Origin: Acaryochloris marina MBIC11017
Lineage (GTDB): Bacteria; Cyanobacteriota; Cyanobacteriia; Thermosynechococcales; Thermosynechococcaceae
DNA length: 32,000 bases
Assembly (NCBI RefSeq): GCF_000018105.1
Contig: NC_009927.1
Location: 150,001-182,000 of the forward strand
Direction: 5' to 3'
In this document: positions 1 through 32,000 of the stretch, one piece after another
How positions within the stretch are numbered: the stretch's first letter is position 1
Layout of the letters: each line of letters begins with the position of its first letter
Translations under genes and position numbers: made by a program
The notes under the pieces: model-generated
Told to the model about the DNA's origin: nothing
Seen by the model: the letters and a program-made list of their open reading frames with translations, nothing else
Databases searched by the model: none

Positions 1-104
1 CAGTTATGCCGTGGGATTATCGCAGGAATCGGCGGTAATATTGGACCGAGGGTTAAGGTTTAATACATCTGATCTACCATGGACTTATGCGTTAACACAC
101 GCCC

Positions 105-893
105 ATGTCCTATTCCCTGTCAGCCACCAAGCTCAAAACCTACGGACAGTGCCCAAAATCCTATCAATTTAGGTATGAGCATAAATTACCTTCACCAACC
201 ATATTCGGCTCCACCAAGCTTGGCAATGCTCTCCATGCAGCGTTAGCCAATGTCTACAAGGATTGGAACTACGCTTACCCTCTTCCTTCCCTCGATTGGT
301 TTGCCGTTTGTTGGCAGCAGCATACGAGTGAATTGACCCCAACTCAGGTCCATGAGGGGTGGGTAGCACTACAGCTTTATTATGAGCGGTATATTTCCTC
401 ACTCCCCCAAATCCGCAAACCGCTGGGGATTGAGACAAAGGTCAGGGCAAATCTCCAAGTCCGTAATATCGAATTTACCCTGTCTGGTCGGTATGATCGC
501 TTGGATTATATCGATGATGGTCTGGAACTGATTGATTACAAGACAAGCAAATCCGTTAATCCTCCTCCATCAGTGGATATCCAATTGGGTTTTTACTATC
601 TGATTCTGGAACAGATCTACAAGAAAGCGCTCAAACGCCTGAGTCTCATCTACTTGCGTTCTAACGAGAAACTGACCTATGAGGTCACACCTGACCATCA
701 CCAGCAAGCCCAATCTCTGATTGAAGATATGGCGATGAAGCTCAGATGCGATCAGGAATGGAAACCTGTGACGGGACAGCATTGCGATCGCTGCGGGTAT
801 CAGAAATATTGCCCCGCGATAACCACTAGGCCAGAACCCCTACCGCAAGATGCTAGAGAGGTTACGCAAGTGCAGTTGGCTTTGGGGTTTTGA
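105..893 (+). CDS. PD-(D/E)XK nuclease, Cas4/RecB-exonuclease-like with four-Cys cluster
   Basis: 262-aa ORF. It has an N-terminal Cys (YGQCPKSY), GNALHAAL, the nuclease core GRYDRLDY...LELIDYKTSK (D..ExK), QLGFYY and a C-terminal CDRCGYQKYC (CxxCx5C). This is the Cys layout of Cas4/AddB-type Fe-S nucleases. Confidence 0.8.
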   Translation: MSYSLSATKLKTYGQCPKSYQFRYEHKLPSPTIFGSTKLGNALHAALANVYKDWNYAYPLPSLDWFAVCWQQHTSELTPTQVHEGWVALQLYYERYISSLPQIRKPLGIETKVRANLQVRNIEFTLSGRYDRLDYIDDGLELIDYKTSKSVNPPPSVDIQLGFYYLILEQIYKKALKRLSLIYLRSNEKLTYEVTPDHHQQAQSLIEDMAMKLRCDQEWKPVTGQHCDRCGYQKYCPAITTRPEPLPQDAREVTQVQLALGF

Positions 894-903
894 TTGAAAC
901 TAT

Positions 904-1278
904 TCAAGGAGAATTAGGAGCCAGCATCAGAACCTGAAAAAGCGATTCAGGCAAGGGTGGCATCTCTATCGCCTTTCCTTGATAGTGGATCTGAGAGAAC
1001 GCGGCGAGATTGAATACACCATGAGGAACATCCAGTTTCTTGTCTCTAATCCACATTCCTAGCCGATAATCTACGCACCATCCCTCCAGACCTTCCATTA
1101 AGTCGATCCAAAAGTGCAAGGGAATCAACTGAGTATCCACCCGGCAAGACCCTCGATAAACTTGGTGGGGAATGTTGTGCCGAAAGAGTTGAGTATGACA
1201 TAGACGGGTCATACCATCACACTCAGTAGGAGAGGCATCTAATGGGTTTAATAGTTGGCGTAGTTCGTCAATTGTCAT
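904..1278 (-). CDS. hypothetical protein (124 aa)
   Basis: Long ORF in a co-directional minus-strand gene string. I recognise no motif. Confidence 0.45.
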   Translation of the reverse strand: MTIDELRQLLNPLDASPTECDGMTRLCHTQLFRHNIPHQVYRGSCRVDTQLIPLHFWIDLMEGLEGWCVDYRLGMWIRDKKLDVPHGVFNLAAFSQIHYQGKAIEMPPLPESLFQVLMLAPNSP

Positions 1279-1309
1279 ATCAAGAAAGCTAAGGTTAGTC
1301 AGTTGGAGC

Positions 1310-1585
1310 TTACGATCTCAGAAATTCCTGATTCGCTAACCACAAAGCTTCATCTGTCGGCTGATCGATCATCCCTAGTGCCGCAAAGACGCGCAGTTGG
1401 ATATCCCGTCCGCCTCGACAAGCTAGTTCCGGGTTGGTGTGGCAGATATGCTGTTTTCCGCTACACAGATACTCAGTGATTTCTGTCGTTCGATCATCGC
1501 CAAGGACTAAGCCTCCATCCTCTGGAGATCGGAAGATGCAGCTTTTGCACTGAGCGGGGTTGGGTTCAAGGAAATGGCTTCTCAT
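1310..1585 (-). CDS. hypothetical Cys-containing small protein (91 aa)
   Basis: ORF co-directional with its neighbours. It has several Cys/His (CKSC, CSGKQHICH). No family recognised. Confidence 0.4.
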   Translation of the reverse strand: MRSHFLEPNPAQCKSCIFRSPEDGGLVLGDDRTTEITEYLCSGKQHICHTNPELACRGGRDIQLRVFAALGMIDQPTDEALWLANQEFLRS

Positions 1586-1647
1586 GATTTTTCGGATAGT
1601 TCATTTAATGCTTTTATAAAATCATCAAGATTGTATTTATTCTGCTG

Positions 1648-1938
1648 TTAGAAAAAGAAAATATTGCTGATAGGGAAAAATGCTCTATCTTCATTGTTAC
1701 AGCACAACATAAACCCATAATTAAGTTCATCAATTCCATAAGATAGAGTAAAGCTATTCCCATTATCCTTAAAAGATACACTGGCAAAATCAAAGGGATT
1801 AAACCTTAAACTAAAGAATGTTGCGTCGATAATCTCGAAAAGGCTTACACCGAAAGTATCAATAAATCTTATGCATAGTCTTTCTTGAGATGGTGTCAGC
1901 GGTTTATGACTAACTTTAATCTTTCCAGGTTTATTCAT
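1648..1938 (-). CDS. hypothetical protein (96 aa), AT-rich gene
   Basis: Its ATG (1936-1938) overlaps the stop of the upstream split ORF in an ATGA arrangement. Composition is AT-rich relative to the flanks. Confidence 0.35.
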   Translation of the reverse strand: MNKPGKIKVSHKPLTPSQERLCIRFIDTFGVSLFEIIDATFFSLRFNPFDFASVSFKDNGNSFTLSYGIDELNYGFMLCCNNEDRAFFPISNIFFF

Positions 1939-2038
1939 TTACATAATGGTGATAGTGGGCCAAACCAATATTCAGGTGTCCCTGGCTGCATAGACCTTGG
2001 GCTAGTAAACAGTAATGGGCAGTTACTATCATCGGCTT

Positions 2039-3385
2039 GAGAGTGTTTAGATTTTTGTGTAAGCAGCAGTGTATTCAATAGTTGAATCGTGTTGGGAACA
2101 GAATAGCAAAATGGGACAGCGCCGCCTTCCAATTCAGAATTGGTCTGGTCCATCGCTTCGAAATATTCCTCATCGCTAGAAACATCAATTTGTAGACAGA
2201 CTCTTCATTAGGGAAAACCGCTTTGGTCTTAATCACCTTTCTCAGTGAGCGGTTGAGCGACTCAATGGCATTGGTGGTGTAGATAACCTTACGGATGGCC
2301 ATTGGGTATTGAAACAACGGGGCAACATTATCCCAATGTCGTATCCAGATTTGGCTAATGCCAGGATACGTCTCGTCCCATTTATGGGCAAATGCATCCA
2401 ACGCAGCCTCAGACTCTTCCAAAGTGGCCGCTTGGTAAATGGGCTTGAGGTCTGCAGCTACGGCTCGACTTTCCTTCCACGGCACATGGCGAAGGCTATT
2501 ACGAATAAGATGGACAATACAAACCTGCACCTGGGTCTGAGGGTAGACCGACTCAATCGCTTGAGGAAAACCTTTGAGTCCATCACAGCAAGCAATCAAG
2601 ATATCCTGAGTTCCTCGATTTTTAAGGTCTGTGAGCACCGAAAGCCAGAATTTTGCTCCCTCTCGTTCAGCGGCTCCTATCCATAATCCCAACAGTTCCT
2701 TGTTGCCCTCCACAGTCACTGCCAAAGCGACATAGACAGCTCGCTTGCTGACTTGACCATTGACTTTGATGTTCACATACAGCGCATCAAGATAGACAAT
2801 CGGATACACCTCATCCAGCGGCCTTGAACGCCAGTCTTTGACCTCTTCCATGACGCTATTGGTGACGTCACTAATCAGAGCTTCAGAGATATTGGCCCCA
2901 TACAGCTCCACCAATTGGGCTCGAATATCACGGGTGGTCATGCCCCGAGCATATAAGGCGATGATTTTCTCATCGAGCCCTGCGATGCGTCGCTGGCCTT
3001 TAGGCACCAGGACAGGCTCAAACTCGCCGCAACGGTCACGAGGAATCGATAGGTCCATCTCTCCTTGTTCAGACTGGACGGTCTTTTTCGAGTAACCATT
3101 GCGACTATTTCTGGGGCCATTAGAATTCTCATCACCTGACTGATCGTTGGAGGATTGCTGCAGGTGATGAGTCAATTCACCTGCAAGGGCTCGTTCCACT
3201 AGGCGTTTGCTGAGTCGTTTAAGCAGTCCTGATTCGCCCAGAATATCTTCCGGTTGAGGGTTCTCTCCGATGAGTTCATCTAACAGTTCATCGACTCGAT
3301 TGGGAGCTTTTTTCTTTCTAGACATCGTACGGTCTCCTGATGTGTTTGGATCCTAGACCGCTTACACAAAACTCTGAACAGTCCC
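2039..3385 (-). mobile_element. IS256-family insertion sequence (about 1.35 kb)
   Basis: Imperfect terminal inverted repeats of about 26 bp: GAGAGTGTTTAGATTTTTGTGTAAGC at 2039-2064 against the reverse complement of 3360-3385. The inner 12 nt TTTTGTGTAAGC are identical. Direct duplication TCGGCTT at 2032-2038 and 3386-3392. A single Mutator-type transposase gene lies inside. Confidence 0.85.
2075..3325 (-). CDS. IS256-family (Mutator-type) DDE transposase
   Basis: 416 aa. It has the typical IS256 blocks: RDRCGEFEP, YLDALYVNIK, WIGAAEREGAKFWLSVLTDLKNRG, CCDGLKGFPQAIESVYP, QVCIVHLIRNS and YTTNAIESLNRSLRK. Confidence 0.92.
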   Translation of the reverse strand: MSRKKKAPNRVDELLDELIGENPQPEDILGESGLLKRLSKRLVERALAGELTHHLQQSSNDQSGDENSNGPRNSRNGYSKKTVQSEQGEMDLSIPRDRCGEFEPVLVPKGQRRIAGLDEKIIALYARGMTTRDIRAQLVELYGANISEALISDVTNSVMEEVKDWRSRPLDEVYPIVYLDALYVNIKVNGQVSKRAVYVALAVTVEGNKELLGLWIGAAEREGAKFWLSVLTDLKNRGTQDILIACCDGLKGFPQAIESVYPQTQVQVCIVHLIRNSLRHVPWKESRAVAADLKPIYQAATLEESEAALDAFAHKWDETYPGISQIWIRHWDNVAPLFQYPMAIRKVIYTTNAIESLNRSLRKVIKTKAVFPNEESVYKLMFLAMRNISKRWTRPILNWKAALSHFAILFPTRFNY

Positions 3386-3577
3386 TCGGCTTTTGAACTA
3401 CTTGAACTTGATAGGACCAAAGCAGTTCCTCCAAAGGTAATTAGACCCACGAAAATCATACAAATATTGCCAAATATATTCCTTATGTGGATTCCGTTTA
3501 CTCTGACTAACTGCTCTAAAGTCATTCCGGAAAGTCTGACCCCTAAATTTATTGATCGCTTAACCTGCCATCAGCTG

Positions 3578-4366
3578 TCAATTTTCTGATTTGTCATCAC
3601 CTCCTTTAGGGACCGTAGCCCGTTCAGAAATGGCCGGCAGATCCAAATCAATTTTTCGACCTTTCAATCGATAGGAAGCGCCAGTTAGCTTCATGTACTC
3701 ACCATGGTGAAGCGTCCGGTCAATAATGGCCCGAGCCAACTCTTCATCATGCAAAACTCTTCCCCAATGCTTGAGGGGTTTATTGGTGGTAAACAAAATG
3801 GGCTTACCTTTGAGATAGCGCTGGTCCACCACTTGAAACAGAACATCCGCTGCGCCCGGTCCATAGCCGAGATAGCCCATCTCATCAATCACCAGTACAT
3901 TCGGTTGAAGATAAGGTTTGAGGGCAAGGTTGAGATCATGAGCAACTCTCAAGTCATTAATCAGGGCAGTCGCCGTTGTAAAACGGGCTGTAAAGCCGTT
4001 CTGGATTGCCTTATAAGCAATTGAAACACATAGGTGTGTCTTCCCCGTCCCGGGTGGACCTTCGAGGATCAATGAGCGGTGCTCACTGACTAATTCAGGG
4101 CCCAGAAATCGCCCAAGCATTTGTCGTTTGAGATCACTCTTGAAGGTGAAATCAAAGGTTTCAATCGTGGCCTGAAACGGAAACTTGGCTTTGGCCACCT
4201 GATTGGCAATTCTATTTTCTGCTCGTTGGGCAATCTCCTCAGAGACCAGGCGTTCGAGGAACTGAGTATAAGACCAAGCCTCTTTCTCAGCGATAGGCGT
4301 CAGTTCCGGTAATACTCGTTGGACTGTACTCAACCCCAATCGCTTCAGCATGATGTCTAACGTCAT
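3578..4366 (-). CDS. istB: IS21 helper ATPase IstB
   Basis: 262 aa from ATG 4366. Walker A GPPGTGKTHL, Walker B VLVIDEMGY, and the typical IstB N-terminus MLKRLGL. Confidence 0.9.
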   Translation of the reverse strand: MTLDIMLKRLGLSTVQRVLPELTPIAEKEAWSYTQFLERLVSEEIAQRAENRIANQVAKAKFPFQATIETFDFTFKSDLKRQMLGRFLGPELVSEHRSLILEGPPGTGKTHLCVSIAYKAIQNGFTARFTTATALINDLRVAHDLNLALKPYLQPNVLVIDEMGYLGYGPGAADVLFQVVDQRYLKGKPILFTTNKPLKHWGRVLHDEELARAIIDRTLHHGEYMKLTGASYRLKGRKIDLDLPAISERATVPKGGDDKSEN

Positions 4367-5826
4367 GGAGCAGTACCTCCTTCGGAGGTGTTCTGGAGAA
4401 GATGAGAGTCGGCACAAGCGTGGGGATGTTCAACAAACTCCAAGAGATATTCACTGCCAATACAACGGGCTTCTACTGCCAGTTCAATGGCTGCCAACAA
4501 CTCTGTGCGCCCCACTTTCTCATACAGCTGATAAGTCAGATCTACATCCTCTGCCCAAGCTTGGGGACGGCGATGCACCAACTCCGTCAGATAAGGCTCC
4601 ACTGACGGATCTAAATCCAACAAGATCTGACGCTGGGCATAGGGCTTTTTGTGGGGAGAGGCAAAAAACTCTTGAGCATGTTCACTCAGGACACTGGACT
4701 TGCCGTTTTCCGGAAATCTCGGATGGACGCCCAAACAGCGTTTCCCTTGATAGATGCTCACTTGCTCTTGCTGCAAATGTAGAGTCACGGTTTGACCCAC
4801 TGTATGGCCAGGGACGGAGTATTCTATCCCTCGATAGTGAACCCGCGCCGTGAGCCGGACGACGACACTCACTTTAAAGGCATAGGTTTGAGCATTGTGA
4901 TTCAACGGTTGTAGAGGTTCACGCTTGAGTCGCACAGCAGGAATCTCACCAGTGGCATCACAAGGTCGCTGCTCATTAACGTGATTCATCCATGCTTGCA
5001 GCTGTTGATGAACATCCTCCATGTCCTGAAAGGTCCGACCACAAAAGAAGTTACCTTTGACGAACCCCACCAGATTCTCAACAGACCCTTTCTCTTGTGG
5101 ACGATAGGGCCAGCAAGCGAGGGGAATCAAGCCGCAATCAACTACGAACTGGCCGAAGCGTTCTGTCCAATGGACTTTGACGCTGCCATCTTCTTGAATC
5201 TCTCTTGATTTGACTGCACTACTCATATTGTCAAACACCCCCATCATCGGCACTCCACCAAAATGCTCAAAGGCTTTGAGGAGGCTACGAACGACCGTCT
5301 CTTGTTGTTCGTTATCGACGATCTGGATATCGACAAATCGAGAGTATTTCAGTCGGGACGCAAAGAAGCGAACCAGTTTACGAGTGCCATCTGCAAAGGT
5401 AACCCAACGCTGGCCAAAGTCATGCTGGGAAAACTCTCCAGGTAATCCCTCAAAACGAAGGATAGGCTTTGGGGGGGCCTTGGGTCTGAGGCGTCTAACT
5501 AATTCATAGACAGCTGTTTTGCCACCGGTGTAACCCGCTTGTCTGAGTCGAGCCAGAATCTCTTGGCCTTTGATGAGGCCATCTTCAGGGGCACGAGGCT
5601 CTTGAAACCATTCCAAGATCTGCTCTTCATATTGGCTAACTGAACTGGGTCTGCCCATGTTTCTAGATTTCCGGAAACCCTCTTCATCAATTTCGGTGAT
5701 CTCGGGTTCTTTCTCAATCCGTTGAATACTTTTTTCACTAATGCCCGTGAGGTCTCGAACTTCTTTTTGGGAGACCGTCTTCTTTCTAAGTTTTTGCACC
5801 ACGTAACGCTCCAATTGCTTGTACAT
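4363..5826 (-). CDS. istA: IS21 transposase IstA
   Basis: 487 aa from ATG 5826. The ORF-track start at 5880 is a TTG lying in the terminal-repeat region. N-terminal HTH followed by a DDE core. The stop overlaps the istB start. Confidence 0.9.
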   Translation of the reverse strand: MYKQLERYVVQKLRKKTVSQKEVRDLTGISEKSIQRIEKEPEITEIDEEGFRKSRNMGRPSSVSQYEEQILEWFQEPRAPEDGLIKGQEILARLRQAGYTGGKTAVYELVRRLRPKAPPKPILRFEGLPGEFSQHDFGQRWVTFADGTRKLVRFFASRLKYSRFVDIQIVDNEQQETVVRSLLKAFEHFGGVPMMGVFDNMSSAVKSREIQEDGSVKVHWTERFGQFVVDCGLIPLACWPYRPQEKGSVENLVGFVKGNFFCGRTFQDMEDVHQQLQAWMNHVNEQRPCDATGEIPAVRLKREPLQPLNHNAQTYAFKVSVVVRLTARVHYRGIEYSVPGHTVGQTVTLHLQQEQVSIYQGKRCLGVHPRFPENGKSSVLSEHAQEFFASPHKKPYAQRQILLDLDPSVEPYLTELVHRRPQAWAEDVDLTYQLYEKVGRTELLAAIELAVEARCIGSEYLLEFVEHPHACADSHLLQNTSEGGTAP

Positions 5827-6047
5827 CTGCACTTGCCACTGATTGAGATGACTATTTTCATCCTGCTCAGAGAGTGGCAATTTTGGAGACAGACTTAACG
5901 GAATGAGTGCAGTCGGAGTTTCAGGAATTCACACCTTACCCTATGATTCGTTTGAGCCTCTTTGACTGCTAGGTTTAATTCTCGGATTTTCTTAGTCATG
6001 ATTAGTCATTTTTAAGATGATTAACAGATTCCTGGTAGAAACTGAAG

Positions 6048-6623
6048 TTAGTTTTCCTGTCGCTGAAGCTCTGCCACATTATCCATGGCCTTTCGTGCGA
6101 TCAGCCTCCAATCCGTCCGCTCATCCCACCGCTGAAAAATTCTCTGATTCCCCAACCAGACCGCACAAAAAAGAACTTTATCATCATCGGCAGGAATGGC
6201 CTCAATGGTGATCCGCTGTTTGAGTTGTTCGGGTGTCAGATTTGAGATCGCAATCAAAAAACCCTTCGCAAAAGTCGAGTCATAGCCCGCCTCCAAAGTA
6301 CAGGGACGATGAGCGTTCATCTTGAACCGTAGTTTGTGAGAAGGTTTACCTTTATACTTCGTGGGAACGAATTCGATACTGATCAGGTAACCTGTCAACG
6401 CAGGTTTCAGTAGCTCAACAGGTTCAGAGTCTTTATCAAGGGTGTACCAAGTATTCGTATTGGCACGATTACAGAATATAGCCAAAGCAGATGGACTATC
6501 GCCAAATCCCAGTGCCCTTTCGTGGCTAAAATCTTGGGGTTGGAATTGATGGGCCTGTGATACGGTTTGTAATTCAGCTTTGGGCTGCGTTGCGGGGGTT
6601 ACTGTGTTTGTGGTTGAGTTCAT
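6048..6623 (-). CDS. hypothetical protein (191 aa)
   Basis: Last gene of a translationally coupled string (ATGA overlap at 6620-6623). No motif recognised. Confidence 0.55.
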   Translation of the reverse strand: MNSTTNTVTPATQPKAELQTVSQAHQFQPQDFSHERALGFGDSPSALAIFCNRANTNTWYTLDKDSEPVELLKPALTGYLISIEFVPTKYKGKPSHKLRFKMNAHRPCTLEAGYDSTFAKGFLIAISNLTPEQLKQRITIEAIPADDDKVLFCAVWLGNQRIFQRWDERTDWRLIARKAMDNVAELQRQEN

Positions 6624-6880
6624 TTTTCGGTTTCCATCGAGATTTTAATAGTTTTGTGCATTTGTTCAACGAGACCCCAGCAGTGATCGCAAATTTCAGG
6701 GTAGTCATCGGCAGCTCCTTTACACCAAGGCTGAAGATAGCCACAGGCTTGGCACTCGTAGTACTGTCCAGGTTCACAGCCAGAGCAAAAGGACGGGCTG
6801 TGATTACTCAGACACCCCAATGGCTTTAGTTGCAAGACACCTCGGCCTCTTTGCATGAAGTTCCACATTTGTTTATTCAT
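6620..6880 (-). CDS. Cys-rich zinc-ribbon-like small protein (86 aa)
   Basis: ATG 6880 overlaps the HNH stop (ATGA). Paired cysteines CSGC...CQAC...C...CDHC. Confidence 0.5.
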   Translation of the reverse strand: MNKQMWNFMQRGRGVLQLKPLGCLSNHSPSFCSGCEPGQYYECQACGYLQPWCKGAADDYPEICDHCWGLVEQMHKTIKISMETEK

Positions 6881-7254
6881 GACAAATCCTCCAACTTCAC
6901 CTGTCCAAACCATTCCTGCTTTGTGTACGCATTGGCTTTTCGGAATGGCGCATCAAATCTCAAGTGGCACGGGGCACAGAGGGCCTTGAGATTGTCTGGA
7001 TGATTATTCTGAGGATCTTGGTCAAGGTGAGCCACCGTGAGGGTAAATCGCTGGGGCTTTTCTTCCTCGCCCTCTGAAGTCATTGGGAACCATTCAGGGT
7101 GCGTAATCATCAACCAGAAAGCAAAGTGCAACCACTCGACGCCTGGCTTGCGACAGGGTTTGCCACACTGGGTACAACGCCAGTTGGCCGCATCCTTGAC
7201 CCGTGTTGCAATCTCATCCCAGTTATCGGGGTAACGTGCCCGGATCATCGGCAT
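6877..7254 (-). CDS. HNH (His-Me finger) endonuclease
   Basis: 125 aa from ATG 7254. CTQCGKPC ... VAHLDQDPQNNHPDNLKALCAPCHLRFD: an HNH core flanked by Cys pairs. The start overlaps the upstream stop (TGATG). Confidence 0.8.
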   Translation of the reverse strand: MPMIRARYPDNWDEIATRVKDAANWRCTQCGKPCRKPGVEWLHFAFWLMITHPEWFPMTSEGEEEKPQRFTLTVAHLDQDPQNNHPDNLKALCAPCHLRFDAPFRKANAYTKQEWFGQVKLEDLS

Positions 7255-7664
7255 CACAGAACCTCCAATGTTTGCTGCTGGGGGGCTGGGCACTTCCAAT
7301 CAAGGAAAGCCTTGATCACATCACAGTGACAGGGTTTGGGATGACACCAGCCCAGCAACGTTACTTCAGACTTCTGGCCCAGCGCCTCCAGCGCTGCCAT
7401 CATTGCACCTCGACCGAATGGTTTATAACTACCGCTGGGCATAATCTTGTGCTGCTCAGCAATCCTGCGAATCAAGTCTTGGCTAGGTTCATTTCCCAGA
7501 ATGGCAACCTCATACAAGAAGACTCGGAAAGCCGCAATGCAGCGATCTCGCTCTGATTCAGCGAACATATGGAAAGGATTGCCTAAAGGAGTCCCCCGAT
7601 CACATCGAACACCGGGTTGAAGCTGCCGGGACTTTCTCAGATTGGCAATGTGGATAGTGGGCAT
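7254..7664 (-). CDS. DUF4326-like protein
   Basis: 136 aa. GTPLGNPF ... AAFRVFL ... LLGWCHPKPCHCDVIKAFL matches my recollection of the DUF4326 signature (GNPF ... CWC.P..CHGDV). Confidence 0.6.
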   Translation of the reverse strand: MPTIHIANLRKSRQLQPGVRCDRGTPLGNPFHMFAESERDRCIAAFRVFLYEVAILGNEPSQDLIRRIAEQHKIMPSGSYKPFGRGAMMAALEALGQKSEVTLLGWCHPKPCHCDVIKAFLDWKCPAPQQQTLEVL

Positions 7665-7696
7665 GATGAATACTCCAAATCTCTAGCTGTTGGGGA

Positions 7697-8029
7697 TTAG
7701 CAAGCAATGACGGTCATGTTCTCGGCCATCTCATGAGCAAGAGCGACCCTCAGCCGTTGCTCATCCGTGAGTCCTGCATTGAACGCTTCTAAGACAGCCT
7801 CAGCGGCTTCCATCCTGCGAGAATAAGGGCCGAAGGACTGATGTCTGAGCGTGGTGCCGACGTAATTGGATTGACCCTGGATAAAGTTGATGTAGACATA
7901 CCCGATCAACCGACTGCCGAAAAAGACATTGAGCTTGCGGTCGTTCTCACCAGTCGGTCTGGCATGGAGTTCGTAGGAAGGCAGAGCAATGCTGTCGATA
8001 ACTAGTCGGGGAAGAGTTGTATGATTCAT
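7697..8029 (-). CDS. hypothetical protein (110 aa)
   Basis: ORF co-directional in the minus-strand operon. No motif. Confidence 0.5.
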   Translation of the reverse strand: MNHTTLPRLVIDSIALPSYELHARPTGENDRKLNVFFGSRLIGYVYINFIQGQSNYVGTTLRHQSFGPYSRRMEAAEAVLEAFNAGLTDEQRLRVALAHEMAENMTVIAC

Positions 8030-8102
8030 TTTGAATAACCTCGTTGAATGGTTCGTTCAATAAAAGGCATCGTTTGACTTGTCCTGAGCTTGGCGATGCC
8101 TT

Positions 8103-8483
8103 TTACTGTTCTGAAATGGATGGCACATCGACATAGCCGCCATGGATCAGTGCCTCTAGCATCAGTGCCGTCTCCATATGTTTGAGGGCATCGACATGCC
8201 GCCGTTCCGATCTCAGCGTCGTCGCCTCGGCCATCAGATAGGCGACACAATCACGGAAGCACTGGGCTTTTTGTCGGTCAAAGGGAATGCGCTCAATCTC
8301 TGGTTCTAGCTGGGGCCAGACCGCTGGATTAAACAGTTTCTGGGCACCACTGAGCAATAACTCCTGGGATTGCATCAGGTTTTTTGCCGTTGCTACCGTC
8401 ATGACTGCCACCGGAGAATAGGCGAGGTTAACCGTAGGCGGGTTGAGTAGAAATTCTGGCAAATTAAGGTGATGGGCTTGCAT
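8103..8483 (-). CDS. hypothetical protein (126 aa)
   Basis: I chose the internal ATG at 8483 (MQAHHLNLPEF). It has GGAGA 8 nt upstream and removes the overlap with the upstream gene that the 196-aa version would create. Confidence 0.5.
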   Translation of the reverse strand: MQAHHLNLPEFLLNPPTVNLAYSPVAVMTVATAKNLMQSQELLLSGAQKLFNPAVWPQLEPEIERIPFDRQKAQCFRDCVAYLMAEATTLRSERRHVDALKHMETALMLEALIHGGYVDVPSISEQ

Positions 8484-8574
8484 GGTTTTCTCCAAAAGTG
8501 ATGAGGAAAGGCCAGCCCCGATTGCTGGGGGGGATCGCCACAGGGCTGACCCAGGTACAGACAGGGGGAGAGGG

Positions 8575-9231
8575 TTAAGCTGCTTTGCTAACCTGCTCAA
8601 GCAAATGGTTGTGTGCCCAGTCCCACCAAGAGCGACGTTCCCAGTTAATCGCTTTGATGTCTTGGCCTTTTGCTTCGTTGTAGAGGGGCACAATCACAGC
8701 GTCGAGGTCTTCAACCGCCCCAGGAGAAACCCCCGAGAGTTCATACACGGTATCGGCCAGAGATTCCAGTTCAGTTCGCTTAATGGCAAGTTGCTTAAAG
8801 AAGGTCTCCCAGCTATTGATGCGAGTGACCGTGAGTTGATCCATCAGTTCGTTTAGGGCAACGATCATCAAAATGTCTTGGCCTGCTACCTGCTTAAGCA
8901 CTTTGAATACAGCCTCTTTTAGGGGAGAGCATTTGGCCTTATTAGTTTTTCGCTGTTCTAGACCCGTCGCTTCCAGGGTTAGCAATCCGAAGAGTTCAAG
9001 GACATGATCACGGTTTCGCAGATTGCGATTACCGTGATGCAGCTCCCAGGCAAACTTGGCGAGTTTGTCTTGTCCTGTGGGGTCATCAGGTTTGTACTGT
9101 TTAACGATGTATTTTTTGATGTTGACCTTCTGAGACTTGCTTGGATCGATGTTTTCTTTAGTGGCGATATGCTCCTTGATGGCTTTAGTTAGAGCGTTGC
9201 GAGTGGCGTTATTGTCTAGAGCGGCAGTCAT
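8575..9231 (-). CDS. hypothetical protein (218 aa)
   Basis: Long ORF in the operon. GGAGA lies upstream of the ATG. No family recognised. Confidence 0.55.
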   Translation of the reverse strand: MTAALDNNATRNALTKAIKEHIATKENIDPSKSQKVNIKKYIVKQYKPDDPTGQDKLAKFAWELHHGNRNLRNRDHVLELFGLLTLEATGLEQRKTNKAKCSPLKEAVFKVLKQVAGQDILMIVALNELMDQLTVTRINSWETFFKQLAIKRTELESLADTVYELSGVSPGAVEDLDAVIVPLYNEAKGQDIKAINWERRSWWDWAHNHLLEQVSKAA

Positions 9232-9294
9232 GGTTTATCTCCAAAATTGAATAGATATTTGAACGGTTAAATGAAACGTAGGCAGATTGCCCTC

Positions 9295-9621
9295 TCAGCA
9301 GCAAATGAAGTCCTGACCATCAGCCTCAATCTCTGAACGCACGGAATTCAGTAGCTCCACTGGGTAAGAGGGCTTGGGATTATCTGGTAGAGCAGCGAGG
9401 GCTGCATATCTCAAAGAAGAAAAGATATCTCTGGGGGTGGAATGTTGGAAGGTGTGGATATAGGGGTTAAGTGACAGCCACAGATCAAGAGCTTCGTCAT
9501 CGGTCAAATCTTTGCTACTCAGCACCAGGCGGTTGAGAATTGCTGTCTGCTGGTCATGGAGTTCAATCGTGGTAATGAATCGGACTCGTGGAATGAGTTT
9601 GTATCTTGTTGTGGGTTTCAT
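9295..9621 (-). CDS. hypothetical protein (108 aa)
   Basis: Start placed at ATG 9621 (MKPTTRYKLIP). The longer ORF has a hydrophobic extension that is probably untranslated. Confidence 0.45.
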   Translation of the reverse strand: MKPTTRYKLIPRVRFITTIELHDQQTAILNRLVLSSKDLTDDEALDLWLSLNPYIHTFQHSTPRDIFSSLRYAALAALPDNPKPSYPVELLNSVRSEIEADGQDFICC

Positions 9622-9797
9622 GGTTTGCCCTCTGAAGCGAATGGGATGAAGAAATAGAGAAAGAGTGAAAAGTAGATGAATTGCCAAAACAAGAACCAGA
9701 TGAGGGTGTAACCGTTCATCGTTGCCCCCTAAGTTTTCAAAATCTCTATGGAATCTGAACTGCTTGGATGATTAGTGGCTCACCCAGGCCAGGGAGA

Positions 9798-10175
9798 TTA
9801 ATGCTCAGACGGCAGCAGCACAACGCCGTATTCCACATACAGCTTGATTTCTGGCAGGACGAAATCAGTGAAAGGAATATCTTGGGTAATGACAGGGCTG
9901 CAAGTACTGGGGCTGTCTTCGTAGCAGGCTAAGACAGCGCTATGGTCGTCGTTTACGGTCAGCAACCAAAGCTGGAATTCTTGGAGGTTGGGATTGTACT
10001 TGATGAGTCGCACTCGTTGATAACTTGCGATCGCGTCGAGGAGCCAAAAGGATTCCCCTTTCTCTGCGAGTGTTTTGACGCCTTCTGTGTATCGGATGCC
10101 CAGCCAATGCTGATAGTGAGATTCACTGCAATGACAATGGGCAAGTTCAGCTTGCAGTTCTGAAGCGGTGATCAT
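9798..10175 (-). CDS. DUF6876-like protein
   Basis: 125 aa. SESHYQHWLGIRYTEGVKTLAEKGESFWLLDAIASYQ resembles the G(T/S)E.YYRH...YTDGV..LAE...AYWLLD.I signature I associate with DUF6876 proteins of conjugative elements. Confidence 0.5.
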   Translation of the reverse strand: MITASELQAELAHCHCSESHYQHWLGIRYTEGVKTLAEKGESFWLLDAIASYQRVRLIKYNPNLQEFQLWLLTVNDDHSAVLACYEDSPSTCSPVITQDIPFTDFVLPEIKLYVEYGVVLLPSEH

Positions 10176-10220
10176 GATATTCAGTCCCCTATGTAGCGAG
10201 TGGGTGTAAGTGAAGCGGGA

Positions 10221-10236
10221 GGGGCAGAGGTGCCCC
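10221..10236 (-). terminator. GC hairpin GGGGCACCTCTGCCCC after the cassette-1 acidic-protein gene
   Basis: 6-bp GC stem with a 4-nt loop, 10 nt after the stop. The identical 16-mer occurs after the cassette-2 gene (22965-22980). There is no U-tract, so it may be a stabiliser or attenuator rather than a full terminator. Confidence 0.45.
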
Positions 10237-10245
10237 AGAATATTC

Positions 10246-10548
10246 CTAGAATTCTTCGTTTTCGGCTTTAATCTGGCGAGTGGTGGGGATGGTGCGCCAA
10301 TCAGCTAGCCAGTGGTCATCACCATAGAAAGTTTTGACCCAACTCTCTAGGCGAGGCTGGATCAGACCTGGCTTAGATTTGACGGGTGCATAGACTTCAA
10401 ATAAATCGCCACCCTCACGTACACCGGGGTATTTTTCAATCTGCATCTCGACTGCAATCACTTCAGGATGAAGGGGATCAGTGACTTGAGAGTCAACAAG
10501 CTGAAGCAGTTCAGTGACGGTGGTGGGTGCTTCGGTTAAAGTTGTCAT
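10246..10548 (-). CDS. small acidic protein, paralogue of 30588-30899
   Basis: 100 aa with about 17 D/E against 9 K/R. It is roughly three-quarters identical to the 103-aa ORF at 30588-30899, which is on the opposite strand. The same conserved leader precedes it. Confidence 0.7.
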   Translation of the reverse strand: MTTLTEAPTTVTELLQLVDSQVTDPLHPEVIAVEMQIEKYPGVREGGDLFEVYAPVKSKPGLIQPRLESWVKTFYGDDHWLADWRTIPTTRQIKAENEEF

Positions 10549-10662
10549 AGTTATTGCCTTTGATTGGGTTTTAACTAGGGCATCCGAGAACTTACCAGGC
10601 GACCGGATGCCTTTGTTTGTATGTAATAACTATATCACACTGAGTGTGTAAAATTACACACT
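10549..10662 (-). promoter_or_regulatory. cassette-1 control region: palindromic operators, -10 TATAGT, conserved hairpin leader
   Basis: On the minus strand the order is operators, -10 box, leader, start codon. The operators are AGTGTGTA-aaat-TACACACT (10643-10662) and the overlapping CACACT-g-AGTGTG (10636-10648). TATAGT lies at 10629-10634. The leader is ACAAACAAAGGCATCCG...CGGATGCCCTAGTTAAAACCCAATCAAAGGCAATAACTATG, with the stem at 10579-10586 and 10604-10611. Confidence 0.6.
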
Positions 10663-10763
10663 AAATAAAACTATAGACTTATTGCGTGTGTATAAAAAGT
10701 ACACTATGATGCAAGTTGTCTAGCACTAATGCATCATAGATGTGTGGTGTTGGAATAGTTGCT

Positions 10764-10937
10764 ATGACGAATAAATCACGAATGACGCGAATTAACATCA
10801 CTGTCCCGGAAGATTTACTTGAAGAGTTCAAAGAATACTGTGACTCGCAAGTAAGATCTGTTTCTTCTCAAATTCAGTTTTTTATGAAACAGGCAGTTGA
10901 GTCTAATCAGAAACAGAAAGGGAATGAAAGTTCTTGA
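10764..10937 (+). CDS. ribbon-helix-helix (CopG/Arc-type) regulator, cassette 1
   Basis: 57 aa from ATG 10764. Beta-strand RINITVP, then helices EDLLEEFKEYC and SVSSQIQFFMKQAV. It is divergent from the cassette-1 promoter. Confidence 0.7.
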   Translation: MTNKSRMTRINITVPEDLLEEFKEYCDSQVRSVSSQIQFFMKQAVESNQKQKGNESS

Positions 10938-10985
10938 TGCTGCTGAATAATCAATAAAAGCAACTATTACCAAGTGGTGAGATAA

Positions 10986-11231
10986 ATGACCAACAGCAAC
11001 CCCCAACGATGGACCGATGATCGGCTTGATGCCCTTGCAGCTTCTACTCAAAGCTTACTTGCTGCAACCCAGGCTAATACTAAAGCTATCGGGGAAAATT
11101 CTGAACTCATGCAGAAAGTGATTGAAGGTCAGCTAGCAATGCAGACTTTACATGGTCAATTGGCAGAGCAGACTTTGCAGCTCAAGCGGGCTGTTGACTA
11201 CTTGCTGAGCAAAGATGGAGGGCAATCATGA
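10986..11231 (+). CDS. hypothetical coiled-coil protein (81 aa)
   Basis: Heptad-like and Q/L-rich (DDRLDALAASTQSLL...). It lies downstream of the RHH gene. Confidence 0.5.
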   Translation: MTNSNPQRWTDDRLDALAASTQSLLAATQANTKAIGENSELMQKVIEGQLAMQTLHGQLAEQTLQLKRAVDYLLSKDGGQS

Positions 11232-11234
11232 TCA

Positions 11235-11453
11235 ATGGAATCTGAAGAGATTATCATCCGCTACTATCGCAATCCTATTCCTGTAATGGTCGATCCTGGT
11301 CAGAATCATCCACGACATGAGCATGATTTATTACTGGGTTGGATTTGTCAGGGTAAGGATAGAAGCCCCGTACTCAAGAACTTCCCTAATGCTGAAATAG
11401 TTGCTAAGGCTAAGTCTGAGGCTAAGCCTTATCTAACCCTAGTGAAGCAATAG
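11235..11453 (+). CDS. hypothetical protein (72 aa)
   Basis: The ATG is 3 nt after the preceding stop. The 3' end overlaps the convergent ORF 11422-11844 by 32 nt. Confidence 0.4.
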   Translation: MESEEIIIRYYRNPIPVMVDPGQNHPRHEHDLLLGWICQGKDRSPVLKNFPNAEIVAKAKSEAKPYLTLVKQ

Positions 11454-11844
11454 TCTTCTTTATCCTGTCTTTTCCCGGTGCCCACTTATCCCCGGCAGTA
11501 ATCCTCACCACTTCCCCCCAAGCTTTAAGCTGATTTGCCCTCGATAGTTTCACCAATGGCCGAGCAGCACTCTCAGACTGAGGCAGCACACTAAAATGCT
11601 CCTGCAAGAACAATACGAGTTCAGCCGCTTGAATACAGCGAAAAGCATGGATGTAGGTAACCCCAAGATTTTCTTCCACATACACCTTGAATCCCTTAGA
11701 GTCTGGTAAATACAGTTTCTTATCTTGAATCGTTTTCAAGGCCAACCCAGAAGACAACAGAGCATCAGATCCAGTATCAGGGGGTTCCAAAAATATTTCT
11801 TCCAGATCAGCCAAACTCTTATCCTGAAAATCTCGTAAATCCAT
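11422..11844 (-). CDS. hypothetical protein, possible ParB/KorB-like DNA-binding region
   Basis: 140 aa. The segment GVTYIHAFRCIQAAELV...LPQSESAARPLVKLSRANQLKAW resembles the HTH region of ParB-type plasmid proteins. This is a weak call made by eye only. Confidence 0.45.
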   Translation of the reverse strand: MDLRDFQDKSLADLEEIFLEPPDTGSDALLSSGLALKTIQDKKLYLPDSKGFKVYVEENLGVTYIHAFRCIQAAELVLFLQEHFSVLPQSESAARPLVKLSRANQLKAWGEVVRITAGDKWAPGKDRIKKTIASLGLDKA

Positions 11845-11953
11845 CGCACCCAGAGTTTTAAGGTTTCAAAGCCAGATGAATTATAGCAAGCCCTCCATTG
11901 TCTGAAATCTTTACTAGGCAATATACAATCCATAGAGAAAGTGAGTTTTTCTC

Positions 11954-13282
11954 ATGACTAAACTAATCAGTAAATTAGTCTCAGCCAAGACCTCAGACCC
12001 ACAAGGCGACTTGTCAGCTAACTCCCAGATTGATACCGCTCCGCAACTCTCAGTTGAAGATATCTGGGATACCCTGGCAGACCGTGACCTGTATCGACTC
12101 TCAATCGAAATTGATTCAGGCTTAAGACTCTCAGCCCGTCTAGATGCCGAAGACTTGGGCTTAGATCCTCATGTTGTCGATGAGCTAGCGGGAGGCTACC
12201 GCAAAGCCTTCTCAGAGGCATTCACTAAGGCTCGAAATCAACTCTCTGGCCTACAGAAAAAGTTCAACAAGAAATTCACCATCTACGTGAAGCCCTTCCG
12301 GTTTATTGATGGAAGCATCATCAATGACGCCGTTGACTTTGCCCAGGAAATCAAGAAAGAAGCGGCATCCTTACGTCAAGGCTTAGTCGATACCTACACG
12401 GATCAGCTCAAAACCTTCTTAGTGGAGCTAGAGCAGAAACTCAATGAAACCATACCCGGAAAAAAGAAGCAGATTGAAAAAGCCCTGATTTACTATGCTG
12501 GAGAATTCCCCAGTATTGACGATTTCTCAGGTAGCCTCCAGGTGATTATCGATGGCCCGGTCCAGCTCACCTCCCTGAAAAATAAGCTCAAGGCCGATGC
12601 TGATTTGCAAGCTGAGTTAGCCAAAAAGAAACGGCTGACAGCTAAGCAAAAGAAAGAAGCTCAGGAGATTCAAGAGCGGATCAAAACCAGTCAGCTTATG
12701 CTCAATGGCATTGCTCAAGCAGTGCAACAGTCTCGTGTGGCTTGCCTGGATGAGGGCTGGGAACTGCTAGCTGACCTGATCGACCGCTTCGGTGCTAGCC
12801 CTGATGGGAAGCTCACAACCAAGGACCAGTCTGCGATTAACTCTACCTTTTCCCGACTGGAGCTACTAGAGAAGCACAACCCAGAGATATCAAAGCACTT
12901 GGCCGAGGCCCGGAAGCTGCATGAAGTGATGCAGGGCACTCCCACCCCAGAGCAGGCCCAGGATGCCTATGATAAATTCTCTGGATTCCTCGCCCAGCAA
13001 TCCAAGTCAGCGAGTGGAGAAGGGGCTGAGAAACTTCAGAAATCCCTTCAGTTTACCAATGATTACAAAGCGTTGGTGACCAAGTTAGAGAAGCTGATCG
13101 AAACACCCGATGCCGAGACATTGGCCGAACTAGAGGCAGGGCAACTCGCCAATATTGAAACCACGCTCACCCGCCGAGTGACGAACCTCAAACGCCTCAC
13201 CAAGAAAGCTCAAGAGTCAGCCAAATACGCCAACGAACAGGCAGTAGCCCATGGGGGAGTGGACCCCGTAGTAGGGTTTTAA
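11954..13282 (+). CDS. large coiled-coil protein (442 aa), function unknown
   Basis: Long uninterrupted ORF, K/E/Q/L-rich with long predicted helices. It lies upstream of the AAA+/VWA pair but is separated from it by the AT-rich island. Confidence 0.7.
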   Translation: MTKLISKLVSAKTSDPQGDLSANSQIDTAPQLSVEDIWDTLADRDLYRLSIEIDSGLRLSARLDAEDLGLDPHVVDELAGGYRKAFSEAFTKARNQLSGLQKKFNKKFTIYVKPFRFIDGSIINDAVDFAQEIKKEAASLRQGLVDTYTDQLKTFLVELEQKLNETIPGKKKQIEKALIYYAGEFPSIDDFSGSLQVIIDGPVQLTSLKNKLKADADLQAELAKKKRLTAKQKKEAQEIQERIKTSQLMLNGIAQAVQQSRVACLDEGWELLADLIDRFGASPDGKLTTKDQSAINSTFSRLELLEKHNPEISKHLAEARKLHEVMQGTPTPEQAQDAYDKFSGFLAQQSKSASGEGAEKLQKSLQFTNDYKALVTKLEKLIETPDAETLAELEAGQLANIETTLTRRVTNLKRLTKKAQESAKYANEQAVAHGGVDPVVGF

Positions 13283-14050
13283 AAGTTACTTCGCTTAAAG
13301 CATACCAATCTCTTCAAGCCTTGTGCGTATATAAGTCTTATCCGTAACCTTACAAAAATCATTTACCTTACAAAGGGTTTACTCCTGAGAGACTGTTTTA
13401 AGAATCTTTCGATAGTTTTATTATCGCTGGCTAAATTAGATTTTAATAATTTTGTTTAAAACTCATATCAGGAAAAATTATTTTTCTATATTCGATTTTT
13501 TTAAAAATATTTTGCATAGGAGCATTCCAATAGTAACAGAAAAATTTGCCCAGCAGGCAACAAATAATATCGTAAAAGCTAGTTGAAATAAACATTTCAA
13601 GACTTCTGTATTTTTTATGTCCTTACTCTTTGAATGGTAGCTTCTGAATAAGCTGTACTGTGCGATCTTTACCTGTAATTGAGATATTACAAGCCTGTAA
13701 TTCCTTTCTCTTAAGGGTTCCAAGGTAGAAGCTCATAATTATCCTAATATTCTAAATGGGACAGTCCGACCTCTACTGGGTAAATTTTTCTGATGCTATT
13801 GGAAGGCCATAAGAATAGATAAATATTTAAATCAATCTCATACCTATGTTTATGATCCCCAATTGTTCAACTATTGCTTTACTCTCTGAATGGCCCATTA
13901 TCCAATAAGATTTTGGCATTGGGGATCAAATCTAAAAAATCATTAAAAAATTCGCTTACCCTAAAAATGGTGGTGCTAAAGTATTCACAATTAAATAAAC
14001 AAGTTCAGTTCCGGGACTAGAACTCACTATTGATATTGGAGGTGAGTTTA

Positions 14051-14140
14051 ATGCTGAAAAAAAATTACTTCTGGGTGATATTAAAGGCAATTGTAAATAT
14101 AATTCTTTATACAATAGAGAATTATATAAATGAACGTTGA
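14051..14140 (+). CDS. candidate 29-aa hydrophobic peptide (MLKKNYFWVILKAIVNIILYTIENYINER)
   Basis: ATG preceded by GGAGGTGA with a 5-nt spacer (14039-14046). The frame is open over 29 codons in DNA where stops should be frequent. The hairpin TAGCTCTA-cagaagt-TAGAGCTA (14162-14184) follows. Confidence 0.3.
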   Translation: MLKKNYFWVILKAIVNIILYTIENYINER

Positions 14141-14262
14141 CTAGTATTTATCGTATTAAGGCTAGCTCTACAGAAGTTAGAGCTAATCAATCTCTTTGGT
14201 ATATCTGGCAAGGGATTTAGTGATAAGGAGTAAAACGACATAAAAATTATCCCAAGCGAATT

Positions 14263-14307
14263 GAAGACATCTGAAGGTTCTGAAAATCAATCTCTTCAGA
14301 TGTCTTC
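14263..14307. repeat. perfect 14-bp inverted repeat GAAGACATCTGAAG / CTTCAGATGTCTTC with 17-nt spacer
   Basis: Arms at 14263-14276 and 14294-14307. The spacer contains one AATCAATCTC motif. Confidence 0.7.
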
Positions 14308-14584
14308 TGATAGCAAGAAGCAATTGTAAAAACTACTGATATATGGAAATATAAGACCCATTCTTACTTACCAAATCATTTAGTATAAGAGTATATTTTA
14401 TATAAACAACTTTTGGTAATCAAAAATATCAATCGATAGATTTATCTTGTTGAAAAACCATAATATCAACTCTATAGATAGGATTTTCATGAGATTGATT
14501 TTATATTGAAGCTTGTTTTTTTAAGAGCTTACTAATATTGCCTAGGCTATACAAATTCTGTAGAGAAAACAAAAATCTAAGCTC

Positions 14585-15743
14585 ATGACTGTACTTCAAC
14601 TCAAGCTTCAGACGCTACGAAAAGAACTCAATGCCGCTCACCTAGAGCGCAAGTCTGTGATTGATGGCTTGCTGGCTACATTGTTGGCGAACCAAAACGC
14701 CTTGCTGTATGGGCCACCGGGAACGGGTAAAAGTTTGATACTTAGAGAGATTTGCTCTGCGATCGCAGATGCGAATTTCTTCCAGCGCTTGCTTCACAAA
14801 GCCATGTCTCCTGATGAAGTCTTAGGCCAAATCAGCCTTAAAGCATTGAAACAAGACATCATGAAGCGCAACACCAGCGGCAGACTTCAAGAGGCTCACT
14901 TGGCTTTTCTAGATGAAGTCTTTAGAGGCAATGGGGTATTGCTCAATAGCTTGCTGGAGCTGATGAACGAGCGCACCTACGACAACCCAGACAAACAGAA
15001 AAGCCCCCTTCGCTCGATAGTCGGTGCAACGAACTCGATTGACTCAGGGAGCGACCTAGAAGCGTTTGCCGACCGCTTTATTTACAGACCCTGGATTTTC
15101 GATCTAAAAAACCCCCAGCTCTACTAAGAAGCTGTTGGGTTGGACTATCAAAGGCAATCGGCCCCAGGTGAGTCAAGGTCTGATTTCATTAGCCGAACTC
15201 GATCAGATGTGCGCTGAGATTCAACAGGTGAAATTCACCGATGCCATGGTGGATGCTTTTACTGAGATTATCCATGCTCTGATCCGGGATGGCTTTGTGA
15301 TTAGTGCCCGCCGCAGAGTAAAGTTGCTGCAGCTTGTTCAGTGTTACGCCTACATCCAAGGGGACGAGCAAGTATATCTAGAGCATTTGCATGAGTTATT
15401 ACCTCAGTGCTGCTGGAAATCAAAGATTGAGGAAATTAGAGAAATCAAGAAGCTGATTGAAACCTCAGCACCCATCGCGAAAAAGAAATTAGCGGATATC
15501 GCTAAAGCTGCTCAGGGTGAAGTCTCAAGGCTGGAAGAGCAACTGAATAATCAAATGTTAGACCATACCCATCATGTCAATGCCGCTGATTTTGCCCGGA
15601 CGCAACTTACCAACTTATCCAGCAGCTTAGACAAGGTTCAGGCCGACCTATGCCGCAATGGAGCCAGCCAGAAAGCCAAAGCTGAGACCGAACTAAAAGC
15701 CCAATCAGACCGAATCAATGAGCTAGTTGAAGGCTTGTATTAA
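14585..15743 (+). pseudogene. RavA/MoxR-like AAA+ ATPase, reading frame broken by a +1 shift in an A6C5 run
   Basis: ORF 14585-15127 has Walker A GPPGTGKS, Walker B AFLDEVFRG, LLELMNER and EAFADRF. ORF 15135-15743, one frame over, continues with FVISARRRVKLLQLVQCYAYIQG...CCW, which is RavA-like (SDRRWKK...LLKDCLW). The second frame is open from 15108. The homopolymer AAAAAACCCCC lies at 15106-15116. Confidence 0.8.
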
Positions 15744-15745
15744 TC

Positions 15746-17197
15746 ATGTACACCGAACTCAAGGCACAGGACCTAAACCCCATCACCACCGAAGTCAGCG
15801 AAACCTCTAAGCTGTTTTGGCAAGACTATCTCAACTCAAATCCTGCAATGGTGGAGGTGACCTCAGAGACCAATATCAAAACCCTCAATAGCTTTGCTCT
15901 AGAAGTCTTTCACCGTCTCTATTACTCCCCCGATCCTGAATGGTTACCGGAAAAGCCAGAACATCAATGGGCGCGAGTGTTGCACAACCAGCTTAGTGAG
16001 TCTGAAGAATTCCAAAATCTAACCCTGACATGTGCGGGTGATCCATTGGGGGCAGCAATCGCCGCGCAATCCATGATCACCAATCTGTACCGACAGCTTG
16101 AAGAGGCCAGCGACGAACAGGAAATTGATGAACTGGATACCCTGAGAGCGCAGGCCCGACAAGCGAAGCGGGATGGTAGGGAGGATTTGTTTCAGCAGCT
16201 TCAAGCCCAAGGGCAGGCCATGTCCCAAGCAGCCCAAGCCTTTGCCCAAAAGCTGGAAGAGAAGGAAGGCGAAGGCATCGGCGAGAGTGTTGAGGATGCC
16301 GAGGGAGAAGTACAGGAGAAAAAAGACGAGCTAGAAGCATTGGGAATGAGCTGGGGGAATGAGTCGGGTGACCGCAATCCCACTCCCACCGGAGAGAAAC
16401 TAAAGCTTGCGGCTTTGATTGAACAGCGGCCACAACTCAAAAAGATACTAGCCCTCGCTGGAAATGCCTTGGAGACAGCCAACCGCAAACGCCGACAACA
16501 CCAGACTGAGACGGGATATGGTGAACTAGTGGGGATTACCACGGGGAATGATGTCTCACAGATTTTGCCTCAAGAGTTGGCAAGGCTTTCAGATTCCAGA
16601 CAGAAACTGAGTTTTTATCGAGACTTTCTAGAAGGTCAGTTGTTTCAGAATGACTTACAGGCCCCAGAGGAGAAGGGCAAAGGTCCGATGGTGATTTGCC
16701 TGGATTGCTCTGGATCGATGGTTAAGGGCAACCGCTTTCTCTGGTCGAAAGCCCTGATCGTTGCGTTGGTGAAGTTGGCCAACGAGCAAGAACGGGTGGT
16801 TTCGCTGGTATTGTTTGAGTCTATTTGTTACGACCCTATCTATTTCCATCCCAGAGAAGATATTGACCAGCTGATCCGATTGCTGGTCACGAGTCCCACG
16901 GATGGGGGAACCGAGTTTCAAAGACCACTGGAACAGGCCAGAGACATCATTGAGCAAGACGAGGACTACAGCGAAGCCGATATTGTCTTTATCACGGATG
17001 GGATTGCGCCATTGAGTTCTGTGTTCTTGCAAGAGTATTCAGATTCCCTAGAAAAATTGAAAACAGATCTCTTTTTATTAGAGATTGAGCCAAAGCAGGG
17101 ATGGTCAAACGAACTCAGGACGTTGGCGAGTCAGTCATGGGTAATTGATGCGAATGGCAATTTTGAGGAGTTAGGGGCTGTATTTACGGCTTGTTAG
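15746..17197 (+). CDS. VWA-domain protein, ViaA-like partner of the AAA+ ATPase
   Basis: 483 aa. The ATG is 2 nt after the ATPase stop. MIDAS motif VICLDCSGSM, then FITDG later in the protein. An acidic coiled-coil linker lies in the middle. Confidence 0.85.
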   Translation: MYTELKAQDLNPITTEVSETSKLFWQDYLNSNPAMVEVTSETNIKTLNSFALEVFHRLYYSPDPEWLPEKPEHQWARVLHNQLSESEEFQNLTLTCAGDPLGAAIAAQSMITNLYRQLEEASDEQEIDELDTLRAQARQAKRDGREDLFQQLQAQGQAMSQAAQAFAQKLEEKEGEGIGESVEDAEGEVQEKKDELEALGMSWGNESGDRNPTPTGEKLKLAALIEQRPQLKKILALAGNALETANRKRRQHQTETGYGELVGITTGNDVSQILPQELARLSDSRQKLSFYRDFLEGQLFQNDLQAPEEKGKGPMVICLDCSGSMVKGNRFLWSKALIVALVKLANEQERVVSLVLFESICYDPIYFHPREDIDQLIRLLVTSPTDGGTEFQRPLEQARDIIEQDEDYSEADIVFITDGIAPLSSVFLQEYSDSLEKLKTDLFLLEIEPKQGWSNELRTLASQSWVIDANGNFEELGAVFTAC

Positions 17198-17453
17198 TTG
17201 GTAAAAAACACGGAGACAAAATCAATAATGCACACTAGCAAAAACTTATCAATTTCGTCGTCAATGATTAGTAATTGCTAGTATCCGACCCTTGTAATCG
17301 AATATCAAGGAATTTATACTGATTCTATAAGCAAGGTTCCCAATTACCCGAAATTGGCGAGAAGGCATCTCGATAAACGCCCGACCCCGTGATCGTTAGA
17401 TCGGGCCGGAATGCGGATCCACCGCAACACTACACCAATGGAGCATTTAGACA

Positions 17454-17873
17454 ATGAAACTATCCGAAATCAAGGAAGCTGTTATCGTTGCCTTTGCAAA
17501 ACAGCACCAAATTTCTGTAACCACCACCGCAGAACTCAAGCAGGCTGCCAAACAGCTTTGGCCTGAGCAGACCTACAACTTCCGAAAAGCTCAAACCTGG
17601 CTTAACTTCGCTGAACCGTTGGGAGTGGACATCGGGGATTATTCCGCACCTACCCCGAGGCATGATCGAAAACTCAGCGATATTAAAGCCGAGGTTTGCA
17701 AGCACTACGAGGTTAAAGATACCCCGGCACTTAAGGCCAAGTTGAAAAGCTGGGGAATCGCTTATGACAAACTCAGCACCCGAAAGGCTTGGGAGGAGCT
17801 GCTTGCGGGTTGCAAAGCTAGTCAGAAAGGCCAGTTGATTGAGCTAATCGATCCTTTGGGTGTGGCAGCGTAA
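17454..17873 (+). CDS. hypothetical protein (139 aa) with internal duplication
   Basis: There are two units of about 60 aa, each starting KLS(E/D)IK. GGAG lies upstream of the ATG. Confidence 0.55.
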   Translation: MKLSEIKEAVIVAFAKQHQISVTTTAELKQAAKQLWPEQTYNFRKAQTWLNFAEPLGVDIGDYSAPTPRHDRKLSDIKAEVCKHYEVKDTPALKAKLKSWGIAYDKLSTRKAWEELLAGCKASQKGQLIELIDPLGVAA

Positions 17874-17919
17874 AACTCGACTTATCTATTCCCCTGACTG
17901 TAACGGTTAGGGGGTGGAT

Positions 17920-20421
17920 TTAGCACGTAGCAACGGGTTGGCCAGAATTATACGCTATAAGCTCTGAGGCATTTGCACTTAAAAAAATGTTCCCCTTCTT
18001 ATCACGAATCCATCCTTGTGCTTCGACGATAGTAGGTGGGGACGCTGAGTTGGAAGATAGATTATTGTTCTCTACCCCCGAGGATCCGGGTTTCACAGGT
18101 AACTTAGAAGAAGGCGATTTTTGCTTCAATAATTGAGGTTGTCGTAAGTCTTGCCAAACAGAGGGTGGTGTTTGTAAGTGGTGAGGGCCTAATGGAATAC
18201 CACCGCGTCCAATATCCACAAAAGTGCTGTTCCCTAAAGTTTGACCTGGACGACACTTTGTAGTGATGGTTTTAGGAACAACGATTGTTTCGGGGAGTTT
18301 TTTCAAGCCATCAGGGAATAAAATTGCTACAAAACCGTTGATTTGAGGTTCATTCTGAGAAAAAGAAACAATATCGCTGAAATTAGTTAACTGGCCACTT
18401 GCTCGAAAACCAAACAGTTCCTTGGCGGTAATGATAATCTGACCACCTTTGCCCACTGAAGAGCTAGCAAAGATATCACTATTTTCAGAGGGAATCGCCA
18501 CAATTTTACTAGCAGTAATCTTGATGTTTCCTCCATCATTAATTCCTCTTCCTTCTGCAGTTATTAAGCTGTTGTTGCGCATCAGTAAATAATTTCTAAT
18601 TTGCAAATCAATATCACCACCTTTTCCAGCACTGGATGTTGCCGAAATATTCCCTTGATTTTTTAGCAAAATTTGATCTGCGTTGATATGCAAAGTCCCT
18701 GCGTTGCCTATTTCATCGTTTCTAACTGTAATTTCTGCACCATCGCTTACTCTTAGAGCTTTGGTTTGGATCGAAACACTCCCCGCTTCTCCTGTGGGGA
18801 TGGGAGAAACTTGAAACCCACTTTGCAATTCGGGGCTTAACTGAATTGTGGACGAACTAATCAAGCTGGGATCCTGGCTTCCTTGATCTACTCCACTAAC
18901 TATAATTTCATCCACAGCAGTGATAATGACGTCTCCAGCGTTACCGCCAGCGAAAGTAGCAGCATCCACCCGAGCCCCATCTTTGATTAACAAGCGCTTT
19001 GTCTGAATGAATAAATCACCTGCGTTACCACTCGCTAAACTAGAAGAAGATAATGCATTGTTAGCACCAACAAGCACGATTCCATCTGAAGCCGAAACCT
19101 TTATATTGCCTCCTTGACCAGCGGCTAATGTGGCTGATGTAACTAATCCGCCATCCTTTACCCTGAGATGCTTTGTTGTGATAATTATGTCCCCTGCATT
19201 TCCTACCCCAAAGGTGCTTGTACTGATGAAGCTCAATAAATTTGGATCAAATGATGTTCCAATTACATCAATAAACTCAGTAGCATTAATGACTAGGGTT
19301 CCTCCTGAGCCAAAACCTAGGGTATTAGCAGAAATAAGTCCCCCTTCTTTTAGTATCAGATGGGGAGTAGACAGATAAATATCACTTCCGCTTCCTGTCT
19401 CTAGAGACGTAGTAATTAAACCACTACTAGTACCAGTGGTTAGATTCGTACCAATGAGCTTGATAGAATCAGCAGCCTTAATCACCAAACGTCTTCCAGT
19501 CTGATTTCCTAGATTGCCAATTCGTATAACAGAACCATCGGTTATGGAAACTTGACCACCCTGTACCTGAATAAAACCAGTAGGTCCTCCCTCCATACCA
19601 GTGCCATCAACTAAAGCAAGCTCAGAAAGGTGAATATCACCAAATCTTTGGACATTTTGGTAATCGAAGGTCCATCCCAATGGAGAAGGAGATATACCTA
19701 CATAACCAGATTTCACTCCGCCTAATTGTATGCTCCCGCCGGGTGCTGTAAGTATACTGCCCCTCAAATCAAGATTTGTCCCTAGCAAAGCCAGTGTTTT
19801 GTTAGGTTTAACAGTCAAATCAAACTCTTGGCTACCTGTACGTCCTGAAAAAGTAACGAAAGGGTTCGTCGATGTCAATTGAAATCTTGGACCTTTCGCA
19901 ATAATATCGGCAGATCTTGAGTTGAACTGCAATCCTAGTGGCACGCCGATAGTTAAATTAGGAAGATTTTGAGGATTTTCTGCACTAAACTCAATATCTT
20001 GATCAAAGATCAGGCTGCTGGCTGTAGTTCCTATGAAAGAGCCATTGAGGTCTAGCTTTGAATGCGGGCCAAAAAATATCCCCGATGGATTCATCAAGAA
20101 CAAGTCAGCATCACCCAAAACTCCCAAAGTACCAAAGATATTGGAGCGATTGCCTCCAGTGACTCGAGTCAGAATAAGGTTGATATTACTGGGGTTATTG
20201 AAATAAACTTCCTGACCAGTTCCAACACTTAATTCTTTAAGGCTATGGAACAGTGTACTTCCCCTTGAAGCACCACCTTTGATTAAAATTCGGTTATTCT
20301 GTAGCTCAACGACTGAATTTTCTCTCAATAATGTCTGATCAGAAGTGACTTGAGCTAATCCTGATTTAAACAATAAACTCCAGATTGATAAAACACTAAT
20401 CAACAGGACTGATTTGTTCAT
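17920..20421 (-). CDS. TpsA-type exoprotein (filamentous-haemagglutinin N-terminal domain, beta-helical repeats)
   Basis: Signal peptide MNKSVLLISVLSIWSLLFKSGLAQ from ATG 20421. TPS-domain motifs LTRVTGGNRSNIFGTLGV and LFLMNPSGIFFGP. Long runs of G/N/S-rich repeats (GNAGD..I). AT-rich relative to neighbouring genes. Confidence 0.85.
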   Translation of the reverse strand: MNKSVLLISVLSIWSLLFKSGLAQVTSDQTLLRENSVVELQNNRILIKGGASRGSTLFHSLKELSVGTGQEVYFNNPSNINLILTRVTGGNRSNIFGTLGVLGDADLFLMNPSGIFFGPHSKLDLNGSFIGTTASSLIFDQDIEFSAENPQNLPNLTIGVPLGLQFNSRSADIIAKGPRFQLTSTNPFVTFSGRTGSQEFDLTVKPNKTLALLGTNLDLRGSILTAPGGSIQLGGVKSGYVGISPSPLGWTFDYQNVQRFGDIHLSELALVDGTGMEGGPTGFIQVQGGQVSITDGSVIRIGNLGNQTGRRLVIKAADSIKLIGTNLTTGTSSGLITTSLETGSGSDIYLSTPHLILKEGGLISANTLGFGSGGTLVINATEFIDVIGTSFDPNLLSFISTSTFGVGNAGDIIITTKHLRVKDGGLVTSATLAAGQGGNIKVSASDGIVLVGANNALSSSSLASGNAGDLFIQTKRLLIKDGARVDAATFAGGNAGDVIITAVDEIIVSGVDQGSQDPSLISSSTIQLSPELQSGFQVSPIPTGEAGSVSIQTKALRVSDGAEITVRNDEIGNAGTLHINADQILLKNQGNISATSSAGKGGDIDLQIRNYLLMRNNSLITAEGRGINDGGNIKITASKIVAIPSENSDIFASSSVGKGGQIIITAKELFGFRASGQLTNFSDIVSFSQNEPQINGFVAILFPDGLKKLPETIVVPKTITTKCRPGQTLGNSTFVDIGRGGIPLGPHHLQTPPSVWQDLRQPQLLKQKSPSSKLPVKPGSSGVENNNLSSNSASPPTIVEAQGWIRDKKGNIFLSANASELIAYNSGQPVATC

Positions 20422-20664
20422 TCTCATCCACATCACAGTCAGTGATTTCTATGGTTGCTGTTTCAAAAAAAAATCGCGCAGATCCCTAGGAAAGTTGTCA
20501 GAGTAAAAATGTTATTTTGCTTGAATTCTTACAAAAATTAATCTTTTCCTGGTTAAATTTTTGTGGTTACGGAGACAATACTCCTATTACTAGGTCTAGG
20601 TAGGGTAGACACTGAATAATGGTTGTGAAGCAATACCAGAATCGAGATCGCAACCCCACCCACC

Positions 20665-21159
20665 ATGATCACCTTCACCTGGACAACCGCAGATCATATC
20701 CTCCAACTTCGCCACCAAGTTTTGCGGCCAGGATTACCCATCGCTGAGGTCATTTTCCCAGAAGACCAAGACCAGGAAACCCGTCATTATGGAGCATTCA
20801 GCCAGCAGGGAGAAGTTATCTGCTGCGTCACCCTCATTCCCTCAACCTGGCATGGTGAACTTGCGTGGCGACTCAGGGCAATGGCGACAGCTCCAGGCTG
20901 GAGAAATCAGGGGATTGGCACAGGACTGATCCGATACTTGCTTGAGGATTTACAAGAGTCCAATCAAGCAAGGCCGATTTGGTCTAACGCTAGGGTCAGC
21001 TCTGCAAGGTTTTACCGGGAGCTAGGTTGGCGGGAAGTCTCCGAGCAGTTTGAGAATGGCAATGCGGGTCTATCGGTGACGATGCTAAAAGAAGAGAAGA
21101 CGCTCGCCGCAGGGCATGTTCCGGGGGCTGGTGTTGTGTCGAAGATTAGCTTGAGATGA
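20665..21159 (+). CDS. GNAT-family N-acetyltransferase
   Basis: 164 aa. Acetyl-CoA motif A LRAMATAPGWRNQGIGTGLIRYL, then ARFYRELGW. The last roughly 23 codons run into repeat element copy A, so the native C-terminus may have been replaced. Confidence 0.8.
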   Translation: MITFTWTTADHILQLRHQVLRPGLPIAEVIFPEDQDQETRHYGAFSQQGEVICCVTLIPSTWHGELAWRLRAMATAPGWRNQGIGTGLIRYLLEDLQESNQARPIWSNARVSSARFYRELGWREVSEQFENGNAGLSVTMLKEEKTLAAGHVPGAGVVSKISLR

Positions 21160-21334
21160 TGCGGAAGTGGGCACCCCCGAAACGAGCAAGAGTGTAGCGT
21201 ACCTCAGATCGGCAAGGTCGCCATCGCAAAGCCATGGCTTTTCTCTGCTCCCTGCCTTTACTTGGGGATGCTGCATTGTCGGAATTTTGCGGGATGGGTG
21301 CGGGTTTTGGGATTGGTATCAGGAGTGAGATCGC
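21091..21334 (-). repeat. conserved non-coding element of about 245 nt, copy A
   Basis: Aligns over its whole length with 29314-29674 once the MITE is removed. Long near-identical blocks include GATCGGCAAGGTCGC, CAAAGCCATGGCTTT and TTGGGGATGCTGCATT. All three plus-strand frames carry stops in the conserved core. Confidence 0.8.
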
Positions 21335-21493
21335 AAAGCAATCCGTGACCTTTCTTCCTGGGTCAATTAATCACTCATCTGCTAATTTTCAAAATCCATA
21401 CAGACTTTATATTGTCTAGGCAATACAGAAACCACAGAGAATATGAAAATTTGGGTATGAGTTCCATCGGCTAATTTCACGTACCAGTCCCGA

Positions 21494-21907
21494 TCAGAGG
21501 TTGCTCGGTTGAACTGCTCGAATACGAATCTCTCGGATCCAAACCTTCGTGAATTGTCCTAACCCTTTCCCCGGACTCATAAGCTGTTCAACTCCCTCAC
21601 CGAGTTGGGTGATAATACCTTGCCGCCATCGGTCCCAATCAACTTGAGCAGGGAAATCTAGGTCTTCACAATATTCTGTCCAGCTCGATTGCTGGAACTC
21701 TGAAGCAAGCACAGAGGCTTCTATCTCTCTGACCTGGATTAGATGGATATCAATCAGCTCTTGGATAAATTGAGGATGCACGACCGGAGGCTCGTCACCA
21801 TCGACCACCGGAAACTCATAAAAGAGCTGTAATTCCTCCACAGAATTCTTTTTGGCTAATCTTAGGAGTTCTAATTGTTGATGAGTCAAGGATGGAATCT
21901 GAGTCAT
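21494..21907 (-). CDS. hypothetical acidic protein (137 aa)
   Basis: ATGA overlap with the upstream 97-aa gene. No motif recognised. Confidence 0.55.
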   Translation of the reverse strand: MTQIPSLTHQQLELLRLAKKNSVEELQLFYEFPVVDGDEPPVVHPQFIQELIDIHLIQVREIEASVLASEFQQSSWTEYCEDLDFPAQVDWDRWRQGIITQLGEGVEQLMSPGKGLGQFTKVWIREIRIRAVQPSNL

Positions 21908-22197
21908 GATTGACCGTTTTGCAACAGTTGCTCAATTCGATCCAAGCGTGTATTAACTCCTTCAAATTGAGAATTCATATCTTTGCGTAATAGCTCAATC
22001 TCAATCCTGTTATCAGCAATTTTGTCAATCAATCTGCTTTCGCTGGTAGGGACAATAGCGGCAACGCTGGTATTGATCAGGAAAAACAGACCACCGATCA
22101 GAAGACCAATCACAGCTAAAACAGGAAGCAAGTCTTTGGATAAGTCCACCAAAGAAGAGAAGCGGGTTGGGGTAGTGTCCTGGTTGTCTGAGGTCAT
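21904..22197 (-). CDS. small membrane-anchored coiled-coil protein (97 aa)
   Basis: TM helix LLPVLAVIGLLIGGLFFLI followed by a coiled coil ending NTRLDRIEQLL. An operator plus TATAAT block lies upstream. Confidence 0.6.
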   Translation of the reverse strand: MTSDNQDTTPTRFSSLVDLSKDLLPVLAVIGLLIGGLFFLINTSVAAIVPTSESRLIDKIADNRIEIELLRKDMNSQFEGVNTRLDRIEQLLQNGQS

Positions 22198-22332
22198 CTC
22201 AATCCACTGAAATTACATATCAACGGAATTTTAAGTTGTCTAGTGTCTAAATTATAACATAAATCGAACGTATACATTCATTTATAATGATAATTACTTC
22301 GGCAAGAGCCACTGAAAAAGACGATGTTTAAG
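22198..22332 (-). promoter_or_regulatory. outward-facing operator/promoter block, inverted copy
   Basis: 22251-22280 is the reverse complement of 22634-22663, matching at 28 of 30 positions: TGAATGTATACGTTCGATT-(T/A)ATG(T/C)-TATAAT. Confidence 0.6.
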
Positions 22333-22554
22333 TTATTCCTTATCATTCTTGGGCCAATCAATAGAATCATCAGCAATTGCAGCGTTAACAATCGCTGATC
22401 GTAGCCATTGTGGCCTATTGTTCATCTGCCGAACGATTTTATCCAGACTGGCGGGTAAGCGAACACTCAAAGGCGTGTCTGCTAATAGCTCATTAGAGTC
22501 TGGAGCTGTTTTGCCAATGGTCAAGTTCTTCAAGCTATTTTTATTGACTGCCAT
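22333..22554 (-). CDS. ribbon-helix-helix regulator, cassette 2
   Basis: 73 aa. Beta-strand LSVRLP, then helices ASLDKIVRQM and QWLRSAIVNAAI. Confidence 0.65.
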   Translation of the reverse strand: MAVNKNSLKNLTIGKTAPDSNELLADTPLSVRLPASLDKIVRQMNNRPQWLRSAIVNAAIADDSIDWPKNDKE

Positions 22555-22744
22555 GGATAGAGCTAACTAATCAACGACTTCAAGAATAGCACAGCAAATC
22601 GAATGTATACATATATAATAAAATCCTCTTGGTTGAATGTATACGTTCGATTAATGCTATAATACTTTCATGAAAACAAAGGCACCGCCCCCGACTACCA
22701 ATCTGAAGCGATGCCCGAGTTAAAAACCACAAAGGAAGTTAACT
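22555..22744 (+). promoter_or_regulatory. cassette-2 control region: GAATGTATAC palindromes, TATAAT, conserved hairpin leader
   Basis: GAATGTATACATAT at 22601-22614, GAATGTATACGTTC at 22635-22648 and TATAAT at 22658-22663. The leader is AAAACAAAGGCACCGC...GCGATGCCCGAGTTAAAAACCACAAAGGAAGTTAACTATG, with the stem at 22681-22688 and 22708-22715. Confidence 0.6.
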
Positions 22745-22957
22745 ATGTTCAATTTAACTGATGTTGAAACCCCCATCCTTCGCTTTGGTACTGAGTTTAT
22801 CGATCCAAACCTATTGGTTGCAGTCGAAGTCTACGAGGACACCCTAGGCGACGGTGAAGCCAGTCAGCCCGCAACAGGGACTAAAGCCCACACTGGCTAC
22901 ATAGATGGCGTTTGCGTGGCCTACCGCTCAGACGGCACCCCGGTAAGCATTGAATAA
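22745..22957 (+). CDS. small strongly acidic protein (70 aa)
   Basis: About 12 D/E against 3 K/R. It occupies the same cassette position as the 100/103-aa paralogues. The segment DPNLLVAVEVYED is weakly similar to DPLHPEVIAVEMQIE. Confidence 0.6.
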   Translation: MFNLTDVETPILRFGTEFIDPNLLVAVEVYEDTLGDGEASQPATGTKAHTGYIDGVCVAYRSDGTPVSIE

Positions 22958-22964
22958 CGTCTTT

Positions 22965-22980
22965 GGGGCACCTCTGCCCC
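22965..22980 (+). terminator. GC hairpin GGGGCACCTCTGCCCC after the cassette-2 acidic-protein gene
   Basis: This 16-mer is identical to the minus-strand reading of 10221-10236. Confidence 0.45.
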
Positions 22981-23013
22981 TACTCATTTCAGGAAAATTC
23001 AGAGGACTAAGAC

Positions 23014-23358
23014 ATGGAAATTATTCAATCCACACCTCAAACCACTATCGCTAAGCTAAACGACCGTTTTCGCCAAGGCGATCACTCCCTCGGTAAAATC
23101 TGCACGACCCAAGCCGTTAACAGTCTTCCCTCAGCCGATCAGCAAGAACTCTTTCGCCTACTCCGCACCTTCAATGACTTCACTCCAGGTAATGACCCTT
23201 ATGGAGAGCATGACTTTGGAAGTATTGAATTTCAGGGTGAGACCTACTTTTTTAAGATCGACTACTACGACAAATCATTGAGATACGGCACTGAAGACCC
23301 CAGTGATCCAGCAAAGACGACCCGAGTTTTAACCCTGATGCATTCAAGGGAGTACTAG
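23014..23358 (+). CDS. DUF3768-like protein
   Basis: 114 aa. FTPGNDPYGEHDFGSIEF...FFKIDYYD...DPSDPAKTTRVLTLMHSREY matches the DUF3768 signature as I recall it (NDP.GEHDFG, KIDYYD, VLT.M...EY). Confidence 0.7.
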   Translation: MEIIQSTPQTTIAKLNDRFRQGDHSLGKICTTQAVNSLPSADQQELFRLLRTFNDFTPGNDPYGEHDFGSIEFQGETYFFKIDYYDKSLRYGTEDPSDPAKTTRVLTLMHSREY

Positions 23359-23373
23359 AGAATCCTGCAGCCT

Positions 23374-23397
23374 ATGCCCTGTCTTAAATCAGGGCAT
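23374..23397 (+). terminator. hairpin ATGCCCTG-tcttaaat-CAGGGCAT followed by TTTCC
   Basis: 8-bp stem, 16 nt after the DUF3768-like stop. The U-tract is short. Confidence 0.4.
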
Positions 23398-23442
23398 TTC
23401 CAAACCAATATTGGTACAATGATATTAACTAGGGAAAAAGAA

Positions 23443-23697
23443 ATGACAACGACATCCCCGGATAGATTAGATCGCATTGAATCTCTTCTCAGTACTCTTG
23501 GAGAGGACATGCAAACTGTGAAAGCTGATATCTCCACAGTCAAAGAAGATATTAGTGAACTAAAAGAGCAAACCACCAAAACTAACGAAAAGGTGGAAAC
23601 TTATCAGAAAGCTAGTCAACAGGTTGTGAATCTTGCTTTTGGTCTTATTGTCACTGCTGCTCTTGCGATTATTCTCCCAGTGGTCACAAATCACTAG
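23443..23697 (+). CDS. small coiled-coil protein with C-terminal TM helix (84 aa)
   Basis: Start placed at ATG 23443 ([16 protein letters not shown]). Coiled coil followed by the TM helix [21 protein letters not shown]. Confidence 0.55.
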
Positions 23698-23765
23698 TCT
23701 TTCACCGAAAATTTTAGGGTCTGAAGCCCCGTACTTCAGGACGGTATTGTCTTTGTTTCTCAAAG

Positions 23766-23789
23766 GTACTAGCCGACACAAACTAGTAC
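23766..23789 (+). promoter_or_regulatory. left-end hairpin of the tnpB element (GTACTAG-N10-CTAGTAC)
   Basis: 7-bp inverted repeat immediately upstream of the tnpB ATG, where IS200/IS605-type left-end hairpins sit. Confidence 0.4.
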
Positions 23790-24053
23790 AATTGAACTAT
23801 GAAGCTGCGTTATCGCTATCGAGTTTATCCAACACCAGTTCAAGCCAATCGACTGGCCCAGATGTTTGGTTGCACTCGCGTAGTCTGGAACGATGCTCTT
23901 ACCTTTTGCCAACAACAGTATGCACAAGGAGGTAAATACCCTGGCTCTACAGCCCTAATGAAACAGTGTATTACCAAAGCCAAGCAAACCGAAGAACGAA
24001 GCTGGTTGTCGTCAGTATCTGTCGTTCCATTACAGCAATCTGTCAGAGACTTA

Positions 24054-24951
24054 GAGGCTGTTTGAGAAGTTTTAGTGCTCCTGCGCTAGCCTTCGAACCA
24101 TGAGTCGAATCATCGCCACATAAACAAGCGCTTCAGCCGTCCTAGTCAGCACCTCATAATCTTTATTAAGACGTCGAGACCACAACAACCATCCAAACGT
24201 CCGCTCTACAATCCATCGTTTGGGAATAACCTGAAACCCCGCTAGATTATCTGAGCGTTTGACTACTTCCAAGACATATTGAAAACGGTCCATTACCCAC
24301 TTCATCAAAGCTTGTCCTTGATAGCCTGCATCAGCCCATATCCGAACTAGACGGGACAAACTCGCACCTTGGCGTTGAGCTTTCCAAAACAGTATTTTGG
24401 CCCCTCGTTGGTCAGAGATATTTGCAGCGGTGACCATCACCATCAGAACCAGCCCCAAAGTATCAACGAGCACATGACGTTTACGACCTTTGACCATTTT
24501 CCCACCATCAAACCCAATCAAGTGACACCGAGGATTGCCGACTTTGACCGATTGAGCATCGCAGATAGCGGCACTGGGACTGGGATGACGGTCTTCACTC
24601 ACCCGCACTTGCATGCGTAGATGTTCATTGATTTGACTCCAAGTCCCATCATCGCGCCACCTTCGAAAATAGCTATAGACCGTTGACCAACAGGGAAAAT
24701 CATGAGGTAGTTGTCTCCACTGACAACCTGTAACCACGAGATAAAAAATGGCATTGAGAACACTGAGCATATCAGTGGTGCGAGGTCTACCTCCAGGTTT
24801 AGCAGCAGGAATCAAAGGCTCAAGTAATTCCCATTGCAGGGTGGTGAGGTCGCTATCATATGCTGTAGGCATTGCTCTCTAGGTCCTGTCCAGTGTTTGT
24901 GTATTGACAGATTAGTACCTTGAGAGCTTTACTCACTTCTCAAACAGCCTC
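24054..24951 (-). mobile_element. IS5-family insertion sequence (898 bp)
   Basis: Perfect 17-bp terminal inverted repeats: GAGGCTGTTTGAGAAGT at 24054-24070 and its complement at 24935-24951. The 3-bp duplication TTA lies at 24051-24053 and 24952-24954. Confidence 0.92.
24072..24872 (-). CDS. IS5-family DDE transposase (266 aa)
   Basis: N-terminal LTTLQWELLEPLIP...GRPR...NAIFYLVVTGCQWRQLP, the IS4/IS5 N-terminal domain. DDE core DAQSVKV...WADAGYQG...VERTFGWL. Confidence 0.9.
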   Translation of the reverse strand: MPTAYDSDLTTLQWELLEPLIPAAKPGGRPRTTDMLSVLNAIFYLVVTGCQWRQLPHDFPCWSTVYSYFRRWRDDGTWSQINEHLRMQVRVSEDRHPSPSAAICDAQSVKVGNPRCHLIGFDGGKMVKGRKRHVLVDTLGLVLMVMVTAANISDQRGAKILFWKAQRQGASLSRLVRIWADAGYQGQALMKWVMDRFQYVLEVVKRSDNLAGFQVIPKRWIVERTFGWLLWSRRLNKDYEVLTRTAEALVYVAMIRLMVRRLAQEH

Positions 24952-25914
24952 TTAGACGTTGCTTTCCGCAACTTCTTCAGCTCTGTATCAGGTAAACGCA
25001 AAGGTCCAAAAGTGCGGATGCCCCGGTTTAAGAAACGGCATTCAACCCAGACAGCTCGGTTTACCCTAAGGGGGTTTTCAGTGGGCACGAAGCTGTATCT
25101 AGCTAAGATTGGCTCCATTAAAGTTCAGTGGTCTAGGGCATTACCCTCAGAGCCATCCTCAGTAACCATTATCAAAGACCCATCAGGCCGATACTTCGCT
25201 AGCTTTGTTGTCGAAAAAGAGCCAGAGTTATTGCTCTGGAATGATACATCCATCGGCATTGATTTAGGGATAACCACCTTTGCCACCCTCAGCACAGGCC
25301 AGAAAATAGAAGCTCCTAAGCCATTAAAGCGATATCTCAAAAAACTAGCCCGCTTACAAAAGACCTTGAGCCGCTGTGAAAAAGGGTCAAATCGCAGGCA
25401 GGCTGCAAAACTCAAGGTCGCACAACTCCATAATCGGATTAAAGATATTCGAACCGATTTTCTGCACAAACTCAGCACTCAGTTGATCATCGAGAACCAA
25501 GAGATCAATCTAGAAGACTTGAATGTGTCAGGGATGCTCAAGAATCGCAGATTGTCTAAAGCGATCAGTGATTTAGGATGGCGACAATTTAGAACCATGC
25601 TGGAAGCTAAAGCCATCATGTATGGTCGTGATGTCAACATCATCAGTTGCTGGGAACCCACCAGCCAAACCTGCTCATGCTGTGGGCATCGAGAAGGACG
25701 TAAACAGTTGGGGATTAGAGAGTGGCAATGTCTCAATTGTGGCGTTTTCCACGATAGGGATATTAATGCTGCATTGAATATCAAAGCCGCCGGGGGGCAC
25801 TCGGAGGCGATAAACGGATGTCGGAGAGAGTGTAAGTCTGAAGTCAATTCAGCCGTTCTCAGTGATGCGTCAACTCGTCTAGTAGATAAGCAGTTAGAAC
25901 TGTTTGCTAGCTAG

Positions 25915-25950
25915 GGAATCCTCGTGCCTTTAGGCCGAGGAGGATGTCAA
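25915..25950 (+). ncRNA. terminal stem-loop of the probable TnpB omega-RNA (reRNA) / right end
   Basis: GGGAATCCTCGTGCC-TTTA-GGCCGAGGAGGATGTCAA lies directly after the tnpB stop. The stem pairs 25920-25928 with 25933-25940 and has one bulged U. This matches the conserved right-end hairpin seen downstream of cyanobacterial tnpB genes. The scaffold probably starts inside the ORF 3' end. Confidence 0.5.
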
Positions 25951-26149
25951 AGCTCTATTTTAGAGAGACAGTAAGCAATCAAATCTTTACCCAATCACCC
26001 TATAACATCAGGGAACAATCCAGGATTCGAAATGATCAAGATGGCATTTTTAGGAATGGTGGCGATCAACTGATCACGGAGCTTACCCATGATTCGGCAA
26101 CGGGAGCCTATGCAGGGATATTTAATGTTGGCCTTGAACTGAGATAAAG

Positions 26150-26457
26150 TCTCATCTGGTAAAAGGCCAGGGTTATCCTGCCTGACATTGAGAGAATGGT
26201 TCCCGGATGAAGTAAAGTGCATCTCGTCCGTCATGAACCCCTCCCTACCCTCCGGGGTTGAGGAAGGGGCTTGATTGGTCTCAGCCGATCACTAAGTCGT
26301 GACTAGACCATGAGCTGAATACAGGTACGTAGGTCCGGGCGTTTCCCAAACTCGGACACTCTGCAAGCCTTCTGAGAAAAGGCGTAGCGTAACGGCTAGA
26401 AATCCTGGATTCAGTGGTCTTAGGGACATACAACTCATTAGAGGATTATCTCCAACA
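26150..26457 (+). ncRNA. candidate IsrB omega-RNA (HEARO-like) region; 5' boundary uncertain
   Basis: It sits directly 5' of the IsrB-like ORF on the same strand and has no credible ORF. Nested hairpins lie at 26277-26309, 26332-26357 and 26367-26383. The call rests on position and structure only. Confidence 0.45.
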
Positions 26458-27621
26458 ATGATTTTAAGAGTGCCAGTCATATCACCAGAGGGTCAGCCTC
26501 TAATGCCCACCAAACCTAGCCGTGCCCGTCGCATGGTCAGAGATGGTAAAGCTGTCGGCAAATGGAATGATGCTGGAGTCTATTACATCCAGCTCACAGC
26601 AGATCCATCAGACACCCAGACGCAACCCATTCATTTAGGTTGTGATCCTGGCAAGTCCTATTCAGGTATCGCTGTTCAATCTGCTCATTTCACCCTATAT
26701 ACCGCTCACCTTGTTCTACCTTTCCAGCGGATTAAAGAACGCTTGGGAGCTGCCGTCATCAAGAACGGCAAAGTTATCAAAAATGTTCGGGGTAGGGCAT
26801 TACAACGTCGAGTCAGGCGAGGACGGCGCATCAACCGCAAGGTGCCGTTTCACTTAAGAGCACATCGTCAGAAGCGATTTAACAATCGTCGCCAACCCAA
26901 GCTTCCTCCATCAATTAAAGCCTCAAGGCAGATGGAGCTTCGAGTGATCAAGGAACTGTCAAAGATTTTCCCCATCACTTCGATTGTCTATGAAGTCGTC
27001 AAGGCTGATGTAGACAGAACATCAGGTCGCAAAGGTGCTAAATCAGGGAAAGGCTTCTCCCCCGTTATGACTGCACAATATTGGGCGATGGAACAACTAG
27101 AAGCCATTGCTCCAGTCATAAAACGTCATGGCTGGCAAAAGGATGGCAACGGCACTAGCCAGATCCGTAAGCACTTGGGCCTAATCAAATGTAAAGACAA
27201 GAAAGCTCAGGCACCTGAGGCCCATGCTGTCGATGGCATTGCCTTGGCTGCAAGTCAGTTTACTCGATATCAAGCTAGTCAATCTGACTCCATGGATTGG
27301 GTTGGTTCTATAGATGTTACGCCTTGTCAATTCAGGGTGATTACCCGTCCTGCCTATTTCAGGAGAGCGCTGCACTTTGATAATCCCGGCAAAGGGGGGA
27401 CTCATAAGCGAAAGGGCGGTACTGTTACCCCCTGGGTCTTTCGCTCTGGAGATTTAGTGGTGGGCGAAAAAGCGGGCAAGGTATTCCGTGGATGGGTTGG
27501 CGGCTATACAAAAAAAGCTAAATCCGTATCCCTCTATGACCATAACTGGCGACGAATCGGGAAGTTTGTTGTTTCTAAATGCACACTACTTCGGAGGTCA
27601 AATAAGTTATGCGTAGCCTAG
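26458..27621 (+). CDS. isrB: IsrB-type protein (IscB homologue lacking the HNH domain)
   Basis: 387 aa. The order is PLMP motif (EGQPLMPTKPSRARRMVRDGKA), RuvC-I LGCDPGKSYSGIAV, bridge helix RRVRRGRRINRK..RFNNRRQPK, RuvC-II SIVYEVVKADVD and RuvC-III EAHAVDGIALA. There is no CxxC/HNH segment between RuvC-II and RuvC-III. Confidence 0.8.
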   Translation: MILRVPVISPEGQPLMPTKPSRARRMVRDGKAVGKWNDAGVYYIQLTADPSDTQTQPIHLGCDPGKSYSGIAVQSAHFTLYTAHLVLPFQRIKERLGAAVIKNGKVIKNVRGRALQRRVRRGRRINRKVPFHLRAHRQKRFNNRRQPKLPPSIKASRQMELRVIKELSKIFPITSIVYEVVKADVDRTSGRKGAKSGKGFSPVMTAQYWAMEQLEAIAPVIKRHGWQKDGNGTSQIRKHLGLIKCKDKKAQAPEAHAVDGIALAASQFTRYQASQSDSMDWVGSIDVTPCQFRVITRPAYFRRALHFDNPGKGGTHKRKGGTVTPWVFRSGDLVVGEKAGKVFRGWVGGYTKKAKSVSLYDHNWRRIGKFVVSKCTLLRRSNKLCVA

Positions 27622-27654
27622 AAGATTGCCAGCCTTCGTCTGGCCGCTATCCCC

Positions 27655-27681
27655 CTCCGTCTTGCTTCGCTGAAGACGGAG
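27655..27681 (+). terminator. 9-bp hairpin CTCCGTCTT-N9-AAGACGGAG downstream of isrB
   Basis: Perfect stem. A U-rich stretch (GGTTTTGTT) lies about 10 nt further on. A second hairpin, GGCCTCAC...GTGAGGCC, is at 27748-27777. Either could be a terminator or an element right end. Confidence 0.4.
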
Positions 27682-27862
27682 ATCCACGCGGTTTTGTTGG
27701 GTCGATGCTGAACACAATTTACGCCAAAGCATCGGCAAGTAACTTTTGGCCTCACTCGGCCAGCGCTGGGTGAGGCCTATCGCCAGTTTCAAATCTGAAT
27801 CGCTCGTGAATTTTCTGATACCGACACATTCTCTTTAATCTCAATAACAGAAGGTTTTTATC

Positions 27863-28474
27863 ATGGCTAACAACCTGCTCATCATTGACCCGGCAGAACT
27901 TCAGCCAGTCAACCACCTCAGGCCTCGACAAGCCTTGCTAGCAGCTTTAAGGACAACGCACAAGGCAGGCTGGCACCTGGCAATGATTTCAGATCAATCC
28001 AAAATCGCAAAAGGAGAGCGCAGCTTAACCGAAGTTCTAGATTGCCATCAAGCCGCAATGAATCGATATGACCAATTAATTGGCGTAAGTATGTTCACGA
28101 CAAACCAGGGCAGTGAAATGGTTGTAACACGGTGTCAAATCCCTGATATCGGCATATTCAATACTCAATCGACCTTAACTCAGAAGATTGCAAAGTCCTT
28201 TGATGCAACAATCACAGGCGATTGGTTTTTACCGCCAAACCCCGGCTTGCTAATGGCTTGCATGGCGTTACACAGTTCCACATTTGAGACGACTGTAATG
28301 GTCGGCACTGGCAGATTTGATGCCTTGGCTGTTCGCAACGGTCTGTTGTTAATGCATCCTGAAACCTTCGAACAGAAAGGGGTCACTGTGGGGCACTCCG
28401 CTCATTCAGTACAACAAACAACCCTGCAGATAAGGGACATGTTAGGGCAGAACTATTCTCTAACCGAAAACTAG
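27863..28474 (+). CDS. hypothetical protein, possibly a degenerate HAD-IIIA-like fold
   Basis: 203 aa. LLIIDPAE...AMISDQSKIAKGE...PPNPGLL...MVGTGRFDALA loosely follows the GmhB/PNKP phosphatase motif order. The second Asp of the DxD motif is missing. Confidence 0.4.
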   Translation: MANNLLIIDPAELQPVNHLRPRQALLAALRTTHKAGWHLAMISDQSKIAKGERSLTEVLDCHQAAMNRYDQLIGVSMFTTNQGSEMVVTRCQIPDIGIFNTQSTLTQKIAKSFDATITGDWFLPPNPGLLMACMALHSSTFETTVMVGTGRFDALAVRNGLLLMHPETFEQKGVTVGHSAHSVQQTTLQIRDMLGQNYSLTEN

Positions 28475-28493
28475 TCATCGTAATAGCTCTATC

Positions 28494-28540
28494 GCCCTGG
28501 TTGTTACCCCAGAGTTTTAAGCCAGGGCTTCATTCAATTT
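28494..28540 (+). terminator. stem GCCCTGG/CCAGGGC followed by a T-rich tract
   Basis: The stem pairs 28494-28500 with 28522-28528 and has a large loop. TTCATTCAATTTTTT follows. Confidence 0.4.
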
Positions 28541-28689
28541 TTTAAACCTCAGTAATCTTTTCACCAGCAATTTTGTTGAGGATATATATTGATAGGAATT
28601 GGGAGTGGGCTATTTATTCTAGCTGTAAAATCGCTTTCCTTGGGTATTTTCCTAAGAAAAAAGTCAATAGAAAACTAAATATTCTATTT

Positions 28690-29169
28690 CTATCCCTTTG
28701 GTTTTCCTAAGTCAGTTTGTTTAATTGGAGGCTTAGTAGCTGATGAAACAAAAAAATAACCTGTAACAGCGGTAACAATTGGCGTTAAGAATGTATAAAG
28801 CCTATTAGATGTTGAATCCACCATGGCATTTGCCTTTTCATTCAATTGAATTTCTTGTTGATGAACTAAACTGATTGTTCCATCTTCTTCTAGCTGAGGT
28901 TTGAGAGAAGATATTTCATTAGCAAACTTCCTAGAAGCCTCAAAATGTGACCATGCTAACATTCCTAGAAGACACCAAAGACTAAGAGCTAATATTCCTG
29001 ATCCCCATAATTTCACATTCGATCTAAATTCTTCAGGTTTATAAAAGTTCTCCATCCAGTTTCTATAAAATTCCAAAGAATTTTCCAAAATATTTTGATC
29101 TTCTAAAGTTGAAGCATCGTCAGTATTTATAGAATTTTTTTTATGGCCGCTTAAATCTTCTTGACTCAT
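28690..29169 (-). CDS. hypothetical membrane protein (159 aa), AT-rich gene
   Basis: Two hydrophobic segments (ILALSLWCLLGMLAW and LTPIVTAVTGYFFV). Low GC relative to the flanks. Confidence 0.5.
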   Translation of the reverse strand: MSQEDLSGHKKNSINTDDASTLEDQNILENSLEFYRNWMENFYKPEEFRSNVKLWGSGILALSLWCLLGMLAWSHFEASRKFANEISSLKPQLEEDGTISLVHQQEIQLNEKANAMVDSTSNRLYTFLTPIVTAVTGYFFVSSATKPPIKQTDLGKPKG

Positions 29170-29313
29170 GTATTCTTACCTGAATTGTAAATAATTAAAT
29201 AAGTGTAATTACCTGAATTGACTTGGGTCACACTATCAGAAATCAACCAAGGCTGACAAGAATTAGTGTTTGATTATTTACAATTTGGACTTATCTCTAA
29301 TCAACTACCTGGT

Positions 29314-29674
29314 AAGAGAAGAAAAAAACGCTCGCCACTGGGCAGGTTCCGGGGGCTTGTGTTGGATCGAGGATTAGTCTGAGATGATGCGAGAGTTGCC
29401 CCCGAAACGAACAAGAGTGTAGCGTACTTCAGATCGGCAAGGTCGCTCTCACAAAGCCATGGCTTTGCTCCACTCACTGCCTTTATTTGGGGATGCTGCA
29501 TTAGACCTCTTGCATAATTCCACTACCGATATGGAAAAGGACTAAAAATCCAAGCCAGATCGCGGTATTTTTTGCGTAACTAGCACATCATGAAACGAAT
29601 ATTGCAAGAGGCCTATTATCGGAATCTTGCTGGATGGGTAAGAGCTTTTGGGATGCTATCAGGGATGCGATCGC
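29314..29674 (-). repeat. conserved non-coding element, copy B (interrupted by a MITE)
   Basis: Same orientation as copy A. After removing 29503-29617 it is 246 nt, against 244 nt for copy A. Confidence 0.8.
29503..29614. mobile_element. 112-bp MITE-like insertion
   Basis: Terminal inverted repeats AGACCTCTTGCA and TGCAAGAGGCCT (11 of 12 positions). Flanked by ATT at 29500-29502 and 29615-29617. Copy A is uninterrupted at the corresponding site (GCATTGTCGG). Confidence 0.7.
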
Positions 29675-29699
29675 CCTCATTAGTAAGTCTTTAACTCTT

Positions 29700-30119
29700 T
29701 CAGGATGCACTTAATAGATAACCTAAACCTAGCCCTAAACCAGCGGAGGCATACAGCAGAAAACCTCGGACAACATAATTTAGAGTCCCTTCCAAGTTTT
29801 GTGCAGCGAGGTTTAATGTCATCCAAAAACATAAAACCATAAACCATCCAATAAAGGGGTTAAAACCAATCGAACTAGCTGTATAAATCGCAAGCATCGT
29901 CAGAAAACTACCGAAACAAAATAAACCCACTCTTAACTTTTTCAACCAAACGACATCACTTAAAGTTGGTAGTGAAATACACCCAACCAATGCAGCAATT
30001 CCTGTTAACTCCACTATTCCAAACCATAAAGGTGCCAGGTGATAGCCTAATACCACGCCACCAATGGAGTTAACCAATAGCCATACAATGATGCTGCTCA
30101 TAGTCGATAATTTGAGCAT
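29700..30119 (-). CDS. polytopic membrane protein (139 aa, about 4 TM)
   Basis: ATG 30119 overlaps the RHH stop (TGATG). It is hydrophobic throughout. Confidence 0.6.
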   Translation of the reverse strand: MLKLSTMSSIIVWLLVNSIGGVVLGYHLAPLWFGIVELTGIAALVGCISLPTLSDVVWLKKLRVGLFCFGSFLTMLAIYTASSIGFNPFIGWFMVLCFWMTLNLAAQNLEGTLNYVVRGFLLYASAGLGLGLGYLLSAS

Positions 30120-30337
30120 CAAGACTTAGTAAGCAGCCCTTCATTTTCAGCCCCGATCCTCGCCTGTTGTCTCAACCAAGCTGTAAGCTCTCCTTTGCCT
30201 GGATACTTGGTGGCAAGGGCTTCATATACTTCTTCTTCCAACCGAATACTCAGCGACTTAGCAAGCTTACCAGTCGTATTGTCTGCCCTTGGTAATGGTT
30301 CCAGGTGGTCAAAAGTAGGGTTAGGATTTCTTCCCAT
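30119..30337 (-). CDS. ribbon-helix-helix regulator, cassette 3
   Basis: 72 aa from ATG 30337. Beta-strand LSIRLE, then helices EEVYEALATKY and ELTAWLRQQARIG. The TTG-started 93-aa version would begin inside the operator. Confidence 0.6.
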   Translation of the reverse strand: MGRNPNPTFDHLEPLPRADNTTGKLAKSLSIRLEEEVYEALATKYPGKGELTAWLRQQARIGAENEGLLTKS

Positions 30338-30587
30338 ATCTGAATACACATAGTTACGAGACAAGCCTAGCATAAGCATCAGATATATGCTTGCATTCAA
30401 GCCTATATATCTATGGAAACTTAATGCTCAAAGTATACAGAAATAAGATATAAACAAGTGTAAACAATCTCTTTATATGCTTGAATGCAAGCATATAAGT
30501 GTTATAATGCTTACATGCAAACAAAGGCACCGCGCTTCCGACCAAAGACTCGCGATGCCCTAGTTAAAACCCAACAAAGGATTAACT
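30338..30587 (+). promoter_or_regulatory. cassette-3 control region: 10-N4-10 palindromes, TATAAT, conserved hairpin leader
   Basis: TATATGCTTG-catt-CAAGCCTATA at 30384-30407 and TATATGCTTG-aatg-CAAGCATATA at 30474-30497. TATAAT at 30503-30508. The leader is CAAACAAAGGCACCGCG...CGCGATGCCCTAGTTAAAACCCAACAAAGGATTAACTATG, with the stem at 30526-30534 and 30551-30559. Confidence 0.6.
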
Positions 30588-30899
30588 ATGACCACTTTAC
30601 TCAAAACTCCCACCACCGTCACTGAACTTCTTCAGCTTGTTGATGCTCAAGTCACTGATCCACTCCATCCAGAAGTCATTGCCGTTGAACTGCAAATCGA
30701 GCAATACCCCGGTGTACGTGAGGGTGGCGACTTGTTTGAAGTCCTCGCTGCCGTCACCAGCAAGCCTGGTCTTCTCGGTGATCGTCTCCGGGCATGGGTT
30801 CAGTCTGAGTATGGCAATGATTACCGCTTAGCAGATTGGCGCACCATCCCCACCACTCGCCAGATCGAAGCTGAGAAGAACTTTGAAGACGAATTCTAA
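30588..30899 (+). CDS. small acidic protein, paralogue of 10246-10548
   Basis: 103 aa with MTTL..PTTVTELLQLVD.QVTDPLHPEVIAVE.QIE.YPGVREGGDLFEV...LADWRTIPTTRQI shared with the other copy. Confidence 0.7.
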   Translation: MTTLLKTPTTVTELLQLVDAQVTDPLHPEVIAVELQIEQYPGVREGGDLFEVLAAVTSKPGLLGDRLRAWVQSEYGNDYRLADWRTIPTTRQIEAEKNFEDEF

Positions 30900-30907
30900 G
30901 CACATTC

Positions 30908-30927
30908 GGGGGGCAACACCGCCCCCC
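30908..30927 (+). terminator. GC hairpin GGGGGGC-aacacc-GCCCCCC after the cassette-3 acidic-protein gene
   Basis: 7-bp GC stem, 9 nt after the stop, with no U-tract. It sits in the same position as the hairpins of cassettes 1 and 2. Confidence 0.45.
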
Positions 30928-30966
30928 AAGGGATATTGCGCAATAATGATAATAAGGGAGAGACAA

Positions 30967-31269
30967 ATGAATTCATCAGACACAACTCAAATGCCCCAAT
31001 GGCTGGATGTCTTAGCAAAGCTTGCAACGATAGTCATCGCTATTGTCGCTCTGATTTCAGCTCTAGCTAGTGTCAATTTCTTCGTTGTTAGATCTGTTGT
31101 TGCAGAACAAATTACACCTCAATTCCAGCAAATAGATCAGCGATTTCAACAGGTCGATCAACGACTTCAGCAAATAGATCAGCGGTTCCAGCAGGTCGAT
31201 CAACGATTTCAGCAGATGGATCAACGACTAGAGCGGATTGAAATCAAGCTAGACAAAATCACGAATTAA
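30967..31269 (+). CDS. membrane-anchored coiled-coil protein with heptad tandem repeats (100 aa)
   Basis: Start at ATG 30967, behind AAGGGAGAG. TM helix LAKLATIVIAIVALISALASVNFFVV, then QQIDQRF/QQVDQRL heptads ending RLERIEIKLDKI. Confidence 0.65.
   Translation: MNSSDTTQMPQWLDVLAKLATIVIAIVALISALASVNFFVVRSVVAEQITPQFQQIDQRFQQVDQRLQQIDQRFQQVDQRFQQMDQRLERIEIKLDKITN
31126..31230 (+). repeat. five tandem 21-bp units (42-bp super-period), coding
   Basis: The units are CAGCAAATAGATCAGCGATTT, CAACAGGTCGATCAACGACTT, CAGCAAATAGATCAGCGGTTC, CAGCAGGTCGATCAACGATTT and CAGCAGATGGATCAACGACTA. Confidence 0.9.
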
Positions 31270-31278
31270 GTTTGATTT

Positions 31279-31317
31279 TCTCCAAGTACCTTAGTTTGAA
31301 GCCAAGGTACTTGGAGA
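31279..31317. terminator. bidirectional intrinsic terminator (14-bp perfect stem)
   Basis: TCTCCAAGTACCTT (31279-31292) pairs with AAGGTACTTGGAGA (31304-31317). TTGTTTGTTTA follows. It lies between convergent genes. Confidence 0.7.
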
Positions 31318-31352
31318 TTGTTTGTTTATCCCATCTCGTTAAGCTTAGTTAC

Positions 31353-31721
31353 CTAGGTAACATAAATCCCCTGAAGAATCTGAGATTTCATAGCTTCAAA
31401 ATCATTCAACGGTATTTCATAGGAAGGATTGCAGAGCCTTCTAAGCAGCATTTCAAGCATGGGATTATCGTTGTTGAACTCAACTTCAGCCAGTAGATTA
31501 GAGGCCGAGAAATTGTACATAACAACCCTAGTTTTTTCAGGCCACTCTTGAATCAGAAACCCCATATTTTTAGCTTGATTGCTAAACAATGATTCATTCA
31601 GGGCACCAACACTATTTTTGCTAGGAGTATCAGAGTAAGAAGCCAGCTCAAACCCTGAGAAATCACCGTTAATTATGGTGTTGGCAACATTGAGTGACCC
31701 GAAGAGTCGATCCAAGTTCAT
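31353..31721 (-). CDS. hypothetical protein (122 aa)
   Basis: ORF convergent on the terminator. No motif recognised. Confidence 0.5.
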   Translation of the reverse strand: MNLDRLFGSLNVANTIINGDFSGFELASYSDTPSKNSVGALNESLFSNQAKNMGFLIQEWPEKTRVVMYNFSASNLLAEVEFNNDNPMLEMLLRRLCNPSYEIPLNDFEAMKSQILQGIYVT

Positions 31722-31777
31722 CGTTTTGATTCATCTTCAATAAATAGGTAATACAGATTCTCTACAGAAATTGAAAT

Positions 31778-31942
31778 CTAGGAAGATTTCTGAGTTTTCA
31801 AATCATTGATGGTTTCTCGAATGCGATCGCGGCATTCCAACATCCCCGCCAGCGCTGTAAGTGCTTTTTCCTCCGCATTGCCCCCCTGAGCGGAATCCTC
31901 AGCAGGGCCTGAATCAACGGGGTTCGGTGGGTTATCTGTCAT
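31778..31942 (-). CDS. hypothetical small protein (54 aa)
   Basis: Start placed at ATG 31942 (MTDNPPNPVD...). The longer ORF begins at a non-ATG codon. Confidence 0.35.
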   Translation of the reverse strand: MTDNPPNPVDSGPAEDSAQGGNAEEKALTALAGMLECRDRIRETINDLKTQKSS

Positions 31943-32000
31943 GGAAAAACTCTCATTTTCTCTACTTGAGAAGCAAAATCCAGGCAATAATCCCTAAGAC

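Follow-up and report, generated by a model that had tools for sequence, protein, structure and literature searches.

A structured leader reused behind three repressor-controlled promoters of an Acaryochloris marina plasmid, and its possible FinP-like antisense RNA

One leader of about 75 nt is shared by three intergenic regions of an Acaryochloris marina MBIC11017 plasmid, and it is a structured unit under selection that recurs with different promoters, operators and first genes. Tentatively, we read it as encoding, on its opposite strand, a FinP-like cis-antisense RNA of about 72 nt convergent with a repressor-controlled promoter, a reading we hold to be quite possible but short of probable. 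Such an opposite-strand small RNA gene would fit the sequence at least as well as a sense RNA or a single-stranded DNA (ssDNA) element, and in our opinion better. The preliminary description of this DNA was right about the selected structured unit, but had taken a sense RNA and a hairpin on transferred ssDNA as the only options. It had not remarked on the small-RNA-gene look of the opposite strand.

Within the window, the whole 32,000-nt stretch of DNA that was analysed, the copies are located at 10549-10622 on the minus strand (copy 1) and at 22670-22744 and 30515-30587 on the plus strand (copies 2 and 3), where they had first been placed. The motif GATGCCCNAGTTAAAA was found three times against 0.02 expected, and AAACAAAGGCA exactly three times. 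A covariance model built from 10 leaders recovered three strong copies only (90-92 bits), and its next-best match in the window, at 21.5 bits, was the terminator at the end of operon 3. Two spacings had been given too long: the −10 box is separated from CAT by 5 nt (6-7 nt claimed), and CAAAGG from TAACTATG by 2-4 nt (3-5 nt claimed). The 3′ CAAAGG box is, as proposed, the Shine-Dalgarno (SD) sequence of the window copies, but not a feature of the family; the other eight Acaryochloris leaders have a variable SD (GAGG, AAGG or CAGG) in its position, and it was dropped as a second motif. A conserved leader peptide was also rejected because the upstream ATG is limited to copies 2 and 3.

Each leader is flanked on one side by an extended −10 promoter (TGnTATAAT or TGnTATAGT) that has an operator and a divergent repressor gene of its own, and on the other by a first ORF. 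The copy 1 promoter, as read from the sequence (TGATATAGT, 10629..10637, minus strand), lies just downstream of the palindromic operator AGTGTGTAA/TTACACACT (10643-10662), and the divergent gene (10740..10937, plus strand) encodes an RHH_5 / CopG-like repressor (Pfam E = 2.1e-19). Copy 2 has the promoter TGCTATAAT (22655..22663, plus strand), the operators AATCGAATGTATACAT / ATGTATACGTTCGATT (22597-22612 and 22637-22652) and a small regulator of 73 aa (22333..22554, minus strand). For copy 3 these are TTGAAT-16-TGTTATAAT (30500..30508, plus strand), TATATGCTTG.A.TGCAAGC.TATA (30384-30407 and 30474-30497) and a small regulator of at most 93 aa (30119..30400, minus strand). The latter two regulators gave no Pfam match and display a pattern like that of ribbon-helix-helix (RHH) proteins, in copy 3 LSIRLEEEVYEAL. 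The operators differ and the three RHH-like repressors are only 16-23% identical in pairs, which bears out the claim that one leader serves differently regulated promoters.

The first ORF behind copy 1 (100 aa, 10246..10548, minus strand), without Pfam or NCBIfam match, is followed by a DUF6876 gene (9798-10175). Its paralogue behind copy 3 (103 aa, 30588..30899, plus strand) is 77% identical to it, and the first ORF behind copy 2 (70 aa, 22745..22957, plus strand), which precedes a DUF3768 gene (23014-23358), is unrelated to both (E = 0.76). No homology of first ORFs was found across lineages. The operons carry leading-region-type genes (ArdC-like, DUF6876, DUF3768 and DUF4326), the first three of which we take to be plasmid-establishment genes. 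A second conserved GC-rich hairpin lies just past the ORF1 stop codon, in module 1 as GGGGCACCTCTGCCCC (10221..10236, minus strand) and with equivalents at 22965-22980 and 30908-30927 on the plus strand; five matches were found against 0.23 expected, and all eight Acaryochloris modules checked contained it. It lacks a U-tract, and therefore no clear terminator is seen that would have to be read through.

Further homologues were looked for and found on plasmids of Acaryochloris and of other cyanobacteria. Eight more leaders of the same type are present on other Acaryochloris plasmids, the only replicons on which this type was found, and the same promoter-proximal hairpin occurs on plasmids or contigs of Nostoc, Calothrix, Trichormus, Chlorogloea and Crinalium. 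In about 40 loci, whose first genes are unrelated, this hairpin keeps a constant place with respect to the promoter. Acaryochloris shares one 24-nt hairpin interior, letter for letter, with Nostoc, Calothrix, Chlorogloea and Crinalium, between flanks that all differ, and the interior of copy 2, CCCCGACTACCAATCTGAA, exactly matches that of Nostocales plasmid hairpins. A search of Rfam 15 (gathering score and E ≤ 10) with the window, the three leaders and six relatives gave no match, leaving chance miRNA or snoRNA matches far below thresholds. The leader motif sequences of either strand did not occur in a full-text literature search. A metagenome scan with the gapped Acaryochloris-leader pattern returned 18 matches, all by chance and in coding DNA, and scans of viral contigs with both patterns likewise yielded chance matches only.

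The hairpin of copy 1 (GGCATCCG / CGGATGCC, 10579..10611) has eight Watson-Crick pairs. Those of copy 2 (GGCACCGC / GCGATGCC, 22681..22715) and copy 3 (GGCACCGCG / CGCGATGCC, 30526..30559) have a C.A mismatch as the fifth pair of the sense strand (U.G in antisense), which is absent from the preliminary description. The loops, described as completely different, are partly alike in copies 2 and 3 (CCGAC..CCAA). The proposed covariation of the stem was confirmed in the larger set, where seven of the eight pairs change on both sides. With stem arms cut by hand adjoining the homologous interior, 93.8% of stem cells were paired against 74.7% in shuffles, a value reached by none of 500 shuffles, and slid controls gave 20-57%. 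The compensatory changes keep the helix, and the leader is a structured RNA element selected for pairing, on one strand or the other.

Pairing is asymmetric between the strands. On the antisense strand the outer stems of 10 distinct Acaryochloris hairpins are fully paired (78 Watson-Crick and 7 G.U pairs), and on the sense strand seven of the 10 have a mid-stem C.A mismatch; this outer-stem signal is a single alignment column and probably inherited. The element GAYU-N3-ARUC, with variable central nucleotides (ACC, GCG, CGC, GGT), likewise keeps U.G antisense (C.A sense) in the Nostocales and type-I interiors. The lower stems of the Nostocales display no strand bias of G.U pairs (10 vs 9), and in a metagenome-assembled genome (L008) the interior of the hairpin runs the opposite way with respect to the gene. 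No trans partner complementary to any of the hairpin interiors was present in the window at three or fewer mismatches. Readings of the interior as tRNA-like, CRISPR-repeat-like, integron attC-like or a small mobile repeat were dropped, given about one copy per genome (21 matches) and ill-fitting boxes.

In the antisense reading, the 8-10 pairs of the stem contain no mismatch and UUUGUUUG follows in 10 of 11 leaders, which makes this a predicted Rho-independent terminator. The A-rich 5′ box (in copy 1 at 10610..10620) is AAACAAAGG in the sense direction and the U-tract CCUUUGUUU after the antisense hairpin. This invariant box becomes UUUGUUU directly after the stem and matches the tail (AUUGUUUGUUU) of the terminator that closes operon 3, and its exact conservation is stronger than a U-tract needs. 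A simple terminator scan flagged copy 1 (plus strand, 10597-10612, then TTGTTTGTAT) and copy 2 (minus strand, 22693-22677, then TTTTCATGAA).

A second stem-loop (UAGUUA...UAACUA, in copy 1 at 10548..10577) has a loop that contains the SD when read in the sense direction and the anti-SD CCUUUG when read in the antisense direction; its pairs are invariant and hence do not covary. As stem-loop 1 of the predicted antisense RNA (AGUUA...UAACU) it would set CCUUUG opposite the SD. Complementarity to SD and start codon within a stem-loop follows from the geometry, if the RNA exists. Candidate antisense −10 boxes are TAAAGT in copy 1 (10537..10542, plus strand; the complement of codons 3-4, ACT TTA), TAAATT in copy 2 (22751-22756, minus strand) and TAAAGT in copy 3 (30594-30599, minus strand). 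In 10 leaders codons 3-4 are ACT NTA, with AAT TTA in the remaining one, so that the antisense strand has TAnAGT or TAAATT, with T1, A2, A4 and T6 invariant in all 11 and position 3 free. The nearby Thr codons 2 and 7 vary synonymously, and in the codon usage here ACT makes up 26% of Thr, xTA 29% of Leu and GTA 13% of Val. The codon argument is only suggestive, because 36% of the degenerate conserved codons of one ORF family also have an invariant third position. The leaders have no conserved −35 box for an antisense promoter, a consensus promoter scan did not flag the site, and the Nostocales relatives have no consistently placed antisense TANNNT box, CATAAT/CATGAT over the start codon alone being constant.

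The conserved stretch begins at the U-tract and reaches approximately codon 6, even where the first ORFs are otherwise unrelated; mean pairwise identity is 0.80 for the leader and 0.75 for codons 1-6, compared to 0.62 upstream of the −10 box and 0.62-0.65 past codon 6. The predicted cis-antisense RNAs would span 10547..10620 on the plus strand (copy 1, about 72-75 nt) and 22673..22746 and 30518..30589 on the minus strand (copies 2 and 3), all ends being predicted. In the published A. marina RNA-seq study, transcript orientation was predicted and not measured (PMC5295598). The antisense RNA of copy 1 folds into two stem-loops and a U tail at −24.7 kcal/mol (z = −2.9). Antisense compared to sense folds gave −26.8 vs −14.5 kcal/mol for copy 2 and −28.6 (z = −3.7) vs −18.4 kcal/mol for copy 3. 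The consensus fold of the alignment agreed with these single-sequence folds (antisense −15.8 kcal/mol, two stem-loops; sense −9.3 kcal/mol, one hairpin). The sense interior is A/C-rich and the antisense therefore G/U-rich; when only the interior was shuffled the antisense mean z was only −0.65, so this folding advantage is mostly compositional and weak as proof of the strand.

Based on these features the leader may be depicted as a two-strand regulatory cassette. On the sense strand, the strong extended −10 promoter would drive the mRNA and be shut by its own divergent RHH or HTH repressor; the first 75 nt or so of the mRNA would form the hairpin and then a weak stem-loop presenting the SD and abutting the AUG. 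From the −10-like box hidden in codons 3-4 of the first ORF (TAnAGT; TAAATT in copy 2), a convergent transcript of about 72 nt would start approximately at the complement of the start codon, form stem-loop 1 with CCUUUG in its loop, and end at the hairpin, whose fully paired G+C-rich stem and UUUGUUU would act as an intrinsic terminator. By pairing along the full length of the 5′ UTR, the countertranscript would block the ribosome-binding site and probably lead to cleavage of the duplex, adding a post-transcriptional lock to the transcriptional one on the ArdC-like, DUF6876 and DUF3768 operons.

FinP is a cis-encoded countertranscript of a conjugative plasmid, with two stem-loops and then a 3′ U stretch (PMC8136791). 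Like FinP / traJ of F-like plasmids (and RepX / repA of RSF1010), the Acaryochloris leader would yield a countertranscript encoded in cis by a conjugative plasmid and some 75-80 nt long; also shared would be the two stem-loops and 3′ U stretch, the complementarity to the operon's first gene at its 5′ UTR, ribosome-binding site and first codons, and an mRNA leader folding into mirror-image stem-loops. FinP alleles vary in the tops of their stem-loops and conserve the lower stem and flanks, as do the copies here. The differences are that the Acaryochloris leader resembles neither FinP nor any Rfam family in sequence or by covariance model, that its host is a cyanobacterium, and that its transcript is a predicted one. 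One plasmid also carries three paralogous copies of it, each served by a different repressor-controlled promoter, and it would target small ORFs that precede ArdC, DUF6876 or DUF3768 genes rather than a transfer activator. No FinO/ProQ or other RNA-binding Pfam domain was found among the approximately 40 window ORFs scanned.

In the RNA-OUT / RNA-IN pair of Tn10/IS10 and in sar / ant of phage P22, promoters face each other a few tens of bp apart, and a short antisense RNA starts in or beside the start of the target ORF and covers the ribosome-binding site; the P22 sense promoter is under dedicated RHH repressors (Arc, Mnt). The same arrangement is predicted here, dedicated RHH repressors included as in P22, but the overlap would span the entire 5′ UTR of about 75 nt, the antisense RNA would end at a terminator abutting the sense transcription start, and there is no homology. 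On the plasmid pSYSA of Synechocystis PCC 6803, the abundant cis-antisense RNA asRNA1 overlaps the mRNA of the small protein Ssr7036, with RNase E involved (PMC9978351). A cis-antisense RNA over a small-protein mRNA on a cyanobacterial plasmid is likewise predicted here, whereas the pSYSA system is a single locus and, in the manner of ColE1 RNA I/II, governs the priming of replication and the copy number. Synechocystis plasmids were absent from the plasmid BLAST matches of the leader, and no sequence similarity to the pSYSA system was seen.

The most serious alternative to the cis-antisense RNA is a sense-only, cis-acting 5′-UTR element from whose locus no antisense RNA is made, which we consider somewhat unlikely. 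Its hairpin might stabilise the mRNA against an RNase E or J that depends on the 5′ end, bind a translational regulator or modify RNA polymerase, and the second stem-loop might tune access to SD and AUG. The E. coli ompA 5′ UTR has a 5′-terminal stabiliser hairpin, and HK022 put consists of leaders of about 70 nt with two stem-loops behind two different promoters of one replicon; the present hairpin is likewise promoter-proximal and reused before different operons, though without similarity to put. In the Nostocales relatives it begins 4-7 nt past the −10 box, about +1 to +3 of the mRNA and thus in the classic position of a 5′ stabiliser, and sense-strand G.U pairs lengthen several Nostoc lower stems to 13 pairs (L039, L042, L043, L045). 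In Acaryochloris, however, about 11-12 nt, unpaired, separate it from the start site predicted from the −10 boxes, a poor position for a stabiliser, and hairpins weakened by the C.A mismatch reach only −7 to −9 kcal/mol. Shuffled sequences do fold less well than the sense leaders (z = −2.8 to −4.9 for the leaders), the 5′ box and AGUUAAAACC are more conserved than pairing or a U-tract would demand, and the A/C-rich interior, if anything less structured than its shuffles (z = +0.48), fits a displayed single-stranded loop. A sense-only element leaves unexplained the invariant TAnAGT in codons 3-4 and the fact that the A-rich box is a U-tract on the other strand, and the window scan provided no cognate RNA-binding protein for it.

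Less probable still is an extension of the antisense reading, which we regard as doubtful, in which the three cassettes are paralogous FinP-like countertranscripts that repress each other's targets and whose hairpins are recognised by a functional analogue of FinO/ProQ, proteins of which we know none in the cyanobacteria. The terminator hairpins would have divergent tops, and a cyanobacterial or plasmid RNA-binding protein would recognise the lower stem, tail and interior, which would for that reason be conserved from Acaryochloris to Nostocales. Because the anti-SD stem-loops are nearly identical, cross-repression of the three establishment operons in trans might then be possible.

The leader might also be a passive relic of mosaic modules, its hairpin without a dedicated function beyond ordinary promoter, SD and terminator roles. 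The leader, first codons, post-ORF1 hairpin and gene-2 leader would be conserved linkers, shared because the modules are recent paralogues whose regulators and cargo are exchanged through homologous recombination. Copies 1 and 3 are indeed obvious paralogues, the GGGGCAYCNNTGCCCC hairpin after ORF1 and the C-rich gene-2 leader are likewise conserved among copies, and the Acaryochloris-type leader was detected on Acaryochloris plasmids only, with nothing but chance matches in the metagenome and viral scans. The compensatory stem changes, the interior kept identical across genera between differing flanks, and the fixed promoter-relative position make such a relic improbable.

Highly improbable is an element acting as DNA (an ssDNA priming/ssi site or promoter, a cruciform, or an operator for a shared protein): DNA hairpins tolerate G.T wobbles, here found in every operon on the template strand, genes of the leading-region type are present in the operons, and the unbiased Nostoc stems and inverted L008 interior would be neutral, but copy 1 lies on the strand opposite copies 2 and 3, both here and in the relative pREC1 of MBIC10699, so that one transferred strand cannot present all three alike, which also disfavours the earlier suggestion of a hairpin active on transferred ssDNA; the hairpin of about 35 nt lacks the −35 and −10 boxes of the long imperfect, uniformly oriented Frpo-type ssDNA promoters, compensatory changes argue against a sequence-specific double-stranded operator, and the three interiors differ within one plasmid.

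To our knowledge, almost nothing is known of how genes expressed on entry are controlled on large cyanobacterial plasmids. The cassette is a compact, portable control element, present in about 40 plasmid loci of at least five genera and absent from Rfam. Should it encode a countertranscript, this would be the first FinP-like system found in cyanobacteria, as far as we could find, placing a second lock atop the repressor of ArdC, DUF6876 and DUF3768 operons and offering a way to trace the RNA-binding factor that accounts for the unusual conservation of the hairpin interior. If, in addition, the three countertranscripts act as paralogues, a phylum-wide, plasmid-specific RNA layer would lie over the zygotic induction of anti-restriction and establishment genes. 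Either way, promoter, operator and leader together form a ready-made part for cyanobacterial synthetic biology, and the cassette is a marker for plasmid establishment modules.

The three leader copies lie where the preliminary description had placed them, at 10549-10622 (minus strand, copy 1), 22670-22744 (plus strand, copy 2) and 30515-30587 (plus strand, copy 3), and can be aligned over about 95 nt. The motif GATGCCCNAGTTAAAA occurred three times in the window against 0.02 expected, and AAACAAAGGCA exactly three times. A covariance model made from ten leaders scored the three copies at 90-92 bits, and the best other match in the window, at 21.5 bits, was the terminator ending operon 3. This strong intrinsic terminator (31279-31330, plus strand) consists of a 13-bp stem, CTCCAAGTACCTT/AAGGTACTTGGAG, followed by ATTGTTTGTTTAT. 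Every copy is preceded by an extended -10 promoter (TGATATAGT, TGCTATAAT, TGTTATAAT), with a palindromic operator just upstream and a small divergent regulator opposite. Operators and regulators differ for each copy, as claimed earlier; the regulators, one a clear RHH_5/CopG protein and the other two RHH-like by pattern, share 16-23% identity. The first ORFs behind copies 1 and 3 are 77% identical, and that behind copy 2 is unrelated. Only small corrections to the earlier account were needed: the spacers are shorter than given, pair 5 of the stem is a C.A mismatch in copies 2 and 3, and the 3' 'CAAAGG box' is just the Shine-Dalgarno sequence.

The best match of the window, an Acaryochloris marina-type plasmid, was plasmid pREC1 of strain MBIC10699 (96.6% identity), where all three copies are also present. 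A BLAST search of the leaders against plasmids gave eight additional Acaryochloris leaders with a common layout of divergent small regulator, promoter, leader and small ORF. The second gene of the operon, in the seven of these loci that are annotated, is ArdC-like (three), DUF6876 (two) or hypothetical (two). Pattern scans of metagenomes and viral contigs did not find the Acaryochloris-specific flanks beyond Acaryochloris plasmids. The hairpin interior of copy 2, CCCCGACTACCAATCTGAAGCG, matches intergenic sites on plasmids of Nostoc, Calothrix and Trichormus, with identity reaching 100% over 25 nt. Scanning a genome collection with it gave 21 matches, about one per genome, 19 of them cyanobacterial (Nostoc, Calothrix, Chlorogloea, Crinalium, Cyanocohniella and one Chroococcales MAG), and a second plasmid BLAST found variant interiors on about 20 more Nostoc and Trichormus plasmids. 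In the non-Acaryochloris loci the hairpin lies 4-7 nt past a -10 box, and some 30-40 nt separate it from the first gene downstream. Loci whose annotation or ORFs were examined have a divergent small regulator gene, usually HTH/XRE, facing it. The first gene usually encodes a protein of about 290 aa without a Pfam match; in Calothrix, Crinalium and Chlorogloea it is unrelated to that gene. In the Crinalium MAG, a second, unrelated gene start (locus L010, 7140-7215) has an analogous layout, with an antisense HIP1-based (GCGATCGC) hairpin and then TTTTAAT, about 25 nt from the start codon (weak model match, 20 bits, E = 0.18).

Stem covariation was assessed in 12 distinct versions over the eight stem positions adjoining a homologous interior. 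Seven of the eight pairs had two-sided changes, and 93.8% of cells were paired compared with 74.7% in shuffles, a level reached by none of 500; with slid partners as control, 20-57% of cells were paired. Among the versions compared are GGCAUCCG/CGGAUGCC, GGCACCGC/GCGGUGCC, GAAAGCGC/GCGCUUUC and GAAAGCAC/GUGCUUUC. The hairpin is a structure under selection. The idea of a structured leader, which was to fall if homologues or covariation were absent, stands, because homologues exist and the stem covaries.

Rfam has no family matching the leader and the motif sequence was printed in none of the papers searched. The element is an undescribed, widespread and plasmid-specific RNA or hairpin motif belonging to a generally known kind, either cis-antisense RNA or structured leader. 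Between cyanobacterial orders the flanks have wholly diverged, yet a 24-nt interior has stayed identical. A plain terminator does not account for this, and a sequence-specific partner is hinted at.

As to the strand, several features favour the one opposite the genes. At stem pair 5 the sense C.A is an antisense U.G in 7 of 10 distinct Acaryochloris hairpins, and read in antisense all 85 stem cells are paired. RNAalifold predicted one interrupted hairpin in sense (-9.3 kcal/mol) and two clean stem-loops in antisense (-15.8 kcal/mol), and single-sequence folds show a like asymmetry (copy 2, -26.8 antisense versus -14.5 sense). In the widespread interior, GAYU-N3-ARUC, the antisense U.G pair (sense C.A) is kept and the central triplet varies. 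The invariant sense box AAACAAAGG reads UUUGUUU in antisense directly past the G+C-rich stem, which is how an intrinsic terminator is built, and the UUUGUUUG tail on the antisense side of the leader hairpins is similar to that of the operon-3 terminator (31279-31330). The first ORF has ACT NTA as codons 3-4 in 10 leaders and AAT TTA in one, regardless of the remaining protein and with synonymous variation in nearby Thr codons. In antisense codons 3-4 read TAnAGT or TAAATT, where T1, A2, A4 and T6 never vary and position 3 is free, and a transcript from this box would begin at about the complement of AUG. Conservation extends from the U-tract until roughly codon 6, with identities of 0.80 (leader) and 0.75 (codons 1-6) compared with 0.62 ahead of the -10 box and 0.62-0.65 past codon 6; a putative antisense RNA gene plus its -10 box would have this extent.

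All 11 Acaryochloris modules have an N-terminal motif in common in their otherwise unrelated first ORFs, M-x-T/N-L/V-L/T-x-T-P (window 10531-10548, 22745-22768 and 30588-30611 for copies 1, 2 and 3). Possible reasons for it are the putative antisense promoter, a recombination boundary or a functional peptide at the N terminus.

The explanation we tentatively prefer, from sequence, is a cassette that works on both strands. The operon would be driven by an extended -10 promoter under repressor control, and a convergent countertranscript of about 72 nt, spanning the entire 5' UTR, would stop translation initiation. Its order would be stem-loop 1 with an anti-SD in the loop, then the terminator hairpin, then the U tail.

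Several controls weaken the strand argument. The antisense folding advantage is mostly compositional, the sense strand being A/C-rich (shuffling only the hairpin interior gave mean z -0.65 antisense and +0.48 sense), and the C.A/U.G signal is a single alignment column. Invariant third bases also occur in 13 of 36 degenerate conserved codons within one ORF family. No -35 box is conserved for the candidate antisense promoter, a consensus scanner did not call the site, and no antisense TANNNT box was found at a constant place in Nostocales leaders. Nostocales lower stems lack a strand bias (10 vs 9), and several are lengthened by sense-strand G.U pairs. On these grounds the sense hairpin may matter too, as expected in a sense/antisense pair and also compatible with a purely sense-strand element. 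Such a 5'-UTR element (stabiliser, regulator binding site or put-like leader) is the less likely of the two main explanations: it accords with the Nostocales hairpin at about the predicted +1, with those G.U pairs and with the over-conserved flanks, but the mid-stem C.A mismatch speaks against it and the U-tract and -10-like box are left unexplained. Another of the caveats is that in the Chroococcales MAG (contig JBBSOP010000163.1, locus L008, 7296-7330), which has the same cassette, the interior lies in inverted orientation to the gene downstream, with outer stem and flanks keeping their orientation; a template switch or an inversion across the stem might have produced this, as might an error of assembly.

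A passive mosaic linker is improbable; further non-coding parts of the module are conserved as well, but stem covariation, an interior identical across orders and the fixed position speak against it. Least probable is a DNA-level or ssDNA element, suggested by cargo of leading-region type but opposed by copy 1 lying on the other strand from copies 2 and 3, a hairpin without promoter boxes and the compensatory stem changes.

A second conserved G+C-rich hairpin, GGGGCAYCNNTGCCCC (GGGGGGC..GCCCCCC in copy 3), lies about 7-12 nt past the stop of each first ORF checked, even where that ORF is the unrelated one of copy 2 (10221-10236, minus; 22965-22980 and 30908-30927, plus; also in relatives' loci L027-L031 and L040). 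It has no U-tract, is followed in most modules by a conserved C/A-rich gene-2 leader, ACACCCACTCGCTACAYAGGG, and could act in processing, in stability or as a weak attenuator.

Elsewhere in the window, a TnpB gene (IS200/IS605-type RNA-guided nuclease; 23799-24065, plus; 24072-24872, minus; 25012-25914, plus) is apparently split by an IS with a 266-aa transposase; in pREC1 the gene in the corresponding position is intact and codes for 404 aa (L004, 26873-28087). Directly downstream of the remnant, a 387-aa ORF (26458-27621, plus) scores below threshold against the model of the RNA-guided endonuclease IscB (89 bits, cut-off 175). A MoxR-VWA pair of the 'MoxR-vWA-beta-propeller ternary system' type (14585-15127, 15135-15743 and 15746-17197, plus) has its MoxR ATPase split over two ORFs, which may be a frameshift or pseudogene. 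pREC1 has MoxR-VWA-NACHT, and in the window other ORFs, among them an 838-aa protein with a filamentous-haemagglutinin N-terminal domain (17920-20436, minus), replace the NACHT gene. The distal part of the long minus-strand operon beginning at copy 1 carries a Mutator-family transposase (2075-3325) and an IS21-like istA/istB pair (3578-4417 and 4363-5880), inferred from pREC1 annotation. A low-G+C stretch (0.37; 13300-14580) without long ORFs has many promoter-like matches, a perfect 14-nt inverted repeat at 14263-14307, and 35-nt inverted repeats (13522-13556/13773-13807) with 86% complementarity and a distance of 216 nt, resembling a MITE-like element.

FinP/traJ is the closest known system, and RepX/repA has the same design. 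The leader was rejected as a FinP family member, with neither a FinP model match nor a FinO/ProQ protein in the scanned ORFs. RNA-OUT/RNA-IN and P22 sar/ant have face-to-face promoters, a layout in common with the proposed cassette. Abundant cis-antisense RNAs do occur on cyanobacterial plasmids, as pSYSA asRNA1 illustrates (PMC9978351). The operons with ArdC-like, DUF6876, DUF3768 and DUF4326 genes we take to be establishment operons, on which the countertranscript would be a second, post-transcriptional lock.

Follow-up and report, generated by a model that had tools for sequence, protein, structure and literature searches.

Introduction

The described systems closest to the element reported here are the 3′UTR- and terminator-associated RNAs of bacteria, for which the cyanobacterial 3′-end-derived sRNA of PMC8136909 provides an example. 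As in that class, the element follows directly, and on the same strand, where the final gene of an operon stops, and like 3′UTR-derived sRNAs it combines a conserved predicted fold, a U-rich end and a conserved unpaired loop with no promoter consensus of its own. It differs in that its closing stem holds a 100-nt three-way junction rather than forming a simple terminator hairpin, and in being multi-copy, plasmid-borne, modular and known here from sequence alone.

A second point of comparison is Frpo and ssi, which Masai and Arai reportedly described in 1997 as single-stranded DNA promoters or priming signals in the leading regions of conjugative plasmids. Leading-region signals of this kind are also treated in PMC11541004. 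Like them, the element (about 250 nt) lies near anti-restriction and establishment genes, 3′ of an early operon on the predicted transferred strand, which is also the strand that carries the structure. Unlike them, it has no long imperfect hairpin, no −35/−10 pair and no sequence similarity, and its folding energy as DNA is not above background.

With BOX, ERIC, REP/BIME and Correia-type repeats, the element shares a multi-copy, intergenic occurrence at the 3′ ends of genes, separable modules (R, M and L), stem-loop potential and a likely role as a substrate for recombination, but it is much longer and better conserved, lacks terminal inverted repeats and target duplications, and was found only on plasmids of one genus (chromosomes lay outside the search), where it sits strictly beside one type of operon. 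Multimer-resolution sites of the cer/psi type are about 240 bp long and contain an embedded small RNA. On this general comparison, the element resembles them in being plasmid-borne, non-coding and about 240 bp long, with breakpoints at or in it, but no Xer-type core site was recognised, and several direct copies coexist on a plasmid without deletion.

Acaryochloris strains carry up to nine large MOBF plasmids, among which gene exchange is intense, and we know of no cis-acting or RNA element described for these plasmids. Here, we analyse a 32,000-nt stretch of plasmid pREB2 of Acaryochloris marina MBIC11017 (NC_009927.1, positions 150,001 to 182,000; “the window”), numbered from its first base. 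We tentatively favour the view that the element is a structured 3′-terminal RNA domain, be it a terminator, a 3′UTR or a derived sRNA, of the regulator operon of an establishment cassette, and that it is also a hotspot of recombination.

Two copies in the window and a dispersed family

Copy A (21086–21334) is full length and reads on the minus strand as modules R-M-L; its boundaries, from blastn and nhmmer matches, are common to 11 full copies. The R module (21279–21334), delimited from alignments, starts at a HIP1-like site (GAGATCGC/GCGATCGC) and ends in a −10-like GACAAT/GATAAT just before an “ATG”. The M module (21212–21278) is the most widely retained block (ATGCAGCATCCCCAAGTAAAGGCAGGGAGC...) and includes the hairpin PM (21227–21242). 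The L domain (21086–21211), as drawn from RNAalifold, pair counts and single-sequence folds, is predicted to be closed by stem P1 (21196–21205 with 21096–21104), to contain the long helix P2 (21174–21183 with 21118–21127) and the hairpin P3 (21105–21116), and to end in a pyrimidine- and U-rich tail (21086–21095), all on the minus strand. Copy B, also on the minus strand, consists of an L and M part (29313–29502; P2 arms at 29346–29355 and 29399–29408, PM palindrome at 29452–29467) and an R module (29618–29674) whose end is the HIP1 site GCGATCGC. A 112-nt MITE (29503–29614) interrupts the −10-like GATAAT between R and M; it has terminal inverted repeats (AGACCTCTTGCA.../...TGCAAGAGGCCT) and a 3-bp target duplication, ATT (29500–29502 and 29615–29617); its ends match those of an IS on pMB08 (L016 21074–21121 and 22498–22567).

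As the original prediction had proposed, the copies align as direct repeats once the MITE is removed; their identity is 83.8% (196/234), with four gap columns. The repeat finder and blastn pair 21097–21277 with 29325–29502 (81%–90% identity) and 21275–21334 with 29615–29674, and the blastn E-value (~1e-57) is far beyond chance. The long-range helix and the hairpin that had been read in both copies were recovered at the P2 arms (plus-strand coordinates) and PM positions given above, the single 3-nt indel does fall within the loop of the long helix, and copy A does begin inside the end of a GNAT gene, overlapping the last ~20 codons of ORF 20665–21159. A near-identical block that had been pointed out is also there, but in a different order from the one written: the plus strand reads GAGTGTAGCGTAC...CAGATCGGCAAGGTCGC.

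The element had been taken for a feature with two copies. Instead, it belongs to a dispersed family with at least 20 full or partial copies, at 24 places, on 13 Acaryochloris plasmids, with up to four places per plasmid; further copies occur in one Acaryochloris MAG and in NIES-2412. Searches of Rfam and of other replicons had been suggested. Rfam 15 gave no match at gathering thresholds across the whole window, and at E ≤ 10 the stretch 20900–21600 gave only a chance miRNA match, outside the element. The replicon search found the family on Acaryochloris plasmids and nothing similar elsewhere. A pattern scan of a genome collection, from which the window's own genome was apparently absent or masked and whose reach did not extend to chromosomal copies, matched only two contigs of the one MAG, and two metagenome scans gave zero matches. 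Judged from these sequences, the family is previously undescribed, modular (R-M-L) and specific to Acaryochloris plasmids, chromosomes lying outside the search.

The modules can part company. Copies on pMB03, pREC3, pMB02 and pREC2 have no R module, and truncated copies share breakpoints near model positions 57–68, 110 and 135–143. In the alignments, the ends of the element are discrete, A-rich on the left and HIP1 on the right, and common to copies with unrelated flanks; the repeat finder detected no inverted-repeat arms at these ends, and the flanks differ and carry no duplications. Derivation from a MITE or an IS was considered and rejected: terminal inverted repeats and target duplication are missing from the element and present only in the true MITE inside copy B.

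Coding potential

All three plus-strand frames are stopped in GATTAGCTTGAGATGA, and a pair of minus-strand ORFs is open at 21085–21276 and 29301–29501, both as originally described. The substitutions between A and B had been counted as 10/7/7 over codon positions 1/2/3; our recount is 13/8/11, which changes the figure and leaves the conclusion in place. Variable columns of the whole family fall 36/25/37, likewise with no third-position excess.

Could the open frame nevertheless be a small gene? A protein of 63–66 aa (MQHPQVKAGS...) whose translation is coupled by a TAATG to that of the gene before it would fit the open ORF in copies A, B and several relatives, the annotation of a CDS in pMB03 and pREC3, the start codon that overlaps the upstream stop in truncated copies, and the length of the sole A/B indel (3 nt). 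We regard such a gene as very unlikely. The frame is broken in at least eight copies, by in-frame stops (pMB06, pMB04, S15p15, pREC4, pMB02 and pMB05) or frameshifts (pREC4, pMB08 and pMB03); pN/pS in this frame is 0.72, which does not set it apart from the other frames (0.59–1.35 over all six); the codon-position counts point the same way; and the ORF consensus has no protein homologue among 5.8 billion clusters, nor does either minus-strand ORF hit Pfam or NCBIfam. The original prediction of a non-coding element is upheld by these results, and the element accounts for spurious “hypothetical protein” calls in several RefSeq records.

Sequence constraint and a predicted fold on the minus strand

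Between loci whose adjacent p137 genes have a dS of 0.28, 1.54 and 1.07, identity within the element is 88%, 75%–80% and 83%, respectively. By this measure, the element is far more conserved than the synonymous sites of the neighbouring gene. Gene conversion (concerted evolution) could mimic purifying selection.

In the four-helix fold of the minus strand, 94.0% of the 467 cells are paired across 20 copies, compared to 91.6 ± 0.4 in shuffled alignments (0/500), although nearly the same alignment had served to derive the structure and the copies are close relatives; slid controls reach at most 64% pairing. Two-sided changes are found in seven pairs, as against 2.5 ± 1.0 in shuffles (1/500), with some of the compensatory cells stemming from poorly aligned divergent copies, and there are 26 extra pair types, as against 21.7 (0/500). 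For example, PM pair 114–121 is G-C in ten copies, A-U in five and G·U in one. In the divergent pMB02/S15 copy, P2 is kept through changed bases while the loop cannot be aligned.

The fold is specific to the minus strand. Read on that strand, wobbles are strongly asymmetric, with 77 G·U cells and 8 A·C cells (9 columns versus 1), and canonical pairing per helix is 87%–97%, versus 69%–93% on the plus strand. P1 and P2 were recovered in 14 of 17 independent single-sequence folds, in which the L domain takes the same shape. This domain has a mean z of −1.35 when folded as RNA of the minus strand, −0.60 as RNA of the plus strand and −0.73 as DNA of the minus strand. The folding energy of the whole element is no better than that of shuffles (z +0.10 as minus-strand RNA), and the RNAalifold covariation term is only −0.86 kcal/mol. 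The helices, the compensatory changes, the excess of G·U over A·C and the L-domain folds speak for the original suggestion of a structured minus-strand RNA, and the whole-element energy and the small covariation term speak against it; a structured element on the minus strand is moderately supported.

Genomic setting

Each copy in the window adjoins a regulator operon. Upstream of copy A and on the same strand is an operon at 21494–22554 that comprises RHH73 (22333–22554), p97 (21904–22197) and p137 (21494–21907). Upstream of copy B, also on the minus strand, is an operon at 29700–30400 with RHH93 (30119–30400) and TM140 (29700–30122), and the stop codon of TM140 is 26 nt from the copy. This arrangement extends to the family: all 11 full copies adjoin a regulator operon (RHH, p137 or TM140) at its 3′ end and on its strand, 3–170 nt past the stop codon. 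The regulator operons are in turn divergent from an “early” operon of the ArdC/DUF3768/DUF6876 kind. In cassette 2 of the window, this early, or establishment, operon (22745–23697, plus strand) encodes p70, DUF3768 and p107; equivalent operons elsewhere have ArdC-like, DUF6876, KilA-N, RelE/HigA and sigma-70 genes. RHH73 is flanked by a 30-nt inverted repeat (22251–22280 and 22634–22663; 93% complementary by the repeat finder), each arm of which has a TATAAT-like box, one facing p97-p137 and copy A and the other facing the early operon. We infer that these arms are an operator.

On the other side of copy A is a convergent gene (20665–21159, plus strand) for a glyphosate-N-acetyltransferase-like GNAT protein; the L domain supplies the last ~20 codons of this gene. 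Nine family members have a GNAT gene or its remnant on their left, and about ten have a p137-family gene on their right. Among solved structures, glyphosate N-acetyltransferase (2bsw; 5.9e-17) comes closest to the GNAT protein. For this gene, a TacT/AtaT-type toxin with an antisense RNA antitoxin that overlaps its 3′ end (a type I toxin–antitoxin pair) was considered and rejected, there being no TacT, AtaT or KacT match and the protein being GAT/YitI-like. Homologues of p137 are confined to Acaryochloris. This protein was considered as a possible RNA- or DNA-binding partner; its AF2 model is confident (pLDDT 84.7) but matches no fold in the PDB. Some p137 operons in MBIC11017 and CCMEE 5410 have no element, so the element is dispensable for the p137 operon. 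The idea that the R module is left over from the c1_72 gene's 3′ end was likewise dropped: the similarity is weak, and in the MAG the ORF just runs on into R.

A proposed 3′ end of the regulator transcript

What might the element do at this position? In the reading that we favour, transcription of the regulator operon (RHH73-p97-p137 for copy A and RHH93-TM140 for copy B) would start in the promoter/operator region that also serves the divergent establishment operon, and would run into the element. The transcript would fold into the short hairpin PM and the three-way-junction L domain (P1, P2 and P3), and would end in the U-rich tract directly after P1. The element would thereby serve as a terminator or as a stabiliser of the 3′UTR, and might be released as an sRNA of 120–180 nt with the conserved unpaired loop CGCAUCAUCUCAG. 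In short, the element would act as a single-stranded nucleic acid with the sequence of the minus strand, most likely RNA. Our picture of transcription, termination, trans-acting targets and biological role is a prediction from sequence features.

Two features favour this reading. First, no terminator-like site and no consensus promoter were found between the regulator operon (for copy A, the p137 stop codon) and the element. Second, a T-run of at least four follows P1 in 12 of 17 aligned copies. Two results count against it. A consensus terminator scan called no canonical terminator at the element, in which P3 has only 4 bp and P1 closes a 100-nt domain, and the conserved loop has no more complementary matches within the window than expected by chance. 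In the sole Acaryochloris RNA-seq study found, very few reads, apparently unstranded, fall on pREB2. If the element is an RNA, no structured regulatory RNA of cyanobacteria would have been linked to genes for conjugative establishment before it.

The predicted transferred strand

Because the DNA strand transferred in conjugation is predicted to be the minus strand as well, sequence does not tell RNA from single-stranded DNA. It is conceivable, although unlikely, that the element is a signal in single-stranded DNA: the incoming T-strand would fold (PM, P1, P2 and P3) immediately 3′ of the early operon with its regulator, would nucleate complementary-strand priming in the manner of ssi or bind a single-stranded DNA-binding protein, e.g., an ArdC-like one, and would quickly turn the establishment cassette, with its ordinary double-stranded promoter, into active double-stranded DNA. 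The predicted location is like that of the Frpo/ssi signals. In all ten plasmids that carry mobF, the element is oriented as the mobF coding strand, so the folded strand is the one that serves mobF and the early operons as template. By analogy with F and R388, the folded strand is predicted to be the T-strand. Genes of the leading region use the T-strand as template (PMC11541004). In five plasmids, the element lies 13–18 kb from mobF, on the oriT/stbA side, next to ArdC/DUF3768 operons and just past the ArdC operon, and the inverted cassette 1 of the window is without the element. DNA hairpins tolerate G·T wobbles, so the strand asymmetry would fit DNA too. However, the orientation is largely inherited synteny (about four to five independent backbones), and the positions of oriT and nic are themselves inferred. 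The fold is weak as DNA, with z +0.80 for the whole element and, as given above, a weaker L domain than that of RNA, and there is neither a long imperfect hairpin nor a −35/−10 pair as in Frpo. The 3′ end of an RNA would account better for the U/T-rich tail and for the stop codon that the element directly adjoins.

A single-stranded DNA promoter of the Frpo type specifically was rejected on the same DNA folding energy and on the lack of a promoter-like hexamer pair in the element. We think it improbable that the element represents a new kind of leading-region signal, a folded single-stranded DNA on the T-strand of cyanobacterial MOBF plasmids that is unlike Frpo and ssi in sequence and shape, stands behind each establishment cassette and triggers priming or protein loading, such that the cassette would be the first part to turn double-stranded and be open to expression. 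In established cells, this sequence might have a second use as the 3′ RNA domain of the regulator operon. Were it to act as T-strand DNA, the concept of the single-stranded DNA signal would extend beyond the enterobacterial Frpo.

The chance that the element is the oriT recognised by the MobF relaxase is slim. In its favour, these are MOBF plasmids that encode RHH proteins, a typical kind of relaxosome accessory factor, close to the element; the element contains inverted repeats; and a common breakpoint, GCATTATTG^G, loosely recalls a nic junction. Yet mobF is 13–64 kb away; in pMB08, oriT would be expected in the 925-bp gap that separates the mobF operon from stbA; and relaxase-mediated recombination would delete direct copies, of which several exist per plasmid. 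An oriT at the element would also make the ArdC operon enter last, and pMB08 has no R388-like nic 20-mer with up to three mismatches, which is a weak test. Distance to mobF and copy number led us to reject this candidate.

Recombination at the element

Comparison of pREB2 with its near-identical relative pREC1 places a breakpoint in the element. The two plasmids have two differences in 21335–23800 and differ by about 12% in 20651–21328, with the switch at 21328–21334, in the R module. pREC1 has copy A and the cassette, no second copy, and then simply diverges. The original prediction had offered the two copies as attL/attR-like sites left by the insertion of the 8-kb interval, and two direct copies do flank a segment rich in mobile elements. 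This explanation is barely credible now: the two copies differ by 16%, at least 20 others stand in unrelated contexts, and no integrase is encoded within 21335–29313 or adjoining it. Moreover, the interval is no insertion, as its establishment cassette is resident and is identical in pREC1, where copy A is the only copy; copy B is part of its own cassette 3, as in pMB06; and no relative was seen with a single hybrid copy and the precise absence of 21335–29313.

Also unlikely is an account in which the element is a dispersed repeat or relic with no function of its own: plasmid rearrangements would have copied an intergenic region that once separated convergent GNAT and p137 genes, and frequent gene conversion among co-resident plasmids would keep the copies similar. 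Such a relic would explain the GNAT genes or remnants and p137-family genes that border so many copies, the truncation of many copies at different modules, the replacement of GNAT plus element as one block between pREB2 and pREC1, and the p137 operons that have no element. It does not explain the discrete common ends (A-rich left, HIP1 right) despite unrelated flanks, the specific position shared by every full-length copy, or the P2 that the pMB02/S15 copy keeps with changed bases beside an unalignable loop, and conversion alone does not produce compensatory changes together with a one-sided G·U bias. A paralogous GNAT gene on the 120,693-bp plasmid, as a possible donor for conversion, is not on record.

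Alongside its favoured role as an RNA domain, the element may be a patch of homology at which cassettes and cargo genes (GNAT, TPR and parAB) are exchanged, because many copies that are 80%–90% identical reside on co-resident plasmids. The family marks the outer edge of establishment cassettes that resemble leading regions, shows constraint on sequence and structure, and coincides with breakpoints between plasmids. It can serve as a marker for tracing the shuffling of cassettes among co-resident plasmids.

A dispersed, modular element family

Two direct copies of the ~240-nt element are present, as the original prediction had it: reading of both loci, a repeat finder and blastn place copy A at about 21086-21334 and copy B at 29313-29502, continuing at 29618-29674 (both in minus-strand reading). 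Copy B is interrupted by a 112-nt MITE (29503-29614), which is bounded by terminal inverted repeats and flanked by an ATT target duplication; with the MITE removed, the two copies are 83.8% identical across 234 nt. Both MITE ends match those of an IS in plasmid pMB08. The MITE derives by internal deletion from the IS encoding transposase WP_235111890 ('Moss Beach' plasmids), retaining 48 + 70 nt of its two ends (21074-21121 and 22498-22567 of the fetched pMB08 locus), and the duplication is 3 bp long.

The element is wrongly described as a two-copy feature. In PLSDB, blastn finds it at 24 places on 13 plasmids with 76-89% identity, all from Acaryochloris (S15, MBIC10699, 'Moss Beach'), and a profile search of fetched loci yields about 25 full or partial copies, including some in a MAG and strain NIES-2412. 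Two metagenome scans found no copies, and no Rfam family matches the element. The copies make up a new family, restricted to this genus, of non-coding elements that are under constraint and fold on the minus strand.

The element is modular, with the minus-strand order R, M, L. R starts at a HIP1 site, GCGATCGC, and extends to a GATAAT-like box; M consists of ATGCAGCATCCCCAAGTAAAGGCAGGGAGC... and a 5-bp hairpin; and L is a ~125-nt domain that contains the long helix and has a T-rich run at its end. Partial forms include L alone, L+M and R+M. Breakpoints recur near model positions 57-68, 110 and 135-143, and the MITE in copy B falls at the first of these.

Coding potential

Does the element encode a protein? 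The predicted plus-strand stops and minus-strand ORF pair are present in copies A and B. Substitutions between the copies recount as 13/8/11 by codon position rather than 10/7/7, with the same non-coding conclusion. Across the family, a small protein gene is very improbable: the minus-strand ORF has frameshifts or in-frame stops in many copies, its variable columns are spread 36/25/37 over the codon positions, its pN/pS is 0.72 (0.59-1.35 across the other five frames, and 0.6 in the plus-strand frame encoding the final ~20 residues of the neighboring GNAT ORF), and searches returned no homologous protein or domain. RefSeq "hypothetical proteins" across the element differ in strand and frame between records. 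The gap in GenBank protein numbering between the GNAT (ABW31952) and p137 (ABW31954) points to an ORF, ABW31953, annotated within the element (window about 21160-21420) in the original MBIC11017 record.

Fold and strand

RNAalifold, applied to 17 copies, proposes a hairpin (PM) in M and, for the L domain, a stem that closes it (P1), the long helix (P2) and one further, small hairpin (P3); the covariation term is small. The 3-nt indel, long helix and palindromic hairpin are all as first described. In 20 copies, paired cells reach 94.0%, against 91.6 +/- 0.4 in 500 shuffles (0/500), seven pairs are changed on both sides (2.5 +/- 1.0 in shuffles; 1/500) and there are 26 additional pair types (21.7 in shuffles; 0/500), although the sequences scored are nearly the same as those that yielded the structure, which counts against a strongly structured RNA. 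Slid controls are at most 64% paired. Single-sided changes on the minus strand give 77 G.U cells versus 8 A.C (9 columns versus 1 in a smaller set). The divergent pMB02/S15 copy retains P2 through different bases, with an unalignable loop, and single-sequence minimum-free-energy folding recovers P1 + P2 in 14 of 17 cases. Folded as minus-strand RNA, the L domain has a mean z of -1.35, compared with -0.60 for plus-strand RNA and -0.73 for minus-strand DNA. The proposed minus-strand structure is moderately supported by the retained fold and the G.U excess, but folding of the whole element is no better than shuffles, again counting against a strongly structured RNA.

Could the element be a relic maintained by conversion? 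Element identity is 88%, 75-80% and 83% between loci where the neighboring p137 has dS of 0.28, 1.54 and 1.07, respectively, and gene conversion may contribute to this conservation. Conversion leaves the compensatory, G.U-sided changes in the helices unexplained, and the relic explanation is improbable.

Genomic context

All 11 full-length copies lie immediately 3' of a small regulator operon, on the same strand. The operon is RHH73-p97-p137 before copy A and in S15 p10 and pREC1 (the p137 end in pREC4, the MAG and NIES-2412), RHH93-TM140 before copy B and in pMB06, and an RHH93-like gene alone in pMB04, S15 p15 and pMB08. No promoter-like or terminator-like site lies between operon and element. 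The best-supported reading of the element, still tentative, is as an RNA: it would form the structured 3' end of the transcript from the establishment cassette's regulator operon (a terminator, 3'UTR or derived sRNA) and would additionally serve as a recombination patch. Some p137 operons lack the element. The p137 protein (21494-21907) has 30 homologues, only in Acaryochloris, and its confident AlphaFold model (pLDDT 84.7) has no PDB fold match with E<0.4; as modeled, p137 is an orphan fold.

The regulator operon is divergent from an early operon encoding an ArdC-like ssDNA-binding protein, DUF3768, DUF6876, KilA-N, RelE/HigA or a sigma factor; such genes typically occur in the leading regions of conjugative elements (PMC11541004). 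RHH73 is flanked by a 30-nt inverted repeat facing the p97-p137 and early operons. Its arms (22251-22280 and 22634-22663; 93% complementary) each carry a TATAAT-like box and the near-palindrome TGAATGTATACGTTCGA, which suggests co-regulation of the two operons. The repeat looks like one promoter/operator duplicated, driving p97-p137 and p70-DUF3768.

On the other side of the element, neighbors vary: a GNAT gene or remnant (nine copies), large TPR genes, or parAB. The window's GNAT (20665-21159) resembles glyphosate N-acetyltransferase (2bsw, 5.9e-17) and is not a TacT-type toxin. Its domain stops near residue 143, and the final ~20 residues are translated from the L domain.

Relation to conjugation

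A T-strand ssDNA signal is an unlikely role. Each plasmid has one mobF (PMC9324425), and tblastn with the pMB08 MobF, combined with element matches, shows element and mobF co-oriented in 10/10 plasmids, a set that amounts to only about 4-5 independent backbones. On the analogy of F and R388, it is the folded strand that would be transferred and would serve as template for the early genes, compatible with an ssDNA role, but co-orientation is equally a consequence of the element's fixed position behind the regulator operon. In pMB08, S15 p10, pMB04, S15 p15 and pMB06, the element is 13-18 kb from mobF and, as seen from mobF, lies beyond a 925-bp gap, stbA and the ArdC operon. The gap is likely oriT; that the element itself is oriT has very little probability.

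Recombination and the 8-kb interval

Between pREB2, the plasmid that carries this window, and pREC1 there are two differences in 21335-23800 (about 2.5 kb) and about 12% across GNAT + element (20651-21328), with the identity switch at the right edge of the element. Hence, the block was replaced by a paralogue, with the element boundary as the crossover point; the sequences point to a recent replacement with crossover at a HIP1-like site. The copies had also been proposed as att-like sites bracketing an inserted 8-kb segment, but the interval is no insertion: it carries cassette 2, a tnpB into which an IS5-family element has split, and a gene of RRXRR/IsrB-like type, and copy B belongs to cassette 3, arranged exactly as in pMB06. 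The copies are almost certainly not att sites.

The tnpB (23799-25914; HTH_OrfB_IS605, OrfB_IS605 and Cas12f1-like TNB domains) is interrupted by an IS5-family DDE transposase gene (24072-24872) and is uninterrupted in pREC1. The RRXRR-domain protein (IsrB/IscB-like) has 387 aa (26458-27621); scanning the full window against Rfam gave no HEARO/omega-RNA family upstream of its gene. A third establishment cassette, inverted and without the element, lies at 10246-11453; its c1_100 is 77% identical to p103, and an inverted repeat (10259-10560 with 30576-30877) accompanies it. In the MAG, the homologous c1_81-c1_72 operon continues directly into an R+M fragment. A 128-aa ORF in the early operon of cassette 3 contains 4-5 in-frame 21-nt tandem repeats (31123-31241) encoding heptads QQ(I/V)DQRF, suggesting a coiled-coil protein. 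Finally, the window contains a MoxR-VWA system whose MoxR-type AAA ATPase occupies two adjacent ORFs (14585-15127 and 15135-15743), which may reflect a frameshift or pseudogene.

Follow-up and report, generated by a model that had tools for sequence, protein, structure and literature searches.

An IsrB Element of Acaryochloris marina with a Group-B Omega-RNA and a Predicted TTGG Target Motif

Introduction

Among the RNA-guided nickases of the Cas9 lineage, IsrB is the smallest known, and its use as a tool is limited mainly by the choice of transposon-adjacent motif (TAM). IsrB nicks the non-target strand of its target (PMC9581776). In the protein from Desulfovirgula thermocuniculi (DtIsrB, PDB 8DMB; Hirano et al. 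2022, PMC9581776), Q326 reads the fourth base of the TAM, and the mutant Q326R accepts G at this position. The omega-RNAs of IsrB are assigned to group B by an SL2-SL5 pseudoknot, and a nexus pseudoknot that joins SL4 to a linker has also been described (PMC9581776). Two cyanobacterial proteins, CwIsrB from Crocosphaera watsonii and DsIsrB from Dolichospermum sp., are active nickases with NTG-type TAMs, and their group-B2 omega-RNAs contain both the SL2-SL5 and the SL4-linker pseudoknots and have no SL3; the cleavage substrates carried an ATGG TAM for DsIsrB and a TTGA TAM for CwIsrB (PMC9581776).

For the transposons that carry such nucleases, a role in retention of the element has been demonstrated with TnpB and IscB, both of which cleave the donor joints, and the TAM abuts the LE in IscB and TnpB elements; most elements of the IscB/IsrB family have no TnpA nearby (bioRxiv 10.1101/2023.03.14.532601).

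The present analysis concerns a stretch of 32,000 nucleotides of Acaryochloris marina MBIC11017 (contig NC_009927.1, positions 150,001 to 182,000), which is called the window. All coordinates are positions in the window, and all features lie on its forward strand. An earlier note, made from the letters of the window, had pointed to an IsrB-type nickase gene with a structured upstream region. It described the family as known, which is correct, and as having few characterised members, which has to be qualified in view of the two cyanobacterial IsrBs already shown to nick DNA (PMC9581776).

Results

The IsrB Protein

The ORF at 26458–27621 encodes a full-length IsrB of 387 aa, which is a relative of IscB without the HNH domain. 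The order of its parts, as first read from the translation, was upheld: the PLMP motif at residues 14–17, the split RuvC domain with RuvC-I (LGCDPGKSYSGIAV) at residues 60–73, RuvC-II (SIVYEVVKADVD) at residues 175–186 and RuvC-III (EAHAVDGIALA) at residues 254–264, an arginine-rich bridge helix (RRVRRGRRINRK...RFNNRR) at about residues 116–145 between RuvC-I and RuvC-II, and a C-terminal TAM-interacting domain. M16 and P17 of the PLMP motif are invariant in the relatives, and this region aligns to the PLMP domain of DtIsrB. The RuvC residues D63, E179, H256 and D259 are all present, each being kept in 120 or 121 of the 121 homologues. R366 aligns to R323 of DtIsrB, the TAM-reading arginine, and is Arg in 119 of the 121.

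The true start of the gene is at 26458, where the N-terminal pattern M-x-(L/R)-V-P-V is kept in about 80 homologous loci. The protein recorded by NCBI (P0001) begins 15 residues downstream of this start and is labelled only as 'RRXRR domain-containing'.

The class of the protein was established by profile and structure comparison. In Pfam, the ORF matches RRXRR (PF14239, E = 6.7e-47) and none of the HNH families at E ≤ 1, and no CxxC pair occurs in the 76 residues separating E179 from H256. DtIsrB (8dmb_P) aligns with the ORF from end to end (residues 2–382, E = 1.3e-38). An AF2 model, for which the input alignment consisted of database proteins only, has a pLDDT of 74 overall and of 84–95 across residues 1–60, which comprise the PLMP region; the top Foldseek match of this model is again 8dmb_P (E = 2.6e-28, TMt 0.70, 32% identity). 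The architecture without HNH and with an intact catalytic site, as proposed in the earlier note, is thus confirmed by the comparison that the note itself had called for. The NCBIfam model of IscB matches in its N-terminal half only (positions 3–164 of 314) and under its cut-off, and the IscB structures align by sequence to residues about 5–190 only. An IscB with HNH was rejected on these two partial matches and the missing HNH match in Pfam.

The Omega-RNA

Among the homologous loci, conservation begins abruptly at GTCA 26230, 5' of which the sequences are unrelated. Conservation and covariation define an omega-RNA scaffold of 228 nt (26230–26457), which lies immediately 5' of isrB on the same strand. 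The structured region of roughly 300 nt that had been noticed upstream of the ORF is therefore correct in its structure and too long in its extent; the segment 26150–26229 is unrelated flank and not conserved RNA. The predicted guide segment, AAGTAAAGTGCATCTCGTCC, occupies 26210–26229 in the flanking DNA, outside the mobile element, where a guide length of 20 nt was assumed by analogy with DtIsrB (PMC9581776).

The scaffold opens with the stem S1 (26230–26236 with 26297–26303), within which the hairpins SL1 (26238–26269) and SL2 (26271–26291) are placed. The stems S2 (GACC 26306–26309 with GGUC 26416–26419) and S3 (26315–26322 with 26407–26414) follow, and inside them are S4 (26329–26331 with 26362–26364), SL4 (26334–26356), SL5 (26367–26383) and SL6 (26385–26398). 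SL7 (26434–26443) and a hairpin containing the Shine-Dalgarno (SD) region (26443–26453) complete the 3' side. The nexus pseudoknot is formed by the SL4 loop UCCCA (26344–26348) with AGGGA (26422–26426), which lies between S2 and SL7, and the adaptor pseudoknot is formed by the SL2 loop UCUCAG (26279–26284) with the SL5 loop CUGAGA (26372–26377). Two of the three upstream hairpins in the earlier note, 26332–26357 and 26367–26383, correspond to SL4 and SL5, respectively; the third, 26277–26309, does not stand, as GACC 26306–26309 pairs with GGUC 26416–26419.

This structure was evaluated in 43 non-redundant cyanobacterial relatives, where 41 of the 47 pairs found by RNAalifold show compensatory changes. 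The tested structure, consisting of 11 helices and 58 pairs, has 94% of its cells paired, compared to 34–46% in slid controls, and compensatory double changes occur in 49 of the 58 pairs. No shuffle out of 500 matched it, so that the ORF-poor upstream region is structured far past chance, as had been supposed. The nexus pseudoknot is paired in 98.6% of cells, with the compensatory variants UCUC/GAGA and UUCC/GGAA. The four core pairs of the adaptor pseudoknot are paired in 83.7% of cells, compared to 18–53% when slid, and their covariation score is 0.66, compared to at most 0.15. The window copy retains 58 of 62 consensus pairs (93.5%), exceeding the family median, and a leave-one-out nhmmer profile detects its scaffold at E = 3.8e-42. 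The covariation across the relatives indicates that the same-strand guide RNA suspected next to the ORF is real: 26230–26457 is a genuine omega-RNA scaffold of the group-B IsrB type with both pseudoknots.

At the gathering threshold of Rfam, neither the window nor any of 13 related cyanobacterial loci gave a match. Below this threshold, HEARO (RF02033) matches over its full model at 26230–26434 with 27.6 bits (E = 0.0033), compared to a gathering score of 83. The covariance-model search suggested in the earlier note therefore gave a match of the right extent at a sub-threshold score, and the de novo covariation was relied on and taken as decisive instead. Since the threshold is missed by the window and by the 13 related loci alike, this clade is uncaptured by the curated model. 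Weak Rfam matches to HgcC, snoU61 and SOX2OT were set aside as chance or unrelated. Standalone omega-RNAs were found neither elsewhere in the window nor in the homologous loci.

The upstream structure could also be read as an isrB mRNA leader that acts in cis to control translation, for instance by sequestering the SD in a hairpin, and not in trans as a guide RNA. The SD region lies inside a small covarying hairpin, as would suit such a leader, and no separate promoter or terminator of the RNA was found: a scan of 25900–27900 for sigma-70-type promoters gave no promoter-like site, and terminator-like sites in this range are no commoner than in shuffles, so that the scan is uninformative about transcription. 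However, the architecture is that of the solved IsrB omega-RNA element by element (S1–S4, SL1, SL2, SL4, SL5, SL7 and both pseudoknots), the weak HEARO match is full-length with an identical 5' end, and the structure starts exactly at the transposon boundary. Moreover, the PLMP domain of DtIsrB contacts the SD within the ribonucleoprotein (PMC9581776), which makes the two roles compatible. A leader in place of a guide RNA is thus extremely unlikely, and the region is treated below as an omega-RNA.

Ends and Flanks of the Element

The segment 26230–27696 is an intact, non-autonomous element of the IS200/IS605 family of 1.47 kb, whose cargo is IsrB and its omega-RNA only. The omega-RNA-proximal end, which is the canonical RE, is the scaffold itself (26230–26457), and the ORF-distal end (27622–27696) corresponds, on the opposite strand, to the canonical LE. 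The latter end contains a small hairpin (27628–27644) and a subterminal hairpin (27655–27681) that is conserved in the relatives and is followed by GATCCACGCGGTTTTG. In the relatives, the ORF-distal end consists of the hairpin, then GGGGATTCC CGCGAAnAnG, then TTGA, where the similarity stops. Subterminal hairpins on one strand are thus present at both ends, SL1 at one and 27655–27681 at the other, and there are no terminal inverted repeats. No target-site duplication is seen at the junctions in comparison with the empty sites on the plasmid pREC1 and on a plasmid of A. marina S15.

The element-free allele of the left flank is found on pREC1 of the sister strain A. marina MBIC10699, which is 99.5% identical to the window up to 26229, does not carry the element and reads AAGTAAAGTGCATCTCGTCC/TTGG, with the junction CGTCC/TTGG/ATTTCC. 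The right flank corresponds to the S15 plasmid (NZ_CP064925), which has no IsrB and shows the junction AAAAC/TTGG/ATCGATG. The segment 27701–27777 is homologous to positions 2996–3078 of this IsrB-free locus (L090); it consists of the 3' remnant of an interrupted host gene (...VDAEHNLRQSIGK*) and a terminator-like hairpin (27748–27777) and lies outside the element. In the S15 plasmid, the counterpart of this hairpin lies behind a hypothetical gene, after its stop codon. Of the two hairpins that the earlier note had taken as marks of the right end, 27655–27681 is therefore part of the conserved end, and 27748–27777 is host sequence.

The two flanks derive from two different TTGG sites, which indicates that the copy was rearranged after its insertion. 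Because the flanks are chimeric, joining them gave no clear-cut interrupted ORF; the sole gene interrupted at the left junction is that of an alpha-amylase, which runs antisense to the element.

The transposase Y1 TnpA (PF01797) had no match among the 30 longest non-nested ORFs (at least 110 aa) of the window, and tblastn of the window with a Pfam-validated cyanobacterial Y1 TnpA was likewise negative at E ≤ 10. The proposal of a non-autonomous copy is thereby upheld. TnpA is also seldom found near the relatives.

These observations bear on whether the copy is an immobile relic, that is, a stranded and rearranged copy whose ORF and RNA are intact through recent decay or through a host or plasmid function unrelated to retention. 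The lack of TnpA in the window and its rarity near the relatives, the chimeric flanks and the missing promoter-like site would agree with this. The two end hairpins, which are near-identical in relatives such as L004, are less alike in the window, which may hamper the movement of this copy by TnpA. Furthermore, several relatives (L013, L049, L064, L072 and L045) have a truncated ORF beside an intact scaffold, and the exact protein of the window is on record for one contig only. However, the full-length reading frame retains the catalytic D63, E179, H256 and D259 as well as the TAM-reading R366, the scaffold is paired better than the family median, and the preserved order of guide, scaffold and TTGG means that the excision product of the element would remain a target of its own complex. 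A missing nearby TnpA is, moreover, the norm for active IscB/IsrB elements (bioRxiv 10.1101/2023.03.14.532601). An immobile relic is thus considered unlikely.

The TTGG Motif

The element is followed by TTGG at 27697–27700 (CCAA on the strand of the canonical LE), which is the insertion target and the predicted TAM of IsrB. On pREC1 and on the S15 plasmid, the two homologous sites without an insertion, the position of TTGG coincides exactly with the junction. In the relatives, NTGA takes the place of this TTGG.

The residue equivalent to Q326 of DtIsrB varies with this motif. It is Lys369 in the window. Gln at this position goes with an NTGA end in roughly 50 loci with a readable end, Lys goes with TTGG in two lineages, namely the window and L091 (58% identical protein, with the end CTGTTGG), Arg goes with the NTGG-like GATGG in L058 and L073, and Leu goes with GTTGT (TTGT) in L041 and L047. 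The idea that Lys reads G is suggested by the two natural cases together with the engineered Q326R. The closest relative, P0002, has Glu at the reader position, and its contig stops short of the transposon end; downstream of L092 (Lys) and L093 (Arg) no end could be recognised, and the end of L062 (Arg) is uncertain.

It might be argued that TTGG is the terminal tetranucleotide of the element, or a coincidence, and neither the insertion target nor the TAM, the true TAM being the family-typical NTGA. Most characterised IsrBs favour NTG(A), the argument from K369 is indirect, and the Gln-bearing L077 has an ambiguous end, which can be read as TTTTTGA/TGG or as GATGG. However, TTGG at the junction of both flank-homologous uninterrupted sites has a chance of about 1/256 each by simple arithmetic, the correlation between residue and base covers four residue types, and the independent Lys variant L091 likewise ends in CTGTTGG. 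An NTGA TAM is therefore very unlikely for the window protein, for which TTGG is predicted.

On the 3' side of the element, the TAM-interacting domain, the transposon end and TTGG lie in direct succession. Between the window protein and P0003, the identity is 92–95% over residues 16–265 and about 50% in the C-terminal domain, and the pattern is reversed between P0003 and P0004. We tentatively consider it possible, rather than probable, that the TAM-reading module (these three neighbouring parts, with Lys369 in the protein domain) travels as a cassette, whose history in Acaryochloris would, judging from these sequences, differ from that of the half with the omega-RNA and RuvC. If this is the case, a single recombination could switch the TAM of the nuclease and the target motif of the transposase together, and the residue at the Q326 position would specify the fourth TAM base by a simple code that exists in nature, with A for Gln, G for Lys and for Arg, and T for Leu.

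Discussion

From the structure of the locus, we infer the following scheme for the A. marina element. An RNA transcribed into the element from the left flank would have a 5' guide of about 20 nt (26210–26229) followed by the 228-nt group-B scaffold. IsrB would bind this omega-RNA, and the complex would recognise guide-matching DNA followed by TTGG, where the RuvC site would nick the non-target strand. Since the element lies immediately 5' of TTGG, a locus that is free of the element or has lost it reads as the guide match followed by TTGG, which is a target; the empty site on pREC1 is an intact predicted target of this kind. The occupied locus reads as the guide match followed by GTCA and would not be recognised. 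If the empty allele were nicked, the element would be more likely to be copied back by recombination, which would amount to its retention or homing, and movement itself would need Y1 TnpA in trans.

The account as a whole, including both the identity of the element and the scheme of guide RNA, nickase, TTGG and retention, is considered very probable. Several observations count against it: the only nucleases with a demonstrated role in homing or retention, TnpB and IscB, cut both strands, whereas IsrB is a nickase; no promoter was found; the host gene at the left junction is antisense; the flanks are rearranged; and the end hairpins are dissimilar.

The copy combines a protein that is intact with a scaffold whose 5' end is defined, and a sister plasmid provides the natural protospacer together with the predicted TAM. 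The targeting range could be broadened by the suggested natural rule that a single residue sets the fourth base of the TAM, with A read by Gln, G by Lys or Arg, and T by Leu. In addition, because the curated HEARO model of Rfam misses a cyanobacterial clade of omega-RNAs, such elements are under-annotated.

The RNA of the window resembles HEARO (RF02033) in its position immediately 5' of an IscB/IsrB ORF, its GUCA... start, its enclosing stem and its pseudoknotted core, and differs in its score, which is far under the gathering score. In ISGst5, an IscB element from Geobacillus stearothermophilus (Meers et al., bioRxiv 10.1101/2023.03.14.532601), the omega-RNA is likewise upstream of the nuclease ORF, the TAM is at the opposite end from the omega-RNA, and the donor joint consists of the guide match and the TAM. 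The ISGst5 nuclease contains HNH and makes double-strand breaks, whereas the window IsrB has no HNH; its TAM is TTCAT in LE orientation, compared to the motif TTGG in the window; and its retention role is experimental, whereas that of the window nickase is deduced from the arrangement of the locus.

By their published description, CwIsrB and DsIsrB are cyanobacterial like the window IsrB, with insertions of a RuvC beta-hairpin and a RECL loop and with both pseudoknots in their omega-RNAs. A homologue on a Dolichospermum plasmid is 46.8% identical to the window IsrB. The window protein, with 387 aa, is longer than the about 350 aa described for IsrBs (PMC9581776), and its extra length is an insertion of a beta-hairpin and a loop at about residues 76–112, like that of the reported cyanobacterial IsrBs.

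DtIsrB is the best PDB match in both sequence and fold. The two proteins share the PLMP domain, RuvC-I, the bridge helix, RuvC-II, a short HNH-like linker, RuvC-III, and the WED and TAM-interacting domains, and the two RNAs share S1–S4, the SL2-SL5 adaptor pseudoknot and the SL4-linker nexus pseudoknot, although the scaffold has 228 nt in the window and 262 nt in DtIsrB. The identity of the proteins is only 32%, Lys369 replaces Gln326, and the adjacent motif is TTGG instead of TTGA. The A. marina element is thus ordinary for the described family and brings no new principle; it is a well-defined addition to this family, whose chief distinction is the predicted TTGG, not TTGA, motif.

The IsrB Protein

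The open reading frame at 26458–27621 on the forward strand (387 aa) contains, as an earlier note had listed, the PLMP, RuvC and bridge-helix motifs, and its product matches PF14239, the Pfam RRXRR family of IscB/IsrB N-termini (E = 6.7e-47). The absence of an HNH domain claimed in the same note was borne out by a Pfam search to E ≤ 1, in which no HNH family matched the protein. Only the first half of the NCBI IscB equivalog model (positions 3–164 of 314) was matched, and the score of 89 bits lies below the cut-off of 175. The top match among all PDB sequences was DtIsrB, the IsrB of Desulfovirgula thermocuniculi (8dmb_P, E = 1.3e-38, query residues 2–382); all IscB entries align to about residues 5–190 only. 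A structure search also placed 8dmb_P first when an AlphaFold2 model built from a 33-sequence alignment (mean pLDDT 74) was the query (E = 2.6e-28, TM 0.70 on target, 32% identity), with the IscBs as a second tier behind it. As the note had expected, the catalytic residues are in place; D63, E179, H256 and D259 are kept in 120 or 121 of the 121 aligned homologues.

Position 26458 is assigned as the true start, because about 80 loci share the N-terminal sequence M-x-(L/R)-V-P-V; the 100% identical NCBI entry P0001, "RRXRR domain-containing protein [Acaryochloris marina]", begins at Met16. The protein is part of a large cyanobacterial clade, with 2,520 homologues at E ≤ 1e-3.

The Omega-RNA Scaffold

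The guide RNA had been expected immediately 5′ of the gene on the same strand, and a covarying scaffold was found there. In an alignment of the upstream regions of 80 cyanobacterial loci, whose encoded relatives have 49–73% identity, similarity sets in sharply at 26230 (GTCATGAACCCC...) and extends to the start codon; 5′ of 26230, the sequences are unrelated from locus to locus. For 43 non-redundant scaffolds, aligned with MAFFT from sequence alone, RNAalifold predicted 47 pairs, with compensatory changes in 41. When SL2 and one pseudoknot were added to give a 58-pair structure, 94.0% of the cells were paired, compared with 34–46% in a control where the 3′ partners were slid by 1–3 columns; double changes occur in 49 of the 58 pairs, and none of 500 shuffles reached any of these measures.

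The structure consists of an enclosing stem S1, the stem-loops SL1 and SL2, stems S2, S3 and S4, and SL4 and SL5, which is the layout that Hirano et al. (PMC9581776) describe for group-B IsrB omega-RNAs. UCCC in the SL4 loop and GGGA in the S2–SL7 linker form the nexus pseudoknot (98.6% paired), with the variants UCUC/GAGA and UUCC/GGAA among relatives. In the adaptor pseudoknot, the SL5 loop pairs with the SL2 loop (UCUCAG with CUGAGA in the window copy), and 83.7% is paired across the alignment against 18–53% when slid. The window copy keeps 58 of the 62 consensus pairs, slightly more than the family median, and a profile built without it recovers 26231–26455 (E = 3.8e-42).

In the proposed check with the Rfam HEARO model (RF02033), the match is full-length with the same 5′ end, but its 27.6 bits fall below the gathering score of 83. 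None of the related loci scanned with Rfam reached this threshold, and the curated model does not extend to the cyanobacterial clade of the window omega-RNA.

The scaffolds of two relatives (L017, 3059–3327; L028, 4608–4881) contain extra insertions of about 45–50 nt each, in L017 a palindromic segment near SL2, which shows that peripheral omega-RNA loops tolerate additional hairpins. In other loci, truncated IsrB frames of 52–297 codons lie beside a well-conserved scaffold (L013, L049, L064, L072 and L045), or the RuvC-III Asp is replaced by Cys (L065, L066) or the RuvC-I Asp by Leu (L040); such copies may be in decay or catalytically inactive.

Element Boundaries and Flanks

In the relatives, the stop codon is followed by one or two common hairpins, then by GGGGATTCC and, beyond a short spacer, by TTGA or ATGA, where similarity stops. 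The corresponding end in the window is ...GAAGACGGAGATCCACGCGGTTTTG|TTGG|GTCGATG, with TTGG at 27697–27700. The plasmid pREC1 of the sister strain A. marina MBIC10699 is 99.5% identical to the window up to exactly 26229, where the identity breaks off; its site, within an alpha-amylase gene, reads ...AAGTAAAGTGCATCTCGTCC|TTGG|ATTTCC... without an IsrB element. From TTGG on, the right flank of the window is homologous to A. marina S15 plasmid DNA that comprises the 3′ part of a hypothetical gene and the terminator-like hairpin of that gene; there the site, likewise without IsrB, reads ...AAAAC|TTGG|ATCGATGCTGAAC.... These two comparisons place the element at 26230–27696 (1,467 bp), adjoining TTGG. 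The hairpin at 27748–27777, previously suggested as a mark of the right end, is host sequence, since it is present in the S15 site. Because the canonical left end is the one adjoining the TAM (Meers et al., bioRxiv 10.1101/2023.03.14.532601), the ORF-distal end is LE and the omega-RNA end is RE.

As judged from the junctions at 26229/26230 and 27696/27697 and their counterparts (L089, 4081–4110; L090, the S15 plasmid, 2990–3078), both flanks derive from genuine TTGG sites, but from different ones, which indicates that this copy was rearranged. Recombination between two copies, deleting the DNA between them, is the route that we infer.

The Predicted TAM-Reading Residue and the Mosaic C-Terminal Domain

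The TTGA motif is read in DtIsrB by R323 at its G and by Q326 at its fourth base (A), and the Q326R mutant accepts G as well (PMC9581776). In the PDB sequence alignment, these residues correspond to R366 and K369 of the window protein. The Q326 position is Gln in 113 of 121 homologues, Arg in two, Glu in one, a gap in one and Lys in four, two of which are the window protein itself, entered as "win" and P0001. Among loci with a readable transposon end, Gln occurs with NTGA (roughly 50 loci), Arg with GATGG (L058, L073), Leu with GTTGT (L041, L047) and Lys with TTGG, in the window and independently in L091 (58% identical protein, end CTGTTGG); the end of L077 (Gln) is ambiguous. This association is correlative only, and as such it supports TTGG as the putative insertion motif and nuclease TAM of the window element.

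The homologue P0003 from Acaryochloris CCMEE 5410 is 92–95% identical to the window protein over residues 16–265, and 88–96% identical in the DNA of the omega-RNA and 5′ ORF. However, the identity is only about 50–60% in the TAM-interacting domain and transposon end (window 27250–27700, IsrB residues about 266–387 and the ORF-distal end; L081 and L084 compared). P0003 and P0004 show the opposite pattern between them. By these identity patterns, the C-terminal TAM domain has a mosaic history.

Autonomy and Neighbourhood

The earlier note had found no Y1 TnpA in the window, and the searches agree: PF01797 had no match among the 30 longest non-nested ORFs, each of at least 110 aa, and tblastn with a Pfam-validated cyanobacterial TnpA gave none in the window at E ≤ 10. 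Across about 90 loci, this TnpA gave two or three tblastn matches only, none adjoining isrB. The window isrB and omega-RNA are part of a non-autonomous IS200/IS605-type element.

The element lies in plasmid-like surroundings that are rich in mobile DNA, with a Mutator-family transposase, DUF3768 and DUF6876 genes and a TnpB (IS605 OrfB) gene at 23799–25914, split by an IS5-family insertion at 24064–24950 (DDE transposase 24072–24872 on the reverse strand, terminal repeats GAGGCTGTTTGAGAAG, 3-bp TTA duplication); this gene is uninterrupted in pREC1 (99.5% identity). A weak Rfam HgcC match (17.9 bits, E = 0.32), which is probably not HgcC, extends over 25840–25962, from the last part of the TnpB ORF into the sequence right after it, the expected place of a TnpB omega/reRNA. 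The regions 14585–17197 and 17920–20436 contain a MoxR-like AAA ATPase, apparently broken into two ORFs, then a VWA-domain protein, the two resembling a MoxR-vWA ternary-system-like pair, and beside them a protein of 838 aa that has a TPS secretion domain; these genes are unrelated to the IsrB element.

Proposed Mechanism and Comparison with Known Systems

RNA from 26210–26457 would guide IsrB to AAGTAAAGTGCATCTCGTCC followed by TTGG. This predicted target is found in element-free alleles such as pREC1, and precise excision would recreate it; the occupied locus lacks it, since the guide match there runs into GTCA. Nicking would be expected by analogy with DtIsrB and the cyanobacterial CwIsrB (Crocosphaera watsonii) and DsIsrB (Dolichospermum sp.), and targeting of the donor joint by analogy with IscB and TnpB. 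Transcription, nicking and a role in retention are what we infer for this element; a scan around it found no promoter-like site.

The element carries a genuine IsrB together with its omega-RNA. What is specific to this work is the exact element anatomy and empty-site target, the pairing of Lys369 with TTGG, the mosaic C-terminal TAM domain and the blind spot of the Rfam HEARO model. The activity of cyanobacterial IsrBs has already been demonstrated (PMC9581776), and the window IsrB therefore belongs to a known kind.
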